NCBI GenBank assembly: GCA_001784435.1
Contig: MFQZ01000009.1
Location: 11,324 to 75,323, forward strand
Direction: 5' to 3'
Length of the DNA stretch: 64,000 nt
DNA from: Candidatus Magasanikbacteria bacterium RIFOXYC2_FULL_42_28
GTDB taxonomy: Bacteria > Patescibacteriota > Patescibacteriia > Magasanikbacterales > GWA2-37-8
In this document: positions 1 through 64,000 of the stretch, in pieces
How the letters are laid out: the number at the start of each line of letters is the position of its first letter
How positions within the stretch are numbered: position 1 is the stretch's first letter
Notes under the pieces: model-generated
Database searches by the model: none
Told to the model about the DNA's origin: nothing
What the model saw: the letters and a program-made list of their open reading frames with translations, nothing else
Translations under genes and position numbers: made by a program

Positions 1-1654
1 GGACGGTAGTGCCATTAACATCCGTACCAACAACTGTAGGTACAATATTATTAGCAGTTGTAGCCCCATCAGCCTGCACATCAATGGCAGAAAAAGTAAG
101 CGCATAACGATCATCATTGCCACCATATGGCGAACCACCACCCAAAGTCGCGCGCGCAACTATTGATTTATTTGTACCTTTTGGAATTGTATATGAGCCA
201 CCACTAAATTTACCAGAATGAAAAACGGCATTACCCGAAGCATCAACCAAAACCGGACCGGCAATTTTGGTAGTCCCGGAATACAAATTAATTTCATTTA
301 TTATATCGCGAGCATTAACAGCGCCTTCAATCGCATTAGCAAAAATACCATCTACATTCTCGTCTATATAAACATGTAGCGTCAAATTTGTTAGCCGAAT
401 ATCTTCGTTTGTGCCAGCTGACAAAAGTAACCCGAGGGAGTCAATACCAGCCGAACCATCATTTATCACCGTTCGAGTTACCGGCGTCGCGGAACGAACA
501 ATAGTGAGACTGCCACTTGGTGGAACAGGCGGAGGCATGCATGCTCCACCTTTACACGTATAACCACTGGCACAAGCTACTTGTGTAGAGCTAGCGAACG
601 TATTAAAACACATTTGCTCTGAAACCGTAGTGGTGTTGACACATGAATCATAATTAGTAGTAAAGACCGTGCCTCCAACACTAATAGAAACCGAACTACT
701 GACCATAGTATTAACCCCGCCATCGCCATCCGTACAAACAATCGGTTTACAAGCACCGGCCACACAGACATCATGAAAAGCACAGGAAGTTGTAACATAA
801 GAAACCGACGAACCGAAACCACAAACTGCTTCTAGCACTCCAATTGAAGGAGTAGACGTAGAAGCACATTTATCCGGCAACGAACTCAAAATATTTCCAT
901 TATTCAAATCAACCACCTTAGCCACCGATGATATATTTACATTACCACCATCAATATCAATACATTTCTTTACCGGGCTATAAACACAACGACCGACACT
1001 ACAACTAAACCCATCCGGACAAGATAACGCAGTTTTAGAAATAACTCCGCCACTACAAGTACCTTCCGAAACTCTACCAGAACCGGTACAAGTGTCCAAA
1101 GTGGAAGAAATCATCCTACCGCCGGACCATAAGGATGTTAGATTTTGACTAATTAAATTCAACCCACCGTCAGGATCAGAACAACCATTCACACACTTAC
1201 CCCCAACTTTTTTCATTCGCGTCGGGCTATAACAAGAATAGGTATAATTACTTGAACCGGAACAACCATTATTAAAATTTTCTGTTAAAGAAATTCCATT
1301 GGCCAGTTGACGACAAGAGCCATTAACGTAAGAATCGGTAAAAGATTTGCTGGTAATGGCGCCAACGCAAGGAGCGCGCCAAATTAAGCGAAAAGTGTTA
1401 TTATTTAGACAAACATAGGTATAACCTTTTCCAGCCGTACAACTATTTAAATATTGCCGTTCCGTGGCCACGCCACCGGCAACAGCGCTACACGATGTTA
1501 CGGTCAAATAAGTTGTTGGTGGTCTAATAGGCGCGACTGCCAAAGCCACATTGCCGGCAACAGCCAAAGCCAAAGTCGCCACTGCCAATTTTAATTTCGT
1601 GACGCTACCAGTTTTTACCAGCGTCATTGTGCCCATTGTGTCGGCTGTGTCCAT
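1..1654 (-). CDS. Cysteine-rich repeat secreted/surface protein (N-terminal 551 aa; gene runs off the window start)
   Basis: Hand translation of the minus strand from ATG 1654..1652 shows no stop through position 1. It is absent from the ORF track because it is open at the window edge. The N-terminal hydrophobic anchor is LKLAVATLALAVAGNVALAVA, followed by repeated ~50-aa Cys-rich modules (C..DxDGG..N..C). Confidence 0.55.
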   Translation of the reverse strand, partial: MDTADTMGTMTLVKTGSVTKLKLAVATLALAVAGNVALAVAPIRPPTTYLTVTSCSAVAGGVATERQYLNSCTAGKGYTYVCLNNNTFRLIWRAPCVGAITSKSFTDSYVNGSCRQLANGISLTENFNNGCSGSSNYTYSCYSPTRMKKVGGKCVNGCSDPDGGLNLISQNLTSLWSGGRMISSTLDTCTGSGRVSEGTCSGGVISKTALSCPDGFSCSVGRCVYSPVKKCIDIDGGNVNISSVAKVVDLNNGNILSSLPDKCASTSTPSIGVLEAVCGFGSSVSYVTTSCAFHDVCVAGACKPIVCTDGDGGVNTMVSSSVSISVGGTVFTTNYDSCVNTTTVSEQMCFNTFASSTQVACASGYTCKGGACMPPPVPPSGSLTIVRSATPVTRTVINDGSAGIDSLGLLLSAGTNEDIRLTNLTLHVYIDENVDGIFANAIEGAVNARDIINEINLYSGTTKIAGPVLVDASGNAVFHSGKFSGGSYTIPKGTNKSIVARATLGGGSPYGGNDDRYALTFSAIDVQADGATTANNIVPTVVGTDVNGTTV

Positions 1655-1705
1655 ATATTTTAAAGTTAATCCCATAAAAATGGGTAATAAATTTAATTTG
1701 CGTAT

Positions 1706-1736
1706 ATTATAACACAAATGCCCCCCCCCAGCACAA
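1706..1736 (-). promoter_or_regulatory. Candidate sigma70 promoter of the 1..1654 gene with a G9 homopolymer in the spacer (phase-variable?)
   Basis: Read on the minus strand the sequence is TTGTGC-t-GGGGGGGGG-catttgtgt-TATAAT. The extended -10 TGtTATAAT is at 1706-1716, the -35-like TTGTGC at 1731-1736, and C9 at 1721-1729 on the plus strand. The spacer is 19 nt, which is suboptimal and changes with tract length. Confidence 0.4.
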
Positions 1737-1801
1737 TGAATTTTAAACAAGACGGTGGATAACTTTTTTTGATACTAAAATTTCTACATTAAAAAATCAA
1801 A

Positions 1802-2161
1802 CTAAAACGGCACCTCATCTTCAAGCACTTCATCTAAAGTCGTAGAATTCATACACCGACCATCATAACAAATCGGCAATTCGGTCGGACAAGTAAATAC
1901 CGAACTGGAAACAACTGGCATTGGTGAATTTGGGGCGCAATAATATTCCAATAAATTTCTATCATCTATACACTCATCTCTTTCGGTGGATATCAAAGCA
2001 TCGTTGAGATAACTTTTTGTATAACCTCGCTCACCTAAATTTTTGCCTGTATCTAAATCTTGACAACGGTGGACATTAATTGGAGTCGTAGTATTTACAC
2101 ATGCACCATCTACACAAAAAGGAGCACCAGCCGGGCAACGATACATACTATAATTAGCCAT
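1802..2161 (-). CDS. Small cysteine-rich protein, translationally coupled to the upstream gene
   Basis: ORF track 1802..2245. The likely true start is MANYSMYRC at 2161, where the ATG overlaps the TAA of the upstream gene (ATGGCTAA). It has repeated C..DG.C motifs and no obvious signal peptide. Confidence 0.4.
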   Translation of the reverse strand: MANYSMYRCPAGAPFCVDGACVNTTTPINVHRCQDLDTGKNLGERGYTKSYLNDALISTERDECIDDRNLLEYYCAPNSPMPVVSSSVFTCPTELPICYDGRCMNSTTLDEVLEDEVPF

Positions 2162-2947
2162 ATATAGAAGGGCCGCTATAAGAACCGGCTGATTCAAACA
2201 ACATGGCCTCGATATCACTGCTATGCGCCAAAGTGGTGGTACCAACTAAACAATATTGCTCATATACAGCTCGATCGCCAGCGCACCAATCAACGCGTGG
2301 GGGCTCAAGATCAAAATGACTACCAAAACCCATTTCATAGTTGACTGCTTCTCCCTTGTAGTACAGATTCGCCCCACCATCACTATCGCGACACCGCCGA
2401 TGTTCAGGCGGATAACTAGTTAAACATTTTCCATGATAACAACCATAGGGAAGACAACGGTGTGTTGTGGTGTTAATGTCAGTGCCGGCAGTATTACAAG
2501 ATGCCTCAACTAAATCAAAAAAATTTTTACAAACATCCGCCACAGATATTCCGCCTATTACAGTAGAAGTGCCAGCAACACTATAATCATAACCACTTGG
2601 GTTATCTTCGTCAGTATTTATACAACTCACCCGACATGACCTAGAACACACCTTGTATGATTTGACCGATTCGCAAGAGTAATAATTTGATTTCTCACGT
2701 GGTGATTTAGTACGACATCTGTTATCTAAAAAAACTGGTGCACCGGAAAATGATGAGCGTCTTATATAAATTCCGTGTAACGCTGTAGTGCAAGACGCCA
2801 CCTTATATTTTACACAACCACTCATCGGAATAATTTTTGCTGGTGTAACCGCCAACACCGCCACATTCGCCGCGAGTAGCGCGAACGTCGCAACCATTAA
2901 TTTAGTATAAGTAATCGTGCTGGTTTTAACGGATGTGACAGTTTCCA
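2154..2947 (-). CDS. Cysteine-rich secreted protein
   Basis: ORF track 2154..3035. The probable start is METVTS at 2947, followed by a signal peptide (MVATFALLAANVAVLAVTPA). The mature part is rich in Cys pairs. Confidence 0.5.
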
Positions 2948-3016
2948 TATTTTTTTCATCAGTAATTAATTTTGAAAAAAGCATAAAAAATTTATTAAAG
3001 AAGGCCAGAGTCAGCC

Positions 3017-4114
3017 CTACTCCGTCTCCCGCCAATCACCAACCACTTTTTTAATATCATCACTATCCACCACGAGCACCCCCATCGCCTCGGCCTGCTT
3101 TTCCAAATCCTCGCGCCGTTTGGTTAACGCCTCGGATTTTTTAGCATAAATTTTGCGATCTAATTCTTGAATTTCACTCCATAATTTAGCGGCTTCGGGA
3201 TATTTTTCACTGGCGGTTTTAAATAAGATGGCCGGCACATCGGGGTGGACATGCGACACTTTCACCATCGCACCCGATTCATCAACCACATCCAACGCCT
3301 TGTCCGGCAAACGACGCGACACAATATATTTTTGCGATAGTTTCACGGCCGCGTCAATCGCGGCATCGGTAAATTCCACTTTGTGAAATTCGCGATAGCG
3401 GTCTTTGACATTTTTTAAAATGCCGATGGTCTCGGCCTCGGTGGGCTCCCTCACTTCTACCGGCTGAAACCGACGTTCCAAACTGGCATCGGTTTTAATA
3501 TATTTTTCATATTCTTCCGGAGTGGTGGCGCCAATCATTTGTAAATCCCCGCGCGCCAAAGCCGGTTTTAAAATATCAGAAAAATTTACCGCGCCTTCGG
3601 TGCCATGCGACTGAATGATAGTATGAATTTCATCAATAAATAAAATTATCCGCCGATCAGCCCGACAAACTTCGTCAATAATTTTTTTCGCGCGCTCTTC
3701 AAATTCCCCGCGATATTTGGTACCAGAAAGCAGACCGGCGACATCCAATGATAACAACCGGTCGCCCTGTAAATGTTCCGGTACTTGTTTTTTAACAATT
3801 AAAGACGCGAGCCCTTCGACGATGGCAGTTTTGCCCACGCCCGGCGCGCCAATTAAAATGGCGTTGTTTTTTTCCCGACGCGACATCACCTGCGCCAAGC
3901 GCGTAATTTCATCTTCGCGCCCCACGACCGGATCCAAACGATTGGCCGCGGCCAAAGCAGTGAAATCCACGGTAAAAGTGGCCAGTATATCCGCGCCACC
4001 TTTTTTAAAACTGAATCCACCGCCTTCTTTGCCTTTTTTAGTGGCAAAATAAATTAAGCCGATGACAACCGCTATTAACGGGCCGACAAAATATGAATTT
4101 AACATAAATACCAA
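3017..4114 (-). CDS. Membrane-anchored AAA+ ATPase with a single Clp/Hsp100-type D1 domain
   Basis: An N-terminal TM helix is followed by VVGREDEITRLAQVMSRREKNNAILIGAPGVGKTAIVEGLA (the ClpA/B/C D1 Walker A region), Walker B IILFIDEIH, and a coiled-coil tail. It has no D2 domain. Confidence 0.7.
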   Translation of the reverse strand: MVFMLNSYFVGPLIAVVIGLIYFATKKGKEGGGFSFKKGGADILATFTVDFTALAAANRLDPVVGREDEITRLAQVMSRREKNNAILIGAPGVGKTAIVEGLASLIVKKQVPEHLQGDRLLSLDVAGLLSGTKYRGEFEERAKKIIDEVCRADRRIILFIDEIHTIIQSHGTEGAVNFSDILKPALARGDLQMIGATTPEEYEKYIKTDASLERRFQPVEVREPTEAETIGILKNVKDRYREFHKVEFTDAAIDAAVKLSQKYIVSRRLPDKALDVVDESGAMVKVSHVHPDVPAILFKTASEKYPEAAKLWSEIQELDRKIYAKKSEALTKRREDLEKQAEAMGVLVVDSDDIKKVVGDWRETE

Positions 4115-4121
4115 AAAATGA

Positions 4122-5108
4122 TTAATCTTTTTTTGCTTCTGATTCAGATAGTTTTTCCCGCGCCCCTACTGCGTCAAATACCGGTTTTACATCCGGATCA
4201 TCTAAATCCATCCCTTCAATTTTACTGCGCACGATGGCGTTCCAAACATCAGTCTCACTCATTTTTAAATATTGGGCCATACCAACAATTACTTCATCCA
4301 AAAATTTTCTTTCCTTTTTATAACCATCATTAACCTCCAAAATATCCAGAACATCCTTAACCGTTTGGGGAGCATATGTTTCCCCATGGCAACGCAATAA
4401 ATACTTTTTCATTATGTCCCTAGTCAATCGTTCAGTAACAGCCTCATCAAACAATCTAAACCTCGAACTTGAAGAGCCCTGAGTTCTATCGTGTTCTGAA
4501 TAACCCCCTCTTGATTTACCCAAACGCACCGGCACCATACCATCTAACATATGTTCTATCACCCAAGCCGCCGCTCTTTTAACTATTGAATCAATCTTTT
4601 GTTCTTCTAAGAGATTATATGAAATAGCGTGAACTTTTTCGTGAATCATTGTATGTAAAACATTAGCAAACATCAAATTCTCATCAACAATCAAATGTCC
4701 TTTTGTTTTTTGCTTTTGACCGCCCTGAATCCAGGCCTTCGCAACCAAAAGCTTGGCATCCAAAAAAATTTTATTAGCGTGAGGGGAATAAAATCCATCA
4801 AAAGCGCTCCCACTTTCTTCCAGCTTTTTAAAATCTTCCACTACAACTTCGGCTTCGTTAAAATTTAATTTCTCTGGACTAACACCACTTTTCGCGCCAA
4901 TTTCTTCAAAAATATTTTGCAGTTCAACCATATTAACTCGTGACAAAAATTCCTCAACCGCTTTTGACCACACCTCAAATGAGCTCCTGTCTGATTTTTC
5001 AGTAAATAATCTTTCACGAACCGGCTCCTCTGCTTGGTCAAGCAAAGTTTGAAATCTTTCCGGTTGCATTGGCCGGCCACGAAAATCAATTATCTCTCTC
5101 GGACTCAT
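4122..5108 (-). CDS. Hypothetical protein with an HExxH zinc-metallopeptidase motif
   Basis: 328-aa ORF containing HTMIHEKVHAISYN. It ends 8 nt upstream of the AAA+ gene on the same strand. Confidence 0.45.
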   Translation of the reverse strand: MSPREIIDFRGRPMQPERFQTLLDQAEEPVRERLFTEKSDRSSFEVWSKAVEEFLSRVNMVELQNIFEEIGAKSGVSPEKLNFNEAEVVVEDFKKLEESGSAFDGFYSPHANKIFLDAKLLVAKAWIQGGQKQKTKGHLIVDENLMFANVLHTMIHEKVHAISYNLLEEQKIDSIVKRAAAWVIEHMLDGMVPVRLGKSRGGYSEHDRTQGSSSSRFRLFDEAVTERLTRDIMKKYLLRCHGETYAPQTVKDVLDILEVNDGYKKERKFLDEVIVGMAQYLKMSETDVWNAIVRSKIEGMDLDDPDVKPVFDAVGAREKLSESEAKKD

Positions 5109-5189
5109 AAATATAATAAATCAAAACAACATCACTATAATACCATATCTTGCCTTTTTCCACAAAATATGGTAAATTTACCGCAAAAT

Positions 5190-6440
5190 ATGCCATTTTT
5201 TAATTTACAACACACCGACAACCGCGCCCGCGCCGGCGTTCTCCATACTGCTCATGGCGATATTGCAACGCCTTGCTTTATGCCCGTCGGCACCCAAGCC
5301 ACTGTTAAAACTTTGGATTCTTTGGATTTGGAAAATTTAAACGCGCCAATAATTTTAGGAAATACTTACCACTTGCATTTGCGTCCGGGCGAAGATTTGA
5401 TTGACACGGCCGGTGGATTACATAAATTTATGAATTGGAAACGACCGATTTTGACTGACTCGGGTGGATTTCAAGTTTTTTCACTTGGTCTACAAAAGGA
5501 CACCAAATTGTCATTTCGAACCGAGCGTAGCGAGCGTGAGAAATCTCCATCCGGTAAACAATACAATAATGGAGATCCCTCGCTTGACGCTCGGGATGAC
5601 AGCAAGAACGGCAACGAAAAACTCGTAAAAATCGACGACGACGGCGTTACCTTCCGCTCGCACATTGACGGCTCTACCCATCGCTTTACCCCCGAATCCG
5701 CCATTGAAACTCAACACAAACTCGGCGCCGATATAATCATGGCTTTTGACGAATGCACACCTGATCGGGCTTCGCCTGGCTACGCCCGACAAGCCATGGA
5801 ACGAACACATCTTTGGGCCGAGCGCTGCATTACTGAACACAAAAAAGAAACTAACCGCCACGGCTACCCCCAATTTTTATTTGGCATAATCCAAGGCGCC
5901 AACCATCAGGACTTACGCGAAGAATCTGCGAAATTTATTTGCGCGCAAGATTTTGACGGCATCGCGGTCGGCGGTGAATCTATCGGCTACAATATGGAAG
6001 CCACTGACGAAATTTTAAAATGGGTGCACCCGTATTTACCAACTAATAAACCACATTACGCAATGGGGATGGGGCTTGATCCAGCTGATTTACTCGTCGC
6101 GGTTGAAAATGGCATTGATATGTTTGATTGCGTCGCGCCGACACGATTGGCTCGGCATGGAATGATATTTACAAAAACAAAAGATAAAAGTGGTAAACAT
6201 AGAATGAATATAAAAAACAGTAGTTTTGCTACTGATTTTAGTCCGATTGAGCTGGATTGCACTTGTCACACCTGCCAAAATTACACGCGCGCGTATATCC
6301 ATCATTTATTCGCGGCCGAGGAGATGACCGCCATGCGCCTGACATCCATTCACAATTTACATTTTATGGTAGATTTGATGAAACAAACACGCGAGGCAAT
6401 TTTAAATAATAATTTTGCGGAATTTAAGAAAAATTTCTAA
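5190..6440 (+). CDS. tgt: Queuine tRNA-ribosyltransferase with a ~30-aa repeat-derived insertion
   Basis: MPFFNLQHTDNRARAGVLHTAHGDIATPCFMPVGTQATVK, ILTDSGGFQVFSL, and a C-terminal zinc site CTCHTCQNYTRAYIHHLF. The start is chosen by N-terminal similarity to Tgt (M-x-F-x-L...GRAR). Confidence 0.85.
   Translation: MPFFNLQHTDNRARAGVLHTAHGDIATPCFMPVGTQATVKTLDSLDLENLNAPIILGNTYHLHLRPGEDLIDTAGGLHKFMNWKRPILTDSGGFQVFSLGLQKDTKLSFRTERSEREKSPSGKQYNNGDPSLDARDDSKNGNEKLVKIDDDGVTFRSHIDGSTHRFTPESAIETQHKLGADIIMAFDECTPDRASPGYARQAMERTHLWAERCITEHKKETNRHGYPQFLFGIIQGANHQDLREESAKFICAQDFDGIAVGGESIGYNMEATDEILKWVHPYLPTNKPHYAMGMGLDPADLLVAVENGIDMFDCVAPTRLARHGMIFTKTKDKSGKHRMNIKNSSFATDFSPIELDCTCHTCQNYTRAYIHHLFAAEEMTAMRLTSIHNLHFMVDLMKQTREAILNNNFAEFKKNF
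5508..5596 (+). mobile_element. RPE-like palindromic repeat (family 1), complete copy inserted in-frame in tgt
   Basis: The copy reads TTGTCATTTCGAACCGAGCGTAGCGAGCG...GAGAAATCTCCATCC...AATGGAGATCCCTCGCTTGACGCTCGGGATGACA. Both hairpin ends are present, and it translates as KLSFRTERSEREKSPSGKQYNNGDPSLDARDDS. Confidence 0.6.
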
Positions 6441-6466
6441 GTTTGATTACACAAGCGTAATCAAAC
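6441..6466. repeat. Perfect palindrome GTTTGATTAC-ACAAGC-GTAATCAAAC (family 3), immediately after the tgt stop
   Basis: 10-6-10 inverted repeat. An identical copy lies at 7180-7205 and variants at 7294-7320, 46963-46988 and 47037-47060. Confidence 0.6.
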
Positions 6467-6580
6467 TGGTGGTTTCGCTCGCCACACAACTTTATCCCAG
6501 AAAGACACTCTTGGCCGTTCGGCCTAGGTTACGCTTTCTGAAATAAAGTTGCGCGTCGAGCTCTATGGTGCATAAAACAA

Positions 6581-7048
6581 ATGAATATGAATATAAACTT
6601 AATCTGTCTAGGCAAACCCAAAGAATCCTACTGGCGCGAGGCCGAGGCCGAATACTTAAAACGGCTTTCTTCAACGTGCAAAATCACCATTCGCGAGCTA
6701 AAAGAGAGGAGTTTTAGCGAAAAAGATGACCCGACCACGATTAAACTACAAGAAGCCGAACTAATTAAAAACGAACTAAAAAATACCAAAACCGGCCCAA
6801 TTTTGGTGCTTTCAGAAAATGGCCAACAATTTTCTTCAACAAAATTTGCCGAAATATTCAAAAATTCCGCTAATTTTACACTAATTATCGGTGGACCGCT
6901 GGGATTAGATGAATCAATTATTAAACTGGCGGACAAAGTAATTTCACTGTCTCCCCTAACTTTTACCCACCAAATGGCGCGAGTGGTGCTGTGGGAGCAG
7001 GTTTATCGGGCGCAGATGATAAATAGCGGGCGAAGATATCATTATTGA
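6581..7048 (+). CDS. rlmH: 23S rRNA (pseudouridine1915-N3)-methyltransferase, SPOUT family
   Basis: 155 aa. IIGGPLGLDESII...SLSPLTFTHQMARVVLWEQVYRA matches the RlmH/YbeA C-terminus. Confidence 0.8.
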   Translation: MNMNINLICLGKPKESYWREAEAEYLKRLSSTCKITIRELKERSFSEKDDPTTIKLQEAELIKNELKNTKTGPILVLSENGQQFSSTKFAEIFKNSANFTLIIGGPLGLDESIIKLADKVISLSPLTFTHQMARVVLWEQVYRAQMINSGRRYHY

Positions 7049-7055
7049 CGAGCGA

Positions 7056-7176
7056 AATGTCAAATTTCCAATTTCCAATGTCAAACCAAATCCAAATTTC
7101 AAATAACAAATACCGAATTTGACATTTTTACTTTGACATTGATTGGAAATTGGAAATTTGGATTTTGAAATTATCA
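7056..7176 (+). repeat. Long palindromic AATTTCCAATTTCCAATGTCAAA...TTTGACATTGGAAATTTGGATTTTGAAATT element (family 2)
   Basis: ~120 bp imperfect hairpin starting 8 nt after the rlmH stop. Four other copies occur at 12119, 19341, 43964 and 62441. Confidence 0.7.
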
Positions 7177-7179
7177 CAA

Positions 7180-7205
7180 GTTTGATTACACAAGCGTAAT
7201 CAAAC
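7180..7205. repeat. Family 3 palindrome GTTTGATTACACAAGCGTAATCAAAC
   Basis: Identical to 6441-6466. It brackets the rlmH and family 2 element segment. Confidence 0.6.
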
Positions 7206-7247
7206 TGTGGATAACTCTGGGTATAAGTCGCCTTTTCTGTGGATAAC
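7206..7247. promoter_or_regulatory. Two perfect DnaA boxes (TGTGGATAA, the reverse complement of TTATCCACA)
   Basis: Boxes at 7206-7214 and 7239-7247, 33 bp apart, followed by an AT-rich stretch at 7260-7380. Confidence 0.5.
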
Positions 7248-7395
7248 ACTTCGCTAATTTTAGCCAAAAAATATTTTCGGCAATAAAAAACTAAATTTGT
7301 ATACACAAGCGTATACAAATTTTTTGATATTTTAAACACTTTTAATCAATAATTTGGCTAATATATAACAAAAACTGCTCGCCTGCCCCACCCCC

Positions 7396-7424
7396 TTGAC
7401 AAAACTATAAATATGTGCTATAAT
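7396..7424 (+). promoter_or_regulatory. Consensus sigma70 promoter (TTGACA-17-TATAAT)
   Basis: TTGACA at 7396-7401, a 17-nt spacer, and TATAAT at 7419-7424. Confidence 0.6.
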
Positions 7425-7430
7425 ATCTTT

Positions 7431-7760
7431 GTAGTTCATTCTACAATTCAAGTTTCACTTCTGTGAAACACCCTCACGAAACTGCCATTTATGACAAGAA
7501 ATGGACTTATCACTGTAAAAACTTCAAAAAACAGCTAACAGTGATAATCCGCACTTCTTGCCTGGTATCCCCAATTTTACATTCGTCTGCGTTTTCCGCG
7601 ACAAATGTCCGGGGTAATACCTCTCAGGTGGTCGGAGGGTAACTCTGTCCGATGATTGACATTTTTCCCTAACGGGATTGATATCTCGTCGCGATGGTTT
7701 TACTAAAGGGCTAGAGCCTTAAAATTATTTTTATCGGGTCACTATGCCCTTTTTTTAATC
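7431..7760 (+). ncRNA. Long (~330 nt) structured 5' leader or ncRNA candidate upstream of the VIT-like transporter (riboswitch-like?)
   Basis: No ORF longer than 15 aa. It contains GC-rich paired segments (GTCCGGGGTAATACC...GGTCGGAGGGTAAC...GTCCGATG), a palindrome GTTTCACTTCTGTGAAAC, and ends in a hairpin plus T7 run (GCCCTTTTTTT at 7746-7757) just before the start codon. Confidence 0.25.
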
Positions 7761-7786
7761 CAATTTTTTTGGTATACTTATCTCAT

Positions 7787-8263
7787 ATGAAACCATCACT
7801 TCTCACCGGCTTTAGTTTTGGCCTAACCTCGGCCACCATCACCACTCTGGGGCTAATGGTTGGTTTGCAGTCCGGCACTAATTCCAAATTGGCGGTTTTG
7901 GGTGGCGTCCTGACTATCGCCATTGCCGATGCTTTTTCCGATGCGCTTGGGATTCATATTTCCGAAGAATCCAAGCTGGACAGTAACGCTAAGCACATCT
8001 GGGAAGCAACCGCATCCACTTTTTTATCAAAATTCTTATTCGCGTTAACTTTTTCCATACCATTTTTCTTTTTGTCATTAACCACGGCCGTTATCGTCAG
8101 CATTATTTGGGGCATAGTACTGCTGGGAGTGTTTAGTTATCATATCGCCAAAGCGAACGGCGCCCGGCCCGGCCCGGTCATTGTTGAACATTTGGGAATC
8201 GCCACGGCCGTTATTATTATCACCCATTTTGTCGGTAAGGCGATCAACACCTTTTTTGGATAA
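7787..8263 (+). CDS. VIT1/CCC1-like (DUF125) polytopic membrane protein, putative Fe2+/Mn2+ transporter
   Basis: GFSFGLTSATITTLGLMVGL and IAIADAFSDALGIHISEESKLD resemble the VIT-family motifs GANDGLVSTASLV and SMAxGEYVSVSSQ. It has 4-5 TM helices. The ATG at 7787 is preferred over the track's TTG at 7769. Confidence 0.4.
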   Translation: MKPSLLTGFSFGLTSATITTLGLMVGLQSGTNSKLAVLGGVLTIAIADAFSDALGIHISEESKLDSNAKHIWEATASTFLSKFLFALTFSIPFFFLSLTTAVIVSIIWGIVLLGVFSYHIAKANGARPGPVIVEHLGIATAVIIITHFVGKAINTFFG

Positions 8264-8285
8264 TAAAAAAAGACACGGGTGGCTA

Positions 8286-8314
8286 TTGACTACCAAAACG
8301 AAATATCGTATAAT
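8286..8314 (+). promoter_or_regulatory. sigma70 promoter TTGACT-17-TATAAT
   Basis: TTGACT at 8286-8291 and TATAAT at 8309-8314. Confidence 0.5.
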
Positions 8315-8350
8315 CTCTCAATAAGAGCGGACGACCTCTAACTTTAATTT

Positions 8351-8737
8351 ATGACAAAAACTACTTACACTAAAGAATTTTTAGACAAAATAAAAAAATC
8401 CCTCACTGCCGAAAAGGCGCGTTTAGAGGCGGATTTAGCTAAATTCACTACCAAAAATACTCACACTTCCGATGATTACGACAGCACCTTTCCGTCTTAT
8501 GGCGATAAGGAAGATGAAAACGCCAACGAAGTCGCGGACTACGCGGCCAATTTAACTTTGGAGGACTCTTTGGAAAAAACCTTACGCGATGTCAACCAAT
8601 CGCTTGATCGCTTAAAAAAAGGCACCTACGGCGTTTGCAAATACTGCAAAAAGGAAATTGGGATAAAACGTTTAGAAGCGCGCACTACTTCCAGCGCCTG
8701 CGTGGAATGCAAAAAAGCGATTACCCAAGAAGTTTAA
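8351..8737 (+). CDS. DksA/TraR-family C4 zinc-finger protein
   Basis: An N-terminal coiled-coil region is followed by a C-terminal zinc finger, GTYGVCKYCKKEIGIKRLEARTTSSACVECKK (CxxC-17-CxxC). Confidence 0.65.
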   Translation: MTKTTYTKEFLDKIKKSLTAEKARLEADLAKFTTKNTHTSDDYDSTFPSYGDKEDENANEVADYAANLTLEDSLEKTLRDVNQSLDRLKKGTYGVCKYCKKEIGIKRLEARTTSSACVECKKAITQEV

Positions 8738-8742
8738 ATTAT

Positions 8743-9180
8743 ATGTGGAGGCAAAAATCCCTGACCATAATTTTGGCGGGATTTTTTTTGTCACTGGACC
8801 AATTTCTAAAATACCGCGCACTGGGCGCTTGGCCGGAAAAAATTCTGTTAAACAAATTCTTCGGCTGGCAACCGTTTTTAAATGACGGCGTGGCGTTTGG
8901 TTTGCCCGTGCCAATGGTGATTATTACGGTGATGTCAATTTTGATAATCGCGATGTTTGTATTCTTGTTGACACGCGATGATAAAATAAAAAACAATTTT
9001 GGGATTTTTGCTTGCTTATCAATTGCCACCGCCGGCGCGCTCTCCAATTTAATTGACCGAATAATTTACGGACACACCGTTGATTATATTTTAATTTTTA
9101 CGGGGATTATTAATTTAGCGGATGTTTTGATTGTGATGGGGGTGGGTGGCTATATTTGGTATAAGAAAAACGATAAATAG
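8743..9180 (+). CDS. lspA: Lipoprotein signal peptidase (signal peptidase II)
   Basis: NDGVAFGLP, ATAGALSNLIDRIIYGHTVDYI and NLADVLIVMGV match the Lsp signature blocks. The start is at MWRQKSLTIILAGFF (8743). Confidence 0.8.
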   Translation: MWRQKSLTIILAGFFLSLDQFLKYRALGAWPEKILLNKFFGWQPFLNDGVAFGLPVPMVIITVMSILIIAMFVFLLTRDDKIKNNFGIFACLSIATAGALSNLIDRIIYGHTVDYILIFTGIINLADVLIVMGVGGYIWYKKNDK

Positions 9181-9204
9181 ATACCTTTTAATTTCCAAAT
9201 CCAC

Positions 9205-9304
9205 TTGTCATTCCGACAACGAAGGAGGAATCTCTATCCCGTTGGCTATTGCAGGCCAAATGGAGATCCCTCGTCGGATGCGAATCCTCACTCGGGATGA
9301 CAAA
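9205..9304 (+). mobile_element. RPE-like palindromic repeat (family 1), intergenic copy
   Basis: TTGTCATTCCGACAACGAAGGAGGAATCTCTATCCC...CAAATGGAGATCCCTCGTCGGATGCGAATCCTCACTCGGGATGACAA. Confidence 0.65.
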
Positions 9305-9348
9305 AAACGCTTGGTAACCAAAAAATAATTAGTTAATTTTCAACAACT

Positions 9349-10857
9349 ATGTTTTTCAAACTCCAAACCGCCGCCACCGTCGGCCTAGACGCTCGCCCCG
9401 TTGATGTAGAAGTAGACATCAGCAAAGGCCAAACGATGTTCAACATCGTCGGCCTCGCCGACACATCCATCAAAGAAGCGCGCGACCGCGTCCATTCGGC
9501 TTTGAAAAATTCCGGATTTAATTATCCGTTTAATTTTCGGATTTTAATAAATTTAGCGCCGGCGGATTTACCAAAAGAAGGCACGGGCTATGATTTGCCG
9601 ATAGCGGTTGGACTGATTGCCGTGTCGCAAAACATCGCTTTGAATACCGCGGACTCCTTGCTCGTGGGACAGTTGGCATTGGACGGTGCCGTGCGCCACA
9701 CCCCCGGGATTTTACCAATGGCGGTGTATGCCAAATCCGCCGGTTGTCGCGCCTTGTATGTGCCGGCAATGGACGCGCCCGAGGCGGCGCTCGTGCGGGG
9801 TCTGACAATTTATCCGGTCAAAAATTTAACGCAGATAATGGATCATTTAACCGGCAAAGATTTAATCGCGCCCTATGTGGCCGAAGCACCAGCGCCATTT
9901 ATCGCGGACGCGGGCGGGTTAGATATGAGCATGATTAAAGGCCAAGAATTCGCCAAGCGCGCGTTAGAAGTCGCGGCCGCCGGTGGCCATAATATTTTGT
10001 TGTCCGGCCCACCCGGTTCGGGAAAAACTTTGCTCGCCCGCACTTTGCCTTCTATCTTACCACCACTACTCACTGACGAAGCATTAGAAATTACCAAAAT
10101 TTATTCTATCGCTGGCCTGTTGCCATCTGGTTTAATTATGGAACGACCATTTCGCGGACCACACCACACCATTTCGCATGTCGCGCTTGTGGGCGGTGGA
10201 AGATGTCCGCGCCCGGGCGAAATTTCACTGTCACATCGCGGGGTTTTATTTTTAGATGAATTTCCGGAATTTCCGCGCACAGTTTTGGAGGCGCTCCGCC
10301 AACCTTTGGAAGATGGTCAAATTACCATTGCCCGCGCGCACGGCTCTTTAACTTTTCCCGCGCGTTTTATTTTAGTGGCCAGTCAAAATCCGTGCCCCTG
10401 TGGCTACAATTCGGACCCCGACAAGGCCTGCACTTGCTCATCAGCGCAAATTTCCAATTACACGCGCAAAATCAGTGGACCGATTTTGGATAGAATTGAT
10501 TTACAAGTAGAAGTCCCCCGCGTGCCGTTTGAAAAATTATCCGATTCGTCTTTGGCCGAATCATCGGCCGTGATTGCCGAGCGCGTGCGCGTGGCGCGTG
10601 ACCGCCAAACCGAACGACTGGCCAACACCAAAATTTTAACCAACAGCGAAATGGGTAATGCCGAAATTCGCGCTCATTGCCAATTAGACAAAGAATCCGT
10701 GGCGCTACTCCGTAGCGCGGTTGACCGCTTACATTTATCCGCGCGAGCGTATGGCCGAATTTTAAAATTGGCCAGGACGATTGCAGATTTGAATGCGCGT
10801 GAGAATATTGAGGTGGTGGATATTGCGGAGGCGCTACAGTATCGGGGGAAGGAGTAA
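9349..10857 (+). CDS. comM: Mg-chelatase-like AAA+ ATPase, YifB/ComM family
   Basis: 502 aa. It has an N-terminal Lon-like domain, Walker A GPPGSGKT, VLFLDEFPEF, and a C-terminal Mg-chelatase subunit ChlI domain. Confidence 0.85.
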   Translation: MFFKLQTAATVGLDARPVDVEVDISKGQTMFNIVGLADTSIKEARDRVHSALKNSGFNYPFNFRILINLAPADLPKEGTGYDLPIAVGLIAVSQNIALNTADSLLVGQLALDGAVRHTPGILPMAVYAKSAGCRALYVPAMDAPEAALVRGLTIYPVKNLTQIMDHLTGKDLIAPYVAEAPAPFIADAGGLDMSMIKGQEFAKRALEVAAAGGHNILLSGPPGSGKTLLARTLPSILPPLLTDEALEITKIYSIAGLLPSGLIMERPFRGPHHTISHVALVGGGRCPRPGEISLSHRGVLFLDEFPEFPRTVLEALRQPLEDGQITIARAHGSLTFPARFILVASQNPCPCGYNSDPDKACTCSSAQISNYTRKISGPILDRIDLQVEVPRVPFEKLSDSSLAESSAVIAERVRVARDRQTERLANTKILTNSEMGNAEIRAHCQLDKESVALLRSAVDRLHLSARAYGRILKLARTIADLNARENIEVVDIAEALQYRGKE

Positions 10858-10870
10858 ATAAAATTTCAAA

Positions 10871-10969
10871 TTGTCATTTCGACGACGAAGGAGAAATCTC
10901 TATCCCAATCGATTACCAATGGAGATCCCTCGTCCCGACTAAGTCGGGAGTCCTCGCTCGGGATGACAA
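10871..10969 (+). mobile_element. RPE-like palindromic repeat (family 1), the fullest copy
   Basis: TTGTCATTTCGACGACGAAGGAGAAATCTCTATCCCAATCGATTACCAATGGAGATCCCTCGTCCCGACTAAGTCGGGAGTCCTCGCTCGGGATGACAA, 13 nt after the comM stop. Confidence 0.7.
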
Positions 10970-10971
10970 AA

Positions 10972-10996
10972 ACCGCCAAACGACTGGCGGTTTTTT
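10972..10996 (+). terminator. Rho-independent terminator hairpin (CCGCCAAACGACTGGCGG + T6)
   Basis: A GC stem followed by TTTTTT. Confidence 0.5.
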
Positions 10997-11039
10997 CAAT
11001 TGGGGATAACTTCTACTAAAATGTCTTGTGTGTGTGTAG

Positions 11040-11350
11040 ATTAACTGATACCATAAATCTTACCGGGCCCCGTGCAACGCACGGACTTTCCCCGGAGGAG
11101 GAACGAAGCTATGGCGACCAAACACGAGCACCGGCAGAAGACCTACGCGAAGAAGAAGGCCCAGATCAAGAAGATCGACGGCGACACCCGCACGACGAAG
11201 ACGACCGCCTAGCTCATCTCGCCGAGCAAAGTGGTCAATGCCCTCAAACACCCCCGCGGGGCCAACGCCCCCAACAAGCCGAACCATTCGGCTGGCTCGC
11301 TTTTCTGGGGGCTGTCGCTCTTTTTTTTCATCGCTCCCACCCAAGCGCTC
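11040..11350. other. GC-rich (~60%) islet with a Shine-Dalgarno-led 33-aa basic mini-ORF (11111..11212)
   Basis: GGAGGAGG lies 7 nt before ATG, and the ORF reads MATKHEHRQKTYAKKKAQIKKIDGDTRTTKTTA. The composition contrasts with the flanks. The 121- and 94-aa track ORFs here look like GC-driven artefacts. Confidence 0.2.
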
Positions 11351-11475
11351 AGGCCCCCTACATTTTTCAAAATACTATAATAGTGTTGTGAAAAGTATCA
11401 TTGGCCTGAGAAAAAATGTCTGCCTCCGAAAATTAAAAATATCTGCCAAATAAGGCGGATATTTTTTGTTAACAG

Positions 11476-12036
11476 TTATTTAGCCATCGCCAACTGCGTC
11501 GGCACGGGCACAATTTCCGGATAATAAACCTCTACAACCAAACGCTTCACCCCAAACTTCATGGCTTCAGCGCGGGTGGTATCTAACCAAATGTCAAAAC
11601 GTTCACAACCATATTTTTTATTCATCCGGTCAGAAACACGGAGTACCAAATTCTTGTCATATTCAGGGATCTTCACAGCGGTATTATGTTTCAAACAGTT
11701 ATTGGCAATCATGCCATCATATACCTGCTCGCCCCAAGCGGCCGTAAACGGATCATCGTCGGTTTGGCCCTTCGTGCTGGTATAAGCCGTAATTACCCCA
11801 TTTATTGTATAACTTGGCTTTTTATCAATATACGGGTAAAACATGCGGTCGGCCTGGGTTTGGCTTAAAACATGGTTTTTGTCGGTATTTTGGCTAATAT
11901 CAGCCAAAACAGTGGTCGGAATGACAATTTGCCACAAAATAGCGCCCAACATAGCCAAATTATAGGCAATATTGGTATACTTGTGGTTGTTTTTTGGCTT
12001 AAATAACATATTTTTAGAAATTAAAAAGGATACCAT
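11476..12036 (-). CDS. 3D-domain (RlpA/MltA-like double-psi beta-barrel) protein, membrane-anchored
   Basis: TSTKGQTDDDPFTAAWGE...LRVSDRMNKKYGCERFDIWLD shows the three conserved Asp of the 3D domain. The start is MVSFLISKN (12036), because the track's N-terminus runs into the family 2 repeat. Confidence 0.55.
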   Translation of the reverse strand: MVSFLISKNMLFKPKNNHKYTNIAYNLAMLGAILWQIVIPTTVLADISQNTDKNHVLSQTQADRMFYPYIDKKPSYTINGVITAYTSTKGQTDDDPFTAAWGEQVYDGMIANNCLKHNTAVKIPEYDKNLVLRVSDRMNKKYGCERFDIWLDTTRAEAMKFGVKRLVVEVYYPEIVPVPTQLAMAK

Positions 12037-12118
12037 ATACCGGTACCCCTGATTTGCTAACTGAATAGTATAGCACAAATTGGCATTTTTGTCAAGATGA
12101 GGTATAATATCCCTGAAA

Positions 12119-12228
12119 TGACAAATGTCAAATTTCCAATTTCCAATCAAATCCAAATTTCCAATATCAAATTAGACATTTTGATTTTGACATTGATTTG
12201 ACATTGGAAATTTGGATTTTGAAATTAT
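12119..12228 (+). repeat. Family 2 long palindromic element
   Basis: TGACAAATGTCAAATTTCCAATTTCCAATCAAATCCAAATTTCC...TTTGACATTGGAAATTTGGATTTTGAAATTATCAC. It lies in the divergent intergenic region and ends 6 nt before the pbp start. Confidence 0.7.
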
Positions 12229-12234
12229 CACCCC

Positions 12235-15126
12235 ATGCCCATCCCACAGTTACGTCCCCGCAAAACTAGAACTTACGGTATTCTGGGTGATTCTCCTCGC
12301 CGTAATTTTTCGTTTTTAAAAAAATTCCGTTTCCCGCGCTTTTGGCAACGACGCGAAGGTAGTCGCGGTTGGTTAAAAAAATTAATTAAGCCGGCCATCG
12401 CTCTTTTGGCACTTGGTATTATTAGTATTACGGCTATGGTCGCTTGGGTGAGCAGAGATTTACCAGATCCAAATAATTTATCCGGCCGACAAATCGCGCA
12501 AAGCACCAAAATTTACGACCGCACGGGCGAACATTTGCTTTACGAAATTTATCAAAACCAAAAACGCACTACCGTGGAATTAAATCAAATTTCTCCCTGG
12601 GTGGCGAAGGCAACCGTGGCGGTGGAGGACCGATTATTTTACGAACATAGTGGCGTGCGCATAGTCAGCATCATTCGCGCTGGCATAAACAATTTGCTCG
12701 GACGCAGCGCCGGTTCGGGCGGAGCGTCAACTTTGACACAACAATTTATTAAAAACGCCGTGGTCGGCGATGAACATAGTATTTTCCGAAAAATTAAAGA
12801 GGCGATTTTGGCATTGCGACTGGAACGCAAATACAGCAAAGACGAAATCATGAAAATGTATTTGAACGAGGTACCCTATGGTTCCACTAATTACGGTGTG
12901 GAATCAGCGAGTCAAAGTTATTTTAAAAAACCCGCTTCCGAATTAACCTTACCCGAAGCCGCGACGCTCGCCGCGATTGTAAAAGCGCCCACTCGTTATT
13001 TAAACAATCCGGAATCATTACGCGACCGACGTGATTTGGTTTTGCGTTTAATGTTTGATCAGGGAATGATTACGGAGAACGAAAAAACCGAGGCGCAAGA
13101 TTCCGCTCTACGCCTATATCGCAATATCGGCATTATGGAAGCGCCCCATTTTGTCTTATATGTTAAGCAATTGTTAGCCGAACAATTTGGTGAAAGTTTG
13201 GTTGATACCGGCGGACTAAAAATTATCACCACGCTCGATTATGACAAGCAAATCTCCGCGCAAAATATTATAAAAGAACAGGGCGACAAATTCGCCAAGG
13301 ACTCCAACGCCAACAACGCGGCGCTCGTGTCAATTGATCCTAAAACCGGTGAAATTTTGGCAATGGTGGGATCACGCGATTTTGCCAATGAAGAAATTGA
13401 CGGCCAATTTAACGTGGCGATTTTAGGGCGACGTCAACCTGGGTCGTCATTTAAACCGTTTGTGTATTTGGCGGCATTTGAAAAAGGATACACGCCCGAA
13501 ACCGTGCTCTATGACACCATCACCAATTTTGAACAGCGCGCCAATGGCGACGATTATATTCCTAAAAATTACGATGGCAAAGAACACGGACTGTTAACGA
13601 TGCGCACGGCTTTGCAAGGATCGCTTAATATTCCGGCGGTCAAAACCTTGTATTTGGTGGGGCAGGAAAAAGTGATTGATATTGCCAAACGTTTTGGCTA
13701 TACCACTTTGACTGCCGACAAAGTAAAAAATGCCGGCTTGAGTTTGGTATTGGGTGGGGCGGAATTAAATTTGTTGGAACACACCGCGGCCTTTGCCACG
13801 CTCGCCAATAACGGCGTCTATCATAAACCGACCAGCATTTTGAAAGTTACTAACCCCCAAGAAGAAACTTTATTTGAGAAAAAAGAAAACGTGGGCGTCG
13901 AGGCGACAACGCCGGAATTGGCCGCGCTCGTCAGTAATGTTTTAAGTGACAATAACGCGCGCGCATATATTTTTGGCTTAAACAATAATTTAGTGTTACC
14001 GGACCGACCGGTCGCGACCAAAACCGGCACGACCAATGACAACAAAGACGCTTGGACAATGGGGTATACGCCCGCGCTTGCTACGGGTGTGTGGGTGGGC
14101 AACACTATCCCCACGCCAATGAAAGCCGGGGGCAACACTTTGGCCGGAACAATCTGGAATAAATTCATGCGCACAAGCACAACAAATATGCCGGTAGAAA
14201 ATTTCCCCGAAGCGCCAACCAGCACCGCGACCAAACCGATTTTGCGGGGCGCGTCCGGTGGTATTATTTTGAAAATAAATTCCGTGAATGGTAAAATCGC
14301 GGTATCTACCACGCCCGAACATTTAATCGTGGAGAAAAAATATTTGCTACCGCACGATATTTTACATTATGTGATAAAAGACGACCCTGCCGGACCGATA
14401 CCAATGAGCCCGGCCGATGATCCGCAATACAGCCGGTGGGAAGATGGCTTGCGCGCTTGGATTGAAAAATCCGTGGCCGCGGGCGAGCAATTAACTTTGG
14501 AAGAACCGCCGAGCGAATTAGACAATAATCAATCACCGGAATTAGCGCCCATTGTCAAAATTATCACCCCTATCAATGGCCAAATTATTACCAACCGCGA
14601 ATTGTACTTGGAGGCAACCGCTTCGGCTCCGCGCGGGATCAGTCGTGTTACTTTTCTGATTGATGGCGCGCCGGCCGGAACGGTTAATGCTCCACCGTTT
14701 GTGGTAAATTATCAAGCCAAAATTTTAGAAAATGGCCAACATGTTTTGCGCGCTTATGCCGAAGATGATATGGGGAACAGCGCGGTAGCCGAACAACTAT
14801 TTGTATTGGACGCGCCCCAGGGGCCACCGGAATTTGTTTGGGCTGAAAATGATAATTTAAAATTAGAAGCGACTGATTTCCCGCGCGCGCTAAAAATAAA
14901 AGTATACCGCTGGAACGAAGTTAAGGACTTGCGTATATTTTTATACAGCGCCGGCCCCACCAAATATATTTACAATTTCAAACCAAACGAAGACAAAGCC
15001 GAAAACGGCCAATTAAACTTTGAATGGAACACCTATCCGGGCGCGGGCAACTACCAAATTAAGGGGGTGCTGACCGGTAGTGATGGGCAGACAACGGAGC
15101 AAACGCTCGCGGTGACGGTGGAATAA
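12235..15126 (+). CDS. Class A penicillin-binding protein (glycosyltransferase + transpeptidase) with a C-terminal Ig-like extension
   Basis: GT motifs EDRLFYEHSGV and GASTLTQQFIKN. TP motifs SSFKPFVY (SxxK), SLN and KTGTT. The C-terminal ~250 aa form a beta-rich extension. Confidence 0.85.
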   Translation: MPIPQLRPRKTRTYGILGDSPRRNFSFLKKFRFPRFWQRREGSRGWLKKLIKPAIALLALGIISITAMVAWVSRDLPDPNNLSGRQIAQSTKIYDRTGEHLLYEIYQNQKRTTVELNQISPWVAKATVAVEDRLFYEHSGVRIVSIIRAGINNLLGRSAGSGGASTLTQQFIKNAVVGDEHSIFRKIKEAILALRLERKYSKDEIMKMYLNEVPYGSTNYGVESASQSYFKKPASELTLPEAATLAAIVKAPTRYLNNPESLRDRRDLVLRLMFDQGMITENEKTEAQDSALRLYRNIGIMEAPHFVLYVKQLLAEQFGESLVDTGGLKIITTLDYDKQISAQNIIKEQGDKFAKDSNANNAALVSIDPKTGEILAMVGSRDFANEEIDGQFNVAILGRRQPGSSFKPFVYLAAFEKGYTPETVLYDTITNFEQRANGDDYIPKNYDGKEHGLLTMRTALQGSLNIPAVKTLYLVGQEKVIDIAKRFGYTTLTADKVKNAGLSLVLGGAELNLLEHTAAFATLANNGVYHKPTSILKVTNPQEETLFEKKENVGVEATTPELAALVSNVLSDNNARAYIFGLNNNLVLPDRPVATKTGTTNDNKDAWTMGYTPALATGVWVGNTIPTPMKAGGNTLAGTIWNKFMRTSTTNMPVENFPEAPTSTATKPILRGASGGIILKINSVNGKIAVSTTPEHLIVEKKYLLPHDILHYVIKDDPAGPIPMSPADDPQYSRWEDGLRAWIEKSVAAGEQLTLEEPPSELDNNQSPELAPIVKIITPINGQIITNRELYLEATASAPRGISRVTFLIDGAPAGTVNAPPFVVNYQAKILENGQHVLRAYAEDDMGNSAVAEQLFVLDAPQGPPEFVWAENDNLKLEATDFPRALKIKVYRWNEVKDLRIFLYSAGPTKYIYNFKPNEDKAENGQLNFEWNTYPGAGNYQIKGVLTGSDGQTTEQTLAVTVE

Positions 15127-15227
15127 TTTTAAAATAAAAATTTTGCAATATTTCTATAACCAAAATGGACTTCTAAAAAAAATTAAGGTATAATATCACC
15201 AACAATTTATTAATTAATTTATCATCT

Positions 15228-15647
15228 ATGATAAATCTGCAAACGGTGGAAAACAAACTCCACCACCCACACGTCGGCCTGCTCCTCACTCGCGTTGCGC
15301 TCGCACTCGTATTTATTCACGCCGGCTGGTTAAAAGTGACCGACATGGATATGGTGCTAACCGGATTCGCCTCCATGGGCTTTCCGGCATTTTTGGCTTA
15401 CTTTGTGTCCTATGCCGAGTTAATCGGCGGTGTTGCCCTGCTACTGGGCTTGGGGGTGCGCTACGTTGGTATCGTGCTCGCAGTTATTATGCTTGTGGCC
15501 ACGAAAGTTCTGTTTGGTAATGGCTTTGGTTTGATGGGGGGCGGTTACGAATACACCCTCATATTAATGTTATTATTGATAGCGGTGGTTACGACCGGTC
15601 CGGGAAAATATTCAGTAGAACAAATGATGAAAAAATCGGCGGTTTAA
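15228..15647 (+). CDS. DoxX-family membrane protein
   Basis: 139 aa with 4 TM helices and LLLTRVALALVFIHAGWLK, as in DoxX. Confidence 0.65.
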   Translation: MINLQTVENKLHHPHVGLLLTRVALALVFIHAGWLKVTDMDMVLTGFASMGFPAFLAYFVSYAELIGGVALLLGLGVRYVGIVLAVIMLVATKVLFGNGFGLMGGGYEYTLILMLLLIAVVTTGPGKYSVEQMMKKSAV

Positions 15648-15662
15648 AATTTTTTTATAACT

Positions 15663-15696
15663 AAAAATATCCCGACTTAGTCGGGATATTTTTTTG
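15663..15696 (+). terminator. Terminator hairpin AAAATATCCCGACTTAGTCGGGATATTTTTTT
   Basis: A perfect hairpin plus T-run. The loop CCCGACTTAGTCGGG is related to the internal hairpin of family 1 repeats. Confidence 0.6.
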
Positions 15697-15712
15697 TAGT
15701 AAAAAACTCAAA

Positions 15713-16828
15713 CTACTGCCGTATCGGCATCACAATATACAAATAACTCTCATCTTTCTCCGGCGCGAGTACGCACGGGCTGTCGGCGTTAATCATCTTC
15801 ATGTACACCCGCTCACCGCGGATGCCATTGAGGCCATCCAACAAATAGCGATGGTTTAAGTTGATATTATTTTCTTCACCCACAATATCCGCGCTAATTT
15901 GGGAACTATATTCGCCGGTTTGGGTGGACGATGACGCGAGCGCGACGCTCTCGCCGGCGAATTTAAATACTACCGCATTAACACCGGTCGTAGAAAACAA
16001 ACTGGCGGCTTTTATTTCTTTGGTTAACTGCGCCAAAGACATACCAGCAGTAGTTTTAAAATCCTTGGGAATAATTTGAGTGTAATCCGGATATTTTCCG
16101 TCCACTAAACGCGACACTAATTGCGCGCCATCGTAATGAATCACTAATTGATTTTCATTAATTAAAATCCGCACGTTTTTTTCCGCTTCTGAGCTGGCCG
16201 CGGATAATAGATGATGGATTTCTTGCGCCGTGCGTCCAGGCACAATTGCTGAAAATGATTCTTCGCCTTGGGTTAATTTAATTTTTTTCTCGGCCAAGCG
16301 ATAACTGTCGGTGGAGGCCATGACAAGCCCTTTAAAACCTTCGGGGTTAAATGAGAAAAACACCCCGGATAATTCCGGACGAATATCGTTGCGCGCGAGC
16401 GCGGGGGTAACTTGCGCCAAACCATTTTTAAAATCTTCGGCTGACACGGTAAAACCATGGCCGTCTTTACTTTGAGGAACAACCGGGAAATCATCGGCCG
16501 GCGAACCCTTAATTTTGGTAGTGGCGCGATCACAGGTTACCACCAGTTCATTATTTACCAACTCCAAATCCACTTTTTCACCCGACAAGAAATTTACAAA
16601 ATCGGCCAATGTTCGTGCCGGCACGGTAAACTGACCTGGCTCATCCACCTTGGCTCGCAAATACGCCACCATTGCCAATTCTAAATTAGTGGCGACTATT
16701 TCCACGGTTTGGGTGTCGGCTTTAATTAAAACATTTCCCAAAATCGGCAGATTAATATTTTTTCCCGCTATCCCACCCACGAGAGATAACACGAGCGCTA
16801 AATTGTCCTTGGTGCATGATAATTTCAT
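15713..16828 (-). CDS. dnaN: DNA polymerase III beta sliding clamp
   Basis: 371 aa in three-domain beta-clamp layout. The N-terminus MKLSCTKDNLALVLSLVGGIAGKNINLPILGNVLIKA is typical. Confidence 0.9.
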   Translation of the reverse strand: MKLSCTKDNLALVLSLVGGIAGKNINLPILGNVLIKADTQTVEIVATNLELAMVAYLRAKVDEPGQFTVPARTLADFVNFLSGEKVDLELVNNELVVTCDRATTKIKGSPADDFPVVPQSKDGHGFTVSAEDFKNGLAQVTPALARNDIRPELSGVFFSFNPEGFKGLVMASTDSYRLAEKKIKLTQGEESFSAIVPGRTAQEIHHLLSAASSEAEKNVRILINENQLVIHYDGAQLVSRLVDGKYPDYTQIIPKDFKTTAGMSLAQLTKEIKAASLFSTTGVNAVVFKFAGESVALASSSTQTGEYSSQISADIVGEENNINLNHRYLLDGLNGIRGERVYMKMINADSPCVLAPEKDESYLYIVMPIRQ

Positions 16829-16832
16829 ATAA

Positions 16833-17088
16833 TTTATTTATTTTTTGGTAGTGTATTGGTTTATTATATCTAATTAATAGTAATAATAAGGGTGGGGATA
16901 GTGGGGATAATTTCGTTTTTTATTTTATCTTAGCCAATTTAGGAGTGGATAATTTTTTTTATTTTTTAATAACTATGATGTGAGTTTGGGGATAACTATT
17001 TGGGTTTGTTTATTTTAAAAATTTGGTGGGGATAGAGGTGTGAGGGTGGGGATAAACTATACGAGTTATCAACAAAGTTATACACAAT
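16833..17088. promoter_or_regulatory. oriC-like region: cluster of six or more DnaA boxes (TGGGGATAA / GTGGATAA) with an AT-rich unwinding stretch
   Basis: GGTGGGGATAGTGGGGATAA, AGTGGATAA, TTGGGGATAA and GGTGGGGATAG...GGTGGGGATAA lie between dnaN and dnaA. An AT-rich stretch is at 16905-16980. Confidence 0.6.
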
Positions 17089-18462
17089 CTAAACATTATT
17101 AATGTATAATTTTTGCTTAATTAAGTCAATCTCTTGCTTTAATTTAATATCATTTTCTACCTCTCTTTTGATTTTTTCATAAGCATGCATAGCGGTAGTG
17201 TGGTCGCGTCCGCCCAATTCGTCACCAATGGTGGGAAACGAGGTTTTTAATTCTTCGCGCAACATAAACATGACAATTTGGCGCGGGTTAGACAAGCGCT
17301 TTTCCCTATTTTTACTGGTAATTTCATCAAAATTCACATTATAAAACTCACAAACAGCATCAATTACTTGGCGAGGAGCCACCGCATGGCGCATGGAACC
17401 GACAGATAGGCCGGTTAAGAGTGTTTTGATTGATTCTTCGTTTGGTTCCAGGTGTTTTAGGTCGTGGTAAGCGATAATTTTGTTAAGCGCGCCTTCTAAT
17501 TCGCGGATATTGCTTTGGATGGACAGGGCGATTAATTTAATTAATTTTTCTTCTAAAGGAAAGTTTTTTTCAATGGTTTTTTTTCCTAAAATCGCTACGC
17601 GGGTTTCAAAATCAGGCGCCGCCACATCCACGATCATCCCCCACTCAAAACGTGATTTTAAACGGTCTTCCAAGGCCGGAATGGCTTTGGGTGGTCGGTC
17701 AGAAGTTAGGATTACTTGTTTGTTGGCTTGGTGCAGTTCATTAAAAGTGTGGAAAAATGATTCTTGGGTGCCGTCTTTGCCGGCGATAAACTGGATATCG
17801 TCAATTAACAGCGCGTCGGCGGTCCGATAATGATCTTGAAAATTTTTGGCCTCGCCCCCTTTCATTGACGAAATGTAATCATTGGTGAATTTTTCCGCGC
17901 TCACATAGACAATTTGATAATGGGGATTTTTTTTGATTATTTCATTGCCGATTGCTTGGAGCAGGTGGGTTTTGCCTAAACCAACGCCACCGTAGATGAA
18001 AAGCGGGTTGTAGGCCTCGCCCGGGCGATTAGAAACAGCTTGGGCGGCCGCAAACGCGAGCTCAGTGCCACGGCCGACCACAAAATTATCAAAACTATAT
18101 TTGGGATTAAGAGTAAAGCCACCGCTAGTTGGTGTGGTTGCCGGTTTGGTTACGGTCTCGGGTGGTATTTCGGTGTTGGGGGCGGGCGCGGCGCAGGCCT
18201 CGGCAATATTTTTGATGCTATCTATTTTGTATTCTAATTTTTTAATCGGTTTTTCTGTTACTCTTTCTAATGATTTGATAATATGATGATGATATTTTTT
18301 TTCAATCCAGGCCTGGCTGAATGTGCTCGGAACGCAAACCACTACCTGGCCTTCTTGCAGGGTGGTAATGCCGGTATTTTTAAACCAAGTGTTAAAATTG
18401 GCCTTGGAAACCATTAATTCCAGTTCGGCGAGGACGGCTTGCCAGATTTCAAGGTTATTCAT
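17089..18462 (-). CDS. dnaA: Chromosomal replication initiator DnaA
   Basis: GGVGLGKTHLLQAIGNE, the Walker B/sensor regions, and a C-terminal DNA-binding domain ending in the HTH. Confidence 0.95.
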   Translation of the reverse strand: MNNLEIWQAVLAELELMVSKANFNTWFKNTGITTLQEGQVVVCVPSTFSQAWIEKKYHHHIIKSLERVTEKPIKKLEYKIDSIKNIAEACAAPAPNTEIPPETVTKPATTPTSGGFTLNPKYSFDNFVVGRGTELAFAAAQAVSNRPGEAYNPLFIYGGVGLGKTHLLQAIGNEIIKKNPHYQIVYVSAEKFTNDYISSMKGGEAKNFQDHYRTADALLIDDIQFIAGKDGTQESFFHTFNELHQANKQVILTSDRPPKAIPALEDRLKSRFEWGMIVDVAAPDFETRVAILGKKTIEKNFPLEEKLIKLIALSIQSNIRELEGALNKIIAYHDLKHLEPNEESIKTLLTGLSVGSMRHAVAPRQVIDAVCEFYNVNFDEITSKNREKRLSNPRQIVMFMLREELKTSFPTIGDELGGRDHTTAMHAYEKIKREVENDIKLKQEIDLIKQKLYINNV

Positions 18463-18570
18463 AGAAAAATCATTTATAGTGTTCGTATTTTACCATGAAA
18501 ACAAAGTTATCCACAACCACGGATAATTCCGTTTTTTGGCTTAATTGGGGATAAGTTGGGGATAAGTGTT
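18463..18570. promoter_or_regulatory. Second DnaA-box cluster upstream of dnaA (TTATCCACA at 18507-18515, TGGGGATAA x2 at 18546-18565)
   Basis: A perfect consensus box plus two variants. This is the typical dnaA autoregulatory/origin arrangement. Confidence 0.55.
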
Positions 18571-18617
18571 ATAATATCAAAATATAAATATCAAAAATCA
18601 AAATTCGACCGTTGGGC

Positions 18618-18646
18618 TTGACAAAACCACAAAAATGTGATATAAT
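18618..18646 (+). promoter_or_regulatory. sigma70 promoter (TTGACA-17-TATAAT) for rpmH-rnpA-yidD
   Basis: TTGACA at 18618-18623 and TATAAT at 18641-18646. Confidence 0.6.
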
Positions 18647-18677
18647 AAAGGGGTGATTATTAAAAATATTCAAAAAT

Positions 18678-18854
18678 ATGGTGAAACGTACATATCAGCC
18701 AAAGAAACGCAAACGTTCTAAATCCCATGGTTTTAGAAAACGTATGAAAACCAGCGCCGGTCGGGCGGTTTTGGCTCGTCGTCGTGCCAAAGGACGCAAA
18801 AAATTAACTGTTTCCGATGAAAAGAAAGGCAAATTGTTGCGTAAAAGCCGTTAA
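18678..18854 (+). CDS. rpmH: 50S ribosomal protein L34 (with a C-terminal extension)
   Basis: [45 protein letters not shown]..., 58 aa. It is not in the track because it is under 60 aa. Confidence 0.8.
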
Positions 18855-18934
18855 AATTACTAAAATTAGCGAAAAATCCGGTTTTATGCCGGATTTTGTT
18901 TTTGGATGGTGTTTTGTGTGGTATAATATAATAT

Positions 18935-19339
18935 ATGTTAACCGATCAATATCGTTTAAAAAAAGTGCGGGATTTTAATATGCTCATGGAGCGTGGACGC
19001 TGGGCAGGCGGGGCGCTTTTTACAGTTAAATGGCTTAAATTAGCGGACCCTGGCATCAGATTGCCAAAGGCAATCGGTGCAGGGCCAGAATTGAAAAAAT
19101 TTATAGAGCAATTGCGTTTTGCTTTTGTGGTGGGTTTGAAGGTGAGTAAAAAGGCGGTTGAGCGCAATCGCTTGAAACGTCAGATGCGGGAGGTTGTTAG
19201 ATTGATGATTAAGGATGGGCGAGTTAAAAGCGGGTTTTATGTGATGGTGGTAGCGAAGGGCGAGGCGCTGGGGAAAGAGTATGGTAAAATTGAGAAAGAA
19301 ATTGAGGGTTTATTAAAGAGGATCGGCGTGGCAAGTTAA
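18935..19339 (+). CDS. rnpA: Ribonuclease P protein component
   Basis: 134 aa, basic, located just after rpmH. The RNR-like motif KKAVERNRLKRQMRE is present. Confidence 0.75.
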   Translation: MLTDQYRLKKVRDFNMLMERGRWAGGALFTVKWLKLADPGIRLPKAIGAGPELKKFIEQLRFAFVVGLKVSKKAVERNRLKRQMREVVRLMIKDGRVKSGFYVMVVAKGEALGKEYGKIEKEIEGLLKRIGVAS

Positions 19340-19340
19340 T

Positions 19341-19452
19341 AATGTCAAATTTCCAATTTCCAATGTCAAATCAAATCCAAAGCTCAAATTACGAATTTGA
19401 CATTTTGATTTTGACATTGATTTGACATTGGAAATTTGGATTTTGAAATTAA
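19341..19452 (+). repeat. Family 2 long palindromic element
   Basis: AATGTCAAATTTCCAATTTCCAATGTCAAATCAAATCCAAAGCTCAAATTACGAATTTGACATTTTGATTTTGACATTGATTTGACATTGGAAATTTGGATTTTGAAATT. It starts 2 nt after the rnpA stop and ends 1 nt before the yidD ATG. Confidence 0.7.
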
Positions 19453-19453
19453 T

Positions 19454-19711
19454 ATGCTTGTAAAGAAAATATTGCTGATTCCGCGCGTGGTAGTTTTATT
19501 ATTTATTAGATTATATCAGAAAACAATATCTCCTGATCATGGCATTTTTAAAAATTTATTTCCACATGGGTATTGCCGGTTTTATCCTACCTGTTCTGAA
19601 TATGGTTATCAGGCGATAAAGAAAGGGGGGTTGGTGGTGGGTGGTTTAAAAACTATTTGGAGAATTTTGCGGTGTAATCCGTGGAATAAAGGCGGGGTGG
19701 ATTTGCCATAG
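19454..19711 (+). CDS. yidD: Membrane protein insertion efficiency factor YidD
   Basis: [39 protein letters not shown] is the YidD/haemolytic-domain signature. The ATG at 19454 is used because the track's start lies inside the repeat. Confidence 0.8.
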
Positions 19712-19821
19712 TTATAGTTGTCAAAATATCGCTTTAATGTTAAACTGAAAACAGTTTAATTTTTATTAAAAGCCCGCCCAGACACCCCGGGCTTGCCCGA
19801 GGTCGGGCTTATTTATCGGGT

Positions 19822-21069
19822 ATGAAAACTAAATTTTTCTTAGGATCTTTGGCAATTGTTATCTCGGCATTATTATGGAGTTTAGATGGCACCTTTTTAC
19901 GACCGGGGTTATTCTCTTTGCCGTCGCCATTGTTGGTATTTTTGGAACATACATTAGGATTTGTGGTGCTCGCGCCTTTTTTATTTATTTACCGTAGCCA
20001 ACTAAAAGAAATTAATAAAAAATCATGGGCTGCGATATTTTGGGTGGCGTTATTCGGGGGGGCGCTTGGCACCACTTTTTTTACCAAGGCGTTATTTGCT
20101 ACCGGGTTCGTCGATATCTCCGTGGTAATTTTATTACAAAAATTCCAACCGATTTTCGCGATAATTTTAGCGGCGATATTTTTGCGCGAACGGTTTCCGC
20201 GTGAGTTTTATGCTTATGCCGGCTTGGCAGTTGTGGCCGGATATTTTGTTACTTTTAAAGATCCGTTTATTGTGTCCGGTATTTGGAGCGCGCCCGCCCT
20301 GGCGGCGGTATTTTCGCTTTTGGCCGCGTTCGCGTGGGGTTCATCTACGGTGTTTGGTAAATATTCTTTGAAAAATTTAAATCACGGTCTGCTCGCGGCT
20401 TTGAGGTTTGGGTTAACGGTTTTGATTATGGTTTTCCCGGCGTTGTATTTTTATGGCACGGGAGTTTCGGCAGTGGCGGGCAAACAATGGTGGACACTCA
20501 TTACGATTGTATTCAGTTCCGGCGCGGTGGCGATGTTTTTGTATTATTGGGGATTAAAAAAAGTGCCGGCATCAGTTTCAACTTTGTGTGAATTAGCGTG
20601 GCCGGTGTCGGCAATTATTTTTGATTATTTTTTGAACGACAATGTTTTATCAACCACGCAAATTTTGGGCGCGTTTGTTTTAGTACTTGCGGCCTATCGC
20701 GCGACCGCGTTAAATCAGCCGATAACTTTTACCGGTAAAGTTTTGCCCGGGCAAGGCAAAGGCGAAGAGGTGGGCGCGAAGACCGCGAATTTAGATGTCG
20801 CGCTCGCGGCTAAATTACCGCCGGGTTTGTATGATTGTGTGGTAACAACCGAAGCCAAGGCGGTTTATAGTGGGTTACTGTATTATGGATATAATTCGTT
20901 GTCACAAAAAGATTGCTTGGAAGTTCATCTGTTAAATTTTTCCGGTGATTTGAAAGGGCAAGAAATTACCGTTACCACCAAAAGGTTTTTGCGCCTACCG
21001 AAAAAATTTAATTCGTTGGATGGGTTGAAGGCGAAGGTGGAGGAGGATTTGAAAAAGACCAAAGAGTAA
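19822..21069 (+). CDS. EamA/DMT-family transporter fused to a C-terminal riboflavin kinase domain
   Basis: The N-terminal ~290 aa contain 10 TM helices in EamA-like repeats. The C-terminus GKVLPGQGKGEEVGAKTANLDV...PPGLYDCVV...CLEVHLLNFSGDLKGQEITVTTKRFLRLPKKFNSLDGLKAKVEEDL matches the riboflavin-kinase motifs G.V..G.G.G...G.PTAN, P.GVY and EVHLLDF..DLYG..I.V.F...IR.E.KF. Confidence 0.6.
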   Translation: MKTKFFLGSLAIVISALLWSLDGTFLRPGLFSLPSPLLVFLEHTLGFVVLAPFLFIYRSQLKEINKKSWAAIFWVALFGGALGTTFFTKALFATGFVDISVVILLQKFQPIFAIILAAIFLRERFPREFYAYAGLAVVAGYFVTFKDPFIVSGIWSAPALAAVFSLLAAFAWGSSTVFGKYSLKNLNHGLLAALRFGLTVLIMVFPALYFYGTGVSAVAGKQWWTLITIVFSSGAVAMFLYYWGLKKVPASVSTLCELAWPVSAIIFDYFLNDNVLSTTQILGAFVLVLAAYRATALNQPITFTGKVLPGQGKGEEVGAKTANLDVALAAKLPPGLYDCVVTTEAKAVYSGLLYYGYNSLSQKDCLEVHLLNFSGDLKGQEITVTTKRFLRLPKKFNSLDGLKAKVEEDLKKTKE

Positions 21070-21083
21070 AAACAAAATAAAAA

Positions 21084-21114
21084 TACGCCTGAATAAAATC
21101 CGGCGTATTTTTTT
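21084..21114. terminator. Bidirectional terminator hairpin (ATACGCC...GGCGTAT + T-run)
   Basis: A stem-loop between convergent genes. Confidence 0.45.
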
Positions 21115-21123
21115 ATAGAAGTA

Positions 21124-22035
21124 TTATTTACAAAACGATTCGCCGTCCGGTTTGGCACCATCGTTGACGCGGAGGTTGTATCTGGAAGTGTAAACTGTTT
21201 TTAATTCCGGCGCGAAATAATCATAGGGGCAGACGGCGGTGGTGTGGATTGTGCTCCAATTAAGTTTGGAGTCGTCGGCGTATTTATTTTTTGTCGCGGA
21301 GTTGTAGAGGCCAAAATCCCAGTTGCCAGCGACGTTTGTTCCAGTGGTGTAACCAATTAAATCTCCGGCTTTGAAATCAACCTTATTTTTTATTTGCTGG
21401 TCGCGGCTGTCGCTCGCCGGTTCAGATAGGAAAACATCTTTTATTGTTTGGATTGGGTCGGTGATATGCATCAAGCGCAATGTTACCTCACAACTGACTT
21501 GGAAATCCAATCGGTATGGGCCCTGCACGTAATACGCGCCAGTAACCAAAGTCATATCGGTGGGGGCGTAGAGAGGCACTTTGGTGTGGTCGGTTTCAAT
21601 GTAGCTGTGGGTTTTTAGTTCTGTGCCTACGAAATTTGGCGGGATGACGATGTTGATTATTTTTGAGGTATCGGTTAAATGATGGGTAAAAATCGGATTG
21701 GGATTATTGGCACAGGAATTGCCGGTAATTTTTTTGATTATTTGTGTGATTGGATTGGTTGGTGGAGTTTTGATTTCGATTGAGGCAGTGGTTTTAGTGG
21801 AGGTAGCAATTGGCGGGATGGTGATGTTGATATTTTGGATATTTTGTTTTGACGGTGTTATTTTTATTTCAGCGGTTGGTGTTTCCGTTTGTGAGGTTGT
21901 CGGGGTGGCAATTTTCGGTGTGTTTTTGGGTGGATTGACAATACTGTGGTTGTCTATGATAAAGGTTTTTACAGCTCTGATGCCGATTAGTATGGCTACG
22001 ATTAGTAAGAGCGCGATAGTTTTGGTATTTTTCAT
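21124..22035 (-). CDS. Hypothetical secreted/membrane-anchored protein with a Thr/Pro/Ile-rich linker
   Basis: 303 aa. It has an N-terminal TM, a low-complexity TPT linker, and a C-terminal globular domain ending in a cysteine (FCK). Confidence 0.35.
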   Translation of the reverse strand: MKNTKTIALLLIVAILIGIRAVKTFIIDNHSIVNPPKNTPKIATPTTSQTETPTAEIKITPSKQNIQNINITIPPIATSTKTTASIEIKTPPTNPITQIIKKITGNSCANNPNPIFTHHLTDTSKIINIVIPPNFVGTELKTHSYIETDHTKVPLYAPTDMTLVTGAYYVQGPYRLDFQVSCEVTLRLMHITDPIQTIKDVFLSEPASDSRDQQIKNKVDFKAGDLIGYTTGTNVAGNWDFGLYNSATKNKYADDSKLNWSTIHTTAVCPYDYFAPELKTVYTSRYNLRVNDGAKPDGESFCK

Positions 22036-22253
22036 AAAATTTCCACGATTTTGTTTTTAGATTTTTCTCCGGAGATTATTTTAATTCGGCTTTTTGGGGT
22101 TTGGTATTCTTTGCTTAATAATTTAATCAGCGCCTCATTGGCCGCGTTATCTACCGGCGGGGCGGTTAATTTTACTTTAATGACGCCGTCGGCCATCGGG
22201 CCGATGATTTCGTTTTTACTGGAGCGGGGGATAACTTTTATTTTTAGTTTCAT
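22032..22253 (-). CDS. DUF167/YggU-family protein
   Basis: KIKVIPRSSKNEIIG...IKVKLTAPPVDNAANEALIKLLSKEYQTPKSRIKIISGEKSKNKIV. The start is at MKLKIKV, because the track's N-terminus comes from the adjacent repeat. Confidence 0.6.
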   Translation of the reverse strand: MKLKIKVIPRSSKNEIIGPMADGVIKVKLTAPPVDNAANEALIKLLSKEYQTPKSRIKIISGEKSKNKIVEIL

Positions 22254-22262
22254 ATTTTTTCG

Positions 22263-22305
22263 TTTGTCATTTGTCATCCCGAGCGCAGCCGAGGGATCCC
22301 TTAAA
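22263..22305 (+). mobile_element. Family 1 repeat, solo half-copy (TTGTCATCCCGAGCGCAGCCGAGGGATCCCTTAAAC)
   Basis: It matches the left arm of the 22610-22712 copy. Confidence 0.5.
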
Positions 22306-22591
22306 CCCATTCTGCGCTTAAATCTTTCCAATGCGGATTGATTTGTTTAATTAAAAATTCTTTTTTGTCTCGACGCCAACTCTTTAACTGTTTCTCTCGG
22401 GTTATCGCCGTGTTGATATCTTGATAGTGTTCATAAAAAACTAGTCTGCCAACATCATATTTTTTTGTAAATCCTTCAACTAATTTTTGTTTATGTTCAG
22501 AAAGTCGTTTTTCTAAATTATTTGTAACGCCGGTGTATAGCGTGCCACTATCACTTGCCAATATGTAAACATAATAATTGTGCTGTTTCAT
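22301..22591 (-). CDS. GIY-YIG nuclease-domain protein (UPF0213-like)
   Basis: YYVYILASDSGTLYTGVTNNLEKRLSEHK is the GIY-YIG core. The start is taken at MKQHNYYVYIL. Confidence 0.65.
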   Translation of the reverse strand: MKQHNYYVYILASDSGTLYTGVTNNLEKRLSEHKQKLVEGFTKKYDVGRLVFYEHYQDINTAITREKQLKSWRRDKKEFLIKQINPHWKDLSAEWV

Positions 22592-22609
22592 AGATTTGTA
22601 AATGTGATC

Positions 22610-22712
22610 GTCGTTTGTCATTCCGAGCGTAGCCGAGGAATCCCTTAAACTTATTATTGTACAAATACTATCTGTAAGGGATCCCTCCGCTCGCTAAGGC
22701 TCGGTCGGGATG
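22610..22712 (+). mobile_element. Family 1 repeat (variant subtype with both arms)
   Basis: TTGTCATTCCGAGCGTAGCCGAGGAATCCCTTAAAC...TAAGGGATCCCTCCGCTCGCTAAGGCTCGGTCGGGATGACAAG. Confidence 0.6.
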
Positions 22713-22720
22713 ACAAGCGA

Positions 22721-23554
22721 TTAACCCCGTATTTTTTTCAAAATTGCCAGATCTTTTTCAACTTTATCATGATCAGTTTCTAAATAGAAATTAATATTTT
22801 GTAATCGTTTGTCAGTTAATAATGCTTGAAATCCCTTCAATCCAATTAGGCCGTCACCGATATGTTCGTGGCGATCTTTTTTCGCGCCGAGTTCTACTTT
22901 AGAATCATTGCAGTGCGCCATTTTTAATTTATCAAGACCGATTATTTTATCAAATTTTTTGAGAGTGGTGTCAACTGTTTCGGGTGTGCGGCAATCATAA
23001 CCGGAGGCAAACGCGTGTTCGGTATCGTAACACACACCGATGTCATATTTTTTTAATTTAGGGTGATAAATAATTTCCGCGATTTCTTCAAAAGTGTCGC
23101 CGATAATTTCGCCGGCGCCGGCGGCAATTTCAATTAAAAATTGCGTTTCGCCTTTGTATCCTTTTAACATTTCCGCCAAGTCCTGTGCCACTTGCGCCAA
23201 TCCCAAATCGTGTCCCAAATCTTTGTAACTGCCGAGGTGCGCCATTAAATATTTGGCGCCCAGAAGCGACGCCCGTTCCAATTCTTCGCGCACAATTTTA
23301 ATAGAGCCAAATCTAATGCGATTATTAGCAGAGGCAAAATTGATAATATACGGCGCGTGCACCGCCCATTCTTTTTGATTAAATGCTTTACACCGATCTT
23401 GAAATTCTTTACCAATACTCTCAGTTATTGGTGGGGTAAATCCGCCCTGAGGCGAGCGTGTAAACATTTGAAAAACTTCGCAACCTAAATTAGCCGCGTT
23501 TTGCGGGGCGTTGGTAATCGCGCCGGCAATGGAAACGTGTGCGCCAAAAAGCAT
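22721..23554 (-). CDS. nfo: Endonuclease IV (AP endonuclease family 2)
   Basis: 277 aa xylose-isomerase-like TIM barrel. AVHAPYIINFAS, metal-binding His/Asp/Glu are spaced as in Nfo, and HCNDSK is present. Confidence 0.8.
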   Translation of the reverse strand: MLFGAHVSIAGAITNAPQNAANLGCEVFQMFTRSPQGGFTPPITESIGKEFQDRCKAFNQKEWAVHAPYIINFASANNRIRFGSIKIVREELERASLLGAKYLMAHLGSYKDLGHDLGLAQVAQDLAEMLKGYKGETQFLIEIAAGAGEIIGDTFEEIAEIIYHPKLKKYDIGVCYDTEHAFASGYDCRTPETVDTTLKKFDKIIGLDKLKMAHCNDSKVELGAKKDRHEHIGDGLIGLKGFQALLTDKRLQNINFYLETDHDKVEKDLAILKKIRG

Positions 23555-23575
23555 ATGGTTGTTACTTGGGGTACT

Positions 23576-24310
23576 TTACAACTTTTCCCAAATTAATTCA
23601 AATATAATTTTAAAAGTGTTGGCTAAATGATGGCTTGTGATCACAGTACCAAAAATAGGTTGTTCCAAAGTGAGTAGCGCGATGTTGTTGTCCCAAATCA
23701 ATATATCAGTTGGCTGGTCGCGGTATTTTTCCGGCAGAAATTTAAAATTATACATACCGCCAATTATTTTTTTGGTCTCTTCGGTGGCGCGCTGCCGGGA
23801 TGCGCCGGTTACTATATCAATTAGAGCGATATTATTTTCTTTTACTTTTTGTTCAAAATATATCAAAAAATCGCCTTCCAATTTTGATAATAAATTTGTG
23901 GACCCAAAGGCGTAAATTTTTTTGTCATTAGTCGTCAGAGATGATAAATAAATTTCTTTAACTTGTTCCCAGCCGTCAAAAAACAATACCCGTGGTTTAT
24001 TTTTGTTGGTGGTGTATAAAGCACGCAAGTCCGGGAGCATTTTTTCCAGATCAATTTTTTGTTTTTCCCAGTTTAAGATTAGCGCCTGCGGGTCGGCCGC
24101 CAAATAAACCTTGCGTTTACGAACTAATTCCGATTTCACCAGTCCGCGATTTTGCAAAGAGCGCAATACATTATAGGCGTTGGTGCGAGCGATACCAGTG
24201 CCAAGCGCGATTTGGGGCGGGGTTGATTGGCCTTGCCCAAGCAGATATAAGTAAATGTCAGCTTCATTATCGTTTAAGTCGGCGTTTTTTAGTTGGGTTT
24301 TTAGGTCCAT
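23576..24310 (-). CDS. TrmB-family HTH transcriptional regulator
   Basis: The N-terminal EADIYLYLLGQGQSTPPQIALGTGIARTNAYNVLRSLQNRGLV is TrmB-type wHTH. It is divergent from the ABC transporter operon. Confidence 0.55.
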   Translation of the reverse strand: MDLKTQLKNADLNDNEADIYLYLLGQGQSTPPQIALGTGIARTNAYNVLRSLQNRGLVKSELVRKRKVYLAADPQALILNWEKQKIDLEKMLPDLRALYTTNKNKPRVLFFDGWEQVKEIYLSSLTTNDKKIYAFGSTNLLSKLEGDFLIYFEQKVKENNIALIDIVTGASRQRATEETKKIIGGMYNFKFLPEKYRDQPTDILIWDNNIALLTLEQPIFGTVITSHHLANTFKIIFELIWEKL

Positions 24311-24428
24311 ATTAGATAATTGTCAATTTTATTTATATCATATTTTATCTATATTGTCAAATAAAAATTACTTTGTAAGTTAAAAAGGTATAGATAATAT
24401 TGACAAATGCTGGTTTTTATGTTATAAT
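24311..24428 (+). promoter_or_regulatory. Divergent control region: three AGATAAT(A)TTGACAA-like operator repeats and a consensus promoter TTGACA-17-TATAAT (24400-24428)
   Basis: AGATAATTGTCAAT (24313), CTATATTGTCAAAT (24349) and AGATAATATTGACAAAT (24392). TTGACA is at 24400-24405 and TATAAT at 24423-24428. Confidence 0.45.
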
Positions 24429-24512
24429 TTAATGTTTAAAACTATTTTTTAATTAATTTCTCGCTATTAATGGTCATTTAATTTGGCCGTGGCGGGAGGA
24501 AAGACAAAATAT

Positions 24513-25514
24513 ATGAGTAAGAAATTAATAGCGGTAGCGGTATTGGTAGCGGTAGCGATATTTGGCGGGTGGAGGTTATTGGGCGGCAATAAGCAGTCCA
24601 ATTCGCCGATCACCTCGTTGCCCAAGGTGAAAATCGCGATGGTAACTTTTCCCGGCTATGGCCCGCTTTATGTGGCCGAGGAAAAAGGTTTTTTTGGCGA
24701 TTTAGATGTTGAGTTGGTGCGGATAGAATCCATTGGTGATATTCGCGCGGCCATGCGCAGTGGTGCAGTTAATATGTACGCGGCCACTTATGACATTTTC
24801 CAATCAACCAAAGGGGTCGCCCCGGAAGGAATAGGTTTTGTGGTGATTGATGAGTCGCACGGCGCTGATGGCGTGGCCGTGGCCGGTGGAATTAATTCAG
24901 TCGCGGATTTGCGCGGTAAAAAAGTTGCCGCCGAACCCGGATTCCCGCCGTATTTAGTGTTGCAGTATTTACTAAATAAAGAAGGGATGACTTTGGCTGA
25001 TTTGGATTTTCAAGATATGCCGACGGTTGATGCCGGCAACGCGTTTGCGGCCGGGAAATTATCAGCTGCCGGTATTTATGAACCGGCCTTGTCTGCGAGT
25101 GTGGCAGCACATTCGGGCGCTAAGGTATTGGCGAGTAGCGCTGATGTTCCCGGTTTAATTCAGGATTTGCTTTTTGCCGATGAAAAGTTTACCAAAGAAA
25201 ATCCTCAGGTCTTAGAAAAGGTGGCTGACGGTTATTTTAAAGCGCTTGATTATATTAACACCAACCATGATGACGCGTATCAGATAATGGCGAAGGCCTT
25301 TGGGGTGAGCGTGCCGGAAATGGAAGATTTCAAAACCGGCGTTAGCTGGGTAAGCAAAGAAGAAAACAAAAAATTATTCAACCAAGCAAGCGATGTTAAT
25401 GTTTTTAAGACATACGACATTGTTTGTGAATTGTTGAAGAAAAATGGCGATGCCGATGTCTGTTTGCCGGCCGCGGCAAAATTAACAGAGGAAATTATTA
25501 ATAATATCAAGTAA
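24513..25514 (+). CDS. ABC transporter substrate-binding protein, NMT1/SsuA/ThiY-like
   Basis: A signal/TM segment is followed by KIAMVTFPGYGPLYVAEEKGFF. The ATG at 24513 follows GGAGG, whereas the track uses an upstream TTG. Confidence 0.65.
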   Translation: MSKKLIAVAVLVAVAIFGGWRLLGGNKQSNSPITSLPKVKIAMVTFPGYGPLYVAEEKGFFGDLDVELVRIESIGDIRAAMRSGAVNMYAATYDIFQSTKGVAPEGIGFVVIDESHGADGVAVAGGINSVADLRGKKVAAEPGFPPYLVLQYLLNKEGMTLADLDFQDMPTVDAGNAFAAGKLSAAGIYEPALSASVAAHSGAKVLASSADVPGLIQDLLFADEKFTKENPQVLEKVADGYFKALDYINTNHDDAYQIMAKAFGVSVPEMEDFKTGVSWVSKEENKKLFNQASDVNVFKTYDIVCELLKKNGDADVCLPAAAKLTEEIINNIK

Positions 25515-25515
25515 T

Positions 25516-26280
25516 ATGGACCTTGGCCCGATAAAAATTAGTAAGAAAAACTTACCTTTGATAGTGTCGCTATTATTTTTGTCGGGCCTATGGTTTTTCG
25601 TTACCGAAACTACTCGCATAGTTAATCCTTTATTTTTACCGTCGCCGGTAAAAGTGGCGACTGCCCTTAGCGGATTGATAACCAATGGTTTGAGCGCTGA
25701 TGTATTTGCCACTGTGGGCCGAGTCGCGGCGGCGTTTGTGCTGTCGGTGTCTTTGGCTTTGCCAGTCGCACTTTTGATGTCAGAATCAAAATTCTTTCAG
25801 CGCCTGTTTACTCCTTATCTGGATTTTATTCGCTATATCCCGGTGCCGGTTTTGATTCCTTTGGCAATACTTTTTTTTGGCATCGGTGAAACCGCCAAAA
25901 TTGTTCTACTTTTTGTTGGGACTTTTTTCCAAGTAGCGCTTCAATTTGAAGTTGATTTAGATGATGTTCCGGTGGATTATTTTGATTTGGCGCATTCGCT
26001 TAATTTTTCTTTTTGGCAACGTTTAAAAATGAAATTATTGGCCGCCGCTCCGGAAATGTACAATAATATGCGCATCTCGCTCGGATTAAGTTGGTCGTAT
26101 GTGGTAATAGCGGAGCTTGTGGCCGCACCCACCGGCATTGGGCATATGATCAAAGAGGCGCAAAGATTTTCACTAACCGCTGATGTTTATGTGGGTATAC
26201 TGTTGATGGGGCTGGTTGGTTTTTTGTCGGATTATATTTTTCGGAAAAGTTATTTTAAATTATTTCCTTACAAAAATTAG
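25516..26280 (+). CDS. ABC transporter permease (BPD-transporter fold, SsuC/TauC-like)
   Basis: 254 aa with 6 TM helices and the EAA-like loop region. Confidence 0.7.
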   Translation: MDLGPIKISKKNLPLIVSLLFLSGLWFFVTETTRIVNPLFLPSPVKVATALSGLITNGLSADVFATVGRVAAAFVLSVSLALPVALLMSESKFFQRLFTPYLDFIRYIPVPVLIPLAILFFGIGETAKIVLLFVGTFFQVALQFEVDLDDVPVDYFDLAHSLNFSFWQRLKMKLLAAAPEMYNNMRISLGLSWSYVVIAELVAAPTGIGHMIKEAQRFSLTADVYVGILLMGLVGFLSDYIFRKSYFKLFPYKN

Positions 26281-26282
26281 TT

Positions 26283-27854
26283 ATGAGCGGAATTAGTGTT
26301 CAAAAATTAAATAAAAATTTTGGAGCGAAAAAAGTGTTGGAAGACATTTATTTTGAAGTAGAAAATGGTGAAGTCGTCGCCATCTTAGGTCCGTCTGGTT
26401 GCGGTAAGACGACACTGCTCAAATGTATTTTGGGTTTGGAAAAATCGGACAGTGGAGAAATTTTTGTCGGTTCCACGCGACTGACCGAGTGGTTAAAAGA
26501 TAATCGCATCGCTTATGTTCCCCAAAAGTACGCCAATTTTAATTATTTGACTGTTGCTCAAAATATTTTGGCGGCTCTAAATGGACAAGAATTAAACCTG
26601 GATAGCCTGGTTGAAAGTAGTTTAAAAAATGTCGGATTGGATAAATTTAAAACATCATATCCCGGGCAGCTTTCGGGCGGGATGCAACAGCGGCTGGCTT
26701 TGGCGCGCGCGCTCGCCTCGGGTGCCGGTATTATCGCTTTTGATGAGCCGTTTAGTTCTTTGGATGTGGAGACGCGCCAGCAAATGCAGGAATTAATTTT
26801 AGAATCTCGTTCGGATAATAAGAAAACGATGTTGTTTGTAACGCACGATATTGAAGAAGCGATATTTTTAGCGCGCAAGATCGTGGTGATGGGGACGAAA
26901 CCCGGCGTAGTTAGAGAAATTATTGATGTGCCGTTTAATTATCCCCGCCCATCATCTTTGCGGTTTGATGAAGAGTTCCAAAAAATTCGCCGGGCGCTGT
27001 CATTTATCGTGCGCTCGGAAGGGATTAAGGGTAAACTTTCCGAAGGTGAGCCGATCGTTGGTCGCTCTCATAAAATCGGACTTTATTATTGGCCGGGCAA
27101 TAGCCCATTTTTTTACGCGCAAGAACGCGGTTGGTTTGAAAATGATTTATTACCGGTCGAGTTTATTTCTTTCAGCGATAATCGCCAGAAAATTGATTTT
27201 TGGAAGTCCGGCAAAATTGATATTTTAAATGTTACCATTGATACCGCGCTTAGATTAAAAAAGGAAATACCGGATACGGAAATTATTATGGGTCTTAATA
27301 TTTCTCGTGGTGGCGACGCGCTTATTAGCCGTGATCCGATAAGTTCGGTAAAGGAAATTAAAAATAAACGGGTGGCTTTGGAAAAAGATGAGATCAGCGA
27401 GTTTTTCTTGCGTTATGTCTTGTATAAAAATGGCATGAATTTGGAGGATGTGATAGTGGCGGATATGAAGGGAGATGAAATCGGCGCCGCTTTAATAAGC
27501 GGTCGGGTTGATGCGGCCGTTTTGTGGGAGCCGTGGCTTTCCAAAACATTGGAATTGTCGCGCGCGCATGTTGTCGCAACCAGCCGTGATTTTTCAGTTT
27601 TCGCGGATGTTTTAGTGGCGCGAAAAAGTTTCGCGGAAGAAAATAAAGAAGAGATTCAAAAAATAAAAATGATTTGGCAGAAATCCGTTGACGCTTATTA
27701 TTTAAACAAACAAGATTTTACGCGCGCAGTCGCGCCCGCCGTGGGGCTAAGTGCTCGGGATTTGGCCAGCCAGCTTGAGTTAATTGAATTTTTTGATGGT
27801 GGGACTAAGCGGGTACTGGAAATTGGCGGGGAGATTAAAGACATGATGAGATAA
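26283..27854 (+). CDS. ABC transporter ATP-binding protein fused to a C-terminal NMT1-like substrate-binding domain
   Basis: GPSGCGKTT, LSGGMQQRLALARAL and IIAFDEPFSSLD, followed by a ~270-aa domain (IGLYYWPGNSPFFYAQERGWF...) resembling the periplasmic SBP of the same family. Confidence 0.7.
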   Translation: MSGISVQKLNKNFGAKKVLEDIYFEVENGEVVAILGPSGCGKTTLLKCILGLEKSDSGEIFVGSTRLTEWLKDNRIAYVPQKYANFNYLTVAQNILAALNGQELNLDSLVESSLKNVGLDKFKTSYPGQLSGGMQQRLALARALASGAGIIAFDEPFSSLDVETRQQMQELILESRSDNKKTMLFVTHDIEEAIFLARKIVVMGTKPGVVREIIDVPFNYPRPSSLRFDEEFQKIRRALSFIVRSEGIKGKLSEGEPIVGRSHKIGLYYWPGNSPFFYAQERGWFENDLLPVEFISFSDNRQKIDFWKSGKIDILNVTIDTALRLKKEIPDTEIIMGLNISRGGDALISRDPISSVKEIKNKRVALEKDEISEFFLRYVLYKNGMNLEDVIVADMKGDEIGAALISGRVDAAVLWEPWLSKTLELSRAHVVATSRDFSVFADVLVARKSFAEENKEEIQKIKMIWQKSVDAYYLNKQDFTRAVAPAVGLSARDLASQLELIEFFDGGTKRVLEIGGEIKDMMR

Positions 27855-27895
27855 AAAATAACGGCTCATAATTTTTTCGGTTGAGTACAAAACAA

Positions 27896-27924
27896 ATAAT
27901 ACCGCCAAATTTGGCGGTATTATT
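27896..27924. terminator. Bidirectional terminator (AATACCGCCAAATTTGGCGGTATT)
   Basis: A perfect hairpin between convergent genes. Confidence 0.5.
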
Positions 27925-27939
27925 ACTTATAATTTAATT

Positions 27940-28974
27940 TTACACCTCACTGATCACATCAAATCCTTTAAAACTACCGGTCAAAGCCAAGCCGATAATT
28001 TTTCCGGAACACAGCCCTTTGTTTTTTATTTTTTCCGCCACGGCGTTTAGGGTTGCGCCCGACCCAACGGCGTCGTCTATCAGCAAAATATTTTTGAATT
28101 TGCGATTGTCATCCACAAAAATAGTACGACGAGCGTTTTCTACGCGGTCGGACAATTTTGACAATGATTTTTGCGGTACCGCGACATCGGATACAGTTTT
28201 TACCAAGTTCAATTGGGGCAAACTGAAATTAAGAATAGTAGCAAATTCTTTTTGAAACTGAATTTGTCTTGGCACGGTGGGCGGAATAAATCCCAGAGCG
28301 TCAATTTTATTTTCCTCTATTAAACGCGTCAGGCGCGCGCGGGTGAGTGCCACTACCATTTTAATCAGTTCTTTATTTTGAGTTTGTTTGGCGTGCAACA
28401 GCAGGGTGCCGAGTTTGGTTTTGCCAAATCTTTCAATGCTGTAAAAATCAAAATAATAAACTTCATCCAAGAAAATTTGCGGAAAAGTGTTTTGAAATTT
28501 CGTTAGCCCGCTAATTAGGCCATCGCGTTTATGTTGATTATATTTTTGCAGTGTCGTTTGATATTCACGCGCGGTTTTTTCTAGAGGCAAATTGTTTTGT
28601 CGGCAGAATTGCGCGAAACCGGATAGGCCGGGCATAAAATTTCCTGCGGATGAGATAAGCAGGTAGTTATCGTTGATGAATTGCAGGAGTGGTTTATCGT
28701 TTATAGATTCTGCCGCAGTCAAGGTTGGTTCGGCCAGGTGATAATAAACTTTCGGTGGTCGTCCCGATTTAGCTATTTTTTGGGTTGATAGCAATTTGTT
28801 GAGGTGTTTGTAAAGGGCCTGGTGACTAATACCAAAAAAACGCTTCATTTCGTTGATTGAAGCCGTATTTTTTTCTTTCAAATAAGCCATTATTTTGTCG
28901 CCAGTGGTATGTTCTTGGTTCATAGTTGCAGGTTGAATATCAACTATCATATCACAATAACCAAAAATTGTCAA
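27940..28974 (-). CDS. HTH-domain protein with a C-terminal phosphoribosyltransferase (PRT) fold (PurR-like / ComF-like)
   Basis: The N-terminal wHTH is INEMKRFFGISHQALYKHLNKLL. The C-terminal PRPP-binding loop is ILLIDDAVGSGATLNAVAEKI. Confidence 0.45.
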   Translation of the reverse strand: MTIFGYCDMIVDIQPATMNQEHTTGDKIMAYLKEKNTASINEMKRFFGISHQALYKHLNKLLSTQKIAKSGRPPKVYYHLAEPTLTAAESINDKPLLQFINDNYLLISSAGNFMPGLSGFAQFCRQNNLPLEKTAREYQTTLQKYNQHKRDGLISGLTKFQNTFPQIFLDEVYYFDFYSIERFGKTKLGTLLLHAKQTQNKELIKMVVALTRARLTRLIEENKIDALGFIPPTVPRQIQFQKEFATILNFSLPQLNLVKTVSDVAVPQKSLSKLSDRVENARRTIFVDDNRKFKNILLIDDAVGSGATLNAVAEKIKNKGLCSGKIIGLALTGSFKGFDVISEV

Positions 28975-28978
28975 GTAT

Positions 28979-29010
28979 TAAAAAATCCGCTAGTTTTAGC
29001 GGATTTTGTG
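28979..29010 (-). terminator. Terminator hairpin AAAATCCGCTAGTTTTAGCGGATTTT
   Basis: A stem-loop downstream of tig. Confidence 0.45.
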
Positions 29011-29018
29011 TGTAATTA

Positions 29019-30302
29019 TTATTTTCCAACCACCTTTTCTTTTAAATATTCCACCACCTTACGATTTTGAACGGTGACAGCGAGCATATCCAGCACCTCC
29101 GGGCGTTTGAGGGCATCTTCCACTTTATCATCGCCTTTATACGCGGTGCGAATGGCCTCTTTTTCTTTTTCAATTTCGCTTGGCTCCACTTTGATGTTAT
29201 TATCTAATGCCACTTGGCGGGAGACCAGCGCGGCTTTGACGCGAGTGATCGCGCGCTCTTCAAAATCCTTGAAAATTTCGTCTTCGGTTTTTTTCAAGTC
29301 CTTTAAATATTTTTCCATATCAATACCGGCGCGTTCTAAGTCGGCTTTTAATTCGTTAAACATTTTATGTTTTTCCGTGCGCATTAATACTTCGGGCAAT
29401 TCGCCAAACTCGGCCACTTCAATAATTTTATGTAAAATTTCTTCTTCCAGACGTTGGGTTTCTTTTTTCTCGGCTTCGGCGGTTAAATTTCCGTGTAATA
29501 ATTTTTTTAATGTTTCCAAATCGGTTTGGCCCAAGCCCTTGGCGAATTCGTCGTCAAGTGTTGGGTATTCCAAAGTATAAATATCTTTTACTAATACTTC
29601 AAAATCAATATCCTTGCCGGCCAGATGTTTTTGATAATGATCGGCCGGGAATTTCAAAGTAAAATTTTTCTTGTCATCTTTTTTCAAACCGACAATTTGC
29701 TCGGCAAAGCCCGGGATATAGTGGGGCTCGGATAAATATACTTGGTGGTTGGGGGCTTGCCCGCCTTCGACCGGCACTTTGTCAATAAACATATTCATGG
29801 ACACGACCGCTTTGTCGGCGGTAGTGGCGACGCCGTCTTTTAACACCTCTTTACCGCGCATTTTTTTCAAATTATCCAAAACGTCATTCAACTGTTTGTC
29901 TCCCACTTTCACTTCTTTTTTAGCAATTTTAATGGTCGCAAGATCCGGTAATTTTAGCGAGGGGAAAAGCGCGACTATGGCTTTGAAAACAAAATCATTG
30001 CCCGGTGCCATTTTTTCCAAACTGATTTCCGGCATGCCGACCGTGGTTAATTTTTCCGCCACGACCGCGGTGTGGAAATTTTTCTCCACGATGATTTGCA
30101 TCGCCTCTTCCAGAATTTTAATTTCGCCGATTTGTTGTTTGACAATATCATAAGGCGCTTTGCCCGGGCGGAAGCCGTGAATAGCGGCGCGTAAGGATAT
30201 GCGCGTAGCGGCGTCTTCCATATCTTTTTTGTAATCGGCAACCGCGACAGTGATGATGAGTTCGGCTTGGGATTGGGGGAGGAGTTTTAGGGTGTGGGAC
30301 AT
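29019..30302 (-). CDS. tig: Trigger factor
   Basis: 427 aa with the GFRPGKAP ribosome-binding signature and a PPIase-like middle domain. Confidence 0.9.
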   Translation of the reverse strand: MSHTLKLLPQSQAELIITVAVADYKKDMEDAATRISLRAAIHGFRPGKAPYDIVKQQIGEIKILEEAMQIIVEKNFHTAVVAEKLTTVGMPEISLEKMAPGNDFVFKAIVALFPSLKLPDLATIKIAKKEVKVGDKQLNDVLDNLKKMRGKEVLKDGVATTADKAVVSMNMFIDKVPVEGGQAPNHQVYLSEPHYIPGFAEQIVGLKKDDKKNFTLKFPADHYQKHLAGKDIDFEVLVKDIYTLEYPTLDDEFAKGLGQTDLETLKKLLHGNLTAEAEKKETQRLEEEILHKIIEVAEFGELPEVLMRTEKHKMFNELKADLERAGIDMEKYLKDLKKTEDEIFKDFEERAITRVKAALVSRQVALDNNIKVEPSEIEKEKEAIRTAYKGDDKVEDALKRPEVLDMLAVTVQNRKVVEYLKEKVVGK

Positions 30303-30314
30303 AGTGTTAATTTA

Positions 30315-30362
30315 AAATGTAAATATCAAAATGGAAAATGACAAGTTAAAATTAAAAATAAG
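30315..30362. repeat. AT-rich AAATATCAAAATG...ACAAGTTAAAATTAAAAAT repeat (family 4)
   Basis: Near-identical to 35918-35975. Related ATATCAAAA units occur at 18571-18610 and in-frame in polA (36836-36870, 38694-38725). Confidence 0.45.
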
Positions 30363-30459
30363 TGATTGAAGTTTAACCGATTTTTTGGAAAAAGTCAAGT
30401 TTAACAGGTCTTTTCTTTTTAAAATCTTTATGATAGGGTAATTGGTGAAAGGAGGGCGG

Positions 30460-30621
30460 ATGAAATATTTCGCCCAATGGTATGATCCCGTTTTGGCCGC
30501 TTCTGTTGTAGGTGGCGTCGTGTTCGGCGTTGCCGGCAGTGTTGTGGTCGCAACTGCGGTCGGCTTGGTGGCAGGGGCCGGATTTCTCGGCCTGCTCATC
30601 AAGCACGATTCCAACCGTTAG
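30460..30621 (+). CDS. Small hydrophobic protein (53 aa) in a GC-rich islet
   Basis: AGGAGGG lies 5 nt upstream. The ORF reads MKYFAQWYDPVLAASVVGGVVFGVAGSVVVATAVGLVAGAGFLGLLIKHDSNR and is under 60 aa, so it is not in the track. Confidence 0.35.
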   Translation: MKYFAQWYDPVLAASVVGGVVFGVAGSVVVATAVGLVAGAGFLGLLIKHDSNR

Positions 30622-30644
30622 GAGGTTTTGTGTTAACCGATTTT

Positions 30645-30773
30645 ATGGTACCGTCTGATGACATGCTGATCCCGTGCGCGACGATCATCGGTGTACTCAT
30701 CGGCGTACTCATCGCGTGGTTCGTCGTGGCGGGAGATGTTCGCCCTGTCTCTCGTCGTCCGCAGTCCAAGTGA
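30645..30773 (+). CDS. Small hydrophobic protein (42 aa), second gene of the mini-operon
   Basis: AGGAGG lies 13 nt upstream. The ORF reads MVPSDDMLIPCATIIGVLIGVLIAWFVVAGDVRPVSRRPQSK and is followed by the hairpin GGGGCGAAG...CTTCGCCCC. Confidence 0.35.
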   Translation: MVPSDDMLIPCATIIGVLIGVLIAWFVVAGDVRPVSRRPQSK

Positions 30774-30835
30774 CAGCCAACCTTTCACGGGGCGAAGATT
30801 TGAGGACCTTCGCCCCTAGTCCTAAATTTAAAATC

Positions 30836-30866
30836 ATCCCGACTAAGTTGGGATGATTTTTTTGTT
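30836..30866. terminator. Hairpin AAAATCATCCCGACTAAGTTGGGATGATTTTTTTG
   Basis: The same CCCGACTAAGTxGGG core as the 15663 terminator and the family 1 internal hairpin. Confidence 0.5.
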
Positions 30867-32080
30867 TAAAGTAATGGGATAAAAAGTTCGTTGGTTTTTT
30901 CGTTGTTGTCAACCCCGTTAAAATATAAACAATAAGTCGCGGAATTCGGGTAGTCCAGCTTAAAAGCAGTGGGCAGGCGGCACTTGCTTTGGTTGGATTT
31001 TATTTCCAAGGCGATATTTTGACCATTGCCGATGTCTAAAATAAAATCCACTTCATTCTGATTTTTATCTCGCCAATATTGAGGTGAATATTTGTTTTTG
31101 ACAAATTGCATGTAGGTGGCGTTTTCCAAGAGTGGGCCGTTATCGGCGCGTTTATCAAAAATTTGAAAATTATTAATAATGTGATTGCGCAAGCCGGTAT
31201 CAAAAAAATAAACTTTTTGATTTTTTACTATTTCTTTTCTTTTGTTATTATAAAATGGGCGGATTAAACTGATGATGTAGGTCTTGCTAAGAAAGTTTAG
31301 GTATTTTTTTAAGGTATGATAGGCGAATTCGGATATTTCCGTCAGTTCTTTATATTCAATTAAATTACCAGTTTGCAGAGCTAGTGCTTTGATTAATTTC
31401 CCTAATTTATAATCATCCACTAACCCCAAAATATCCTTTACATCTCTTAAAAAATAAGTGTTATAAATATTTTTTAGCACTTCCTTTTTTTCGGCCTCTG
31501 TTTTTGATAATATTACCGCCGGGTATCCACCCCAAATCGCGTATTCTTCAAAATATTTTTTTAAAATTATATTTTGCTCGGCAGTCAAAGAATAATTTTT
31601 AGTGTTTTCCCAATCAATTTTATTTTTAGTATAGATACTGCAATATTTAGGGTCGCGACATTGCAAATACTCTTCAAAATTGAATGGCAACATTTCTAAA
31701 ACAAACACTCGGCCGACCAGAAATTTGGCCGCCTTGATAGTAAGATCAAGTGCTGACGAGCCGGAAATAATTATTTTGGTAGGATGTTCGTCGTAGATAT
31801 ATTTTAAAAGCTTTCCGCCGTTTTTAGCATACTGGAATTCATCAATAAAGACATAATCGTTGCCAGCGATGTGGGTACTAATAAATTCTTTGATATTTTT
31901 CTCAAATAAATTAAGCGTGTCTTGATCTTCAAATGTTAAAAATACCGCTTTTTTTAAATCGTTATAAATTTTTTTAATAGTGGTAGTTTTACCGCATTGG
32001 CGGGGGCCAATAAGCGCGATTATTTCCGGTCTTTTTAAATACCCAATAATCTCGGCTTCTATTTTTCGCTTAATATACAT
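30866..32080 (-). CDS. AAA+ ATPase (AAA_14 + DUF4143 type)
   Basis: The Walker A is IALIGPRQCGKTT, the Walker B is YVFIDEFQY, and the C-terminal domain is typical of the COG1373 family. Confidence 0.65.
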   Translation of the reverse strand: MYIKRKIEAEIIGYLKRPEIIALIGPRQCGKTTTIKKIYNDLKKAVFLTFEDQDTLNLFEKNIKEFISTHIAGNDYVFIDEFQYAKNGGKLLKYIYDEHPTKIIISGSSALDLTIKAAKFLVGRVFVLEMLPFNFEEYLQCRDPKYCSIYTKNKIDWENTKNYSLTAEQNIILKKYFEEYAIWGGYPAVILSKTEAEKKEVLKNIYNTYFLRDVKDILGLVDDYKLGKLIKALALQTGNLIEYKELTEISEFAYHTLKKYLNFLSKTYIISLIRPFYNNKRKEIVKNQKVYFFDTGLRNHIINNFQIFDKRADNGPLLENATYMQFVKNKYSPQYWRDKNQNEVDFILDIGNGQNIALEIKSNQSKCRLPTAFKLDYPNSATYCLYFNGVDNNEKTNELFIPLL

Positions 32081-32159
32081 AAAATTAAGGTTACTACTCT
32101 AAAATTGACTTGTATGTTAATTATAGAGTATGCGGTGATTATTGTCAATAGTTGGTGTT

Positions 32160-32491
32160 TTGGTTTGACAGAGAGAGAGATGTTTGATAGATTTTAGGGG
32201 CGAGATGGAGAAAGGGAGGGTATATGGAGCAGCACTTTGTTTTGTCAGAAATGGAGGATGTAGATGTTTTTAGGTTTTCTCCGAATTTTTATGGCCAAAG
32301 GCCAAAGGAGGTGTTGTTCGGGTATGCAAGGTTTAACGCCTTGCATCATTTGCTCGACGATTGGCGTGCTCGTCTTCAAGGTGGCAGTTCCGCCACCTCG
32401 GATACGGACGCGACCTAACAGGGGGTTTCCATCTCGCACCCCCAATTATTTAAAATCACCCGCCGAATTGGCGAGTGATTTTTTTGTTTGA
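32160..32491. other. GC-richer islet with overlapping mini-ORFs; best candidate is 32324..32491 (55 aa, AAGGAGG-led)
   Basis: GGCCAAAGGCCAAAGGAGG is followed by ATG MQGLTPCIICSTIGVLVFKVAVPPP... The alternative is 32224..32418, which follows GGGAGGG. The coding frame cannot be decided by eye. Confidence 0.2.
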
Positions 32492-32499
32492 ATTTATTT

Positions 32500-34485
32500 T
32501 TATTTCATGAGCAATCCCACAATTAAAAGCGCCATAATATTCGCCACTTTAATCATCGGGTTAATCGCCGGACCAGCCGTGTCCTTGTAGGGGTCGCCAA
32601 CCGTGTCGCCGGTTACCGCGGCTTGATGAGCAAACGATCCTTTGCCTCCATAATTTCCTTTTTCAATATATTTTTTCGCGTTGTCCCAAGCGCCACCACC
32701 AGTTGTCATTGAGATTGCGACAAATAATCCGGTGACGATTGTACCAATAAGTAATCCACCCAACGCGGCAATTCCTAAAGTGTAGCCGACGATAATCGGA
32801 GCCAACACCGGAATCGCTGCCGGTAAAATCATTTGACCGATTGCGCCTTTGGTCACGATATCCACGGCCTTGCCATAATCTGGCTTGGCAGTACGTTCCA
32901 TGATACCGGGAATTTCTTTGAATTGGCGACGAACTTCTTCGACAACTTTACCCGCGACTTTTCCGACTGATTCCATTAACAATGCGCCGAAGAAGTATGG
33001 GAGTAACCCACCAATAAATAATCCAGCTAAAACTTTTGGATCATTAATTAAAAATTGGAATGTGTCTGGTAATTTATGAGTGAAGTCAGCGAATAAAACT
33101 AACGAAGCCAACGCGGCCGAACCGATTGCATAGCCTTTTGTCACCGCTTTTGTGGTGTTGCCAACCGCGTCCAATGGATCAGTGATGTCGCGTACAGATT
33201 GTGGCAATTCCGCCATCTCGGCAATACCGCCGGCGTTGTCAGTGATTGGGCCGTAAGCGTCAATTGTTACTACTATACCAGTCAAAGACAACATACCCAT
33301 CGCAGCGACAGCCACGCCATAAATTCCAGCGAAGTGATAAGCGCCAAGCATACCAGCAACGATACATAATACTGGCAAAGCAGTTGATTTCATTGAGACC
33401 GCTAAACCGGCAATTACGTTTGTGCCATGTCCGGTTTCAGAGGCTTTGGCAATTTGTTTTACCGGGCCATATTTAGTCGCGGTATAATATTCAGTAATCC
33501 AAACCATCGCGGCTGTCAAAACTAAACCGATTACCGCGCAGAAGAAAATATTGTTTGCGGTGTAACCAACAAGGTCGCCCATTAACCATTTGGTGGCTGG
33601 ATAAAATCCGATCAAAGCCAAAACGCCAGAAGCGCCTAAACCTTTGTACAAAGCGTTCATCACGTTTAAATCTTTGCCCAAGCGAATGGCAAAAGTTCCA
33701 ACGATGGAAGCGATAATAGAAATACCGCCGAGCACGAGTGGGTAGACAACGGCTTTTTCATTCCCAACAAATAAAATTCCACCCAAGATCATAGCAGCGA
33801 CAGCTGTGACAGCATAAGTTTCAAATAAATCCGCGGCCATACCGGCGCAGTCGCCAACATTATCACCGACGTTATCGGCAATTACGGCCGGGTTGCGTGG
33901 GTCATCTTCTGGAATTCCTTTTTCTACTTTACCGACAAGGTCGGCGCCCACATCAGCGGCTTTGGTGAAAATACCACCGCCGATACGAGCGAAGACAGAA
34001 ATTAAACTTCCGCCAAAACCTAAACCAATCAAAGCGGATAAATCTTTGGTTAATAAATAAAATCCGGACACGCCGAGCAAGCCTAAACCCACGACCAGTA
34101 AACCAGTAATTGAACCACCGCGAACCGCGACGTTCATCGCTTCTTTAAAACCGGTTTTAGCAGCTTCGGCCGTGCGGACATTGGCGCGCACCGAGACACT
34201 CATGCCGATGACGCCAGCGACTCCGGACAACACCGCTCCGACTACAAATCCGAAACCGGTCATCCAATCAACGAATAATCCGATTAATAAAAAAACTAAA
34301 AACGCGACATAAGCAATAGTTTTGTACTGGCGTTTTAAATAAGCATTGGCGCCGTCTTGAATGGCGCGAGCGATTGCTTTCATCCGGTCGTCTCCAGCCG
34401 GAAGTTTGTTAATCCAGTAAACTAAAACACCGCCATAGATAATGGCGATAAGCGCGGGCAAAAGCGCGAACAGGACTACGGTCAT
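32500..34485 (-). CDS. hppA: Membrane-bound H+/Na+-translocating pyrophosphatase
   Basis: 661 aa with 15-16 TM helices. [20 protein letters not shown] and [18 protein letters not shown] are diagnostic. Confidence 0.9.
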
Positions 34486-34589
34486 ATTTGGCTAGGTTAA
34501 GATTTAAAACACCTGCTTGGGACAGGTTGAAGGGTTGATTTATACCGTATTTTATGCTAAAATAGGTCAACAGTCAAGTGGCGTAAGTT

Positions 34590-35915
34590 ATGAAAAATAT
34601 AATTTTGTTAAAGACCTTGCGCGCGCTTATATATAGTAAGCGTGTTTTGTGGTGGTTGGGGTCGGGTTTTGGGCGAGTTTTAGGTGTTATTTTTATTCCG
34701 GTGCATCGGGTTTTTGGGTGGGGACATTATAAAATCGGGTATTTTTTTAAAAGAACCGGCCTGACTAGCAGTGGCGCTTGGTGGTTGCGTCGGAGTGTGA
34801 TGCAAATGGCGGTATTTGTGGTGGTGATTGTTTTGGCTATGCCCCAAACCAAATTATACGCTAAACGCGATATCTCCACCGTTGGTCAAGATAGTCTGGC
34901 TTTTCGTTTGACCAGCCCGGAAGAAAAATTTTCTACTGAGGACATTATTGTTGTCAGTGATAATTTTACGCCTGATGTTAATCGGCAAGCCGGGGTAGTT
35001 GAGGCCGAAATGTTTTTACCCGGCAATGTGTTTGATGCTTGGCAAGATCAGGAATTATCCGCGATCGTAGCCGGAGGTACCGCTTTTGGCAAGCCGATTT
35101 TGTTGCCGGGCGGACATAGTTTGGCCAATAGCACGCGTACCGAGCCGGTGGAATATATTATTGAAGCCGGTGATAATTTGGGCAGTATTGCTAATCGGTT
35201 TGGCGTGAGTTTGGCAACAATTTTATGGGAGAATAAATTAACGGAAAGATCAATTTTACGTTTGGGACAAAAAATTATTATCTTGCCGGTAACCGGCGTC
35301 ACTCACAAAGTGGTCAAAGGCGATGTGGTGAGTAAATTAGCCAAGACCTACCGGACCGAAGAAACAAAAATTATTGAATTTAATAAGTTAGAAGAAAATG
35401 GCGGTGGTTTGGTAGCGGGCAATTTTATAATTATTCCCGATGGCGTGAAACCGGCATCAGCGGTTCCGGCTTCCGCTCGTATTACTCCGACGGTTGGTAA
35501 TGTGACGCGACCGCCGGCATCAGCCGCCGCGCCGACTGCTTCCGGTTTTGTTTGGCCGGCCGGTGTTCGTGTCATAACGCAATATTATAATTGGAATCAT
35601 CACGCGATTGATATTGCCGGTGGTAATTTTAAGACGCCAATTTACGCGTCTAAGGCCGGCACGGTAGTAGTTTCGCAATGCGGTTGGAATGGCGGTTATG
35701 GTTGTTATGTTACTTTGGATCACGGCGGTGGTGTTCGGACAATTTATGGGCATAATTCTAAATTATTGGTTAGTGTTGGCGATTATGTTGGTACTGGCGA
35801 AACCATCGCGCTCATGGGCAATACCGGTAATGTGCGCGGTAAGACCGGCATTCATTTGCATTTTGAAGTATTGGTGAATGGGGTGAGGAAGAACCCGTTG
35901 AGTTATGTGAAGTAA
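34590..35915 (+). CDS. LysM-domain M23 peptidase (cell-wall endopeptidase)
   Basis: Two LysM domains (YIIEAGDNLGSIANRFGVSLATI, HKVVKGDVVSKLAKTY). The C-terminal M23 domain is HHAIDIAG...GHNSKLLVSVGDYVGTGETIALMGNTG...HLHFEV. Confidence 0.8.
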   Translation: MKNIILLKTLRALIYSKRVLWWLGSGFGRVLGVIFIPVHRVFGWGHYKIGYFFKRTGLTSSGAWWLRRSVMQMAVFVVVIVLAMPQTKLYAKRDISTVGQDSLAFRLTSPEEKFSTEDIIVVSDNFTPDVNRQAGVVEAEMFLPGNVFDAWQDQELSAIVAGGTAFGKPILLPGGHSLANSTRTEPVEYIIEAGDNLGSIANRFGVSLATILWENKLTERSILRLGQKIIILPVTGVTHKVVKGDVVSKLAKTYRTEETKIIEFNKLEENGGGLVAGNFIIIPDGVKPASAVPASARITPTVGNVTRPPASAAAPTASGFVWPAGVRVITQYYNWNHHAIDIAGGNFKTPIYASKAGTVVVSQCGWNGGYGCYVTLDHGGGVRTIYGHNSKLLVSVGDYVGTGETIALMGNTGNVRGKTGIHLHFEVLVNGVRKNPLSYVK

Positions 35916-35917
35916 AA

Positions 35918-35975
35918 AAAATATCAAAAATTAAATATCAAATATCAAAATGACAATTTAAAATTAAAAATTTAC
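35918..35975. repeat. Family 4 AT-rich repeat
   Basis: AAAAAATATCAAAAATTAAATATCAAATATCAAAATGACAATTTAAAATTAAAAATTTACAG. Confidence 0.45.
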
Positions 35976-36033
35976 AGTAATGCGTTTGGGCTTGAAAATT
36001 TAAAGATTATCTGATATTGTGTAATCATAAAAT

Positions 36034-36108
36034 GGTACCGTGGCCAAGTAGTAAGGCGAAGCTCTGCAAAAGCTTTATGCGTGGGTGCAACTCCCACCGG
36101 TACCTCCA
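36034..36108 (+). tRNA. tRNA-Cys (GCA)
   Basis: The acceptor is GGTACCG/CGGTACC, the anticodon stem AAGCT/AGCTT, the loop CTGCAAA (U33, A37) and the discriminator U73, with CCA encoded. The T-loop TGCAACT is atypical (G at position 55). Confidence 0.6.
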
Positions 36109-36187
36109 AATCCGTCTTTTGTTTAGGCGGATTTTTTGTTTGCTAAAATAAGATTTTAGAGGTAAAATATAGCCACAAAATATATCT

Positions 36188-38905
36188 ATGAAGAAACTTG
36201 TTATTATAGATGGGAACGCAATAATACATAGGGCCTATCACGCCATTCCGCCCATGAACACCAAAAACGGGATGATGGTCAATGCGGTGTATGGGTTTAC
36301 TTCCATGTTGTTGCGCGTTTGGAAAGATTTAAAGCCGACACATATTGCCGTCACTTTTGATATGCGCGGTCCGACTTTTCGGCATGAAAAATTTAAGGAA
36401 TACAAAGCCACGCGCGTGAAAGCGGATCAGGAATTGTATGATCAGATTCCTTTGGTGCACAATGTTGTTCGTGCTTTTAATATTCCGATTTATGAAAAGG
36501 CCGGTTATGAGGCCGACGATGTGATTGGCACGGTCGCTCGCATGGTAGAAAATAAAAAAGAGGTTGAGACGTATATTGTGACGGGTGATAAAGATACTCT
36601 ACAGTTGATTGAGCCAGGGGTGAAAGTTTTTACCTTGCGTAAAGGGATGAGTGATACGGTAATTTATGATGCCGAGGGTGTAAAAGAAAAATTTGGATTT
36701 TTACCGGATAAAATGGTGGATTACAAAGCGCTGGCCGGTGATGCGTCGGATAATATTCCGGGGGTGCCGGGGGTGGGAGAGAAGACGGCGACAGATTTGA
36801 TTCAGAAGTTTGGGGGGATTGATGAGATTTATGATAATATCAAAAATCAAAAATCAAATATCAAAGATATTAAGGCGGGTGTCTTGAAAAAATTGATTGA
36901 CGGCGAAGAGTCGGCGCGGATGAGTTTTGAACTTGCGACGATTGACCGCAATGTTCCGGGGGTGGATTTTAAGTTGGAAGATTGCGTGGCAAAAGAATTT
37001 GACCGCGAGAAAGTGGTTAAGATTTTTCAGGAGTTGGAGTTTATGTCGTTGTTGAAGCGTTTACCCGGCGAAGCATTAGCGAAGACGGGGTTGCCGGGGG
37101 CGAGTGGGGATGGAGATCCCTCGCTTGACACTCGGGATGACAAACAAAAAAAAGTCCGAGCGAAATTTAAAGTTGATGAAATAAAGACAAAAGATGAAGT
37201 TGAGAAATTAGTTGAGCAGATTCGTAAAACAAAATCATTTGCCTGCCGTGAGGCCACGGCTGGACGTGAAGTTTATAATTCAGAATTGTTTGGTGTGGCG
37301 GTTATTGTTTCTGGCGCCGGATATTTTATTAGTGAAAAATTATTAAAAGAATTTTTGCCGGTATTTGAATTTTCGGATTGTGAATTCGTTGGTCATGATT
37401 TAAAACAGTTAATCAAAATTTTAAAACTGCAGGGCGTGGAAATAAAAAATAAATTGTTTGACACGATGATCGCGTCGTATCTGCTGGAACCGGGCAGTCG
37501 GGCGCATGACAGCGCCAGTATTGTTTTGAAAGTGTTAGGCCAAGAATTACCAGCCGGTGCCGGGCAGAATAGTTTGTTTGGGGCGGATATGCTTGCGGTA
37601 ACACAAGAATTATACCAACTATCTTTGGCGGCCGAAAAATTAAAAAAAGAATTAGTCGCGATTAGCGATTTTGGTTTAATGGAAAAAATAGAGATGCCAC
37701 TTTTGCCGGTCCTCGCGCAAATGGAATTAAACGGTATTGCCGTGGATTTAAAATTACTACAAAAATTATCCGAACAAGTGACGGCGGAAATTAAAACCGT
37801 GAGCGCGACTATTTTTAAATTGAGTGGAACGGAATTTAATATCTCGTCGCCGACACAATTGCGCGAAGTGCTGTTTGAAAAAATGGAAATTCCAGTGGAA
37901 GGAATTAAAAAAGGCAAAACCGGTTTGTCCACTTCTGCCGAACAGTTAGAAAAATTGCGCGGTCAACACCTAATCATTGAACATATTGAAAATTATCGCG
38001 AATTGGAAAAATTGCGCAATACCTATATTGATGTTTTGCCGACTTTGATAAATAAAAAGACCGGTCGGATTCACACCACTTTTAATCAGGCGGTCGCGGC
38101 GACTGGGCGCCTGTCATCGTCTGATCCAAATTTACAAAATATTCCCATTCGCACGGAGTTGGGGCGCAAGATCCGCAAGGCCTTTGTGGCCGAAGATGGC
38201 AATGTGCTTATTTCCGCCGATTATTCGCAAATTGAATTGCGCGTGGTGGCATCACTCGCCGAGGATAAAAAAATGATGGAAATTTTTGAGGCTGGTTTGG
38301 ATATTCACGCGGCGACAGCAGCGGCGATAAATCATGTGGATTTAAAAGATGTTACCAAGGACATGCGTCGCGCGGCCAAGGAAGTAAATTTTGGCGTGTT
38401 GTATGGCATGGGCGCATATGGCTTGGCTTGGCGGGCCGATATTCCCCAGTGGCAAGCCAAAGATTTTATTGATAAATATTTTAGTGAATTTAGTGGTGTG
38501 AAAAAATATTTAGACGCGACTTTGGAATTTACCAAAAAAGAGGGATACTGCGAAACACTGTTTGGTCGGCGCCGGTATATTCCGGAATTAAACGCCAGCA
38601 ACCACCAATTGCGGATGGCCGGCGAACGGATGGCGATTAATCATCCGATTCAGGGGACGGCCGCGGATTTGATTAAGATGGCGATGATAGAAATATCAAA
38701 ATGTAAATATCAAAATGAAAAATTATTGAGCGACGATGTGCGAATGATATTACAAGTGCACGACGAATTGGTGTTTGAAGTAAAAAAAGAATTGGCTGAT
38801 GAAGTCGGTAAAAAGGTAAAAGAAATTATGGAGGGTGTGGCCAAATTGCGCGTGCCGATTGTGGTGGAGGTGAATGTTTCTAAAAGTTGGGGGGAGATGA
38901 AATAA
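36188..38905 (+). CDS. polA: DNA polymerase I (5'-3' exonuclease, 3'-5' exo-like and polymerase domains)
   Basis: 905 aa. The polymerase motifs are RRAAKEVNFGVLYGM (motif B) and QVHDELVFEV (motif C). The N-terminal FEN-like domain is present. Confidence 0.9.
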   Translation: MKKLVIIDGNAIIHRAYHAIPPMNTKNGMMVNAVYGFTSMLLRVWKDLKPTHIAVTFDMRGPTFRHEKFKEYKATRVKADQELYDQIPLVHNVVRAFNIPIYEKAGYEADDVIGTVARMVENKKEVETYIVTGDKDTLQLIEPGVKVFTLRKGMSDTVIYDAEGVKEKFGFLPDKMVDYKALAGDASDNIPGVPGVGEKTATDLIQKFGGIDEIYDNIKNQKSNIKDIKAGVLKKLIDGEESARMSFELATIDRNVPGVDFKLEDCVAKEFDREKVVKIFQELEFMSLLKRLPGEALAKTGLPGASGDGDPSLDTRDDKQKKVRAKFKVDEIKTKDEVEKLVEQIRKTKSFACREATAGREVYNSELFGVAVIVSGAGYFISEKLLKEFLPVFEFSDCEFVGHDLKQLIKILKLQGVEIKNKLFDTMIASYLLEPGSRAHDSASIVLKVLGQELPAGAGQNSLFGADMLAVTQELYQLSLAAEKLKKELVAISDFGLMEKIEMPLLPVLAQMELNGIAVDLKLLQKLSEQVTAEIKTVSATIFKLSGTEFNISSPTQLREVLFEKMEIPVEGIKKGKTGLSTSAEQLEKLRGQHLIIEHIENYRELEKLRNTYIDVLPTLINKKTGRIHTTFNQAVAATGRLSSSDPNLQNIPIRTELGRKIRKAFVAEDGNVLISADYSQIELRVVASLAEDKKMMEIFEAGLDIHAATAAAINHVDLKDVTKDMRRAAKEVNFGVLYGMGAYGLAWRADIPQWQAKDFIDKYFSEFSGVKKYLDATLEFTKKEGYCETLFGRRRYIPELNASNHQLRMAGERMAINHPIQGTAADLIKMAMIEISKCKYQNEKLLSDDVRMILQVHDELVFEVKKELADEVGKKVKEIMEGVAKLRVPIVVEVNVSKSWGEMK
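37109..37144 (+). mobile_element. Family 1 repeat half-copy embedded in-frame in polA
   Basis: ATGGAGATCCCTCGCTTGACACTCGGGATGACAA translates as GDGDPSLDTRDDK, in the linker between the 5'-exo and 3'-exo-like domains. Confidence 0.55.
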
Positions 38906-38908
38906 ATT

Positions 38909-39046
38909 ATGATTATCTATCTATCCGGCCCCGACACCTTTCGGAGTCGGCAATATTTAAAAGAACAAGTGGAGAAGCTTAAAATTGCCCACTACTACGA
39001 TGGATACGAGAAAATTTTAGAAGATATTTTGGCTAATATATAATAA
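38909..39046 (+). pseudogene. Truncated duplicate of the holA 5' end (45-aa remnant)
   Basis: MIIYLSGPDTFRSRQYLKEQVEKLKIA matches MIIFIHGPDTFRSRQYLKEQVEKFKIA of holA at 43001. The two are ~90% identical at the DNA level over 83 bp, and the copy starts 3 nt after the polA stop. Confidence 0.6.
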
Positions 39047-39120
39047 AAATCGTCCTCTTGACAATTAGTATACTCATAAGGTATAATACTCACGAGTATA
39101 CTAATTAAAGTATCTATCAT

Positions 39121-40536
39121 ATGTCATTTATAAATCGTGAACAAGAGTTAAAAATGCTAAATGAAAAATGGCAATCAAATATCGCTCAGTTTTTTATTAT
39201 TTATGGTAAACGCCGCGTTGGCAAGACTGAGTTGATTAAACAATTTATCAAAGACAAACCAGCGTTATATTTTTTAGCCGATAAGCGCACGACGGCGGAT
39301 CAATTGCGGGAGCTGGGGCAAATAGTGGGAAATTATTTTAAGGATGAAATTCTGATTAGCAATGGTTTTAGTGATTGGTTGGAAGTATTTCTATATTTAA
39401 AAACAAAGACAATCACCGAACCTTTGATTTTGGCGATAGACGAATATCCGTATTTGGTTGAAAATGATAAATCCACCAGTTCGCTTTTTCAAAAGGGTTG
39501 GGATGAATATTTAAAAAATACTAAAATATTTTTGATACTGTCCGGGTCCAGCATCGCCATGATGGAATCGGAAACGCTGAACCAAAGCGCGCCGTTGTTT
39601 GGCAGGCGTACCGGTCAAATTTTGGTTGACCCATTAAATTTTTTGCAATCGCGCCAATTTTTTCCAGAGAAAAATTTTTCTGATTTTTTAAATATCTACA
39701 CTATTACCGGTGGCATGCCGGCGTATTTGAAACAGTTTGAAGAGGGCGCGGGAATGTCCGAAGAGATTAAGAATAAAATTTTTAACAAAACCGCTTTTTT
39801 ATACAACGAAGTGGAGTTTACCCTGAAAGAAGAGTTGCGTGAACCAAAAAATTATTTAGCAATTTTGCGCGCCATTGCACTCGGGAAAAGAAAGTTAAGT
39901 GAAATTGTTAATGAAGTCGGGATGGACACAGCCGCCACCAACAAATATCTTTCGGTGCTTATTAATTTGCGTTTGGCGGAACGGGAGGTGCCGGTAACCG
40001 AGAATAAGCCGGAGAAGTCGCGACGCGGTTTGTATAAAATTTTGGATAATTTTTTTGGATTTTGGTTTCAATATATTTTTCCTTATAAAAGTTATTTGGA
40101 AATGGGCAATTATAATTATGTTTTGGAGAAAATGTTTAGCGGTTTAAAATATAATGATAAGGTTAATTCCGGTTTCAAACTTATTGTCGCGCAAGTTTAT
40201 GAACGCGTCGCGATTGAATTGCTGCCCGCTTGGCAAGATAAAATTTTCTCGTTTGAGCGCGTTGGTCGTTATTGGGACAATAATCAAGAAATTGATGTGG
40301 TGGGGATAAGTTTGCCGGAAAAGAAAATAATTTTCGGTGAGTGTAAGTGGTCCGAAAAACCAGTGGGGACAGATATTTATGAAGAATTAAAAAAGAAAGC
40401 GGAAAAAGTGGAGTGGAATTTGGGCGATAGAAAAGAATTTTATATTTTATTTAGTAAGAGTGGTTTTACCGAGGCAATGATAAAAATAGCGAAGAGCGAA
40501 GGTGTGTTTTTAGTGGAGAAGGATACTATGAAGTAA
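39121..40536 (+). CDS. AAA+ ATPase (archaeal-ATPase/DUF234 type)
   Basis: The Walker A is IIYGKRRVGKTEL and the Walker B LAIDEYPYLV. The C-terminal DUF234-like domain is present. Confidence 0.65.
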   Translation: MSFINREQELKMLNEKWQSNIAQFFIIYGKRRVGKTELIKQFIKDKPALYFLADKRTTADQLRELGQIVGNYFKDEILISNGFSDWLEVFLYLKTKTITEPLILAIDEYPYLVENDKSTSSLFQKGWDEYLKNTKIFLILSGSSIAMMESETLNQSAPLFGRRTGQILVDPLNFLQSRQFFPEKNFSDFLNIYTITGGMPAYLKQFEEGAGMSEEIKNKIFNKTAFLYNEVEFTLKEELREPKNYLAILRAIALGKRKLSEIVNEVGMDTAATNKYLSVLINLRLAEREVPVTENKPEKSRRGLYKILDNFFGFWFQYIFPYKSYLEMGNYNYVLEKMFSGLKYNDKVNSGFKLIVAQVYERVAIELLPAWQDKIFSFERVGRYWDNNQEIDVVGISLPEKKIIFGECKWSEKPVGTDIYEELKKKAEKVEWNLGDRKEFYILFSKSGFTEAMIKIAKSEGVFLVEKDTMK

Positions 40537-40652
40537 AGATAATTATCCAACAAAAAACCAACAGTGATAAGCCGTTGGTTTTTTGTTATCTTCTTGGTAC
40601 CAACAAGAATGGTGCGCACGGGGTGAAGACGGTGCGCGCGTCTGTGGGGTGG

Positions 40653-41195
40653 TCAAAATGCATATGACACCCCGGGTTGAAAGAGCAAGGTCCAGATGCC
40701 GGTGCCGAGCGTGGTGCCCGGGCCGACCACGAGCGCCAGTGACAAGCCGTTGCCGATTTTGACACTGGTGCCGAGTCCGCCACCGATGAAGTGGGAGTGG
40801 GGTGTGTTGTTGTACCAGTAGTTAAACTGGTACACGACCGAGGTGCTCACTCCGACTCGATCGGTGAGCGCGTATGACACTCCGATTCCAGCGCGTGGGG
40901 CAGGACGGAAGGTGTCATTCGGCGTTTTGAAGCCGATGAGGGCGGACACACCGAAGTTATTCGGCAGTTTCCACCCGAGCGACAGGTGGAGCCGGGTGGA
41001 AACCTCGCCTGGGGAGGTCGCACCGTCTTTAAAGACGATGATCATCCCTTCGGCCATCGCCACCGAGACGCTCGGAGTGGTCGGGTTGGGCTCTTCACCG
41101 GCGTTGGCGCACATTGAGATCATCAAAACTCCGATGATGGTTACCAGCCAGATCATTCCACCCGTCAGAAAACAAGTTTTCGCCATCCTATTCAT
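40653..41195 (-). CDS. OmpW/OmpA-like small beta-barrel outer-membrane-type protein (GC-rich, likely foreign)
   Basis: The signal peptide is MNRMAKTCFLTGGMIWLVTIIGVLMISMCANA. Alternating amphipathic beta-strands end in ...FQPGVSYAF (an aromatic beta-signal). GC is ~56% against a ~40% background. Confidence 0.45.
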   Translation of the reverse strand: MNRMAKTCFLTGGMIWLVTIIGVLMISMCANAGEEPNPTTPSVSVAMAEGMIIVFKDGATSPGEVSTRLHLSLGWKLPNNFGVSALIGFKTPNDTFRPAPRAGIGVSYALTDRVGVSTSVVYQFNYWYNNTPHSHFIGGGLGTSVKIGNGLSLALVVGPGTTLGTGIWTLLFQPGVSYAF

Positions 41196-41336
41196 CTCAC
41201 CCTCCTTTTTGTAGAAGAACCTGCCGAGACCATCTCGACTTAGCATTATATCATAAAATAATATACATGTCAAGGGTTATTTGGCTAATATAAGGCAAAA
41301 AGTAGTCAAGTTTGTAATGATTAAACTAAAATTATC

Positions 41337-41365
41337 TTGACTTTTTTGGCTTTGTTTACTATAAT
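41337..41365 (+). promoter_or_regulatory. sigma70 promoter TTGACT-17-TATAAT
   Basis: TTGACT at 41337-41342 and TATAAT at 41360-41365. Confidence 0.5.
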
Positions 41366-41402
41366 ATTATTATCATAAAAATTATGACAGAAGTAATAAA
41401 AT

Positions 41403-42956
41403 ATGATTGAAAATCAATTAAAACAGTTGGGTTTTGGTAAAAATGAAATTAAAATATATTTGGCTTTGTTTGAATTAGGCAAATGTAAGGCGCATGAGGT
41501 AATTGTTCATACTGGTTTGCATCGCAATATTGTGTATCAAGATTTAGAGGATTTAGTTAAGCGGGGGTTGGTGACAAAAACTGAAGTTAAAAATGTTTTT
41601 GAATACAGCGCCAATAATCCCGAGGCATTAGTAGAGGAATTTGAAAACAAAAAAGAAATATCGCAAAAAATCGCCGAACAGTTAAAAGAAAAACAAATTG
41701 AAACACCGCGCGAGGTGGCGGTGTATGAAGGGGTGGATGGTTTGAAAAAAAGCCGAGCCAAAATTTTAAATTATCAATCCGGTGATGAAGTTTTTATTTT
41801 TGGCGCTGATTTAGAACCATCAATGGAAAAAGTAATGCGTAAAATTCACAAAAAACGCGAGGATGCTGGGATTAATATGAAAATTTTATACGACCAAAGC
41901 GCTAACAAATCGGATGTTGCTTGGCGTAATACATTGGAGCATAGTAAAGCAAAATTATTGCCATTTAGTCAAAAGTTTCCAATTTGGTTTGCTGGTATTG
42001 GAGAGCATTTGGAAATTGGTATACCACAACATAACAATCCCTTAATTTTTAATATTCGCAACCAAGAAGCAGTTGATGGTTTTAAAACTTTTTTTGATTA
42101 TTTTTGGAATCAAGAAAGCATAAGTTACCAAGGGATAGATGAAGTAGAGTCGGCCTATAATGAAATTTTGGAAAATTCGAGTAATGACCAGGATGTTGTG
42201 ATTTTTGCAGCTAAGCCAAGCGAGCAGAGAAGTTCTAATTTTAATTTAGAGTGGAATAAGCAATTGCGGAAAAAAGTTAAACGTTTGCGTTTGTTATATT
42301 ATGGCGCAAATGAAATTAATATCAGTAGGGCAAAAGAAATGTTGGACGTGGGCGCAGAAGCAAAAGTGAGTGGCACTAGCCAGTCGCTTCCAATTTCTAC
42401 AATTATTGCTGGTGATGTTGTGTTAACGGTGGTTTGGGATAAAAATCCAGCTTGTTTTAAAATAAAAAATAAAACAGTAGCTGATTCTTTAAAAAATAAT
42501 TTTGAATTATTGTGGAATCAGCAGGTTGGTGTTGAATCTGGCTTAGATCCATTGAAAAATATTATTTATGAAATGTTAGATGAATTAAATTCTGGGGAAG
42601 AGTATTGCGTGCTGGGTGCTTCGTATGGCCATGAGACCGGCGGGGTTCAAGAATTGTATGATAAATTTCATACCGACAGAATTAAAAAAGGTGTAGTGAC
42701 GAAAATGTTAGTTTATCGTGAATCATTTGAGCGGATAAAAAAACGGTTTGAGAGATGTGGTGATCAGTTTGGCAAAGTAAGCCAGTTGAAACAATATGGG
42801 TCTGCGCCGAAAATACCTATGCAAATTAATTTATATAATAACAAGGCATTTATAATTTTTTATGGCGAGGCTCCAACTGTAATTAAATTTAATCGGCCGG
42901 AATTTTTTGCCGGGTTTAAAACTTATTTTGATGAGCTGTGGAGAAAGGGTGGATAA
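41403..42956 (+). CDS. TrmB-family regulator, long form (paralogue of 23576..24310)
   Basis: The N-terminal NEIKIYLALFELGKCKAHEVIVHTGLHRNIVYQDLEDLVKRGLV is TrmB wHTH. A duplicated C-terminal sugar-binding-like domain is present. Confidence 0.55.
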   Translation: MIENQLKQLGFGKNEIKIYLALFELGKCKAHEVIVHTGLHRNIVYQDLEDLVKRGLVTKTEVKNVFEYSANNPEALVEEFENKKEISQKIAEQLKEKQIETPREVAVYEGVDGLKKSRAKILNYQSGDEVFIFGADLEPSMEKVMRKIHKKREDAGINMKILYDQSANKSDVAWRNTLEHSKAKLLPFSQKFPIWFAGIGEHLEIGIPQHNNPLIFNIRNQEAVDGFKTFFDYFWNQESISYQGIDEVESAYNEILENSSNDQDVVIFAAKPSEQRSSNFNLEWNKQLRKKVKRLRLLYYGANEINISRAKEMLDVGAEAKVSGTSQSLPISTIIAGDVVLTVVWDKNPACFKIKNKTVADSLKNNFELLWNQQVGVESGLDPLKNIIYEMLDELNSGEEYCVLGASYGHETGGVQELYDKFHTDRIKKGVVTKMLVYRESFERIKKRFERCGDQFGKVSQLKQYGSAPKIPMQINLYNNKAFIIFYGEAPTVIKFNRPEFFAGFKTYFDELWRKGG

Positions 42957-43000
42957 AGTGTTTTGCATAACATTGGGGAACATATTATAATGAGCTTACT

Positions 43001-43963
43001 ATGATTATATTTATACACGGCCCCGACACCTTTCGGAGCCGGCAATATTTAAAAGAACAAGTGGAGAAATTTAAAATTGCCCGCGATCCACAGGGGTATA
43101 ATGTTGTGTTTGCGGACGCGGTGAGCGACGAGCCGGGGAAAATTTTAGGGGAGATTTCCAGCGCGCCGTTTTTGGCAGATAAGAGAATGATTGTTGTAGA
43201 AAATATTTTGGCATGCAAGGATAAGGATTTTATGGCTACGCTCATTGAAATGGTAAAAAATAATAAAGTGCCGGAAAGTAATGTTGTTTTGTTTTGGCAA
43301 GGCGAAGATAAATCAAAAATAAAAGAAGTGGATGAATTGGATAAATTATTGAAAAAAGAAAAATACGCGAAAGAATTTGATATGTTAACGGGCGCGCAAT
43401 TGTCCGTTTGGATAAAACAGGAATTTGTTAAATCAAAAGCGACTGTCAGTATGCCGGCGTTAAATTTTTTGGCGCAGAACGCGGGTGGTGATATGTGGCG
43501 ATTGTCGTCTTTAATCGCGCAATTGTCGGCCTATGCCACTGGGCGCGAGGTCGGCGTGGAAGGTGTAAAATTATTTTTGGATGAAAAGGTTGATGATAAT
43601 GTTTTTAATATGGTGGAAGCGGTCGTGTCGGGCAATCGTAAGCAGGCGTATAAATTATTAACCGAGCAAAGGCGGTTAGGCGAAGAGGACGGAAAATTAT
43701 TTGGTTTGATATTGTGGCAATTTCGGATTTTGGTGAATTTAAGGTCGTTGTTTGAAACTGAAGATAATTTAACGGCTGATCAAATGGCTAAACAACTTGG
43801 TTTGCATCCGTTTGTCGTGAAAAAGAATTTGGCACTGGTAAAACGAATGAGCTCGGCACGCTTAAAAGAAATTTACGAGATGCTTTTGGATATTGATAAA
43901 AAAATAAAAACCGGGCGGGGGGACTTGGGGTTGTTGGTTGATGTGCTGGTGGGACGCTTATGA
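43001..43963 (+). CDS. holA: DNA polymerase III delta subunit
   Basis: 320 aa with the HolA N-terminal fold IFIHGPDTF...FLADKRMIVVEN and a C-terminal helical domain. Confidence 0.75.
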   Translation: MIIFIHGPDTFRSRQYLKEQVEKFKIARDPQGYNVVFADAVSDEPGKILGEISSAPFLADKRMIVVENILACKDKDFMATLIEMVKNNKVPESNVVLFWQGEDKSKIKEVDELDKLLKKEKYAKEFDMLTGAQLSVWIKQEFVKSKATVSMPALNFLAQNAGGDMWRLSSLIAQLSAYATGREVGVEGVKLFLDEKVDDNVFNMVEAVVSGNRKQAYKLLTEQRRLGEEDGKLFGLILWQFRILVNLRSLFETEDNLTADQMAKQLGLHPFVVKKNLALVKRMSSARLKEIYEMLLDIDKKIKTGRGDLGLLVDVLVGRL

Positions 43964-44066
43964 ATGTCAAATTTCCAATTTCCAATGTCAAATCAAAGCC
44001 AAAATGACAAATTTGACATTTTTATTTTGACATTGATTGGAAATTGGATATTTGGATTTTGAAATT
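43964..44066 (+). repeat. Family 2 long palindromic element
   Basis: It starts immediately after the holA TGA as AATGTCAAATTTCCAATTTCCAATGTCAAATCAAAGCC...TTTGACATTGATTGGAAATTGGATATTTGGATTTTGAAATT. Confidence 0.7.
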
Positions 44067-44101
44067 AGTAAAGTCAGACACATACAGAAGCTTGAGTTTA
44101 A

Positions 44102-44131
44102 AACAAAAAATCTCCTTGGCAGGAGATTTTT
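44102..44131. terminator. Bidirectional terminator AAAAAATCTCCTTGGCAGGAGATTTTT
   Basis: A perfect 7-bp stem flanked by an A-run and a T-run, between convergent holA and rpsT. Confidence 0.6.
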
Positions 44132-44143
44132 GATTTAAGTAGC

Positions 44144-44398
44144 TTATTTTAACGCATTCACTTTCTTCATCAAGCGCGATAATTTGCGCGTGGCGGTGTT
44201 TTTCTTGATAGTACCGTGCTTAACGGCTTTGCCGAGCGCTTTTTGAGCGATTTTTACCGCTTTTAACGCTTCGGCTTTGCTGGCGGCTTTTAAGGTCGCC
44301 TTGAAACCATCGCGAATGGCGGTTTTTTTGGCGACATTCAGAAGCGCGCGTTTTTTGGCTTGGCGCAAGGCCTTGGCGGCATTTTTTAGATTAGGCAT
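44144..44398 (-). CDS. rpsT: 30S ribosomal protein S20
   Basis: MPNLKNAAKALRQAKKRALLNVAKKTAIRDGFK... is the S20 signature. Confidence 0.9.
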   Translation of the reverse strand: MPNLKNAAKALRQAKKRALLNVAKKTAIRDGFKATLKAASKAEALKAVKIAQKALGKAVKHGTIKKNTATRKLSRLMKKVNALK

Positions 44399-44440
44399 AG
44401 ATAATTAGTTTGAATAAAATTGAGAGTGATTATGCGGTGG

Positions 44441-44469
44441 ATTATATATGATAATGACTAAAAAGTCAA
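44441..44469 (-). promoter_or_regulatory. rpsT promoter (TTGACT-17-TATAAT on the minus strand)
   Basis: AGTCAA at 44464-44469 and ATTATA at 44441-44446 on the plus strand. Confidence 0.5.
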
Positions 44470-44745
44470 GGTTATCCTATAAAGCTGCAGATGGTGGACC
44501 TCGGCCTCTAAAGTCCACCAGTGTCGCGTCGACACGCCTTGGGGCGGCCCGTGCACGCCCCGAATGTCTTTTTGTGTGGCGTTGGCCAGCAAGCTTACCT
44601 GTGGTAAGACAAAATTTGAGAGGACGCATGAGGCATCAACTCAGTAATTTTGTCCCGGCAAGCCCGGACCGGTCGATTGGTCACCCTCCTTGTGCAACCG
44701 CGCGAGCACCATAGAACAGTAGAAGCCGAGGTATTTATATTGTAC
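44470..44745. other. GC-rich (~58%) non-coding block with strong hairpins; unidentified structured RNA or foreign DNA remnant
   Basis: GGGGCGGCCCGTGCACGCCCC, TGGTGGAC...GTCCACCA and GTCCCGGCAAGCCCGGACCGGTCGATTGGTCACC. The 88-aa track ORF is Arg/Pro/Ala-rich and probably an artefact. Confidence 0.2.
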
Positions 44746-44782
44746 AACTATTTAATTTTGTTATCAAAAACTTATCCCCAGC

Positions 44783-45856
44783 TTAGTCATTTTCTTCTAA
44801 TCTCGGCTTATCAAGTGTCAACGGTTCAATCGCTTTTTCTCCATCGGTAATTTTCACCACGTCTTTATCAATTTTATTTAATTCTTTGTAAGCGGTGTTG
44901 TAAGAATTTACCGTAGTCGTTAAATTATTTCCTAATTTTTTAAAATAATCATCATAGGCCATAAGGTGTTTGCCTAATTGTTCCACGCGGTCGCGAATTT
45001 CTTTGGCCGACTCCTCTATCTTCATGGCGCGCAAACCTTGCAAAACAGTTTGTAAATATGCCAAGAATGATGTTGGTGAAACAATTATCACGTGCCTTTC
45101 TTTAAAGGCATATTCAATTAAATCATGCGTATTTACTTTGACCGCACCAACTTGATTGATAAGTAAATCATAATAAATTCCTTCGGCCGGGATGAACATA
45201 AATGCGAAATCCATGGTGTTTTCCTTGGGTTTGATATATTTACTGGTTTCGTCAATGCGATTTTTTAAATCATTTTTAAATATTTTTTCCAATTCAATTC
45301 GGCGCGTCGGATCACGCTCTTCCACAATGCGATTATAGTTTTCCAAACTGAATTTGGAGTCAATTGGTATGACTTTGTCTTTTACAAAAACAGCGGCGTC
45401 CACGATGTCGCCGTCCGTAAATTTATATTGCATTTGATAACTGCCGGGCGGTAAAACATTTTTCAAAACATTTTCCAAATAATATTCCCCGAGGATGCCA
45501 CGCTGTTTTGGATTTTGTAAAATATTTTCTAAGTTTTGTAATTGATCGGCAAAGCCAACGACTTGGCGATTGGTCTCGTCTAACTTGGCGAGTCGTTCGG
45601 TAACGTCGGTAATTATTTTTACACTTTGGCCGTGTTGTGATTGTAACGCTTGGTGCATGCTTGCTTGCGTGGCGTTAACAATTTTATGGGTGTCGGAAGT
45701 TTTCTGGTCAATTAAGCGCGACAGATCCTGAATTTGGTTTTGGAGCATTAGGAGCGATTGGGTGTTTTCGGGTGGTTTGGGTTTTTTGGAATTGAAAATT
45801 AAAATACCCAGTCCAACGGCGATAATTAATAGTAAGATTATAATCCAAATGTCCAT
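44783..45856 (-). CDS. rmuC: DNA recombination protein RmuC
   Basis: An N-terminal TM helix is followed by a long coiled coil and the C-terminal RmuC nuclease-like domain (FAFMFIPAEGIYYDLL). Confidence 0.8.
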   Translation of the reverse strand: MDIWIIILLLIIAVGLGILIFNSKKPKPPENTQSLLMLQNQIQDLSRLIDQKTSDTHKIVNATQASMHQALQSQHGQSVKIITDVTERLAKLDETNRQVVGFADQLQNLENILQNPKQRGILGEYYLENVLKNVLPPGSYQMQYKFTDGDIVDAAVFVKDKVIPIDSKFSLENYNRIVEERDPTRRIELEKIFKNDLKNRIDETSKYIKPKENTMDFAFMFIPAEGIYYDLLINQVGAVKVNTHDLIEYAFKERHVIIVSPTSFLAYLQTVLQGLRAMKIEESAKEIRDRVEQLGKHLMAYDDYFKKLGNNLTTTVNSYNTAYKELNKIDKDVVKITDGEKAIEPLTLDKPRLEEND

Positions 45857-45882
45857 ATTATTTTTTGGCTAATTCAAAATTG

Positions 45883-45954
45883 TCTCCTCACCAGGAATTG
45901 AACCTGGATCTAGACGTTAGGAGTGTCTTATTCTATCCGTTGAACTATGAGGAG
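45883..45954 (-). tRNA. tRNA-Arg (CCU)
   Basis: On the minus strand: CTCCTCA-TA-GTTC-AACGGATA-GAAT-A-AGACA-CTCCTAA-CGTCT-AGAT-CCAGG-TTCAATT-CCTGG-TGAGGAG-A. CCA is not encoded. Confidence 0.75.
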
Positions 45955-46576
45955 AAATGATTTTGTTGACCTGTGTATTTATAGCAGAAATTTTCTTAAA
46001 AAGCAACCCAGCTTTCTTGACCCTAACTCGACACATGCCAAACTTAAGTTTTCCGATTTTTTTGCCTTTAAGTACATTTATACTTACATTGTCCCACAAA
46101 TCCAGTTTAGTAATGGTTGACCAATGGCGAATGCACGCGTCTTTGTCCAGATCTTCATAAATTCTAATTGAAATCTTAAAATCCAAATCTTTTACGTGAA
46201 ATTCAGTTCGCAATATATCCATAAATACTGCCACCATTTTTGAATCGGTGTTTGAGAAACTGAAGTCGCTTTTACTTCCCTCTGCCCAATATAATGCGCT
46301 GGCGAAAAGCATTCTTTCCCGATGGCTTAATTCAGTGAGTGTTGTAGTTGCGTGTAAGATGGCTTTGTCCCAATTTCTCTCGGACATGATTTTGCTCGCA
46401 TTTCTACGCGCCAGCCAGCGTTGTTTAAATTCAGGCAAAATAGTAGTATTTTTTGAAATTCGCCACGCAGTTGCACGATTTACTCCCAAGATTTGGCTAA
46501 TCTCAGGCATACTTCGGCCGTGTTTTCTTAATTCGACAATTTTATCTTTTATTTCTTGTTTGATTAGTTTCGACAT
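45917..46576 (-). CDS. HTH + LAGLIDADG-like (single-motif) homing-endonuclease-family protein
   Basis: The N-terminal HTH is ELRKHGRSMPEISQILGVNRATAWRI. Downstream, LFASALYWAEGSKSDFSF resembles the LAGLIDADG/EG motif. The 3' end of the ORF overlaps the first 38 nt of tRNA-Arg. Confidence 0.4.
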   Translation of the reverse strand: MSKLIKQEIKDKIVELRKHGRSMPEISQILGVNRATAWRISKNTTILPEFKQRWLARRNASKIMSERNWDKAILHATTTLTELSHRERMLFASALYWAEGSKSDFSFSNTDSKMVAVFMDILRTEFHVKDLDFKISIRIYEDLDKDACIRHWSTITKLDLWDNVSINVLKGKKIGKLKFGMCRVRVKKAGLLFKKISAINTQVNKIISPHSSTDRIRHS

Positions 46577-46763
46577 AATCTATCTTAATTTATTACCTAA
46601 AATGTATTATAGCATGAAATAGCCAAGTAGTCCAAGTGATGTTTGGCTCTTTACAATAGATTTTGGTAATAATATAGGTCTTGATTAATTTGTAAATATA
46701 GTGTATAATTTTATCTAGCGGAATTTGTATTATTATGATAGTGTTTCTGGTTGTAGTTATAAT

Positions 46764-46834
46764 GGGCCCATGGTCTAGTGGTATGACACGGCATTCGCAT
46801 TGCCGGAGCGGCAGTTCGATTCTGCCTGGGTCCA
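46764..46834 (+). tRNA. tRNA-Ala (CGC)
   Basis: The acceptor GGGCCCA/TGGGTCC has G3:U70 and A73. The anticodon loop is TTCGCAT and the T-loop TTCGATT. CCA is not encoded. Confidence 0.8.
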
Positions 46835-46925
46835 CACGGCTTCACTGCGTTACGCCGTGTAAACTACGGCTATTAAATTAAATACAAAGTAGAGTTTACA
46901 GGGCGTAGCCGTAGGCGAAGCCCTG

Positions 46926-46948
46926 GGGATAACTTTGGGGATAAATCA
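46926..46948. promoter_or_regulatory. Tandem GGGGATAA DnaA-box-like motifs
   Basis: TGGGGATAACTTTGGGGATAA, the same variant box as in the dnaA-flanking clusters. Confidence 0.3.
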
Positions 46949-46962
46949 GTTGAAAAGTGGAT

Positions 46963-47060
46963 GTTTGTATACGCTAGCGTAATCAAACTTTAAAAATGCT
47001 CAATTTTGGGCGTTTTTTTGATATATTTAAAATTTGATTACGCTAGTGTAATCAAACGCG
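46963..47060. repeat. Two family 3 palindromes (GTTTGTATACGCTAGCGTAATCAAAC at 46963-46988; TTTGATTACGCTAGTGTAATCAAA at 47037-47060)
   Basis: The same arms as the 6441/7180 copies with a different 6-7 nt centre. Confidence 0.5.
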
Positions 47061-47146
47061 CTAGTTCAGGTGTAGTTTTTCAGGTTTTTGTGGTTATATT
47101 GCGTGATTTTTGTTTAAAGGTTTGGTTAGGATATGGCGCTCACAGT

Positions 47147-47245
47147 GTTTCATGTGAAACAAATGGTTTTTACTTTATATTTAGCCAATTTATCTATTAA
47201 ATCACGAAAATACTGCAAAAATGTTTCATGTGAAACGTTTTTGTT
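47147..47245. promoter_or_regulatory. Two copies of the palindrome GTTTCATGTGAAAC, 85 bp apart (candidate operator pair)
   Basis: Copies at 47147-47160 and 47232-47245. A related GTTTCACTTCTGTGAAAC lies at 7452-7469. Confidence 0.35.
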
Positions 47246-47458
47246 GGTCCAATATGGTAATTATCAACCTATTATCATTTGGCAAGTAAAAAATATTTTT
47301 CTTAAACTCTGATCATTTAAATTTTTTTAATGGTATCACCGGTGTCCTTGATGCCAAGTTTTGGAAAATTTATTTTATAAAATTAGCTTACCCCGACGCT
47401 GTCGGTCGGGGTCAATTTGATCTTGCGATCAGATTGAAAGTTATACACAGTTTTTTAT

Positions 47459-47487
47459 AAGAAAAAAATTAGATTGTGTGCTATAAT
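47459..47487 (+). promoter_or_regulatory. Extended -10 promoter (TGcTATAAT) for the 47534 gene
   Basis: TGTGCTATAAT at 47477-47487, with a weak -35. Confidence 0.35.
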
Positions 47488-47533
47488 ATAATAAATAATA
47501 AGTAAAAGGAAATTAATTTTTTACATTAAAGCT

Positions 47534-49837
47534 ATGTTTCAGAAACAGTTGGCAAAATTTTTTGAGTTTGGGTCGTATATTTTATTGTTGTTATCAGTAT
47601 TGTTGGTGCCGATGGCCATTGATAACCAGCTGGTGAATTCGTATATCATACCAAAACAGTATGTATTAGGGGGATTGGTTTTGCTCGCGGCATTATTTTG
47701 GGCGGCGCGGGCGGTAGTAACTAAAAAGGTTTCTTATATTCAATCATTTGCCGACAAGCCCTTGATTTTATTTCTGTTAGTCGCTTTACTCACGGCAATT
47801 TTTTCTGCCAATCGTAGCAGTTCGTTTTTAGGAGTGGCTGATTATTATATTTTGAGTTTTGCGTCTTTTGTGGTTTCGGTGCTTTTTTATTTTTTAATTG
47901 TTAATCATTTCACCACGGCCAAACGTTGGCGTCTCGGCGTTGATTTGACGGTATTAGTTGGTGGTGTTTCGGCAACGTTATTTTTATTGCGCACTGTTTT
48001 TAATTTTGATGTTTTGTCTAAGTTGGGGATCTCGGCCTGGAATCTGATTGACCCAACTAACACCGCGTTTGGAATTTGGCTCGTTGCTATTTTTATGCTT
48101 TCGGCCGGTCAATTAATCAAGAAAAATTGTCCGGTCGGTCGGTCGTTGTTTAATTTTTTTGTGGCTTTGCTCGCGGTGGCGTGTCTCTTAACTTTAGGGT
48201 TTGATGTTTTGTGGTGGGTGTTGTTGATTGGTTTAGCGTTGCTGTTATTGTTAGGTGTAACATTTTTGCGTGAAGCGCGTTTGGGGTGGTTGACGGTTTT
48301 GTTTGCTCTGCTTGTTACCGATATAATTTTTATCACTTTTAATTCGCCTAAAGTTTTACAGACCAGCGTGCCGGTAGAAGTGGCGCTGGGCGCGCGACCA
48401 TCTTGGGATGTTACCAGCGCGACGCTTGGAGGCGGGGTAAAGAGTTTTCTTTTGGGTTCCGGTTTGGGTACTTTTGGCGTGGATTTTTCTCGTTATCGCA
48501 GTGTGGATTTTAACAACGACCCAGTCGCGTGGTCATTGCGTTTTAATCAACCGTTTAATACTTTATTGGCATTTTTGTCAGAGGGCGGGTTGTTGCTGGC
48601 GTTGGCGTTTGTTTTTGTGGTGGTCTTTTTCTTGGGGCATATTTTGTATGTCTGGCTTGGGCAAAGAGCGGAAGTAATGTTTGGCGGGTTGTCCGGAGAT
48701 TTGGGTTGGAAGTCCGGAGATTTGCGGTTTGAAATATTTTTAGTGTCTTTGGTTTGGGTGCTACTGACTATTTGCACGGGGTTTGCTTTTTTTGGACAAA
48801 GTTTGTGGTGGTTGTGGTGGTTTTTGCTTGGACTTTCCGCCAGCGGTTTGGGTTTTATTTATTCTAAGGCACATAATTTGCGCGAGTGGGAAATAGAAGA
48901 CGCGCCGCAATATAGCTTGTCCTTTTCTTTTATTTTAGTGGTATTGTCAGCCGGGATTGTAATGTCGGGGGTGATTGGGGCGCGAATGTATATGGCGGAA
49001 CGAGCGTACGCGGTCGCGGTTAGAGCCGATGATTTGGATACAGTAGAAATAAATTTAAAAAAGGCGATTAGTTTGCGTGATAATTACAGTGTTTATAATT
49101 TTTATATGGCGCGCTTGTTTTTGTCTCGGGCGGTTGAAGCCAGTAAAAATTCCAATCCAGACCCCGCGGTAATAAGCGCGCTTATGAGTAACGCGGTAAA
49201 TACCGCTCGTCGCGCTACCGATATCGCGCCGGCATCGGTGGGGTTGTGGGAAAATTTAGCCACGATGTATGAAAACGCGGCAGTGATAGTGCCGGAAGCG
49301 CGTGATTGGGCGGTGAAATCTTGGATGAAATGTACTGAATTAGAGCCCACCAACCCGGTCTTGTGGTTGCGACTGGGGAATAATTATTTGGCGAGCGGGA
49401 ATAACGAAGACGCGAAGAAAAGTTTTGAGGAGGCGATAAAATTAAAATCTGATTATGTCGTCGCGAGCATTTCTTTGTCGCAGATTTATGAGACCGAACA
49501 GAATTTTGAAAAGGCGGTTGAAATATACGAAAAAATTATGACCATAGCCGGCAATAACGCGGAGGTGGCTTATAACTATGGTCGTTTGTTGTATAACCGC
49601 AATGCCAAAGGTGATCGCGACGGGGCCGAACAGATTTGGCTAAAAGTGATTGAAGCGCAACCGAATTTCTCCAATGTTTTGTATAGTTTGGGGATGTTGT
49701 ATGAAACGCGTGGCGATAAATATAAAGCGTTAGATTATTATTATCAAGTAAAAGAATTAAATCCGGATAACAAAGATATCACAGCGAAGATTAAATCACT
49801 CGTCGGTGTACCGGTGGCTGAAGTCAATAAAAAATAA
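47534..49837 (+). CDS. O-antigen-ligase-like (Wzy_C) polytopic membrane protein with C-terminal TPR repeats
   Basis: ~12 TM helices with a large periplasmic loop are followed by TPR-like repeats (AEVAYNYGRLLYNRN...VLYSLGMLYETRGDKYKALDYYYQ). Confidence 0.6.
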   Translation: MFQKQLAKFFEFGSYILLLLSVLLVPMAIDNQLVNSYIIPKQYVLGGLVLLAALFWAARAVVTKKVSYIQSFADKPLILFLLVALLTAIFSANRSSSFLGVADYYILSFASFVVSVLFYFLIVNHFTTAKRWRLGVDLTVLVGGVSATLFLLRTVFNFDVLSKLGISAWNLIDPTNTAFGIWLVAIFMLSAGQLIKKNCPVGRSLFNFFVALLAVACLLTLGFDVLWWVLLIGLALLLLLGVTFLREARLGWLTVLFALLVTDIIFITFNSPKVLQTSVPVEVALGARPSWDVTSATLGGGVKSFLLGSGLGTFGVDFSRYRSVDFNNDPVAWSLRFNQPFNTLLAFLSEGGLLLALAFVFVVVFFLGHILYVWLGQRAEVMFGGLSGDLGWKSGDLRFEIFLVSLVWVLLTICTGFAFFGQSLWWLWWFLLGLSASGLGFIYSKAHNLREWEIEDAPQYSLSFSFILVVLSAGIVMSGVIGARMYMAERAYAVAVRADDLDTVEINLKKAISLRDNYSVYNFYMARLFLSRAVEASKNSNPDPAVISALMSNAVNTARRATDIAPASVGLWENLATMYENAAVIVPEARDWAVKSWMKCTELEPTNPVLWLRLGNNYLASGNNEDAKKSFEEAIKLKSDYVVASISLSQIYETEQNFEKAVEIYEKIMTIAGNNAEVAYNYGRLLYNRNAKGDRDGAEQIWLKVIEAQPNFSNVLYSLGMLYETRGDKYKALDYYYQVKELNPDNKDITAKIKSLVGVPVAEVNKK

Positions 49838-49850
49838 GCGGAATTAATTT

Positions 49851-50489
49851 ATGCGTAATTTTTTGGCAATAATTTTAATCGCGCTTGGGCTTGTGGTTGA
49901 CCCGGTTATTTTGCGCGCGGCGATGTCGTCCACGGATTATTATATTTACGCGGATGATTTTAGTATGGGCGGTGGTTTGAGTACCGGTGGCGAATATAGT
50001 TTACAAGATACGATTGGTCAATCGCCGGTCGACGCAATTAGTGGTGGTAGTTATGCTTTAAGCGCCGGGTATCAATTTCAAACGCTTGGAACAATCAGCA
50101 TGTCAATTTCCAGTTCGTCGTTGAGTTTGGGGACGTTGTCTGCCACGGGCGCGTCGTCAACAGCCGAGACCACGGTTACGGTTATTACTGATTCTGCCAG
50201 TGGGTATGTTTTATCGGTTTCAGATGTAAGTGGCGAAAGTTTAACGCCGGTGGCCGATGACGCGGTGGATGGTAATGGTGATTCCGAGGAGTATGGGTTG
50301 GCGGTGAGCGGGAGTGACGCGGATTTTGCGACCGATGAACCGGTGGCGACCAGTTTAACATTGGCTTCCAATTCTGAAATAGCCAATGGTAACGCGACCG
50401 TTTTGACTTTTAAGGCAATTCGCGGGGTGTCTTCTACCGCCGATACCTATAGCCAGAGTATTACACTTTCGGCAGTGGCGAATTTTTAA
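49851..50489 (+). CDS. Secreted Ser/Thr-rich hypothetical protein
   Basis: A signal peptide is present, and the sequence is Ser/Thr/Gly-rich with no Cys or Trp. Confidence 0.35.
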   Translation: MRNFLAIILIALGLVVDPVILRAAMSSTDYYIYADDFSMGGGLSTGGEYSLQDTIGQSPVDAISGGSYALSAGYQFQTLGTISMSISSSSLSLGTLSATGASSTAETTVTVITDSASGYVLSVSDVSGESLTPVADDAVDGNGDSEEYGLAVSGSDADFATDEPVATSLTLASNSEIANGNATVLTFKAIRGVSSTADTYSQSITLSAVANF

Positions 50490-50539
50490 TCCCGCTTCGC
50501 CTTTGGCTACGCAGGACAAGTGCCTGATTTAATAGTTTA

Positions 50540-51418
50540 ATGGTCATGAAAAAAATTTTCTTAATTATTTTACTGGGGATTTTGGCACCGACTTTGGGGG
50601 CGCGCGCCTTTTCTTTAAGTCCATTGAAATATATTTTTTCTGTGGAACGTGGTGAAAGCACGGTGATTACAGTAACTCTAAATAATTATGAATCCGGGGT
50701 GATTGCCTTGGAGCCGGCGGTGGTGGGGATGAAAACCGACAAAGCCGGTCGGCCGGTTTATGATAGCACAGCCGAGGTAATTGGTTGGGTAAAGTCGGAT
50801 TGGAATTTTATAAATTTAAAAGAAGGCCAAGGCCAAAAAGTTCATTTTTTAGTTACCGTTCCAGCTGGCGCGTATCCGGGTGATTATTATTTAGGTGTCG
50901 GCGCGAAACGCGTTGCCGGTGTCGGCGCGGTAAGTATCGGTGAGCAACTTTTGACAGTAGTGAATTTGAAAGTGGCTGGAACTGCGCGCGAGGATTTGGT
51001 GGTGAAAAAATTTGAAGTTAGTGGAAAATTTTTTGAAAAAAATAAAAAATTTAATTTGGAAATTGAAAATAAAGGCAATGTGGAAATGCCGATAAGCGCG
51101 GTTTTAAAAATAAGCGATTGGCGTGGGCGGATAATTTTGGAACAGCCGGTTGCGGTGGGAAATAAAATTTTGCCATTAGCATCGCGAGTAGCATCAACCG
51201 ATTTTGTCATTGCGAGGAGCGAAGCGACGCGGCAATCTATCGTGCCGGGTTTGTATCAAGTGGATTTAACAGTTGATTACGGTTTGACTAAACAAAAAAT
51301 TACCGCGGTGGAAAATTTTTGGTATGTGCCAACTTGGACGTTGGGTGTGTTGGTGGGGGTGATTATATTGGTGGGATTAATTATTTTTATTAAAAATAGG
51401 AAAAATTTTGGGTATTAA
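50540..51418 (+). CDS. DUF916/DUF3324-like cell-surface protein with a C-terminal TM anchor
   Basis: A signal peptide is followed by FSLSPLKYIFSVERGESTVITVTLNNYESGVIALEPAV (a DUF916-like start). The C-terminal TM ends in the basic tail KNRKNFGY. Confidence 0.4.
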   Translation: MVMKKIFLIILLGILAPTLGARAFSLSPLKYIFSVERGESTVITVTLNNYESGVIALEPAVVGMKTDKAGRPVYDSTAEVIGWVKSDWNFINLKEGQGQKVHFLVTVPAGAYPGDYYLGVGAKRVAGVGAVSIGEQLLTVVNLKVAGTAREDLVVKKFEVSGKFFEKNKKFNLEIENKGNVEMPISAVLKISDWRGRIILEQPVAVGNKILPLASRVASTDFVIARSEATRQSIVPGLYQVDLTVDYGLTKQKITAVENFWYVPTWTLGVLVGVIILVGLIIFIKNRKNFGY

Positions 51419-51427
51419 ATATTACTC

Positions 51428-54400
51428 ATGTTTAGTCCGAAAAAAATATTTTTTACAATTTTGACAGCAGTGCTGGCGGTTGGTTTATCAACCGCCTCTT
51501 TAGTATTAGCCGAAACGCAAACCGGGGGGTTGACAGTGGGGGTTACTATTGGGAGTGACGCTGTTTGTGGAAATGGCGCGGTTGAAGGCGATGAGGCCTG
51601 TGATGCCGGCAGTAGTAACGGGCTTTGTTCCGCGACTTGTAGTACCAGTTGTACGGTTAAGGCCACGACCGATTGTGGTGGCGGTGGCGATACCGACAAT
51701 TCTCCGACAATTTCCAATGTAACCACTACTCTGATTACGGTTAACAGCGCAACGGTGAGCTGGAACGCGACTGATAACAACGGAATTTCCACCTCCACTT
51801 TTGTTTATGGAATTGATATCAATTATGGCAGTAGTGCGACAATATCAGGTTCCAATCCGTATAGCGTAAATTTATTCGGTTTATCTGCCAACACGGTTTA
51901 TTATTTTCAAATTTCCGTTACTGATACTGGCAGTCATACCGTTGAATCTACTGGCAGTTTTACGACTTTATCAACGGCGGTAGGAGATACCATCCCTCCT
52001 AATATTTTTAATGTTATTGTTTCCCCAATCGGCGTAACTATGGCGACAATTTCATTTGATACCAACGAGTTGACGACAGCGCAAATTAAATTTAGTTCCG
52101 ACTTTTCTTATGCCAGCAGTACGGCCTTGGACGCGGTTTTGGCTACCACACACACAATTTCAGTGCTGGGTTTATGGCCGGATACTACCTATCATTTTCA
52201 AATTATCGCCAATGATGAACCGAATAATACCACCACCACTTTGGATGCTACCTTTACTACTTTGCCGGCGCCGGCCGTGGCCGATGTTGGTCATTTTGAA
52301 TTATCACCGTCATTTGAAGCAATTACTTTAAGTTGGGATTTGCCTGATTCTCCGTATTACGACCATATTATATTAAATCGTCAAGTTACCGGCGATCCGG
52401 CCACATTGGTAGAGTTGCCGGTTGATCCATTGGATAGTTTATTTATCGATTATGGGATTGATTTTAATATCAATTATACCTATACGATTTATGTCGTAGA
52501 TATTTTTGACCAACAAAGCCAAGGGGTATCGGTAAATGGCGAAGTTTTAGCATTTGGTTTAGAGGATTGTGATAACGGTGATGTTGACGATGATGGCGAT
52601 GGTGATGCTGATTGTGGTGATTTAGACTCTTGTTTCTCCCACCCCCACTGTGTAATTGAGGAAGTGTGTCATGATGAAAATGGTGATGGCTTGGAAAATT
52701 GTGATGATCCGAGTTGCGCTGGCAATGCGGTATGTTTAGCATTACACGAAGATGAGATTTGCGGTAACTTGTTTAATGATAACGGCGATGATTTTGAAAG
52801 TGATTGCGAAGACCCTGACTGTGCCGGATTCCCCGACCCGCAATGTGTCCTTTTTGATGTCGTGGCTTGTTCGGACCAGCAAGACAACGATGGCGACGGC
52901 CAAATTGATTTTGGCAATGACACCGGTTGCGTGAGCGCTGGTGATAATGACGAAAGTGACGACACGGTGCCGAGTTTTTTACAGTTGAATGTTAATGATA
53001 TTAAATTTTTTGCCGGTAATCGTCAAATTCCTTTGGCGCCGGTTAATGAAGTGGTGAGCAGTTTGGCTGGTAGTAACTTTACTGTGGCGGTCGCGCCGGC
53101 AATTACTCCCCAGGCAGTTACCTTGGTTTTGGAAGGGGCCACTTATCAGTTTGGCTTTAATGCGGTGGATAATATTTATTATTCAGATTTTACTTTGCCA
53201 TTTGTTGGTGTGCATAGCGCTTATTTAAATATTGATTATGGCAATGGCCAACAGGATAGCGTATTGATTAAAATAAATTGTTTGCCTTGGGGGCAAGTGG
53301 AAAGTGGTGGTGAGCTAATTGCGGGCGTGGAAATGTTTTTGCTTGATACCAATAATGAAAAAATATATTTGGGTGAATACGGTCAAACTAATCCGGTTTT
53401 GACGAGCGCGAGCGGGTTATATGGCTGGTCGGTATTGCCTGGTCACTACCTCGTGCGCGCAAACAAGGAGGGATTTTATGAACGGACTGTTCAAATTTAT
53501 GAGGTAAAAAATAATTCCATTAACGCGAATATTGATTTAATTAAAATGCCGACTAATTGGTTAGGGGCCATAGACGCGGCGCGGGGGTTGGCTCTACAAG
53601 CGGTAAATGATGTTGCCGATAATCCGGCAGTGGAGCAAGTCGCCCAGCAGGTAGTGGCGCCGGTGGCAGTAGGGGTGTCAGCGGTGGGGACGATTTTGGT
53701 GGTGCCGTGGTGGAATTTGTTGGCGCTGTTACGTTTCTTATTTTTACAACCGCTTTTACTTATCGGTCGGGGCAAACGCAAACAGTGGGGCATGGTTTAT
53801 AATTCTTTGAGCAAAATGCCAATTGATTTGGCAATCGTGCGTTTGTTTGACGCGACCACCGGCAAATTGTTGCGTTCGCGTGTTACCGACGAACACGGTC
53901 GTTATGCGTTTATTATGCCACCAGGCAAATATCGTCTGCAAGTGGTAAAAATGAATATGACTTTTCCCTCCGTGTTGTTAGCCGGTATTACGCACGACGG
54001 CAATCGGCCGGATATTTATCATGGTGAAGAAATTATTGTTAATGAAAAAAATGTTTTGATTACGGCCAATGTCCCGCTTGATCCGTCCGGAGATGGTAAA
54101 ACGCCGAAACGGATTTTGCGTGAGCGGTTTTGGCGTAAAGTGCAGTCGGGCGTGTCCGGTTTGGGTTTGGTTTTCACTTTGGTCGCGTTATATATTTCAC
54201 CGCGTTGGTATATGTGGGTTTTGGCCGGGGCGCATATTGGTTTGATGTTGGTATTTAGACGTTTGGCAAAACCAAAAACTGCCAAGGGCTGGGGAATTGT
54301 TTCCGATACTGTCACGAGTAAACCGGTGGGGCGCACGGTGGCGCGTTTGTTTGATACCAAATTTAATAAATTGGTGGCCACCGAAGTTACTGATAAACAC

Positions 54401-54562
54401 GGGCGGTATAACTTTTTGGCCGGTGATAATAAGTATTATGTTACCTATGAGCATGAAAATTACGAGACGACTAAGACCGATGTACTGGATTTAACCGGTA
54501 AAGAAGAGGACGCGATCGCGACAGACGCGAAGTTAAAAAAGAAAGATTTATCCACAGAGTAA
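51428..54562 (+). CDS. Large surface protein with a myxo-type Cys-rich repeat, fibronectin-III-like domains, an Asp/Cys-rich module, CarbopepD_reg-like domains and C-terminal TM segments
   Basis: CGNGAVEGDEACDAGSSNGLCSATCSTSC matches CxxGxxExxExCDxG...C. Three segments resemble Fn3 (VSWNATDNNG.., ISFDTNELTT.., LSWDLPDSPY..). The Asp/Cys module is DCDNGDVDDDGDGDADCGDLDSC. Three DEHGRY/DKHGRY beta-sandwich units are present. Confidence 0.55.
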   Translation: MFSPKKIFFTILTAVLAVGLSTASLVLAETQTGGLTVGVTIGSDAVCGNGAVEGDEACDAGSSNGLCSATCSTSCTVKATTDCGGGGDTDNSPTISNVTTTLITVNSATVSWNATDNNGISTSTFVYGIDINYGSSATISGSNPYSVNLFGLSANTVYYFQISVTDTGSHTVESTGSFTTLSTAVGDTIPPNIFNVIVSPIGVTMATISFDTNELTTAQIKFSSDFSYASSTALDAVLATTHTISVLGLWPDTTYHFQIIANDEPNNTTTTLDATFTTLPAPAVADVGHFELSPSFEAITLSWDLPDSPYYDHIILNRQVTGDPATLVELPVDPLDSLFIDYGIDFNINYTYTIYVVDIFDQQSQGVSVNGEVLAFGLEDCDNGDVDDDGDGDADCGDLDSCFSHPHCVIEEVCHDENGDGLENCDDPSCAGNAVCLALHEDEICGNLFNDNGDDFESDCEDPDCAGFPDPQCVLFDVVACSDQQDNDGDGQIDFGNDTGCVSAGDNDESDDTVPSFLQLNVNDIKFFAGNRQIPLAPVNEVVSSLAGSNFTVAVAPAITPQAVTLVLEGATYQFGFNAVDNIYYSDFTLPFVGVHSAYLNIDYGNGQQDSVLIKINCLPWGQVESGGELIAGVEMFLLDTNNEKIYLGEYGQTNPVLTSASGLYGWSVLPGHYLVRANKEGFYERTVQIYEVKNNSINANIDLIKMPTNWLGAIDAARGLALQAVNDVADNPAVEQVAQQVVAPVAVGVSAVGTILVVPWWNLLALLRFLFLQPLLLIGRGKRKQWGMVYNSLSKMPIDLAIVRLFDATTGKLLRSRVTDEHGRYAFIMPPGKYRLQVVKMNMTFPSVLLAGITHDGNRPDIYHGEEIIVNEKNVLITANVPLDPSGDGKTPKRILRERFWRKVQSGVSGLGLVFTLVALYISPRWYMWVLAGAHIGLMLVFRRLAKPKTAKGWGIVSDTVTSKPVGRTVARLFDTKFNKLVATEVTDKHGRYNFLAGDNKYYVTYEHENYETTKTDVLDLTGKEEDAIATDAKLKKKDLSTE

Positions 54563-54602
54563 TTTTATTAAAAATGTGGTATAATATATGGAAGAGAAGT
54601 GA

Positions 54603-57600
54603 GTGATTATGGCAATTATAGGATTGAAAAATTTATTAAAATTATCAAGCCGAATTTTTGTAATATCCGCCATATTTTTGTCCGCAATTTTTAGTTTATG
54701 GTTATGGCAAAATAGCGCGGTCGCGGCGATCGCGCCATCAGTAATTACTTACCAAGGTAAAGTATTAGTAAGCGGTTCACCAGCGTCATCTACTTTATCA
54801 ATGAAGTTTGTTTTGTATGACTCTTTAACTGGTGGCACTGCGCTCTATACTGCTTCCGGCACTTTGCCAACCACGAGCACAATTAGTATTACTCCTTCCA
54901 GTGGTATATTTAGTGTTGATCTTGGTGGTAGTGGTACAAACACGATTGATCCAACTATTTTTCAAAATAACAGTAGTGTATATTTAGAAGTAACCATCGG
55001 CAGTCAAACCCTTACCCCCCGAAAACAAATCACTGCCGCTCCTTATGCTTTCAACGCTAAATATCTAGATGGTCTCGCCACTTCATCATTCGCCAAACTT
55101 GGATCCAATGAAACGGTTACCGGCACTTGGACCTTTTCGGCAACCACGACTATGGTCACGACGACGGTGAGTGGGAGGTTAGGTATTGGGACGACCACGC
55201 CAGATCAAGCGTTGACAGTGGTGGGGAGTATTAGTAATCCGGTGAATGGGAATTCTGGGATAACAGAAATTGCGACTCTATCAACAGGTAACGACCCGTT
55301 TGCGATATTTGTCTCTGGTCGGTATGCTTATGTGGCCAATTCTGCTTCTAGCACCATGACTATAATTGATATTTCTAAACCAACCGTGCCGGTGCAGGTA
55401 GCAACAGTTTCTGTCGGAAATTCACCGCGTTCCGTATTTGTTTCTGGTCGTTATGCGTATGTTGGAAATTATGGACATGGCACTATATCCATCGTGGACG
55501 TGTCTAATCCATTTTCTCCTGTTGTTGTTGCTACCCAGCAGGATTTGCCGGGTATCCCATCTTCTATTTTTATCTCCGGTCGGTATTTGTATACCACCTT
55601 ACAAGGCCAAGATATCTTGGCGGTTGTTGATATATCAGATCCGCTGACTCCGGTTTTGGCTGCGGCTGTCACTGTCGGTGATTACCCACAATCAGTTTTT
55701 GTCTCCGGTCGTTATGCTTATGTGGCGAATAGAGCATCCGGCACCATTTCTGTGGTTGACATATCTAATCCTTTGTCTCCAGTCCAAATTGCCACGACCT
55801 CTGTTGGTGTTTGGCCTAGTTCTATAGCTGTCTCTGGTCGTTATGCTTATGTGGCCCATGATTCTGATTTGTTTATTTCTGTAGTGGACGTGTCTAACCC
55901 CGCTATCCCAGTTCAAGTGGCTACCACCTCTGTCGGTTTTGTACAGTCGTCCGTATTTGTTTCCGGTCGTTATGCGTATTTTAGCACGGGTATTACTGCA
56001 AATGATTTAGGCAATCTTTCGGTTGTGGATATTTTAAATCCGTTGGTACCGGTTTTAGTGGCAACTACGCCGGTTGGAAAAAATCCACAATCAGTTTTTG
56101 TCTCCGGTCGTTATGCTTATGTGGCTAATGCGGGGCCTCTTGCGGGCAATGGTGGGGAAAATACTATTTCCATCATCGATCTCTCCGGCGCCGAATTTTC
56201 CACCCTAATCGCCCACTCCGCCGAAGTCGGCCAAATCCAATCGCGCAATGACATCATCGCTCAAGGCATAGTTGGCGCCAACAGTTTACAAATCGGCAGT
56301 GGTGGTATCCTCTCTAACGGGCCCATCAGTATCACCGCCACCGATACCTATTCTTACTTCGGCGGTGGCATTACCGCCACCGGCACAGTAACCACTACTA
56401 ATTTGGCGGTCATCGGCAATGCCACTTTTGGTGGCACATTGTCGCTGGGCAATACCGACATCACCGGCAATCTTACTGTCTCCGGCAACGCTACTACCAC
56501 TGGTAATCAAGTAATATCCGGCACACTTAATATTTCCGGCACTTCCACTCTCGTTACCACCACTGCCACTGCCTTAACTGTCACTGGCACATCAACTTTA
56601 ACAAATATTTCATCCACTGGCATTTCCAATCTAGGCACTTTAAACGTTTCTGGCAGTACCATTCTTTCTGGCACATTAAATGTAACCGGCACATCAACTT
56701 TGGCCACTACCACCATTTCCAAATTAACCATTAGCAGTCAAGGTATTATTATTTCCAGTAGCACTCCGGTCGTTACTTCTTCCACTTTGTATAATGTTGG
56801 TGACACCCTTTATTGGAACGGCAACGCCTTATCAACCTCTACTGGTAGCGGTTTGCCGTCTAGTATTGATGGCCAAATTTTATTCTCCGCTGGTTCTACT
56901 TGGACCGCGACTTCGGCGATTAGTATTGTGAGTACAACTGGTAATGTTGGTATCGGTACCACCAACCCAGGTACTTTGCTCACAGTCCACAACACCAATA
57001 TCGCTTCGGCCACTTCTTCCACTTTAAAACAATCATATTTATCAGTTGACCAAATGGCCTTGTCACAATTAGAAGGTGGAGCATATTTTGGCCGAACAAA
57101 AATAAAAAATAATAATTGGGTAGTTCAAGTAGCGGATAATTTTGTTTTGAGTGAGGCACCGTTATCTATGAAGGGTTCGGCTGGTTCGGCTGATGGGGAA
57201 ATTTTAGCAATAGTTTTAGATGGCAATCAAATCGGGCTGTTTTCCGGTTTTGATGCTGATGTTCAATTGGTGGCTAGCGTTCAAAATTGGGAGGATATCG
57301 CGATGTCCGTTGATGGTAAAATTATGTCGGCTGTGATTGATAATGGCGGGATTCATCGTTCCATTGATTATGGCGCCACTTGGGCGACCTCATCCGCTTT
57401 GACAAAAAATTGGACAGGTATTGCAATGTCGGCCGATGGTAAATATCAAACGGCCGTGGCCACCGGTGATAGCGTTTATATTTCTGCTGATTTTGGTGTT
57501 ACCTGGATCGCCAAAGACAGCAGTCGCGCTTGGACCGGTGTGGCCATGTCATCGGACGGTAAATTACAAATTGCCACTGTTTCAAGCACCGGCAATATTT

Positions 57601-60600
57601 ATCTTTCGGTTGATTATGGTAGTACTTGGGTTGCTAAAGCCAGTGCCAATGATTGGGACAGCGTGGTTATGTCGGCTGATGGGCGGGTAGTATTGGCCGG
57701 AGTGAATAGTGGCAATCTTTATCTTTCCACTAATTACGGCTATTCTTGGACAACCACTACCGCTCCGACCGGAGCTTGGAGCGCGGTCGGTATGGATGGC
57801 GATGGTAAATATCAAGTGGCCGGAATTTCGGGTGGGGCGTTATATATATCTGGTGATTATGGTTCCACTTGGGCCACTTCAACGTCAGCTACGAGTGGGG
57901 TTTGGTATGATATTGACGTTACGGCCGATGGCGCTACGGTGGTTGCAACGGACAATGTCGCGGGGTATTATATCAATCAGGCCGATCAGTTTAGTTTAAA
58001 AAATATTGCGATTGGCGCGACTACGGTTGCCAGCGGTTTGGCGCTTGATGTTACCGGTGTTGGTTCTTTTTCCGGTAATTTATCGGTTGGTGGCGGTTTA
58101 ACTGTTACCGGTAATGCTACCAGCACTAATTTTATTGCGACCGGCAATGTTGGAATTGGCACCACAACACTTACCGAAAGATTAAATGTTAAAGGTAATA
58201 TTAATTTGGTCGGCAATCTTAATTTAGCAACCGGTACGATAAAATATTCCGGCAGTAATTTATTGTCAATTACCGGTGGCGCGTCATCAGTTGCTTTAGG
58301 GGTAAATGCCGGGCACAGTGCAACCGGCACAGGTAATGTGTTTGTTGGCAGTGGAGCCGGCCAAAACAATGATTCTGGTTATAACAATACTTTTATTGGT
58401 CTTAATGCCGGGCAGACTAATACCTCATCGGCCGGGAACACCTTTATCGGGGCGACCGCTGGCGCTAGCAACACATCTGGTAGTAGTAATGTCTTTGTTG
58501 GTTCGGGGGCGGGGGGGCTTAACACTACCGGTCTGGGTAATTCGTTTTTTGGTGCTCAAGTGGCCAGTGCCAATACCAGCGGTAGCATTAATTCGTTTTT
58601 TGGAGCCTACGCCGGCATTGCTAATACTGAAGGCGGCAATAATTCGTTTTTTGGAGCATACGCCGGCACTGCCAACATTACCGGTAATTATAATGTATTT
58701 ATTGGCGAATACGCCGGATCAAGTGTTACTTCCGGGTATTCCAATACTTTTTTGGGCGCGCGCTCTGGTTATTTGAATATTATTGGGGCCGGTAATGTGT
58801 TTTTAGGCAATCAAGCCGGTTATAACGAGACAGGCTCTAATAAATTATATATTGCCAATTCCAACACAGATTCGCCTTTGATTTATGGTGATTTTAGCGC
58901 GAGTGCCTTGACGATAAATGGAAGTTTAACGGTGTCATCAACTAACACTTCTACTTTTAATAGTAGCATTAATATCACCAGCGGATGTTTCGCGGTCGGT
59001 GGAAATTGTTTGTCAGACGGCACTACTCTTAATACCACCGTGCTTAATGTTAGTAGTACTCTTACCACCAACAGCACCACAATTTTGGTTGGTAATAATT
59101 ATTTTAATTTTACCGGGGCAAATATTGGTGGAAATGATTATGCGTCTTTATCTATCGGTAATGGCGCATCTTCCACTAACGGAGCGGTAGCAATTTGGGG
59201 TGATACCACGGTTGGGCCAAGATTTATGTTAGTGGCGACCACATCCGCGCCTTCTGCCACTGTTGGCGATAGTCCGATTTTTGTCGTTGATATGACTAGT
59301 GGTTATGCGCGCGTGGATATTGGCAGTACCGGTAACGCCAAATCAGGATTGTTAAGATTATATGATAACGCCGGTGTGAATAAAATTTATTTGAGCGCCA
59401 GTTCTACCGACGGCGATTCGTTTGTGTTGGATAATTTTTTAGTGGGCGCGAATTCCGAGAGTATTGCCAACACTGGTTTTGTTTTAACTAATAACAACAG
59501 TTTATACACCGAAGGCGATTTGGGTGTTAATGGTAATATTTATACCGACGGGGCAATTTATATTTCTGGCACTTCTACTTTGGCTATTACCACTATTACC
59601 GCCTTAACTGTATCTGGAGATGTAACTCTATCTACCTCCACTATCTTTTTAAATAATGTTGGCAGCTTCACCAGCTCAACCGCTTTTATTTTTAATGTTG
59701 CTAATTTTTCTTTGTCTGCCGCTGATAGATATATTTTGTCTTTACGTTCTAATAACGCACCAGTATTTTCCGTCTCCGCCAATGGTGATGTTAATACAGT
59801 AGGTAGTTTGCATGCGTTTTCAGCCACTGTTGGGGCCGATGGTAATCCCGGTGACTTGGCCGAACGCGTTGATATTGCCGTTGATGATATCGCCGAAGCT
59901 GGCGATGTGGTCGTGGTTGATCCAAATAATATTGATACCTATCGCCGTAGTAGTGAGGCATATAGTCAATCCGTGGCTGGAGTAATTTCTACCGCTCCAA
60001 CCATCGTAGTTGGTGATGGTAAAACTGATTACACCGCTGTCATGGCTATGATTGGTCGCGTGCCAGTTAAAATTTCCAGTGAAAACGGCGCGATTAAGCG
60101 TGGTGATTTATTAGTGTCGGCATCGCTTCCCGGTTACGCGATGAAATATAATCCGGAAGATGATAATGGTTTGAAGATGGTGGGTATTGTGGGTGTGGCT
60201 TTGGATAGTTTTGCCGATGTCGGCGGAACCGGGAAAATTATGGCTTTAATCCGCACCGGTTGGGTCAATTCGCGTGGGCAAACTATCAATGATATTAAGA
60301 GTGACTTAGAAACTTTGGCGCAGAGTCAAGGTGTGAATATTAATTCTAATCCAAGTGATTTGACAGTGGAGCCAAGTGGCGGTAATTTGGTGTATAGCAG
60401 TGGTAATTTGAATTTACATGGTGGCAGTTTGTTGGGCGTAGCGGCGATTTCCGGCTTGAATGGTCGGTGGGAAATAAACGCTGATGGTTGGTTTATCACG
60501 CGCGTTGACACCACGAGTGGGCAAAAAGAAATGTATGGTTTGCAATCACCGGCCGCGGAATTTGTATTTTCCAGCTCATCACAGTTGATGAATGGTGAAG

Positions 60601-61106
60601 CGCGGGTTACTTTTGATGTTGCCGCGCAGGAAATTATTGATACGGACGCGATATTAAAAGTAAGTGTAACTTTAACATCGGGCGAAGCAATGGGTGTGTA
60701 TGTAACTGATAAAAATGCGACTGGTTTTACGGTAAAAGAAGTAGGGAATGGCACAAGTAACGCGACTTTTGATTGGGTGGTGGTGGTAAAGCAAAAAGAT
60801 CCCAATACTCCGGTAAGCGCGCCGGTTAGTGAACCAATAATAGACACGCCCGTTTCCTCTGGCGATTCTAGCGGTTCGTCAACCACCTTAACCACCGAAA
60901 CGCCACTGGTTATTGAATCAACCACAACCTCAACTACTGAGCCAGCGCCAGCACCGGTTGAAATCCTAACCCAGGAACCGACTGCCACAGTTGAGCCAAC
61001 ACCAGAAACAACGCCTGTGCCTGAACCAGCGCCGGTAGTTGTTGAGCCCACCCCTGAACCAGCGCCAGCACCGGTTGAAATTCCATCCTCGGAACCAGCA
61101 CCTTGA
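54603..61106 (+). CDS. Giant (2167 aa) cell-surface protein with LVIVD-like propeller repeats, BNR/Asp-box repeats, NxFxGxxAG 14-residue repeats and a Pro/Thr/Glu-rich tail
   Basis: After a signal/TM segment there are ~9 units of VFVSGRYAYVAN...ISVVDISNP (LVIVD-like). Six SxDxGxTW Asp-boxes follow (SIDYGATW, SADFGVTW, SVDYGSTW, STNYGYSW, SGDYGSTW). There are ~12 tandem repeats of the form NVFVGSGAG.., NTFIGLNAG.., NSFFGAYAG... The C-terminus has PAPAPVE/EPTPE repeats. Confidence 0.6.
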   Translation: MIMAIIGLKNLLKLSSRIFVISAIFLSAIFSLWLWQNSAVAAIAPSVITYQGKVLVSGSPASSTLSMKFVLYDSLTGGTALYTASGTLPTTSTISITPSSGIFSVDLGGSGTNTIDPTIFQNNSSVYLEVTIGSQTLTPRKQITAAPYAFNAKYLDGLATSSFAKLGSNETVTGTWTFSATTTMVTTTVSGRLGIGTTTPDQALTVVGSISNPVNGNSGITEIATLSTGNDPFAIFVSGRYAYVANSASSTMTIIDISKPTVPVQVATVSVGNSPRSVFVSGRYAYVGNYGHGTISIVDVSNPFSPVVVATQQDLPGIPSSIFISGRYLYTTLQGQDILAVVDISDPLTPVLAAAVTVGDYPQSVFVSGRYAYVANRASGTISVVDISNPLSPVQIATTSVGVWPSSIAVSGRYAYVAHDSDLFISVVDVSNPAIPVQVATTSVGFVQSSVFVSGRYAYFSTGITANDLGNLSVVDILNPLVPVLVATTPVGKNPQSVFVSGRYAYVANAGPLAGNGGENTISIIDLSGAEFSTLIAHSAEVGQIQSRNDIIAQGIVGANSLQIGSGGILSNGPISITATDTYSYFGGGITATGTVTTTNLAVIGNATFGGTLSLGNTDITGNLTVSGNATTTGNQVISGTLNISGTSTLVTTTATALTVTGTSTLTNISSTGISNLGTLNVSGSTILSGTLNVTGTSTLATTTISKLTISSQGIIISSSTPVVTSSTLYNVGDTLYWNGNALSTSTGSGLPSSIDGQILFSAGSTWTATSAISIVSTTGNVGIGTTNPGTLLTVHNTNIASATSSTLKQSYLSVDQMALSQLEGGAYFGRTKIKNNNWVVQVADNFVLSEAPLSMKGSAGSADGEILAIVLDGNQIGLFSGFDADVQLVASVQNWEDIAMSVDGKIMSAVIDNGGIHRSIDYGATWATSSALTKNWTGIAMSADGKYQTAVATGDSVYISADFGVTWIAKDSSRAWTGVAMSSDGKLQIATVSSTGNIYLSVDYGSTWVAKASANDWDSVVMSADGRVVLAGVNSGNLYLSTNYGYSWTTTTAPTGAWSAVGMDGDGKYQVAGISGGALYISGDYGSTWATSTSATSGVWYDIDVTADGATVVATDNVAGYYINQADQFSLKNIAIGATTVASGLALDVTGVGSFSGNLSVGGGLTVTGNATSTNFIATGNVGIGTTTLTERLNVKGNINLVGNLNLATGTIKYSGSNLLSITGGASSVALGVNAGHSATGTGNVFVGSGAGQNNDSGYNNTFIGLNAGQTNTSSAGNTFIGATAGASNTSGSSNVFVGSGAGGLNTTGLGNSFFGAQVASANTSGSINSFFGAYAGIANTEGGNNSFFGAYAGTANITGNYNVFIGEYAGSSVTSGYSNTFLGARSGYLNIIGAGNVFLGNQAGYNETGSNKLYIANSNTDSPLIYGDFSASALTINGSLTVSSTNTSTFNSSINITSGCFAVGGNCLSDGTTLNTTVLNVSSTLTTNSTTILVGNNYFNFTGANIGGNDYASLSIGNGASSTNGAVAIWGDTTVGPRFMLVATTSAPSATVGDSPIFVVDMTSGYARVDIGSTGNAKSGLLRLYDNAGVNKIYLSASSTDGDSFVLDNFLVGANSESIANTGFVLTNNNSLYTEGDLGVNGNIYTDGAIYISGTSTLAITTITALTVSGDVTLSTSTIFLNNVGSFTSSTAFIFNVANFSLSAADRYILSLRSNNAPVFSVSANGDVNTVGSLHAFSATVGADGNPGDLAERVDIAVDDIAEAGDVVVVDPNNIDTYRRSSEAYSQSVAGVISTAPTIVVGDGKTDYTAVMAMIGRVPVKISSENGAIKRGDLLVSASLPGYAMKYNPEDDNGLKMVGIVGVALDSFADVGGTGKIMALIRTGWVNSRGQTINDIKSDLETLAQSQGVNINSNPSDLTVEPSGGNLVYSSGNLNLHGGSLLGVAAISGLNGRWEINADGWFITRVDTTSGQKEMYGLQSPAAEFVFSSSSQLMNGEARVTFDVAAQEIIDTDAILKVSVTLTSGEAMGVYVTDKNATGFTVKEVGNGTSNATFDWVVVVKQKDPNTPVSAPVSEPIIDTPVSSGDSSGSSTTLTTETPLVIESTTTSTTEPAPAPVEILTQEPTATVEPTPETTPVPEPAPVVVEPTPEPAPAPVEIPSSEPAP

Positions 61107-61144
61107 CGAAATTGAAAGTTGATTGTATAATCTAATTGTTTTTT

Positions 61145-61215
61145 AAGGGCCCGTAGTATAACGGTAATACACGTCCATGGCATGGATGAGTTAAGGGTTC
61201 GATTCCCTTCGGGTC
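61145..61215 (+). tRNA. tRNA-Ala (GGC)
   Basis: The acceptor GGGCCCG/CGGGTCC has G3:U70 and A73. The anticodon loop is ATGGCAT and the T-loop TTCGATT. Confidence 0.8.
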
Positions 61216-61216
61216 C

Positions 61217-61243
61217 ACAAAACTTCCTGTTCAAGGAAGTTTT
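61217..61243 (+). terminator. Terminator AACTTCCTGTTCAAGGAAGTTTTTT
   Basis: A perfect 7-bp stem plus T6, directly after the tRNA. Confidence 0.6.
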
Positions 61244-61255
61244 TTAAAAAATTTT

Positions 61256-62407
61256 ATGTCTTTTTCCATCGGGATTGTCGGATTGCCAAATGTCGGTAAA
61301 TCAACTTTATTTAATGCTTTGACGCGCAGTAAGCAAGCGGACGCTGCCAATTATCCTTTTTGCACTATTGATCCGAATGTGGGCGTAGTCGCGGTTCCGG
61401 ATGAGCGGTTAGCAAAGTTATCCGAAATTTCTAAATCAAAAAAAATTATCCCAACGGTGATTGAATTTGTGGATATTGCCGGTTTGGTAAAAGGCGCGAG
61501 CGAAGGCGAGGGTTTGGGTAATAAATTTTTATCACATATTCGCGAAGTGGACGCCATCGCGCAAGTAGTGCGCGCGTTTTCGGATAGTAATGTTATTCAT
61601 GTGAATAATAAAGTGGACCCAAAGAATGATAGCGAGGTGATTAATTTAGAATTGGCGTTGGCGGATTTACAAGTTGTTACCAAAAGATTAAGCACTGCCA
61701 AAAAAGATACCAAAGGTTCGGTGGCAAAAGACAAAGAAAAAGAAATTGAATTATTGACAAAAATTAATGCCCAGCTCGAGGCCGGCAAACCGGCGCGCGC
61801 GTTAGAATACAATGATGATGAAAAAATAATTTTAAAAAAATTACAGCTGTTGACAGCCAAACCGATGTTGTATGTGGTGAATACTGACGAAGGGGGCGGA
61901 ATTTCACCAATTGTTACTCCGACGACGAAGGAGGAATCTCTATCCCAATTGATTGCCAATGGAGATCCCTCGTCCCGACTAAGTCGGGAGTCCTCGCTCG
62001 GGATGACAACGCAAATAAACGTTTGTGCCAAGTTGGAAGCGGAATTGGCAGATTTGAGTGTGGAGGAAGCCAAAGAATATTTAAAAACTGCTGGCATTAC
62101 CGAAACCGGTTTGGATAAATTAGTTGTCGCCAGTTACAAATTATTGGATTTAATAACTTTTCTAACTTCGGGCGAACCGGAAACGCGCGCTTGGACGGTA
62201 AAAAATGGCGCGAGGGCCCCGGAAGCGGCCGGAGTCATTCACACGGATTTTATCAAAGGTTTTATTAAAGCCGATGTTTGTGACTGGCAAGATTTTGTTA
62301 CGCACCACGGTTGGTCAAAAATAAAAGAAACCGGAAAACTCCGATTAGAGGGAAAAGATTATGTCGTGAGAGATGGAGATGTTGTGTATTTCCATGTTAG
62401 TACCTGA
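61256..62407 (+). CDS. ychF: Ribosome-binding ATPase YchF (Obg family) with a repeat-derived insertion
   Basis: IGIVGLPNVGKSTLFNALT, NYPFCTIDPN and the C-terminal TGS domain (VVRDGDVVYFH). It is 383 aa, against ~363 aa typical for YchF. Confidence 0.85.
   Translation: MSFSIGIVGLPNVGKSTLFNALTRSKQADAANYPFCTIDPNVGVVAVPDERLAKLSEISKSKKIIPTVIEFVDIAGLVKGASEGEGLGNKFLSHIREVDAIAQVVRAFSDSNVIHVNNKVDPKNDSEVINLELALADLQVVTKRLSTAKKDTKGSVAKDKEKEIELLTKINAQLEAGKPARALEYNDDEKIILKKLQLLTAKPMLYVVNTDEGGGISPIVTPTTKEESLSQLIANGDPSSRLSRESSLGMTTQINVCAKLEAELADLSVEEAKEYLKTAGITETGLDKLVVASYKLLDLITFLTSGEPETRAWTVKNGARAPEAAGVIHTDFIKGFIKADVCDWQDFVTHHGWSKIKETGKLRLEGKDYVVRDGDVVYFHVST
61911..62009 (+). mobile_element. Family 1 repeat, full copy inserted in-frame in ychF
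   Basis: TTGTTACTCCGACGACGAAGGAGGAATCTCTATCCCAATTGATTGCCAATGGAGATCCCTCGTCCCGACTAAGTCGGGAGTCCTCGCTCGGGATGACAA is 96% identical to the 10871 copy and translates as IVTPTTKEESLSQLIANGDPSSRLSRESSLGMT. Confidence 0.65.
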
Positions 62408-62440
62408 TTATTCTTATGGAGTTAGAATAAGTATTAATAA

Positions 62441-62549
62441 TTTCAAAATCTAAATTTCCAATGTCAAATCAATGTCAAAATCTTAATGTCAAATTTAGTA
62501 TTTGAGCTTTGGATTTGATTTGACATTGGAAATTGGAAATTTGACATTT
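62441..62549 (+). repeat. Family 2 long palindromic element (variant)
   Basis: TTTCAAAATCTAAATTTCCAATGTCAAATCAATGTCAAAATC...GATTTGATTTGACATTGGAAATTGGAAATTTGACATTTCG, located between convergent ychF and the methyltransferase. Confidence 0.6.
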
Positions 62550-62551
62550 CG

Positions 62552-63742
62552 CTATACTTTTTTGAACCTCCAAATCTCCCGCCCTACTCGCTGTCCCGGC
62601 CGGCCATACAACAAGTATGGCTTTTTTTGTTGAAGCGAGACCGTTTTAAATCCTAAATTATTTATTTCCGATTCGCAATTAATCGTGATCCACTGCCCGC
62701 GTGAAAAAAAACGGGGAATAATAAAAATTACTGTGCCATCTTTTTTTAACAATTTTGTAAACGCGCGAAAAGCATTTAAATACAAGGTTTTTAATTCGCC
62801 AACTTGTAATCGTAACTCGCTTTCGCTTTCACGTCCGGTTAATGGTTTTCCTAAATATGATTCGGTGATGATTGTGTCAATTGAATGGGGTTTTATTTTT
62901 TTCTCTAAATTATCAATATCAATATTGTAAATTGGAAATTGAGAATTGATTGGAAATTTGAAATTTGAAATTGGAAATTGCCGTGCCGTCCACTCCACAT
63001 TTTTTCGTGTATCCGCTATCGCTTTTTCAGATATATCACTCCCGATTAAATTTTTATAACCCAAAATCATCGCCTCGGTCAAAATTGTCCCCGAACCACA
63101 AAATGGATCGAGCAAGGTCGCGTCCAAATCTGCTTGCGCCAAATTTATCATCATCATCGCCAACTTCGGCGGCAACATGCCCGAAAAATCATCGCGTCCC
63201 GGTCGTCCAAAGTCGCGCGCGCCTAATTCTTCAAACGGTTGAATGGCAATTGTTTTGGCCAAAGCAAAACCGTCAGCAGTTTTGGTGATTAAAAACTCCC
63301 GTCCTTTAGTAGTGAGTTGGTTGTGAAATACGGTTGCCGAAGATAACTGGTTATGTTCATCGCTCGGCACATAACGCACTGACAGGCCATTCTTTTTCAA
63401 TTCTTTTTTTATGTCCAAGGCAAATGGCTTAACGCCAATTTGTCCGGACTTATCATATAAACTGATGCCAAAATGGATTTTGCCGGTAATGGTTTGCAGT
63501 TCTGCAATAATTTTTTCTTTTAATTCGTTTTCTGTTAATTCCGAGCCGACCTCTTCGGCGATCTTAATTGTTCCGCCTAAACGTTTAATTAAATCGGTTT
63601 CCACGGCCGTATTAATTTTTAAAATATTTTCCGCCAAAAATTTAACCGCTTCATTTGGTAATTTTAAAACCGTGGTGATTTCCGCCGTGGATATTTCCGG
63701 TTCTCGTCCTAAAACAAACCAAGTGAAATTATTTTTTTTCAT
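62552..63742 (-). CDS. THUMP-domain RNA methyltransferase (Trm14/RlmL/TrmN-like, class I SAM MTase)
   Basis: The N-terminal THUMP-like region is followed by SAM motif I LLDPFCGSGTIL and the catalytic region. The ATG is at 63742. Confidence 0.65.
   Translation of the reverse strand: MKKNNFTWFVLGREPEISTAEITTVLKLPNEAVKFLAENILKINTAVETDLIKRLGGTIKIAEEVGSELTENELKEKIIAELQTITGKIHFGISLYDKSGQIGVKPFALDIKKELKKNGLSVRYVPSDEHNQLSSATVFHNQLTTKGREFLITKTADGFALAKTIAIQPFEELGARDFGRPGRDDFSGMLPPKLAMMMINLAQADLDATLLDPFCGSGTILTEAMILGYKNLIGSDISEKAIADTRKNVEWTARQFPISNFKFPINSQFPIYNIDIDNLEKKIKPHSIDTIITESYLGKPLTGRESESELRLQVGELKTLYLNAFRAFTKLLKKDGTVIFIIPRFFSRGQWITINCESEINNLGFKTVSLQQKKPYLLYGRPGQRVGREIWRFKKV
62925..62990. repeat. 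Family 2 repeat fragment (GGAAATTGGAAATT units) embedded in-frame in the methyltransferase gene
   Basis: AAATTGGAAATTGAGAATTGATTGGAAATTTGAAATTTGAAATTGGAAATT encodes QFPISNFKFPINSQFPIYN on the minus strand. Confidence 0.45.
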
Positions 63743-63993
63743 AGGGTAGTACTGGTAGTGGCGCTGGTCGTGGTAGTGGCATCAGCATAATTAAAAATAT
63801 CGCGCGGATTGGCTGGCCATTCGGTCGTAGTGGATTTTAACAGTAAATTTTTTTGCGCTTGTTCATAAGCCGTGATGTCCACCGCGTCCGTTGACGGCGT
63901 TGATTCCCAGACCGCAATCGCGGCGGTGTTGGAAATCGTAGTATAGATATTACTATAAATGAACCAGATTGAAAATAGCGCGCTACCAAACAT
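63739..63993 (-). CDS. Small membrane protein (84 aa), stop overlapping the methyltransferase start
   Basis: Track ORF with an N-terminal TM MFGSALFSIWFIYSNIY. The gene may start beyond the window end. Confidence 0.3.
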   Translation of the reverse strand: MFGSALFSIWFIYSNIYTTISNTAAIAVWESTPSTDAVDITAYEQAQKNLLLKSTTTEWPANPRDIFNYADATTTTSATTSTTL

Positions 63994-64000
63994 CGCGCCG

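What the first reader, a model, noticed from the sequence alone, without database searches (positions are those of the whole stretch)
49851..61106. Four-gene cell-surface module ending in two giant multi-repeat proteins
The co-directional genes are a secreted Ser/Thr-rich 212-aa protein, a DUF916/DUF3324-like anchored protein, a 1044-aa protein (myxo-type Cys repeat, Fn3-like, Asp/Cys module, CarbopepD_reg-like, TM) and a 2167-aa protein. The layout recalls Firmicute WxL/DUF916 surface-complex clusters, but with very different, enormous cargo. The module sits after an O-antigen-ligase-TPR membrane protein. This is a strong candidate for the apparatus by which an episymbiont contacts its host or prey.
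Basis: partly seen in the sequence, partly recalled or inferred. Interest (0 to 1): 0.75.

Follow-up and report, generated by a model that had tools for sequence, protein, structure and literature searches.

The report
Pam-like pilus module with giant adhesins
This is a conserved five-gene cell-surface locus of a Candidatus Magasanikbacteria (CPR) genome: a pilin-like subunit and a membrane-anchored chaperone-like protein, both distant relatives of the recently described CPR 'Pam' pilus and the Firmicute WxL system, sit next to a 1044-aa membrane stalk protein and a mosaic tail-fibre-like giant. It is a plausible host-contact apparatus and a new variant of known kinds, not a wholly new system.

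Summary
All four ORFs exist exactly as described, and the organism is Candidatus Magasanikbacteria RIFOXYC2_FULL_42. The 212-aa protein is a distant homologue of PamT, the tip pilin of the CPR Pam pilus. It scores far below the equivalog cut-off, and its C-domain folds like chaperone-usher pilins. The 292-aa protein is a signal peptide, two Ig-like domains and a TM helix (pLDDT 90.9). It is homologous to PamC/D-position proteins of a bona fide pam operon (hhalign 99.8%) and to E. faecium WxLIP (DUF916/DUF3324).

The 1044-aa protein starts with a conserved donor-strand-like motif, then Fn3 domains and TM segments. That gives it a PamR-like anchor architecture without sequence homology. The 2167-aa protein carries a Bdellovibrio MAT-like N-domain, which heads more than 12,000 proteins of very different length, followed by mosaic propeller and fibre repeats.

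The order TPR protein, pilin, chaperone, stalk is the same in all 20 related genomes recovered where the contig allows. Fifteen of them also carry a gene with the giant's N-domain. The 'O-antigen ligase' and 'myxo Cys repeat' labels were not confirmed. Verdict: a reduced Pam/WxL-type strand-complementation display module. Assembly order and host contact are inferred.

The parts
47534..49837 (+). 767-aa polytopic membrane protein (about 10-12 hydrophobic segments, residues 1-480) with a C-terminal TPR domain (about residues 575-750). It is the first gene of the conserved cluster.
   Evidence: TPR families score E=1e-16. An orthologue sits directly upstream of the pilin gene in 20 of 20 Magasanikbacteria loci. 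No Wzy_C/O-antigen-ligase hit was found. Weak VpsP-family hits occur in 6 of 14 orthologues. The gene is absent in the more distant loci L026 and L027.
49851..50489 (+). 212-aa PamT-like pilin subunit: signal peptide (about residues 1-24), a conserved N-terminal region (residues 25-78) and a pilin C-domain (residues 79-212).
49923..50084 (+). Conserved N-terminal region of the mature pilin (residues 25-78; 'AMSSTDYYIYADDFSMGG...SYALSAGYQ'). It is a candidate strand-donating or tip region.
   Evidence: These are the most conserved residues of the family (A5). They are nevertheless unstructured in the AF2 monomer, with pLDDT about 40 for residues 19-76. The motif is shared with PamT of L005 and L027. 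It aligns with the pre-C-domain linker region of the two-domain pilins of L027.
50540..51418 (+). 292-aa membrane-anchored PamC/D- and WxLIP-type protein: signal peptide, two Ig-like beta-sandwich domains (residues 24-145 and 153-262) and a C-terminal TM helix (residues 265-290).
   Evidence: AF2 pLDDT is 90.9. Foldseek's top hits are WxLIP 9i25_C and 9i1y at E=2.6e-13, followed by RbmA and the chaperone-usher chaperones CfaA, CsuC, Caf1M, DraB and FimC. The family profile hits EfmWxLIP1 at E=2.4e-7. It hits the PamC-position protein P0036 of a bona fide pam operon at E=2.3e-21. hhalign of A1 against A9 gives 99.8% probability, E=1.8e-28.
51428..54562 (+). 1044-aa stalk/anchor protein. In order: signal peptide; N-terminal strand motif; Cys-rich module; about 3 Fn3 domains (residues 95-370); acidic Cys/Asp module (residues 381-501); Ig/CarboxypepD_reg-like domains; TM segments (about residues 742-773, plus a less hydrophobic stretch near residues 895-940 read from the sequence by eye); two further CarboxypepD_reg domains.
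   Evidence: Pfam fn3 and CarboxypepD_reg hits. acid_disulf_rpt at E=1.3e-5. TM segments and Cys positions. An orthologue follows the chaperone gene in every locus where the contig extends that far. In L013, L019-L022 and L002 it is split into an N-part gene and a C-part gene.
51524..51553 (+). Candidate N-terminal donor strand of the 1044-aa protein (residues 33-42, 'GGLTVGVTIG'; orthologue consensus '[IV]-N-V-x-[ML]-x-V-P'), followed by a Gly/Pro/Ser-rich linker.
   Evidence: In all 21 orthologues examined (18 full-length or N-part genes plus the N-part ORFs of L020-L022), an alternating-hydrophobic strand directly follows the signal peptide. The same motif ('TDVNVYGIVPE') opens a 120-aa TM-anchored protein directly after the chaperone gene in L027. 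It also resembles the 'QVNISGTVDP' linker just before the C-domain of L027's two-domain pilins. The donor function is inferred, not shown.
54603..61106 (+). 2167-aa mosaic tail-fibre-like giant surface protein, with an N-terminal signal/anchor segment at residues 11-36.
   Evidence: ORF. Hydrophobic segment. Domain hits. A gene 5 carrying the same N-domain is present in 15 of 20 Magasanikbacteria loci, with lengths from 408 to more than 1900 aa.
54711..55097 (+). Conserved N-terminal beta-rich domain of the giant (residues 37-165), similar to the MAT N-terminal domain.
   Evidence: NF053851 Bdello_MAT_N: E=7.8e-7, 29 bits, cut-off 60. 11 of 14 orthologues hit it. It is conserved in all 15 orthologues while the rest of the protein varies. 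There are 12,473 cluster representatives with this domain at E<=1e-3. Among the 150 best listed, it sits within the first ~70 residues of proteins of 145-4591 aa. The same domain heads a 1154-aa Laminin_G protein at the end of the Pam-like operon of L027 (E=1e-19).
55200..56222 (+). Seven-bladed LVIVD beta-propeller (residues about 200-540).
   Evidence: Pfam LVIVD at E=8.7e-40 with 7 stretches. The 'SGRY[AL]Y' motif recurs at residues 238, 281, 325, 368, 411, 454 and 501.
57300..57902 (+). BNR/Asp-box repeat region (5 'S-x-D-x-G-x-T-W' motifs, residues 920-1090). It is probably a second beta-propeller.
   Evidence: Motif positions. BNR/BNR_6 hits are weak, E about 1e-3. F510_1955-like at E=4.4e-10, below the cut-off.
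58326..58808 (+). Ten tandem 17-residue 'G-x-x-N-x-F-x-G' repeats (residues 1242-1402), of tail-fibre/beta-helix type.
   Evidence: Motif positions. A DNA tandem repeat of period 51 lies at 58538-58675.
60444..60797 (+). Conserved C-terminal domain of the giant (residues 1948-2065).
   Evidence: It is homologous to the whole extracellular part of the 246-aa TM-anchored gene-5 product of L004 (E=2e-25). It is retained in L012, L014, L016 and L017. No family hit was found.
60798..61103 (+). Pro/Thr/Glu-rich low-complexity C-terminal tail (residues 2066-2167).
   Evidence: Read directly from the translation.

Best explanation
This is a reduced, lineage-specific relative of the CPR Pam pilus and Firmicute WxL systems. 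It is an usher-less surface-display module built on beta-strand complementation, and it is conserved as a five-gene unit in Magasanikbacteria.

Proposed mechanism:
1. All products are Sec-exported.
2. The 292-aa Ig-Ig-TM protein, a PamC/D and WxLIP homologue, stays in the cytoplasmic membrane. It captures the 212-aa PamT-like subunit by completing its pilin-type Ig fold with one of its own strands.
3. The subunit is then handed over by donor-strand exchange. Either it goes onto the conserved N-terminal strand of the 1044-aa protein, or it first goes onto further copies of itself through its conserved N-terminal region. The 1044-aa protein has Fn3 domains and TM helices, so it would act as the PamR-like membrane anchor or terminator.
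4. The result would be a short fibre or cap, carried on a long Fn3 stalk.
5. The 2167-aa protein is the variable adhesin. Its MAT-like N-domain would dock it to this scaffold or to the envelope. Its mosaic body (LVIVD propeller, BNR propeller, fibre repeats) would contact the host or a substrate.
6. The TPR membrane protein is a lineage-specific accessory, either an assembly platform or a modifying enzyme.

Shown here: homology and fold of the pilin-like and chaperone-like proteins, the domain anatomy, and conservation and linkage of the genes.

Inferred: strand exchange, who donates to whom, polymer versus cap, docking of the giant, and any role in host contact.
For: Pilin.
- PamT hit at E=1.1e-9; 18 of 20 orthologues hit PamT.
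- hhalign against Saccharimonadia PamT: 95.7% probability.
- The Magasanikbacteria-only profile A5 (residues 79-210) hits the C-domains of L027's two-domain pilins at E=2.4e-10 to 5e-14; A3, which also contains one Saccharibacteria PamT, reaches 5e-13 to 1e-15.
- The AF2 C-domain has pLDDT above 90, while the most conserved N-terminal 55 residues are disordered in the monomer.
- Fold matches are dominated by donor-strand fibre subunits.

Chaperone.
- AF2 pLDDT 90.9.
- Top fold matches are WxLIP bound to long WxL, then chaperone-usher chaperones.
- EfmWxLIP1 at E=2.4e-7.
- E=2.3e-21 to the PamC-position protein of an operon that contains PamT and PamR above the NCBIfam cut-offs.
- hhalign 99.8% probability.

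Anchor.
- The N-terminal strand motif is conserved in 21 orthologues.
- It is shared with a 120-aa TM-anchored protein at the same operon position in L027, and resembles the linker of Pam two-domain pilins.
- The Pam preprint predicts that PamR (Fn3 domains, TM helix, extra N-terminal strand) terminates and anchors the pilus.

Giant.
- MAT_N-like domain heading proteins of highly variable length.
- The same domain heads the last gene of a full Pam-like operon in another CPR lineage.
- The preprint notes a 'tail fibre-like protein' at the centre of pam neighbourhoods.

Linkage.
- The gene order is identical in 20 of 20 species-level genomes.
- Gaps between genes are 9-50 nt, and terminator-like sites are fewer than in shuffled sequence.
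Against: - No assembly step was tested.
- The 212-aa protein scores far below the PamT equivalog cut-off (38 versus 240 bits). The preprint describes PamT as lacking a donor linker, so self-polymerisation is uncertain.
- No PamA/B/E-type two-domain pilin and no PamR homologue occurs in the window or within +-10 kb in 20 relatives. A long pilus may therefore not be made here, or its parts may lie elsewhere in the genome.
- The 1044-aa and 2167-aa proteins have no detectable pilin domain.
- The MAT_N hit is below the curated cut-off.
- Part of the synteny may only reflect general collinearity, because ychF and RmuC are also syntenic.
Confidence: 0.6

Rival explanations
1. A static WxL-type anchoring complex, not a pilus. 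The 292-aa protein would be a permanent WxLIP-like holder that stays bound to the 212-aa protein on the envelope, as in the E. faecium WxLIP-long WxL complex. No donor-strand exchange or polymerisation would occur. The pair would simply form a surface receptor or anchor beside two independent large surface proteins.
For: The best structural and sequence matches of the 292-aa protein are WxLIP entries, including one crystallised bound to its WxL partner. The WxLIP literature proposes a stabilising, anchoring role with strand insertion rather than a chaperone cycle. There is only one pilin-like gene per locus in this lineage.
Against: There is no WxL domain anywhere in the cluster. The 212-aa protein is homologous to Pam pilin C-domains, which form donor-strand filaments seen by cryo-EM. 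The 292-aa protein is at least as clearly related to PamC/D-position proteins. The conserved strand motif at the N-terminus of the next gene matches the pilin linker motif.
Confidence: 0.25
2. Co-located but functionally separate surface genes. The pilin/chaperone pair would be a minimal Pam remnant. The 1044-aa and 2167-aa proteins would be unrelated envelope or adhesin proteins that sit nearby only because Magasanikbacteria genomes are collinear in this core region.
For: The housekeeping flanks (RmuC, holA and PolA upstream; tRNA-Ala and ychF downstream) are also syntenic in relatives. Neither large protein has a pilin domain. The body of gene 5 is highly variable, and in L004 it is replaced by a 246-aa protein.
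Against: The genes are co-directional with 9-50 nt gaps, and terminator-like sites within the cluster are fewer than in shuffled sequence (12 versus a mean of 19.6). In unrelated CPR lineages, an Fn3 protein (L026) or a strand-plus-TM protein (L027) still follows the chaperone gene. A protein headed by the same N-domain closes the Pam-like operon in L027. The preprint independently reports a tail-fibre-like gene linked to pam operons.
Confidence: 0.1
3. An envelope polysaccharide or glycoprotein biogenesis locus. The TPR membrane protein would be a Wzy/WaaL/PglL-type ligase or polymerase, and the downstream Ser/Thr-rich proteins would be its glycosylated substrates (S-layer-like coat).
For: Weak VpsP (polysaccharide biosynthesis) hits occur in 6 of 14 orthologues. 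The 212-aa and 2167-aa proteins have 27% and 24% Ser+Thr. PamA carries a post-translational modification on Ser356.
Against: No Wzy_C hit was found in 14 orthologues at E<1, and no WaaL or PglL-type structure was matched by profile. No glycosyltransferase or sugar-nucleotide genes lie in the cluster. The TPR gene is absent from the more distant pilin-chaperone loci L026 and L027.
Confidence: 0.05

Closest known systems
CPR Pam pilus of Candidatus Mycosynbacter amalyticus (PamA/B/E pilins, PamT tip, PamC/D membrane-anchored chaperones, PamR anchor); bioRxiv 10.64898/2026.03.03.709456; NCBIfam NF058578/NF058579/NF058581
   Same: - The 212-aa protein aligns end to end with bona fide PamT, and its C-domain matches Pam pilin C-domains.
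- The 292-aa protein has the PamC/D architecture (signal peptide, two Ig domains, C-terminal TM helix) and is homologous to PamC/D-position proteins.
- There is no usher and no trans-envelope machine.
- An Fn3-containing TM protein with a free N-terminal strand follows, as for PamR.
- A tail-fibre-like gene is linked to the cluster.
   Different: - There is one pilin-like gene and one chaperone, rather than at least four pilins and two chaperones.
- No two-domain PamA/B/E pilin and no PamR homologue is present.
- The PamT score is 38 bits against a cut-off of 240.
- There is no ATP-synthase neighbourhood.
[quoted passage not shown]
- The anchor is 1044 aa with four TM segments, Cys-rich modules and CarboxypepD_reg domains.
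- A conserved TPR polytopic membrane protein leads the cluster.
Firmicute WxL clusters (WxLIP = DUF916/PF06030 + DUF3324/PF11797 + TM helix, with small and large WxL proteins); PMC10599100; PDB 9i1y, 9i25
   Same: The 292-aa protein's best sequence-profile and fold matches in the PDB are E. faecium WxLIP. It has the same domain order and a C-terminal TM helix. WxLIP is predicted to insert a strand into its partner. As in WxL clusters, a small partner protein and a large multi-domain surface protein are encoded alongside.
   Different: There is no WxL domain (PF13731) in any cluster protein, and Pfam DUF916/DUF3324 does not hit the window protein directly. The partner here has a Pam/chaperone-usher pilin-type fold. 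No LPXTG protein is present. The large proteins carry no C-terminal WxL domain.
Classical and archaic chaperone-usher pili (Pap/Fim, Csu, CFA/I, Caf1)
   Same: The chaperone-like protein has the two-Ig-domain fold (CfaA, CsuC, Caf1M, FimC, DraB). The 212-aa C-domain has a pilin-type fold (PapG pilin domain, CfaB, CsuA/B, FimA/G/H). It also has a conserved N-terminal segment that is unstructured in the monomer.
   Different: There is no usher and no outer membrane. The chaperone is membrane-tethered. Sequence identity is only 9-16%, and fold scores for the pilin are modest. Donor-strand exchange was not demonstrated.
Bdellovibrio bacteriovorus MAT (mosaic adhesive trimer) fibres; PMC10769870; NCBIfam NF053851
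   Same: [quoted passage not shown] The body includes tail-fibre-type repeats. The proposed role is recognition of another cell's surface.
   Different: The N-domain hit is below the cut-off (29 versus 60 bits). No S74 chaperone/protease domain was detected. Trimerisation was not tested. The body contains two beta-propellers, which the MAT passages read here do not mention. The organism is a CPR bacterium without an outer membrane.

Membership tests
CPR Pam pilus system | PamT equivalog (NF058579, at least 240 bits) | tested here: not met
   The window protein scores 38 bits, E=1.1e-9. 18 of 20 orthologues hit the model, all below the cut-off, best E=2e-14. It is homologous (hhalign 95.7%) but not an equivalog.
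CPR Pam pilus system | [quoted passage not shown] | tested here: inconclusive
   The window protein does not hit at E<0.1. 6 of 20 orthologues hit below the cut-off, best E=5e-7. However, the family profile matches the C-domains of four L027 pilins at about 1e-10 to 1e-15.
CPR Pam pilus system | PapD-like chaperone with a C-terminal TM helix (PamC/PamD) | tested here: met
   AF2 model with two Ig domains and a TM helix, pLDDT 90.9. Chaperone-usher chaperone fold hits. E=2.3e-21 to the PamC-position protein of a verified pam operon. hhalign 99.8%.
CPR Pam pilus system | Two-domain major pilins (PamA/PamB/PamE) | tested here: not met
   Only one pilin-domain ORF occurs in the 64-kb window, and only one per locus in 20 relatives within +-10 kb. 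The rest of the genome was not searched.
CPR Pam pilus system | PamR (RbmA-like, NF058578) terminator/anchor | tested here: not met
   No PamR hit for any cluster protein at E<0.1. The 1044-aa protein is only an architectural analogue: N-terminal strand, Fn3 domains and TM segments.
CPR Pam pilus system | Filament assembled by donor-strand exchange | not testable with these tools
   This needs multimer modelling, cryo-EM or biochemistry. Only indirect signs were found: a conserved N-terminal region that is disordered in the monomer.
CPR Pam pilus system | Conserved neighbourhood with ATP synthase genes | tested here: not met
   None of the 25 proteins scanned against Pfam (20 flanking ORFs plus the five cluster proteins) hit an ATP-synthase family; about 20 smaller ORFs of at least 120 aa were not scanned. 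The flanks are RmuC, holA, PolA, tRNA-Ala and ychF. The verified pam operon L005 does adjoin ATP synthase.
Firmicute WxL cluster | WxLIP protein (DUF916 + DUF3324 + TM helix) | tested here: inconclusive
   The Pfam models do not hit the window protein. Fold and profile evidence are positive, and distant family members carry PF06030.
Firmicute WxL cluster | At least two WxL-domain proteins in the cluster | tested here: not met
Chaperone-usher pili | Outer-membrane usher | tested here: not met
   No usher family hit among the cluster proteins or the neighbours scanned.
Chaperone-usher pili | Periplasmic PapD-like chaperone and Ig-like pilin completed by a donor strand | tested here: inconclusive
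   Fold similarity is present for both proteins. The incomplete fold and the exchange itself were not tested.
MAT (mosaic adhesive trimer) fibre superfamily | Conserved beta-rich N-domain of about 130 aa directly after the signal peptide (NF053851, at least 60 bits) | tested here: inconclusive
   29 bits, E=7.8e-7. 11 of 14 orthologues hit below the cut-off. Position and size match the description in PMC10769870.
MAT (mosaic adhesive trimer) fibre superfamily | Variable, swappable C-terminal body on the conserved N-domain | tested here: met
   Only residues about 15-167 are conserved among 15 orthologues of 408 to more than 1900 aa. 12,473 representatives of 145-4591 aa share the N-domain.
MAT (mosaic adhesive trimer) fibre superfamily | Intertwined trimeric fibre, with or without an S74 chaperone/protease | not tested
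   No S74 hit was found.

The most novel reading that the evidence does not exclude
The Magasanikbacteria locus may show, in minimal form, that three systems described separately are parts of one ancient, usher-less strand-complementation display system of monoderm-like envelopes. The three are Firmicute WxL/WxLIP complexes, CPR Pam pili and MAT-type mosaic fibres. In this reading the PamT-like subunit, held by a WxLIP/PamC-type membrane protein and tethered by the N-terminal donor strand of an Fn3 stalk, is the still unidentified surface element that docks the conserved N-domain of MAT-like fibres. Swapping the fibre body would then retarget the cell to new hosts.
Probability: 0.15. Interest if true: 0.8.

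Novelty: new variant of a known kind. Interest (0 to 1): 0.6.

Why it matters
CPR bacteria are thought to live attached to other cells, yet very few of their contact structures are known. The Pam pilus was described only in 2026, and mainly for Saccharimonadia and Microgenomatia.

- This locus extends Pam-type components to Magasanikbacteria in a stripped-down form of one pilin-like subunit and one chaperone. That makes it a simpler system in which to test how usher-less donor-strand assembly works.
- It links the Pam chaperones to the Firmicute WxLIP family by sequence and fold. The Pam preprint does not mention this link, and no paper in the library combines 'WxL' with 'donor strand'.
- It places a MAT-like mosaic fibre in the same operon as candidate docking partners. 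The MAT paper leaves open what the conserved N-domain binds, and this locus makes that question directly testable.
- The N-domain heads more than 12,000 protein clusters, so the answer would apply widely.

Tried and rejected
- Direct Pfam DUF916/DUF3324, WxL and usher assignments for the cluster proteins: no hits.
- O-antigen ligase identity of the TPR protein: Pfam scan of 14 orthologues, a PDB profile search of the TM domain alone, and NCBIfam gave only TPR hits and weak VpsP hits.
- 'Myxo-type Cys repeat': TIGR02232 reached only E=0.17.
- Hidden pilin or chaperone domains in the two large proteins or elsewhere in the window: none.
- Phage origin: PHROGs gave only two weak unknown-function hits, and the flanks are housekeeping genes.
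- PDB sequence search with the pilin profile and with the giant N-domain profile: nothing significant.
- PDB sequence search with the giant: only generic beta-propeller hits.
- The first attempt to scan genomes with the broad alignment A4 failed for lack of a conserved stretch. It was repeated with A5.
It was repeated with the window sequence alone.
- Literature searches for a paper on the 9i25 WxLIP-WxL structure, and for any paper linking WxL with donor-strand exchange, found none in the library.
- An RNA family scan of the window found only four tRNAs.

Full report
OBSERVATION

- 49851-50489, 212 aa
- 50540-51418, 292 aa
- 51428-54562, 1044 aa
- 54603-61106, 2167 aa (GTG start, with an ATG two codons later)

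All lie on the + strand, separated by 50, 9 and 40 nt. They begin 13 nt after a 767-aa gene at 47534-49837. The 212-aa protein is identical to 'hypothetical protein A3J93_05245' of Candidatus Magasanikbacteria bacterium RIFOXYC2_FULL_42, so the window comes from a CPR genome. The rest of the window is housekeeping: dnaA, dnaN, PBP1, PolA, holA, RmuC, H+-PPase, trigger factor and ychF. The cluster is therefore part of the core chromosome and not a mobile island. PHROGs gave nothing meaningful.

THE 212-aa PROTEIN

- Composition. It has an N-terminal hydrophobic signal segment, 26.9% Ser+Thr and no Cys.
- Family hits. Pfam finds nothing. NCBIfam finds CPR_pilus_PamT at E=1.1e-9, which is 38 bits against an equivalog cut-off of 240. 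18 of 20 orthologues hit PamT and 6 of 20 hit the Pam pilin C-domain model, all below cut-off.
- What PamT is. PamT is the proposed tip pilin of the Pam pilus of Ca. Mycosynbacter amalyticus. That pilus is a donor-strand-exchange filament solved by cryo-EM (bioRxiv 10.64898/2026.03.03.709456).
- Homology. The window protein aligns end to end with a PamT that passes the cut-off, L005 at 290.6 bits. A Magasanikbacteria-only profile matches a Saccharimonadia PamT profile with 95.7% probability.
- C-domain. Profile positions 79-210 hit the C-terminal domains of four two-domain pilins in a Pam-like operon of another CPR lineage, L027. A5 gives about 1e-10 to 5e-14 and A3 gives 5e-13 to 1e-15.
- Structure. 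AF2 gives a confident beta-sandwich for residues 78-212 (pLDDT above 90). It leaves residues 19-76 unstructured, although these are the most conserved residues of the family ('AMSSTNYYIYAD..GG...SY.I.GGYQ').

THE 292-aa PROTEIN

- Direct searches. A word-based search found only six relatives. A profile search found 50, all CPR where named, and several of the distant ones carry PF06030/DUF916.
- Link to a real pam operon. One hit, P0036 (E=2.3e-21), lies in a Saccharibacteria locus, L005, next to ATP synthase. That locus contains PamT and PamR above the NCBIfam cut-offs and three further Pam-pilin-domain proteins (one above the domain cut-off, two below), in the gene order of the M. amalyticus operon. 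This puts P0036 at the PamC position and a 354-aa paralogue at the PamD position.
- Profile-profile comparison. hhalign of the Magasanikbacteria-only profile against these PamC/D-type proteins gives 99.8% probability, E=1.8e-28, over 242 columns.
- Structure. The AF2 model (pLDDT 90.9) shows a signal helix, two beta-sandwich domains and a C-terminal TM helix.
- Fold matches. Foldseek's top hits are WxLIP of E. faecium (9i25_C 'bound to long WxL', and 9i1y; E=2.6e-13). Next come RbmA and the chaperone-usher chaperones CfaA, CsuC, Caf1M, DraB and FimC. The family profile also hits EfmWxLIP1 by sequence at E=2.4e-7.
- Consequence. The Pam preprint never mentions WxL or DUF916, and no paper in the library combines 'WxL' with 'donor strand'.

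THE 1044-aa PROTEIN

- Domains. Confirmed hits are fn3 and three stretches of CarboxypepD_reg. The acidic double-disulfide repeat is below cut-off and the myxo repeat reaches only E=0.17. There are 21 Cys and TM segments around residues 742-773.
- N-terminal strand. Across the 18 full-length or N-part orthologues, and the three N-part ORFs of L020-L022, the first residues after the signal peptide form a conserved alternating-hydrophobic strand. The consensus is '[IV]-N-V-x-[ML]-x-V-P'; the window has 'LTVGVTIG'. A Gly/Pro/Ser-rich linker and the first Fn3 domain follow.
- The same motif elsewhere. 'TDVNVYGIVPE' opens a 120-aa protein with a C-terminal TM helix directly after the chaperone gene in L027. 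It also resembles 'QVNISGTVDP' just upstream of the C-domain of L027's two-domain pilins, which is the position of the donated linker in PamA/B.
- Interpretation. PamR is described as Fn3 domains plus a TM helix plus an extra N-terminal strand that is predicted to plug the last pilin. The 1044-aa protein has that architecture without sequence homology to PamR. I infer that it is the membrane anchor that donates the terminal strand.
- Split genes. In several relatives the protein is split into an N-part gene and a C-part gene.

THE 2167-aa PROTEIN

- N-domain. After a signal/anchor segment, residues 37-165 hit NCBIfam Bdello_MAT_N at E=7.8e-7, below cut-off. 11 of 14 orthologues also hit it. 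[quoted passage not shown] That domain is thought to bind an unidentified predator surface element, and the tips are variable (PMC10769870).
- Body. The domains that follow are a 7-blade LVIVD propeller (E=8.7e-40), five BNR motifs, ten 17-residue fibre-type repeats, a conserved C-terminal domain and a Pro/Thr-rich tail.
- Conservation pattern. Among orthologues only the N-domain is constant.
- Distribution. In a library of 1.84 billion representatives, 12,473 proteins match this N-domain at E<=1e-3. Among the 150 best matches listed, the match starts within the first ~70 residues of proteins of 145-4591 aa.
- Link to Pam operons. In L027 a 1154-aa Laminin_G protein headed by this domain (E=1e-19) is the last gene of a Pam-like operon. 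This fits the preprint's remark that a 'tail fibre-like protein' is central in pam neighbourhoods.

CONSERVATION

A genome scan with the pilin motif returned 20 species-level genomes, almost all labelled Magasanikbacteria.
- Wherever the contig reaches, the order is TPR protein, pilin, chaperone, stalk.
- 15 of the 20 also carry a gene 5 headed by the giant's N-domain.
- ychF follows in the four of the 20 loci (and in L004) whose sequence reaches it.
- Each locus has exactly one pilin-like gene and one chaperone-like gene. The window also has only one of each.
- In the window, terminator-like sites within the cluster are fewer than in shuffled sequence (12 versus 19.6), and the best promoter-like site sits just after the giant, before tRNA-Ala.
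- Part of the synteny may be simple collinearity, since RmuC and ychF are also conserved. However, the pilin-chaperone-strand/Fn3 order persists in the distant loci L026 and L027.

THE TPR PROTEIN

The TPR domain is clear. The 'O-antigen ligase' label could not be confirmed. The gene is absent from L026 and L027, so it appears to be a lineage-specific accessory.

MECHANISM

Best explanation (confidence about 0.6): a reduced Pam/WxL-type strand-complementation display module.
1. All products are exported by Sec.
2. The membrane-tethered Ig-Ig protein captures the PamT-like subunit.
3. The subunit is handed by donor-strand exchange to the N-terminal strand of the Fn3 stalk, possibly after self-polymerisation through its conserved N-terminal region.
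4. The MAT-like giant acts as the swappable adhesin, docked through its N-domain.

Homology, folds, anatomy and linkage are shown. Every assembly step and the host-contact role are inferred.

Rivals:
- A static WxL-like anchoring complex (0.25).
- Merely co-located surface genes (0.1).
- A glycan or glycoprotein biogenesis locus (0.05).

COMPARISON AND NOVELTY

The locus is not a canonical pam operon. It has no PamA/B/E and no PamR, its PamT-like protein scores below cut-off, and it has no ATP-synthase context. It is not a WxL cluster, because it has no WxL domains. It is not a chaperone-usher system, because it has no usher. It works like these systems and shares homologous parts with the first two. 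I rate it a new variant of a known kind.

The points of interest are the minimal composition, the WxLIP-PamC/D link, the donor-strand-like N-terminus of the stalk, and the operon linkage of a MAT-like fibre to candidate docking partners.

LIMITS

- No multimer modelling was possible, and only two monomer models were made.
- Only 64 kb of this genome was searched for other Pam parts.
- The pilin fold scores and the MAT_N score are modest.
- The lifestyle of the organism is unknown.

Noticed in passing
window 15713-18462 (- strand), with GC skew across 1-20000: dnaN (15713-16828) and dnaA (17089-18462) lie in the window. GC skew changes sign between about 8 and 18 kb, so the chromosomal replication origin is probably inside this window.
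   Followed up: partly
window 19822-21069 (+) and 26283-27854 (+): Two unusual gene fusions. One joins an EamA-type transporter to a riboflavin kinase domain. The other joins an ABC ATPase to an NMT1/THI5-like binding domain.
   Followed up: no
window 60326-61234 (-): A 302-aa antisense ORF overlaps the Pro/Thr-rich 3' end of the giant gene and tRNA-Ala (61147-61218). It is almost certainly a shadow ORF of the low-complexity region.
   Followed up: partly
L002 2926-4041; L020 about 7180-8290; L021; L022: Where the 1044-aa protein is split, the separate N-part protein (strand motif plus Fn3) ends in a duplicated 'DDF[IV]D..D[IV]S..V.KFN ... NLNGD..VDAQDIS.VLSNWN' segment that looks like a dockerin. 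This could re-attach it non-covalently to a partner. It was read from the translations only and not tested with an HMM.
   Followed up: no
L028 1-1675 and 8832-11323: In another CPR genome (1.03-Mb contig), two tandem paralogues of the chaperone-like protein (390 and 440 aa) sit a few genes from proteins with Cohesin and Dockerin Pfam hits, and next to a 1704-aa protein.
   Followed up: no
L027 11066-11428: A 120-aa protein made of a signal peptide, a 'TDVNVYGIVPE' strand and a C-terminal TM helix lies directly after the chaperone gene of a full Pam-like operon. It is a candidate minimal donor-strand membrane anchor.
   Followed up: partly
L004 14001-14738: In this relative, gene 5 is only 246 aa: an N-terminal TM segment plus a domain homologous to residues 1948-2065 of the window giant. 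That C-terminal domain can therefore stand alone. No family was found for it.
   Followed up: partly
L008, L010, L012, L013, L015, L017, L018, L023 (record titles): Eight of the 20 related contigs are deposited as 'uncultured Gammaproteobacteria bacterium' (TPA assemblies). They nevertheless carry the Magasanikbacteria-type cluster at 45-50% identity, so the taxonomic labels look wrong.
   Followed up: no

Follow-up and report, generated by a model that had tools for sequence, protein, structure and literature searches.

The C-rich domain of the teneurins, which are animal type II membrane proteins, is present as one copy and contains six cysteines joined by the disulfides 1-3, 2-5 and 4-6 (PMC9058538). 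In the structure of human Teneurin-4 (7PLP; Meijer et al. 2022) this domain holds three Ca2+, of which sites I and II resemble those of the thrombospondin (TSP) type-3 repeats and site III that of LDL-A, with the side chains of E835, D840, D843, N844, D845, D847, D851, D854 and D856 serving as ligands (PMC9058538). The acidic double-disulfide repeat (NCBIfam NF033662, acid_disulf_rpt) consists of tandem units of ~32 amino acids with the pattern E-x-C-x-[ND]-G-x-D-[DN]-D-G-D-G-x-x-D-C-x-D-x-D-C-x5-C. In other proteins it adjoins trypsin and PPC domains, suggesting that it occurs in secreted proteins, and no experiments on its bacterial members were found in the literature searched. The TIGR02232/PF13948 repeat (DUF4215; formerly the Myxococcus cysteine-rich repeat) is distinguished by CGNG-x3-G-x-E-x-CD-x-G...C...C, with four conserved cysteines.

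Modules resembling both repeats are encoded in the window, the 64-kb stretch of DNA analysed here, by ORF 51428-54562 on the + strand. This ORF is open for 1044 codons and its 1044-aa product shows 100% identity to the NCBI hypothetical protein A3J93_05255 of Candidatus Magasanikbacteria (CPR/Patescibacteria). The earlier note described the protein as a giant, a label that fits the 2167-aa product of the downstream gene rather than this one. The features of the locus, with residue numbers (aa) referring to the 1044-aa protein, are:

47534-49837, + strand: polytopic membrane/TPR protein (Pfam), upstream, syntenic in 51 of 80 loci
49851-50489, + strand: secreted 212-aa protein, upstream, syntenic in 53 of 80 loci
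50540-51418, + strand: 292-aa protein with a signal peptide and C-terminal TM, upstream, syntenic in 58 of 80 loci
51428..51511, + strand: Sec-type signal peptide or N-terminal hydrophobic segment, MFSPKKIFFTILTAVLAVGLSTASLVLA followed by ET after the predicted cleavage site; aa 1-28, read off the sequence
51557..51679, + strand: N-terminal cysteine-rich acidic repeat of the TIGR02232/DUF4215 type, single divergent copy; aa 44-84, Cys 47, 58, 67, 71, 75 and 83
51695..52549, + strand: three tandem fibronectin type III domains; aa ~90-182, 188-280 and 284-374
52562..52651, + strand: acidic double-disulfide unit 1; aa 379-408, Cys 381, 396, 402 and 408; unit HMM 11.4 bits (aa 379-408)
52658..52735, + strand: acidic double-disulfide unit 2, degenerate; aa 411-436, Cys 414, 425, 430 and 436; unit HMM 14.4 bits (aa 416-436)
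52748..52846, + strand: acidic double-disulfide unit 3; aa 441-473, Cys 445, 460, 465 and 473; unit HMM 15.0 bits (aa 443-469)
52865..52963, + strand: terminal two-Cys acidic unit, CSDQQDNDGDGQIDFGNDTGC...DNDES; aa 480-512, Cys 481 and 501; unit HMM 12.9 bits (aa 480-494)
52985..53551, + strand: two membrane-proximal beta-sandwiches; aa 520-627 and 628-708, AF2 pLDDT 80-91
53639..53770, + strand: hydrophobic region 1; aa 738-781, helices predicted at 733-752 and 761-785 (AF2, family-averaged hydropathy and charge)
53783..54091, + strand: CarboxypepD_reg-like beta-sandwich 2; aa 786-888, TDEHGRY at 820-826
54137..54268, + strand: transmembrane hairpin; about aa 904-947, helices 894-923 and 927-947, flanks of +5/+5 net charge
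54287..54541, + strand: CarboxypepD_reg-like beta-sandwich 3; aa 954-1038, TDKHGRY at 988-994, AF2 pLDDT 80-88
54603..61106, + strand: 2167-aa LVIVD-repeat surface protein (LVIVD E=1e-36), downstream in 63 of 80 loci

The gene belongs to a five-gene surface cluster conserved across Candidatus Magasanikbacteria. No thiol-disulfide oxidoreductase or disulfide-isomerase genes were found within the 64-kb window. The hydrophobic N-terminus, whose cleavage site is predicted from the sequence, is kept in homologs. Together with the net charge of -89 of the ectodomain, as against basic juxtamembrane patches, the signal peptide suggests that the protein is exported. In the best overall explanation, which is considered probable as a whole, the gene product is a very acidic, membrane-anchored, Sec-exported surface protein. 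The cysteines are unevenly distributed, the first block (aa 47-83) holding six of the 21 and the second (aa 381-501) 14 (4+4+4+2), with a lone Cys at aa 618, so that 20 lie within 17% of the protein and each of the two blocks has an even number. Asp and Glu make up 33% of residues 378-512, where Lys and Arg are absent. The peptides quoted in the earlier note are all present in this product, with CGNGAVEGDEACDAGSSNGLCSATCSTSC at aa 47-75 (nt 51566-51652), DCDNGDVDDDGDGDADCGDLDSC at aa 380-402 and CHDENGDGLENCDDPSC at aa 414-430.

The second block contains tandem four-Cys units with an acidic D-x-D-x-D-G core that can be aligned to members of NF033662. The NF033662 model scores 25.5 bits (E=8.2e-6, four stretches) on the isolated module, under its cutoff of 41 bits, and gives E=0.14 on the full protein, while the homologs P0002, P0004, P0011 and P0007 score 126, 109, 106 and 43 bits, respectively. 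An HMM of the single unit, trained on 1405 repeat units from unrelated proteins, scores 43.4 bits on the window module and places four units at the spans listed above; of the 304 ORFs from six-frame translation of the window, ORF 51428-54562 alone scores (36.1 bits), the next best reaching 2.5. Relative to the NF033662 consensus the window copies are degenerate: they have insertions of one residue, a deletion of three residues and a final unit with two cysteines only. In alignment with Teneurin-4 (hmmalign), unit 1 shows two one-residue insertions, unit 3 likewise carries insertions, and in unit 2 the equivalent of D840 is lost through the three-residue deletion and that of D856 is replaced by Ser. 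The terminal unit has Phe at the second Cys position, its best NF033662 stretch spans aa 479-503, and it matches the C-x-DG-x-DNDGDG-x-ID-[FY]-P-x-DPGC units of P0044 (Kofleriaceae), P0045 (Myxococcota) and others; this two-Cys subtype is thus also present in Myxococcota proteins. Judged from these alignments, the Asp/Cys block is made up of three four-Cys units and one two-Cys unit of the NF033662 repeat.

It could be argued that both blocks are Asp/Gly/Cys-rich low-complexity sequence without a defined fold, that resembles known repeats only by chance. The pLDDT of below 50 for both Cys modules in the full-length AF2 model, the subthreshold scores on both curated HMMs and a high HMMER bias term (72.7) for the ORF would be in keeping with this. 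However, none of 3000 composition-preserving shuffles exceeded 13.4 bits with the single-unit HMM, the Cys columns are invariant across the 23 modules of alignment A3, and homologs exceed the curated cutoffs two- to three-fold. The shuffle control and the homologs refute the chance reading, which is exceedingly improbable. When the module fragment (aa 372-520) is modelled with a deeper alignment, the AF2 pLDDT is 70.

A profile of the 23 modules matches the C-rich domain of Teneurin-4 in the PDB (7PLP, E=4e-7) as well as Teneurin-2 (6.9e-5), and the NF033662 HMM in turn scores 40.0 bits (E=2.3e-10) on a 35-aa Teneurin-4 peptide; the window module searched as a single sequence has no match in the PDB. 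With Foldseek the only Cys-rich PDB matches of the module AF2 model are 7plp_A and 7plp_B, at E-values that are not significant; the 7plp alignment has a TM score of 0.67 and an rmsd of 1.9 A over 37 columns with 38% identity. By profile comparison, the acidic double-disulfide repeat and the teneurin C-rich domain are homologous. The cores correspond closely (bacterial consensus CDDGVDNDGDGLVDCADPDC, Teneurin-4 CGDSKDNDGDGLVDCMDPDC), the acidic Ca ligands all fall on conserved columns, and Cys 1, 2, 3 and 5 of teneurin are equivalent to the four bacterial cysteines. In teneurin too, the domain lies upstream of a transthyretin/carboxypeptidase-regulatory-like domain, although the window protein has an additional beta-sandwich between the module and its CarboxypepD_reg-like domain. 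Whereas teneurin has one copy with an extra 4-6 disulfide, the window protein has 3+1 tandem four-Cys/two-Cys copies, lacks this third disulfide, and is a bacterial type I-like protein in which calcium binding is putative. Of the nine putative ligand positions, units 1 and 3 have D, N or E at every one, unit 4 keeps six, and unit 2 is without two.

The earlier note had called the block calcium-binding-like and likened it to TSP type-3 repeats. The calcium-binding reading is well supported by homology, since the teneurin relative holds three Ca2+ and coordinates two of these in the manner of TSP type-3 repeats, and the resemblance itself is sound at these sites, but assignment to the TSP3 family proved wrong. 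PF02412 (TSP_3) has no match in the window fragments at E<=10 and none is listed for six homolog modules at E<=1, and the PDB search with the 23-module profile returned teneurins and, weakly, EF-hand proteins, with no thrombospondin or COMP chain. A genuine TSP type-3 array, comparable to the COMP-like DxDxDG region of Myxococcus CglD, which is a bacterial precedent (bioRxiv 10.1101/2023.10.19.562135), is thus highly improbable. The [DN]x[DN]x[DN]G motifs inside the Cys block at aa 385, 387, 416 and 486 speak for such an array, as does the agreement of two teneurin Ca2+ sites with TSP-1 type-3 coordination (PMC9058538), and the families share disulfide-stapled Asp-rich D-x-D-x-D-G loops (PF02412; TSP-1 1UX6, COMP 3FBY), with the two-Ca2+ geometry of the homologous teneurin domain agreeing with that of type-3 repeats. 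This is a likeness at the level of motifs only, without a detectable sequence relationship, and both unit length and Cys pattern suit NF033662 and the teneurin C-rich domain instead. Membership of TSP_3 is rejected by the sequence, which is closer to 7PLP and NF033662.

A role for the acidic units as MopE-type copper or metal motifs, by which the module would bind transition metals, for sequestration or sensing, in place of calcium, is likewise very unlikely. PF11617 (Cu-binding_MopE) matches the homolog P0004 weakly (E=2.4e-4, 21.7 bits; cutoff 27), and an alignment of the MopE motif with the core of the teneurin C-rich domain was published by Tucker et al. (PMC3278476). However, PF11617 gives no match to the window module, the motif is composed of carboxylates without His or Met ligands, and the only solved relative holds Ca2+ in octahedral O-ligand sites.

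The N-terminal block shows the signature CGxG...GE-x-CD-x-G...C...C with four conserved cysteines. Its spacing is C-x2-G-x3-G-x-E-x-C-D-x-G-x5-C, and not the C-x2-G-x-G-x3-E previously given. TIGR02232 scores 11.9 bits (E=0.15) on the isolated fragment aa 41-93, under the curated cutoff of 20.8 bits, and has no match when run on the whole protein, and PF13948 (cutoff 27 bits) does not match the window repeat. At the same aligned position, the repeats of the homologs P0005 and P0006 score 52.6 and 51.6 bits with TIGR02232 and 35.8 and 38.5 bits with PF13948. The window repeat aligns with these column for column, with CGN, E-x-CD-x-G and the four cysteines unchanged, and C6, G7, N8, E15, C17, D18, G20, G24, C26 and C30 are invariant in alignment A4 of the three proteins. 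The proposed TIGR02232 membership thus holds through position and alignment with homologs that pass the cutoff, as a divergent member, while the window copy fails by its own score. It differs from the family in being a single copy (regex scan) rather than a tandem array, such as occurs in the homologs P0007 and P0008, in two additional cysteines, and in DAGSSNG in place of the canonical DDGN-x3-GDG. The view that such patterns are typical of Myxococcota and eukaryote-like proteins is too narrow, as the profile of the acidic repeat has matches in 14,318 protein clusters, and the repeat is found in 58 of 80 Magasanikbacteria/Patescibacteria MAG relatives.

Among the domains around the modules, three Fn3 domains are confirmed, with Pfam fn3 (PF00041) scoring 26.4 bits on the protein against a gathering score of 25, beta strands throughout aa 94-372 at pLDDT 75-88 (AF2), and three-domain FnIII arrays as the best Foldseek matches (E~1e-12); Pur_ac_phosph_N-like and Arylsulfotran_N Ig-like matches also occur in this region. 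Three CarboxypepD_reg-like units are likewise found, parted by two hydrophobic regions at aa about 738-780 and 904-949 as had been stated, but the literal DxHGRY motif occurs only twice (820-826 and 988-994), the second membrane-proximal sandwich (aa 628-708) having SASGLYGW where it is expected. PF13620 scores 52.9 bits on the protein (cutoff 32.3) in three stretches, the best at 788-841, and the fragment aa 520-728 (nt 52985-53611) matches CarboxypepD_reg at E=1.5e-4 and PEGA at E=0.14. Sandwich 2 scores 36.5 bits with SdrD_B, sandwich 3 has a weak bMG3 match at 962-1008, and the profile from alignment A2 weakly matches NOMO2 (E=0.0014). The three units share the T-D-x-x-G-R-Y-x-F ... G-x-Y motif with the CarboxypepD_reg/NOMO/SdrD-B families (PF13620, PF17210), from which they differ in that two of the three are placed among hydrophobic (TM) regions and have conserved basic patches on their flanks. 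The basic patch RGKRK follows right after hydrophobic region 1, in which the LRFLFLQPLLL motif is conserved. No description of CarboxypepD_reg-like sandwiches intercalated between TM regions was found in the literature.

The protein thus probably combines two disulfide modules of known kinds on an exported Magasanikbacteria protein, the acidic array acting as a calcium-rigidified spacer stalk. The DUF4215-type repeat directly behind the signal peptide would form a small extracytoplasmic disulfide-stapled module, and the acidic array, which follows the third Fn3 domain and precedes the membrane-proximal beta-sandwiches, would form another. By teneurin homology, units 1, 3 and most of 4 would hold Ca2+ through the D-x-D-x-D-G core and the following D-C-x-D-x-D, with the predicted disulfides C381-C402/C396-C408, C414-C430/C425-C436, C445-C465/C460-C473 and C481-C501. 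Calcium and disulfides together would yield a compact stalk that holds the cell-proximal domains apart from the Fn3 array at the distal end; the stalk role, like the disulfide pairs and the binding of calcium, is inferred here by homology. The degenerate window copies with their low scores, the low AF2 confidence, the non-significant Foldseek E-values, the missing third teneurin disulfide and the failure to find an oxidoreductase gene in the window weigh against this explanation. The number of acidic units varies from 0 to 5 among the 67 full-length relatives and other, unrelated Cys repeats occupy the slot of the module in some homologs, suggesting that a structural spacer is the most likely role of the acidic module.

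The variability of the slot also bears on whether the modules are instead adhesion or recognition elements, likened to those of teneurin, thrombospondin or ADAM proteins, with the calcium-loaded acidic units or a disintegrin-like N-terminal cap binding a host or partner surface. CPR bacteria are commonly attached to hosts, the gene lies within a conserved surface-protein cluster, and the N-terminal module, which sits at the protein's distal tip, bears a marginal resemblance to the beginning of the ADAM17 disintegrin domain (profile E=0.005). A specific binding site should, however, be conserved, and the conserved part of this protein family is the C-terminal anchor: acidic units are absent from 12 of the 67 full-length relatives, two relatives have <=2 Cys, only about eight of 80 relatives carry the N-terminal repeat, and the slot may hold unrelated repeats. 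Adhesion is therefore considered unlikely.

Extending the spacer reading, the protein may be a calcium-stiffened 'leg' of a Magasanikbacteria-specific surface apparatus encoded by the five-gene cluster, a proposal that is tentative and rather doubtful. Selection would then act on how long and how rigid the leg is, with three unrelated disulfide-knot repeats swapping in one slot, namely the acidic teneurin-like repeat, DUF4215 and an unannotated CGNxxCExxETxxxCPxDC repeat, and the two C-terminal CarboxypepD_reg-like sandwiches with their conserved basic patches would be cytoplasmic. If this were true, the protein would be a transmembrane connector of an undescribed kind, and the teneurin C-rich domain would have been derived from such bacterial surface proteins rather than from a diatom enzyme.

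The interval 51428-54562 on the forward strand is a single open reading frame of 1044 codons, the product of which is 100% identical to the GenBank hypothetical protein A3J93_05255 (Candidatus Magasanikbacteria MAG, RIFOXYC2_FULL_42_..). The window is accordingly chromosomal DNA from a CPR/Patescibacteria bacterium, with which the tRNAs and housekeeping genes found elsewhere in it are consistent. An earlier note had described a membrane-anchored "giant" with a cysteine-rich repeat, an Asp/Cys block, Fn3-like domains and three DxHGRY units. This observation is confirmed with minor corrections: both peptides quoted from these cysteine-containing parts are found exactly in the protein and three Fn3 domains are present, but the protein is only 1044 aa in length and literal DxHGRY motifs number only two.

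Architecture of the protein encoded at 51428-54562 (+), with the basis of each assignment
aa 1-28: Sec-type signal sequence (read from the sequence)
aa 44-84: N-terminal Cys module (fragment HMM scan, homolog alignment)
aa 90-374: three Fn3 domains (Pfam fn3, 26.4 bits; AlphaFold2 pLDDT ~80; Foldseek, three-FnIII arrays at E~1e-12)
aa 378-512: acidic Cys module (fragment HMM scan, unit HMM)
aa 520-708: two beta-sandwiches, the second CarboxypepD_reg-like (AlphaFold2, Pfam on fragment)
aa 738-781: hydrophobic region 1 (AlphaFold2, hydropathy/charge)
aa 786-888: CarboxypepD_reg unit 2, TDEHGRY (Pfam)
aa 904-947: hydrophobic hairpin (AlphaFold2, hydropathy/charge)
aa 954-1038: CarboxypepD_reg unit 3, TDKHGRY (Pfam)

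The CarboxypepD_reg model PF13620 scores 52.9 bits on the protein (cutoff 32.3). Neither Cys module is detected by Pfam or NCBIfam on the full-length protein, isolated fragments being needed, and the full-length AlphaFold2 model has a pLDDT below 50 across both. Of the 21 cysteines, six fall in aa 47-83 and fourteen in aa 381-501, where they are grouped 4+4+4+2; the remaining one is Cys 618. Asp and Glu make up 33% of aa 378-512, where no Lys or Arg is found, and no segment of the protein fits the strict PROSITE pattern for EF-hand loops.

The N-terminal module had been likened to the Myxococcota-type repeat TIGR02232, with a cysteine pattern in which two spacers were swapped; the actual pattern is C-x2-G-x3-G-x-E-x-CD-x-G-x5-C. 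The isolated fragment scores below the TIGR02232 cutoff (11.9 bits, E=0.15; cutoff 20.8) and gives no score with Pfam DUF4215, so that the proposed match fails on the note's own criterion and membership is reached through its homologs. In the 13-protein family alignment an alignable repeat fills the same position in seven members, and the homologs P0005 and P0006 carry there the canonical CGNGVVEG-x-EQCDDGN-x3-GDGCS-x2-C, scoring 52.6 and 51.6 bits with TIGR02232 and 35.8 and 38.5 bits with PF13948, respectively. Since homologs at the same aligned position score as canonical, the window copy is, judged by alignment, a divergent single copy of the TIGR02232/DUF4215 repeat. A profile of the seven copies showed marginal similarity to the starts of the ADAM17 and snake-venom disintegrin domains (E=0.005-0.1), which may be taken as a hint, not a result; phmmer of the N-terminal repeat alone against the PDB gave only disintegrin matches, at E>2.

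The acidic module had been compared to thrombospondin type-3 (TSP3) calcium-binding repeats. Neither TSP_3 nor any other Pfam model matches the window module at E<=10, and TSP_3 is absent from the Pfam matches listed at E<=1 for six homolog modules. The NCBIfam model NF033662, "acidic double-disulfide repeat", instead matches four stretches of the window module (E=8e-6, 25.5 bits, below the 41-bit cutoff) and scores 126, 109, 106 and 43 bits on homolog modules. An independent unit HMM, built from 1405 units of proteins outside the target family, positions four units at aa 379-408, 416-436, 443-469 and 480-494 (11-15 bits each). The whole window module scores 43.4 bits with this HMM, while the top of 3000 composition-preserving shuffles reaches 13.4 bits, and a low-complexity reading of the module was thus rejected; no other open reading frame of the window exceeds 2.5 bits. 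A reading as a MopE-type module was likewise rejected, given the lack of any Pfam match on the window module at E<=10. Judged via homologs at the same aligned position, both Cys modules fall in curated repeat families. No relevant literature was found on the repeat-family accessions or on Magasanikbacteria in combination with cysteine-rich.

In a search of all PDB sequences, a profile of 23 aligned acidic modules matched the C-rich domain of human Teneurin-4 (7PLP) at E=4e-7 and ectodomain chains of Teneurin-2, Teneurin-4 and Teneurin-m at E 7e-5 to 2e-3. EF-hand proteins appeared only at E ~0.1 or weaker, while no thrombospondin or COMP chain was found; together with the missing TSP_3 match, this led to the rejection of thrombospondin type-3 membership. 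The window module alone found no match in the PDB with phmmer. Conversely, NF033662 scores 40.0 bits (E=2.3e-10) on a 35-residue Teneurin-4 peptide and 35.5 bits on a Teneurin-2 peptide, neither of which is covered by a Pfam model. An AlphaFold2 model of aa 372-520, made with the 23-module alignment, has a mean pLDDT of 70, and a Foldseek search with it returned three chains at E<=10, the best being 7plp_A and 7plp_B at the non-significant values of E=1.6 and 4.1; these superpose on the module model with a TM of 0.67 and an rmsd of 1.9 A over 37 columns, at 38% identity. On this profile evidence the acidic repeat is a homolog of the teneurin C-rich domain, a Ca2+-binding domain of solved structure. 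The "Ca-binding-like, TSP3-like" description thus holds for the chemistry, which the homology makes plausible, and fails for the family, so that the original interpretation, with TIGR02232 reached via homologs, is partly supported.

The structure of the Teneurin-4 C-rich domain has been determined at 1.5 A, with three Ca2+ ions liganded by E835, D840, D843, N844, D845, D847, D851, D854, D856 and backbone carbonyls; sites I and II resemble thrombospondin type-3 repeats and site III is similar to LDL-receptor class A modules, the six cysteines of the domain pair 1-3, 2-5 and 4-6, and removal of calcium results in a destabilised and extended teneurin ectodomain (Meijer et al., EMBO J 2022, PMC9058538). 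The window units were aligned to the unit HMM jointly with Teneurin-4.

Window acidic units compared with the Teneurin-4 calcium-ligand columns
Unit 1: nine of nine ligand columns D/N/E; two single-residue insertions
Unit 2: D840- and D856-equivalents lost; three-residue deletion
Unit 3: nine of nine ligand columns D/N/E; S458 inserted as a single residue, Cys3-Cys4 loop longer
Unit 4: D-N-D-G-D-G-x-I-D core kept; second Cys replaced by Phe

The two-cysteine subtype of unit 4 also recurs in Myxococcota proteins. Cysteines 1, 2, 3 and 5 of the teneurin C-rich domain correspond to the four bacterial cysteines, and bacterial disulfides 1-3 and 2-4 are therefore predicted, a pairing which would fit the family name "double-disulfide". 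For the window protein the predicted pairs are C381-C402 and C396-C408 in unit 1, C414-C430 and C425-C436 in unit 2, C445-C465 and C460-C473 in unit 3, and C481-C501 in unit 4. Tucker et al. 2012 (PMC3278476) had pointed out that the teneurin C-rich core is similar to the metal-binding motif of MopE and to an enzyme from a diatom, and the cross-kingdom link of this motif is thus known in outline.

Species-representative genomes were scanned with the C-terminal family alignment, which identified 383 stretches that encode a relative; of these, the 80 best come almost entirely from Magasanikbacteria or other Patescibacteria MAGs. Many relatives have records titled "uncultured Gammaproteobacteria bacterium" (TPA assemblies; e.g. 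loci L002, L004, L005 and L010) and one "Candidatus Udaeobacter". These titles look like placeholders or misbinning, the Gammaproteobacteria labels probably being placeholders because these loci share the same neighbourhood. Among these best 80 of 383, 58 contain acidic units and twelve a TIGR02232-like start, which is N-terminal in eight of the twelve. The 67 full-length relatives vary in their number of acidic units: twelve have none, 13 have one, twelve have two, 22 have three, four have four and four have five, and in two of the 67 the whole protein contains at most two cysteines. In L001, the closest relative, the terminal unit is preceded by four canonical units, against three degenerate ones in the window protein. 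The slot of the acidic module is also occupied by DUF4215 repeats in the homologs P0007 and P0008, and in P0009, P0010, P0012 and P0014 (aa ~590-840) by 3-7 copies of a four-cysteine repeat, CG[ND]xxCExxE[TS]xxxCPxDC, which has no Pfam or NCBIfam match at E<=1 and may be an undescribed repeat family. Conservation within the family is highest in the C-terminal anchor, where mean column identity is 61%. Acidic units that differ in number between relatives, can be replaced by other repeats and can be missing altogether speak for a spacer or stalk and against a specific binding site. In P0002, a Hint/PT-HINT (intein-like) domain at aa ~80-330 directly follows the N-terminal Cys repeat (precomputed PF07591; CFLSGTKILLPD... 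visible in the alignment).

The gene forms part of a conserved five-gene cluster (47534-61106), flanked by two tRNA-Ala genes (cgc at 46764-46835, ggc at 61147-61218). The other four genes of the cluster show synteny with it in 51-63 of the 80 Magasanikbacteria loci.

Genes of the conserved cluster and number of loci in which each neighbour is present
47534-49837: polytopic membrane/TPR protein (51/80)
49851-50489: secreted 212-aa protein (53/80)
50540-51418 (+): 292-aa protein with signal peptide and C-terminal TM (58/80)
51428-54562 (+): target gene
54603-61106: 2167-aa LVIVD-repeat protein (63/80)

The 292-aa protein has predicted beta-rich domains and a weak, subthreshold match to PF06030, the WxL-interacting protein peptidoglycan-binding domain (E=0.16); its architecture may be akin to that of DUF916-type proteins from the WxL loci of Gram-positive bacteria. 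In the LVIVD protein, conservation is highest over the C-terminal ~400 residues (59610-60840, aa ~1670-2080; 58-60% identity between loci), for which Pfam yields only a chance-level match to Tailspike_C (E=0.2).

The conserved target gene encodes a signal sequence, and the ectodomain would be exported. The charge asymmetry of the protein is extreme: the ectodomain (aa 29-742) has a net charge of -89 (13 K+R vs 102 D+E), with only two K+R in total within the three Fn3 domains, and the C-terminal 304 residues (aa 741-1044) contain 43 K+R. Conserved basic patches border both hydrophobic regions, the bordering segments having conserved net charges of +3, +5 and +5, and because of these patches CarboxypepD_reg-like sandwiches 2 and 3 may be cytoplasmic. 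The positive-inside rule favours this location inside the cell, but hydrophobic region 1 is long enough (~43 residues, two predicted helices) to permit a hairpin, with which both sandwiches could lie outside.

No Dsb, thioredoxin or VKOR gene was found in the 64-kb window by a CxxC scan and Pfam on candidate ORFs; the only CxxC-containing ORF of plausible length and position was identified by Pfam as TGT, and another ORF as a DksA-type zinc finger. Two further secreted-looking Cys-rich ORFs are encoded at 1-1675 (-), which runs off the edge of the window and contains 26 Cys, with C-x-D-x-D-G-G-x-N repeats, and at 2154-2984 (-), with 15 Cys; Pfam assigns no family to either. Their cysteine content suggests that the organism produces many extracytoplasmic disulfides.

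The modules of the target family are probably Ca2+-loaded. In each intact acidic unit, two disulfides would close the unit and Ca2+ would be loaded, and the array would form a compact rigid segment separating the Fn3 array from the membrane-proximal sandwiches. Searched over 1.84 billion representatives, the profile of the acidic repeat hits 14,318 protein clusters at E<=1e-3, and 1,614 at the stricter E<=1e-30; elsewhere the repeat often adjoins trypsin or PPC domains, in secreted proteins. Neither the C-rich domain of teneurins nor the acidic double-disulfide repeat of bacteria is represented by a Pfam-A model. By sequence comparison, the counterpart of the "unique" teneurin C-rich fold is a tandem repeat that is very abundant in prokaryotes. 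The target protein carries known kinds of repeat within a lineage-specific surface protein, and the finding is unsurprising in kind, both repeats being already curated families and the link between the teneurin and bacterial/algal motifs having been noted in 2012. Its useful outcomes are a template and predictions for a CPR surface family, along with the recognition of a Pfam gap for a very abundant repeat. A hypothetical protein family conserved across a CPR lineage thus gains a testable annotation, with 7PLP as structural template, and these tiny-genome bacteria appear to invest in a disulfide- and calcium-dependent extracytoplasmic architecture.

Follow-up and report, generated by a model that had tools for sequence, protein, structure and literature searches.

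A giant Magasanikbacteria protein with two beta-propellers, a 17-residue repeat module and a phi29 gp12-like C-terminal block: a candidate secreted, fibre-like adhesin

Results

Layout of the gene and its product

The window analysed here, a stretch of 64,000 nucleotides from Candidatus Magasanikbacteria bacterium RIFOXYC2_FULL_42_28, contains at 54603-61106 of the forward strand a single unbroken open reading frame of 2,167 codons with a GTG start. An alternative ATG start lies at 54609, two codons past the GTG, and public JGI data contain, on a 249,793-bp contig, an identical protein of 2,142 residues whose start is called 25 codons later. The order of modules along the 2,167-residue protein agrees with the original prediction, as judged by Pfam matches, motif positions and composition, and the periodicities and E-values given below are far beyond chance, which disposes of the concern that the repeats might be low-complexity artefacts. 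The features, with the genes that precede them, are as follows.

47534-54562, +: four upstream genes in the same orientation, conserved together with the giant gene (Pfam, sequences)
54603-54728, +: signal peptide or signal anchor, aa 1-42 (direct sequence reading)
54729-55097, +: N-terminal domain A, aa 43-165, ITYQGKV...PYAFNAKYLDG (family conservation)
55293-56222, +: seven-bladed LVIVD beta-propeller, aa 231-540 (Pfam PF08309, motifs, autocorrelation, DNA repeats)
56235-57002, +: Thr/Ser/Gly-rich spacer, aa 545-800 (composition, autocorrelation)
57171-57992, +: BNR/Asp-box beta-propeller, 6-7 blades of 41 aa, aa 857-1130 (motifs, spacing)
58284-58844, +: 10-11 tandem 17-residue repeats, aa 1228-1414, N-x-F-x-G-x-x-A-G-x-x-N-T-x-G-x-x
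58833-58937, +: conserved neck GSNKLYIANSNTDSPLIYGDFSASALTINGSL, aa 1411-1445, capping the solenoid (alignment A2)
58980-59621, +: variable region F, aa 1460-1673, T/G/S/N-rich (composition, homologue comparison)
59622-59855, +: pre-cleavage beta-strand segment, aa 1674-1751, AFIFN..YILSLRSNNAPVFSVSANGDV...GNPG (alignment A1)
59853-59867, +: putative autoproteolytic site G1751/D1752-L-A-E1755 (alignment with phi29 gp12; the slash marks the cut here and below)
59856-60266, +: G block, phi29 gp12-type (Peptidase_G2-like) candidate beta-tulip autochaperone, aa 1752-1888
60267-60797, +: helical linker (~aa 1895-1908) and beta-sandwich domain H (~aa 1956-2064)
60798-61106, +: Pro/Thr/Glu/Ser-rich low-complexity tail, aa 2066-2167, and stop codon (composition)

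Read directly, the N-terminal signal consists of MIMAIIGLKNLLKLSSR, hydrophobic IFVISAIFLSAIFSLWLW and QNSAVAA/IAPS, corresponding to a basic n-region, an 18-residue hydrophobic core and an A-x-A-like site. The domain A that follows has zero matches in Pfam and among PDB sequences; most of the homologues with this domain have it close to their N-terminus, usually around subject residues 40-165.

A syntenic chromosomal locus

The giant gene is part of a syntenic chromosomal five-gene cluster, whose upstream members encode a polytopic membrane protein of 767 aa bearing TPRs at its C-terminal end, two secreted proteins (one of 212 aa, the other of 292 aa and anchored by a TM segment at its C-terminus) and an fn3/CarboxypepD_reg protein of 1,044 aa. 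The same order (rmuC, TPR, ~210, ~285, ~1,020-1,080, giant(s), ychF, methyltransferase) recurs in two other Magasanikbacteria-like contigs. Because a Pfam scan of the flanking ORFs identifies ychF, rmuC, holA and a methyltransferase, synteny extends to these two related contigs and the nearest named genomes belong to Ca. Magasanikbacteria, the context is cellular rather than phage. This bears directly on the proposal that the gene encodes a prophage or tailocin tail fibre instead of a cellular surface protein, which would account for its phage-type modules (a G2-like chaperone plus a solenoid with kinship to S74-bearing proteins, both described below) and for a weak match to a PHROG family of unknown function. 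However, the ten neighbouring ORFs that were scanned include zero phage structural, lysis or integration genes, synteny of the locus is preserved in related genomes, and the protein has a Sec-type N-terminal signal whereas virion fibres do not, making a phage origin very improbable.

A conserved frame around variable cassettes

The protein is no one-off but one member of a large family with poor annotation: its C-terminal profile matches 531 protein clusters at E <= 1e-30, a number that rises to 15,198 at E <= 1e-10. The architecture had been flagged as not being a standard annotated one; as a claim of uniqueness this did not survive, since a frame of conserved N-terminal domain and C-terminal module enclosing variable middle cassettes recurs in hundreds of Magasanikbacteria giant proteins. 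Among the best 120 homologues, the N-terminal domain (counted at coverage of at least 60%) is present in 83, the G block in 93 and domain H in 67, with the BNR module found in only 7 and the 17-residue repeat module in only 10. Same-family relatives bear Peptidase_S74, Peptidase_G2 and YadA_head domains. The giant protein is itself a mosaic: its N-terminal part resembles paralogue P0004, with 53% identity, and the C-terminal one resembles paralogue P0002 (83% versus 50% for P0004), the two being tandem neighbours in one related genome. Region F, for which the family search gave no match, is common only to P0002, at 90% identity.

Two beta-propellers and a Thr-rich spacer

The LVIVD propeller matches Pfam PF08309 in seven stretches (E = 1.1e-36, 124 bits against a cutoff of 20.2), and its seven GRY[AL]Y motifs (aa 239-502) are spaced 43-47 residues apart, with an autocorrelation peak at lag 43 and the DNA repeats D3 and D4 as further evidence; the fold was thus correctly anticipated, with seven blades in place of about nine. 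The Thr/Gly-rich spacer expected after these blades is present (T 22%, S 14%, G 14%) and displays a weak 6/12/23-residue periodicity with the pattern xGxLxVSGxxTL; the family search of aa 545-800 was without any match, and we presume that this segment serves as a fibrous stalk. In the second propeller five Asp-boxes can be counted rather than six (aa 920, 961, 1002, 1042 and 1083, 40-41 residues apart), four of them strict SxDxGxTW and one STNYGYSW, with an autocorrelation peak at lag 41; motifs and spacing identify it as a BNR/Asp-box propeller, its Pfam scores for BNR (18.7 bits) and BNR_6 (18.1 bits) both lying under the cutoff of 27.

Such modules raise the question of a secreted multi-domain enzyme that degrades polymers, with a lactonase- or selenium-binding-like LVIVD part and a sialidase or glycoside hydrolase BNR part. 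Many surface proteins that are not enzymes contain LVIVD and Asp-box repeats, which are structural motifs. Relatives are publicly annotated as 'beta-propeller fold lactonase family protein', and the BNR region has partial similarity to the NCBIfam F510_1955 glycosylhydrolase (E = 4.4e-10), but at 39 bits, well under the cutoff of 175; SBP56 likewise scores 25 against 34, the local Pfam scan does not report the Lactonase family for the giant protein, and the sialidase RIP motif was not found in the BNR propeller. Furthermore, propeller modules come and go among family members in the manner of binding cassettes. Enzyme domains are joined to C-terminal chaperones in phi29 gp12 and the K1F tailspike (PMC3357383), a precedent that such an enzyme would follow; overall we consider this reading improbable.

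A 17-residue repeat module related to tail fiber proteins

Tandem NxFxGxxAG repeats had been proposed as about 12 copies of 14 residues; they exist, with a period of 17 and 10 good copies (aa 1245-1414) preceded by one degenerate copy (aa 1228). At lags of 17, 34 and 51 the residue autocorrelation is 0.47, compared with 0.11 in the background, and a 51-nt DNA tandem repeat lies at 58538-58675 within the coding region. The repeats are predicted to fold as a single-chain beta-solenoid with one turn per repeat, and columns K204, L205, Y206, I207, N209, P215, L216, I217, G219 and F221 of the neck are invariant or nearly so in alignment A2.

This module has homologues in stand-alone 'tail fiber domain-containing' proteins of ~350-450 residues from Bacteroidota, Omnitrophota, Deltaproteobacteria and others, which consist of 17-residue NTFxGxxAG repeats and an NKLYIxNSxTxTPLIYGDF neck and of which many end in Peptidase_S74 (PF13884). 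Across repeats and neck (aa 1228-1445) the identity to these proteins is 42-56%, with the same 17-residue period and invariant G/N/F columns. Whereas the neck directly precedes the S74 domain in these homologues, in the giant protein the module is an internal cassette with no S74 after it, and the chaperone role appears to have been taken over by a G2-type domain 300 residues downstream. The module also differs from the heads of trimeric autotransporter adhesins (YadA, UspA1, BpaC) in having a repeat of 17 rather than 14 residues, and the giant protein lacks a Pfam YadA_head match and an outer-membrane beta-barrel anchor; the organism, as a member of the Patescibacteria, is assumed to have no outer membrane.

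The C-terminal module and a putative cleavage site

The family-conserved C-terminal module (alignment A1) opens with the pre-cleavage segment, which has three strands in the predicted model (an AF2 monomer from a 23-sequence alignment, mean pLDDT 68.8) and which we infer to form a trimeric prism. The conserved block that follows begins at ...GDLAERVDIAVDD; its G-D-L-A-E aligns with S691/D692-F-A-E695, the exact start of the gp12 fragment, and the 163 residues of crystal fragment 3gqh equal the length of gp12 D692-K854. Of the 276 G-block domains in the family, 245 retain DxAE. Judged from sequence profiles, the G block is homologous, though diverged, to the D4 autochaperone of phi29 gp12 (Peptidase_G2, tandem beta-tulip), a relationship reached transitively: hhalign pairs it at 99.4% probability with paralogous copies carrying 'DYAEYF', and the three such paralogues scanned all score above the PF11962 gathering threshold (33.3, 26.4 and 31.4 bits versus 25). 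PF11962 does not match the 2,167-residue protein itself, PDB sequence and A1 profile searches found nothing for G2-type homology, direct hhalign of the G block with gp12 falls short of significance (probability 0.4%, E = 0.15; register unchanged), and the whole C-terminal module gives only a spurious match to full-length gp12. The proposed intramolecular-chaperone-like block is thus upheld in kind, as a phi29 gp12/Peptidase_G2 type; the suggested search for a Peptidase_S74 match was negative, the protein having no S74 domain, and the block does not form the very C-terminus.

Some 280 residues follow it. Domain H is possibly H-type-lectin-like or tail-fibre-foot-like. The predicted Pro/Thr/Glu-rich tail is present (P 24%, T 19%, E 13%), lacks both a hydrophobic anchor and LPXTG, and has a comparable low-complexity counterpart of 16-183 residues in 12 of 12 family members inspected, the C-terminal module always stopping 16-183 residues short of the protein end. 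In gp12, and in an Ottowia sp. 462-aa secreted protein that the same domain closes, the block is terminal; the conserved residues beyond it here are an odd feature for a fragment that is discarded after a cut.

These observations bring in a fibre-like adhesin whose G block does not cleave and remains as a permanent 'knob' or trimerisation domain, with the beta-sandwich as a distal receptor-binding tip. The layout would be analogous to knob-and-foot domains of R-type pyocin and phage tail fibres: 67 of the 120 best homologues conserve the ~280 residues (domain H and tail), both H-type lectins and the C-terminal regions of R1/R2 pyocin fibres are matched by the model, and two tandem G blocks in 51 of 94 relatives fit structural repeats. 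Beta-tulips are, moreover, general trimeric interaction modules and mostly non-proteolytic (PMC7602432; 10.1101/216911). Yet the best-conserved stretch of the module, P-G-D-L-A-E-x-V-D-I, falls exactly at the gp12 cut position, a profile link connects the family to the Pfam 'IMC autoproteolytic cleavage domain', and one divergent member loses the motif while retaining the fold-level sequence, which suggests that the motif is under separate selection. We hold a non-cleaving block to be rather unlikely.

Discussion

Taken together, we favour, with a probability of about 0.6, a secreted, homotrimeric, phage-tail-fibre-like surface adhesin of the ultrasmall Patescibacteria/CPR cell, whose trimerisation we infer and regard as probable. 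Among its closest known counterparts is gp12, the pre-neck appendage (tailspike) of Bacillus phage phi29 (MEROPS/Pfam Peptidase_G2, PF11962; PDB 3gqh / 3suc). Work by Xiang et al. in 2009 reportedly dealt with the gp12 cleavage-site residues and ATP-dependent release. The D4 domain of gp12 is required for trimerisation and cut off once folded (PMC3357383); it consists of tandem beta-tulips, and an earlier study pointed out homology with bacterial adhesion proteins (bioRxiv 10.1101/216911). Both proteins have [S/G]-D-x-A-E at the domain start, downstream motifs (IIGVISETAGFVLG versus VAGVISTAPTIVVG) and a domain placed after a long beta-rich fibre. In contrast to the virion protein gp12, the giant protein is cellular and Sec-exported, is too diverged to match PF11962 or gp12 directly, adds a beta-sandwich and Pro/Thr-rich tail beyond the chaperone domain, and has propellers and a thin solenoid as passenger where gp12 has a pectate-lyase-type beta-helix. 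Beta-tulip capsid 'cement' proteins (lambda gpD, P74-26 gp87, TW1 gp56, HFTV1, phi29 gp8.5 base) bind capsids and differ in lacking a DxAE cleavage context and an attached fibre. A propeller within a trimeric tailspike has a precedent in the endosialidase (endoNF) of E. coli phage K1F, with one beta-propeller per chain, a beta-helical stalk and a cut-off C-terminal chaperone (PMC3357383), although that chaperone is a Peptidase_S74 with a Ser-Lys dyad rather than of G2 type, and the K1F propeller is a catalytic sialidase whereas the BNR propeller here has no RIP motif.

On the adhesin reading, the protein would be exported by its N-terminal signal as exchangeable modules strung between Thr/Ser/Gly-rich stalk segments, and the C-terminal autochaperone would determine the register of the fibrous segments that precede it, as in gp12. 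Self-cleavage between G1751 and D1752 after folding would then yield a mature fibre of ~1,700 residues and a 416-residue C-terminal fragment (chaperone, beta-sandwich, Pro/Thr tail) whose start reads DLAERVDIAVDD... The LVIVD propeller, the BNR propeller and the 17-residue-repeat solenoid are presumed to be the ligand-binding modules and may recognise glycans or proteins of a host or partner cell, and the swapping of cassettes by recombination among tandem paralogues would alter this specificity.

Genomic context and export of the giant protein

The giant gene is a single open reading frame of 2,167 codons with a GTG start (54603-61106, + strand), exactly the coordinates that the original prediction had assigned to it, and it is the last of five co-oriented genes, the four others lying upstream at 47534-54562.

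Genes of the five-gene cluster, in order
Gene 1: 767-aa polytopic membrane protein with C-terminal TPRs
Gene 2: 212-aa secreted protein
Gene 3: 292-aa secreted protein with a C-terminal TM anchor
Gene 4: 1,044-aa fn3/CarboxypepD_reg protein
Gene 5: giant protein, 54603-61106 (+)

The giant gene is flanked by housekeeping genes of the chromosome (ychF, an RMKL-type methyltransferase gene, rmuC and holA), and two other contigs (L002 and L004) preserve the same order of rmuC, the TPR protein, proteins of ~210, ~285 and ~1,020-1,080 residues, the giant protein, ychF and the methyltransferase. The copy number of the giant gene is one or two, with a tandem pair on one of those contigs and in the RIFOXYD2 MAG. 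No phage genes were seen among the scanned neighbours of the giant gene; a prophage origin is rejected on gene context and synteny, and the locus is cellular. Candidatus Magasanikbacteria (Patescibacteria/CPR) is the source of the best-named homologues as well as of the closest species-representative genome; in Ca. Magasanikbacteria bacterium RIFOXYD2_FULL_41_14 the C-terminal module is 88% identical. An identical protein called 25 codons shorter (P0001) is found on a 249,793-bp contig in JGI metagenome data. GC content in the window is ~0.36-0.48, and a scan for promoters and terminators returned counts equal to or below the shuffled expectation.

On inspection of the sequence, the N-terminus consists of a basic stretch, an 18-residue hydrophobic core and SAVAA/IAPS, which we interpret as a Sec-type signal or a signal anchor. 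At the opposite end, the Pro/Thr/Glu-rich tail contains neither a hydrophobic anchor nor an LPXTG motif. The order of modules in the original prediction holds, whereas three of its repeat counts do not; its view that the repeats are not low-complexity artefacts is borne out by their periodicities and E-values. By composition, the spacers between modules are rich in T/S/G and the tail in P/T/E/S. Domain A, the N-terminal domain (aa 43-165), has no Pfam or PDB relative, and we regard its lone match, a metacaspase (E = 0.19), as noise.

A short motif, G-(R/N)-(L/V)-G-I-G-T-T-(T/N)-(P/L)-...-L-(T/N)-V, occurs three times in the giant protein, 30-80 residues upstream of the LVIVD propeller, the BNR propeller and the 17-aa solenoid, one each, and may be a cassette junction or recombination point.

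Copies of the GIGTT motif (+ strand)
aa 191-208: window ~55173-55226
aa 780-795: window ~56940-56987
aa 1182-1198: window ~58146-58196

Two propellers and a fibre-type solenoid

Membership of the first propeller in the LVIVD family is secure (Pfam PF08309, 124.4 bits against a cutoff of 20.2, E = 1.1e-36). The seven Pfam stretches agree with seven GRY[AL]Y motifs spaced 43-47 residues apart and an autocorrelation peak at lag 43, giving seven blades where about nine had been counted. The second carries five Asp-boxes of the form S-x-D-x-G-x-T-W (aa 920, 961, 1002, 1042 and 1083; spacing 40-41 aa), not the six first reported, with an autocorrelation peak at lag 41 and room for 6-7 blades, and is by this motif a BNR propeller. 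The Pfam models BNR (PF02012, 18.7 bits) and BNR_6 (18.1 bits) both fall below the cutoff of 27, a failure that is weak evidence because both are short-motif models. A motif search found the sialidase RIP motif (FRIP/RIP) nowhere in the giant protein, and the F510_1955 glycosylhydrolase model (NF045728) gives 39 bits where 175 are required. We read both propellers as probable binding scaffolds, and the K1F endosialidase provides a precedent for a propeller within a trimeric spike that has a C-terminal chaperone (PMC3357383). A PHROGs search yielded a single weak match, in the LVIVD region, to a family whose function is unknown.

The N-x-F-x-G-x-x-A-G repeats, predicted to form a beta-solenoid and described at first as about 12 copies of 14 residues, prove to be 10-11 copies of 17: ten clean copies span aa 1245-1414 and one degenerate copy precedes them, residue autocorrelation reaches 0.47 at each of the lags 17, 34 and 51 (mean 0.11), and Tandem Repeats Finder reports a 51-nt tandem DNA repeat at 58538-58675. 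The 14-residue YadA head repeat (PF05658) has no match in the giant protein, in contrast to its relative P0031 with ten true YadA_head stretches. A search with aa 1211-1471 returned 1,849 matches, the best 120 of which are ~290-460 aa long, align at 35-56% identity over 54-100% of the query and come from Bacteroidota, Omnitrophota, Deltaproteobacteria, Delongbacteria and others. Among these homologues the annotations "tail fiber domain-containing protein" and "trimeric autotransporter adhesin" are frequent, and many of the proteins have a terminal Peptidase_S74 domain. The giant protein has the features of this tail fiber domain-containing family, NTFxGxxAGxxNTxGxx repeats followed by an NKLYIxNSxTxxPLIYGDF neck, and the invariant alignment columns and the sequences of P0122 and P0168 give GSNKLYIxNSxTxTPLIYGDF as the neck common to it and its stand-alone homologues. 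In the latter the neck lies directly before the Ser-Lys region of S74, whereas the giant protein has no S74 domain. Searched against PDB sequences, the solenoid profile gave noise alone.

Conserved ends and an exchangeable middle

A whole-protein search retrieved 869 matches, nearly all of them giant proteins of 1,200-3,800 aa. Eleven query segments were mapped onto the best 120 of the 869, a segment being counted if at least 60% of it was covered.

Segments of the giant protein found in the 120 best matches
N-terminal domain (aa 43-165): 83/120
LVIVD propeller: 110/120
BNR propeller: 7/120
17-aa repeats: 10/120
Neck (aa 1411-1445): 4/120
C-terminal block G (aa 1752-1888): 93/120
Domain H, last globular domain (~aa 1956-2064): 67/120

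Between the C-terminal module (aa 1674-2065) and the protein end there are always 16-183 residues, and a low-complexity tail follows the module; together with the segment counts, this position defines a family of giant proteins with conserved ends and an exchangeable middle. The original description as "not a standard annotated architecture" is therefore not supported if it means unique, since conserved ends and a variable middle recur among the 120 best matches. The LVIVD, BNR, 17-aa repeat and G-block modules also occur together in at least one other protein, P0052. The giant protein is itself a mosaic with respect to two tandem neighbours in a syntenic locus, P0004 and P0002: residues 3-795 are collinear with P0004 (53% identity), residues 761-1212 match the BNR region of P0004 at 41%, and residues 1676-2167 are 83% identical to P0002 and only 50% to P0004. 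The intragenic DNA repeats are the gene's own blade and 51-nt repeats alone, with no diversity-generating or template/variable repeat pair among them.

A profile of the C-terminal module, searched against 1.84 billion representatives, recovered 531 clusters (50% identity) when E <= 1e-30 was required and 26,654 when the limit was relaxed to E <= 1e-3. The full module is concentrated in Magasanikbacteria, and the G block alone is also found in MAGs labelled Bipolaricaulota, Thermotogae, Saccharibacteria and Bacteroidetes, as well as in Proteobacteria. In the betaproteobacterium Ottowia sp. VDI28 (NZ_CP149820.1, 4204064-4206456; locus L081), a G block with D-V-A-E forms the exact end of a 462-aa Gly-rich secreted protein, so that cells far from the CPR also have secreted proteins with this diverged gp12-type domain (see below) as their C-terminal module. 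Many loci (within L006-L066) come from "uncultured Gammaproteobacteria bacterium" MAGs (TPA_asm) with the full Magasanikbacteria-type module at 45-62% identity, titles that are probably wrong taxonomic labels.

A probable gp12-type autochaperone, cryptic in the C-terminal module

The C-terminal block had been proposed as an intramolecular chaperone, with Peptidase_S74 as the match to look for. The proposal survives in kind and fails in family, the domain being most likely of the G2 type and not S74: Peptidase_S74 (PF13884) gave no match at E <= 1 in the whole protein or at E <= 10 in seven segments. S74 is present in the relatives P0031 (aa 1906-1962) and P0005 (aa 2867-2930) and in stand-alone homologues; in these two relatives the domain is mid-protein, ~115-180 residues upstream of the G block, so that a single chain has two putative self-cleaving chaperones of different kinds, one after the other.

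Standard searches miss the relationship with the C-terminal autochaperone D4 of gp12, the phi29 pre-neck appendage (Peptidase_G2, PF11962; PDB 3gqh). PF11962 has no match at E <= 1 in the giant protein or in any of 23 aligned C-terminal modules, and for the C-terminal block Pfam gave nothing at E <= 10, nor did phmmer or profile hmmsearch against the PDB. An AlphaFold2 model of aa 1674-2065 built from the 23-sequence alignment (mean pLDDT 68.8) has two confident domains, at model residues ~80-210 (aa 1753-1883) and ~283-391 (aa 1956-2064), with a helix between them. With the G-block part of the model, Foldseek returned 3gqh at probability 1.00 and the Pam3 cement protein at E = 7e-4, and the predicted beta-tulip fold appears superimposable on the gp12 C-terminal fragment.

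In the gp12 translation, DFAEYFE begins at residue 692, and residues 692-854 number 163, the length of chain 3gqh_A, so that the crystallised fragment is consistent with a start at D692, in keeping with the gp12 cleavage at S691/D692 reportedly described by Xiang et al. 2009. Both BLASTP and hhalign align G1751/D1752-L-A-E1755 with gp12 S691/D692-F-A-E695, retaining D-x-x-E, and VAGVISTAPTIVVG in the G block with IIGVISETAGFVLG in gp12. Taken directly, the match between G block and gp12 falls short of significance (hhalign probability 0.4%, E = 0.15). A second, upstream copy of the G block, which the giant protein lacks, is present in 51 of 94 relatives. Among 11 such copies aligned, eight have DYAEY and the rest DFAEY or DLAEY, and those of P0048, P0096 and P0105, the three scanned, exceed the PF11962 cutoff of 25 bits (33.3, 26.4 and 31.4 bits). 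As a group, the upstream copies match gp12 with an hhalign probability of 83% (E = 9e-6) and the G block with 99.4% (E = 4e-21), so that the transitive profile route from G block through upstream copies to gp12 is strong. The stretch P-G-D-L-A-E-x-V-D-I is the best conserved of the 390-column module, and D-x-A-E is found in 245 of 276 G-block domains from 201 proteins. In our view, residues 1752-1888 most likely form a diverged domain of the gp12-D4/Peptidase_G2 superfamily in which the putative catalytic motif is intact. The gp12 C-terminal domain, a set of tandem beta-tulips (10.1101/216911), is an auto-chaperone required for trimer assembly and cleaved off once folded (PMC3357383).

A model for maturation, and the residues beyond the putative cut

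The model that we favour, at a probability of about 0.6, is a trimeric, self-maturing fibre adhesin. The C-terminal beta-tulip domains would align three chains in register and self-cleavage at G1751/D1752 would follow, leaving DLAERVDIAVDDIAEAGDVVVVDPNNIDTYR as the predicted neo-N-terminal peptide of the cleaved fragment. The mature fibre would present two propellers and the solenoid to bind a partner cell, and cassette exchange through recombination would alter specificity. In support of this model stand the export signal, the modularity and conserved ends, the homology of the solenoid to S74 fibre proteins, the synteny and the mosaicism between paralogues, as well as the homology of the G block to the gp12 autochaperone at the level of fold and motif.

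The chief unexplained feature is what follows the G block, namely a helix, a ~110-residue beta-sandwich (domain H, possibly lectin-like) and the Pro/Thr/Glu-rich tail, which together place ~280 conserved residues after the putative self-cleavage site. On these residues rests the principal rival explanation, in which the G block would be a structural knob that does not cleave, with a lectin at the distal end. We put self-cleavage of the giant protein itself at roughly even odds.

Repeats in and around neighbouring genes

Within the ychF reading frame (61256-62407) lies a 101-nt palindromic repeat, in frame at 61909-62009, with TTGTCAT...ATGACAA termini and a long predicted hairpin (dG -38.9 kcal/mol, z = -3.7). 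Further copies are at 9203-9303 and 10869-10969, the latter intergenic and identical to the ychF copy at 95 of 101 positions. The repeat gives YchF ~34 extra residues (PIVTPTTKEESLSQLIANGDPSSRLSRESSLGMT) that are absent from the orthologues of two related genomes, and it resembles a MITE inserted in frame, presumably comparable to the Rickettsia palindromic elements. A dispersed AT-rich intergenic repeat (…TTTGACATTGATTTGACATTGGAAATTTGGATTTTGAAATT) of ~62-111 nt has 5-6 copies, some at least at gene ends (7049-7173, 12117-12227, 19341-19451, 43957-44067 and 62439-62549; also 62911-62972). Finally, 38908-38990 is an 83-nt duplication, 90% identical, of 43000-43082 at the 5' end of a holA-like gene (43001-43963); this upstream copy lies ~4 kb away, just past an ORF ending at 38905, and a stop codon interrupts the one reading frame checked.

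Significance

The giant family is already in public databases, poorly annotated, and modular giant surface proteins of CPR bacteria and gp12-type chaperones in bacterial adhesins are also known. Homology of the gp12 domain to "some bacterial adhesion proteins" is noted in 10.1101/216911, citing Xiang et al., and to that extent our result is an extension and not a new principle. What is new is that the universal C-terminal module of the Magasanikbacteria family appears to be a cryptic G2-type autochaperone missed by current Pfam, that it precedes an extra, possibly lectin-like domain, and that it frames propeller/solenoid cassettes in a syntenic five-gene cluster. Most giant surface proteins of Patescibacteria carry the annotation "hypothetical" or the misleading "lactonase family"; the profile of the C-terminal module offers a better annotation handle (15,198 clusters at E <= 1e-10) for a subfamily that PF11962 misses, and a cryptic gp12-type autochaperone with an intact cleavage motif points to a testable maturation mechanism and a predicted trimer.

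Cultivated Patescibacteria are all attached to other microbes, and several adhesins are needed for their epibiotic growth (PMC10633639, PMC12206443). Phage tail-fibre parts (G2 and S74 chaperones, solenoid and neck, propellers) appear as exchangeable cassettes reused in cellular adhesins. A bolder reading, which we consider improbable as it stands, has the five-gene cluster encode an appendage dedicated to attaching Magasanikbacteria to their hosts and descended from phage tail fibres, with G2 autoproteolysis, cassette swapping and a functional released fragment. Its parts would be the TPR membrane protein, the two small secreted or anchored proteins, the fn3 protein and one or two giant fibres; recombination between tandem paralogues would swap propeller and solenoid cassettes and so reprogram specificity, and the released beta-tulip and lectin-like fragment might, for example, anchor to the cell's own wall or act as a soluble lectin. 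If so, the locus would be a determinant of episymbiont host range.
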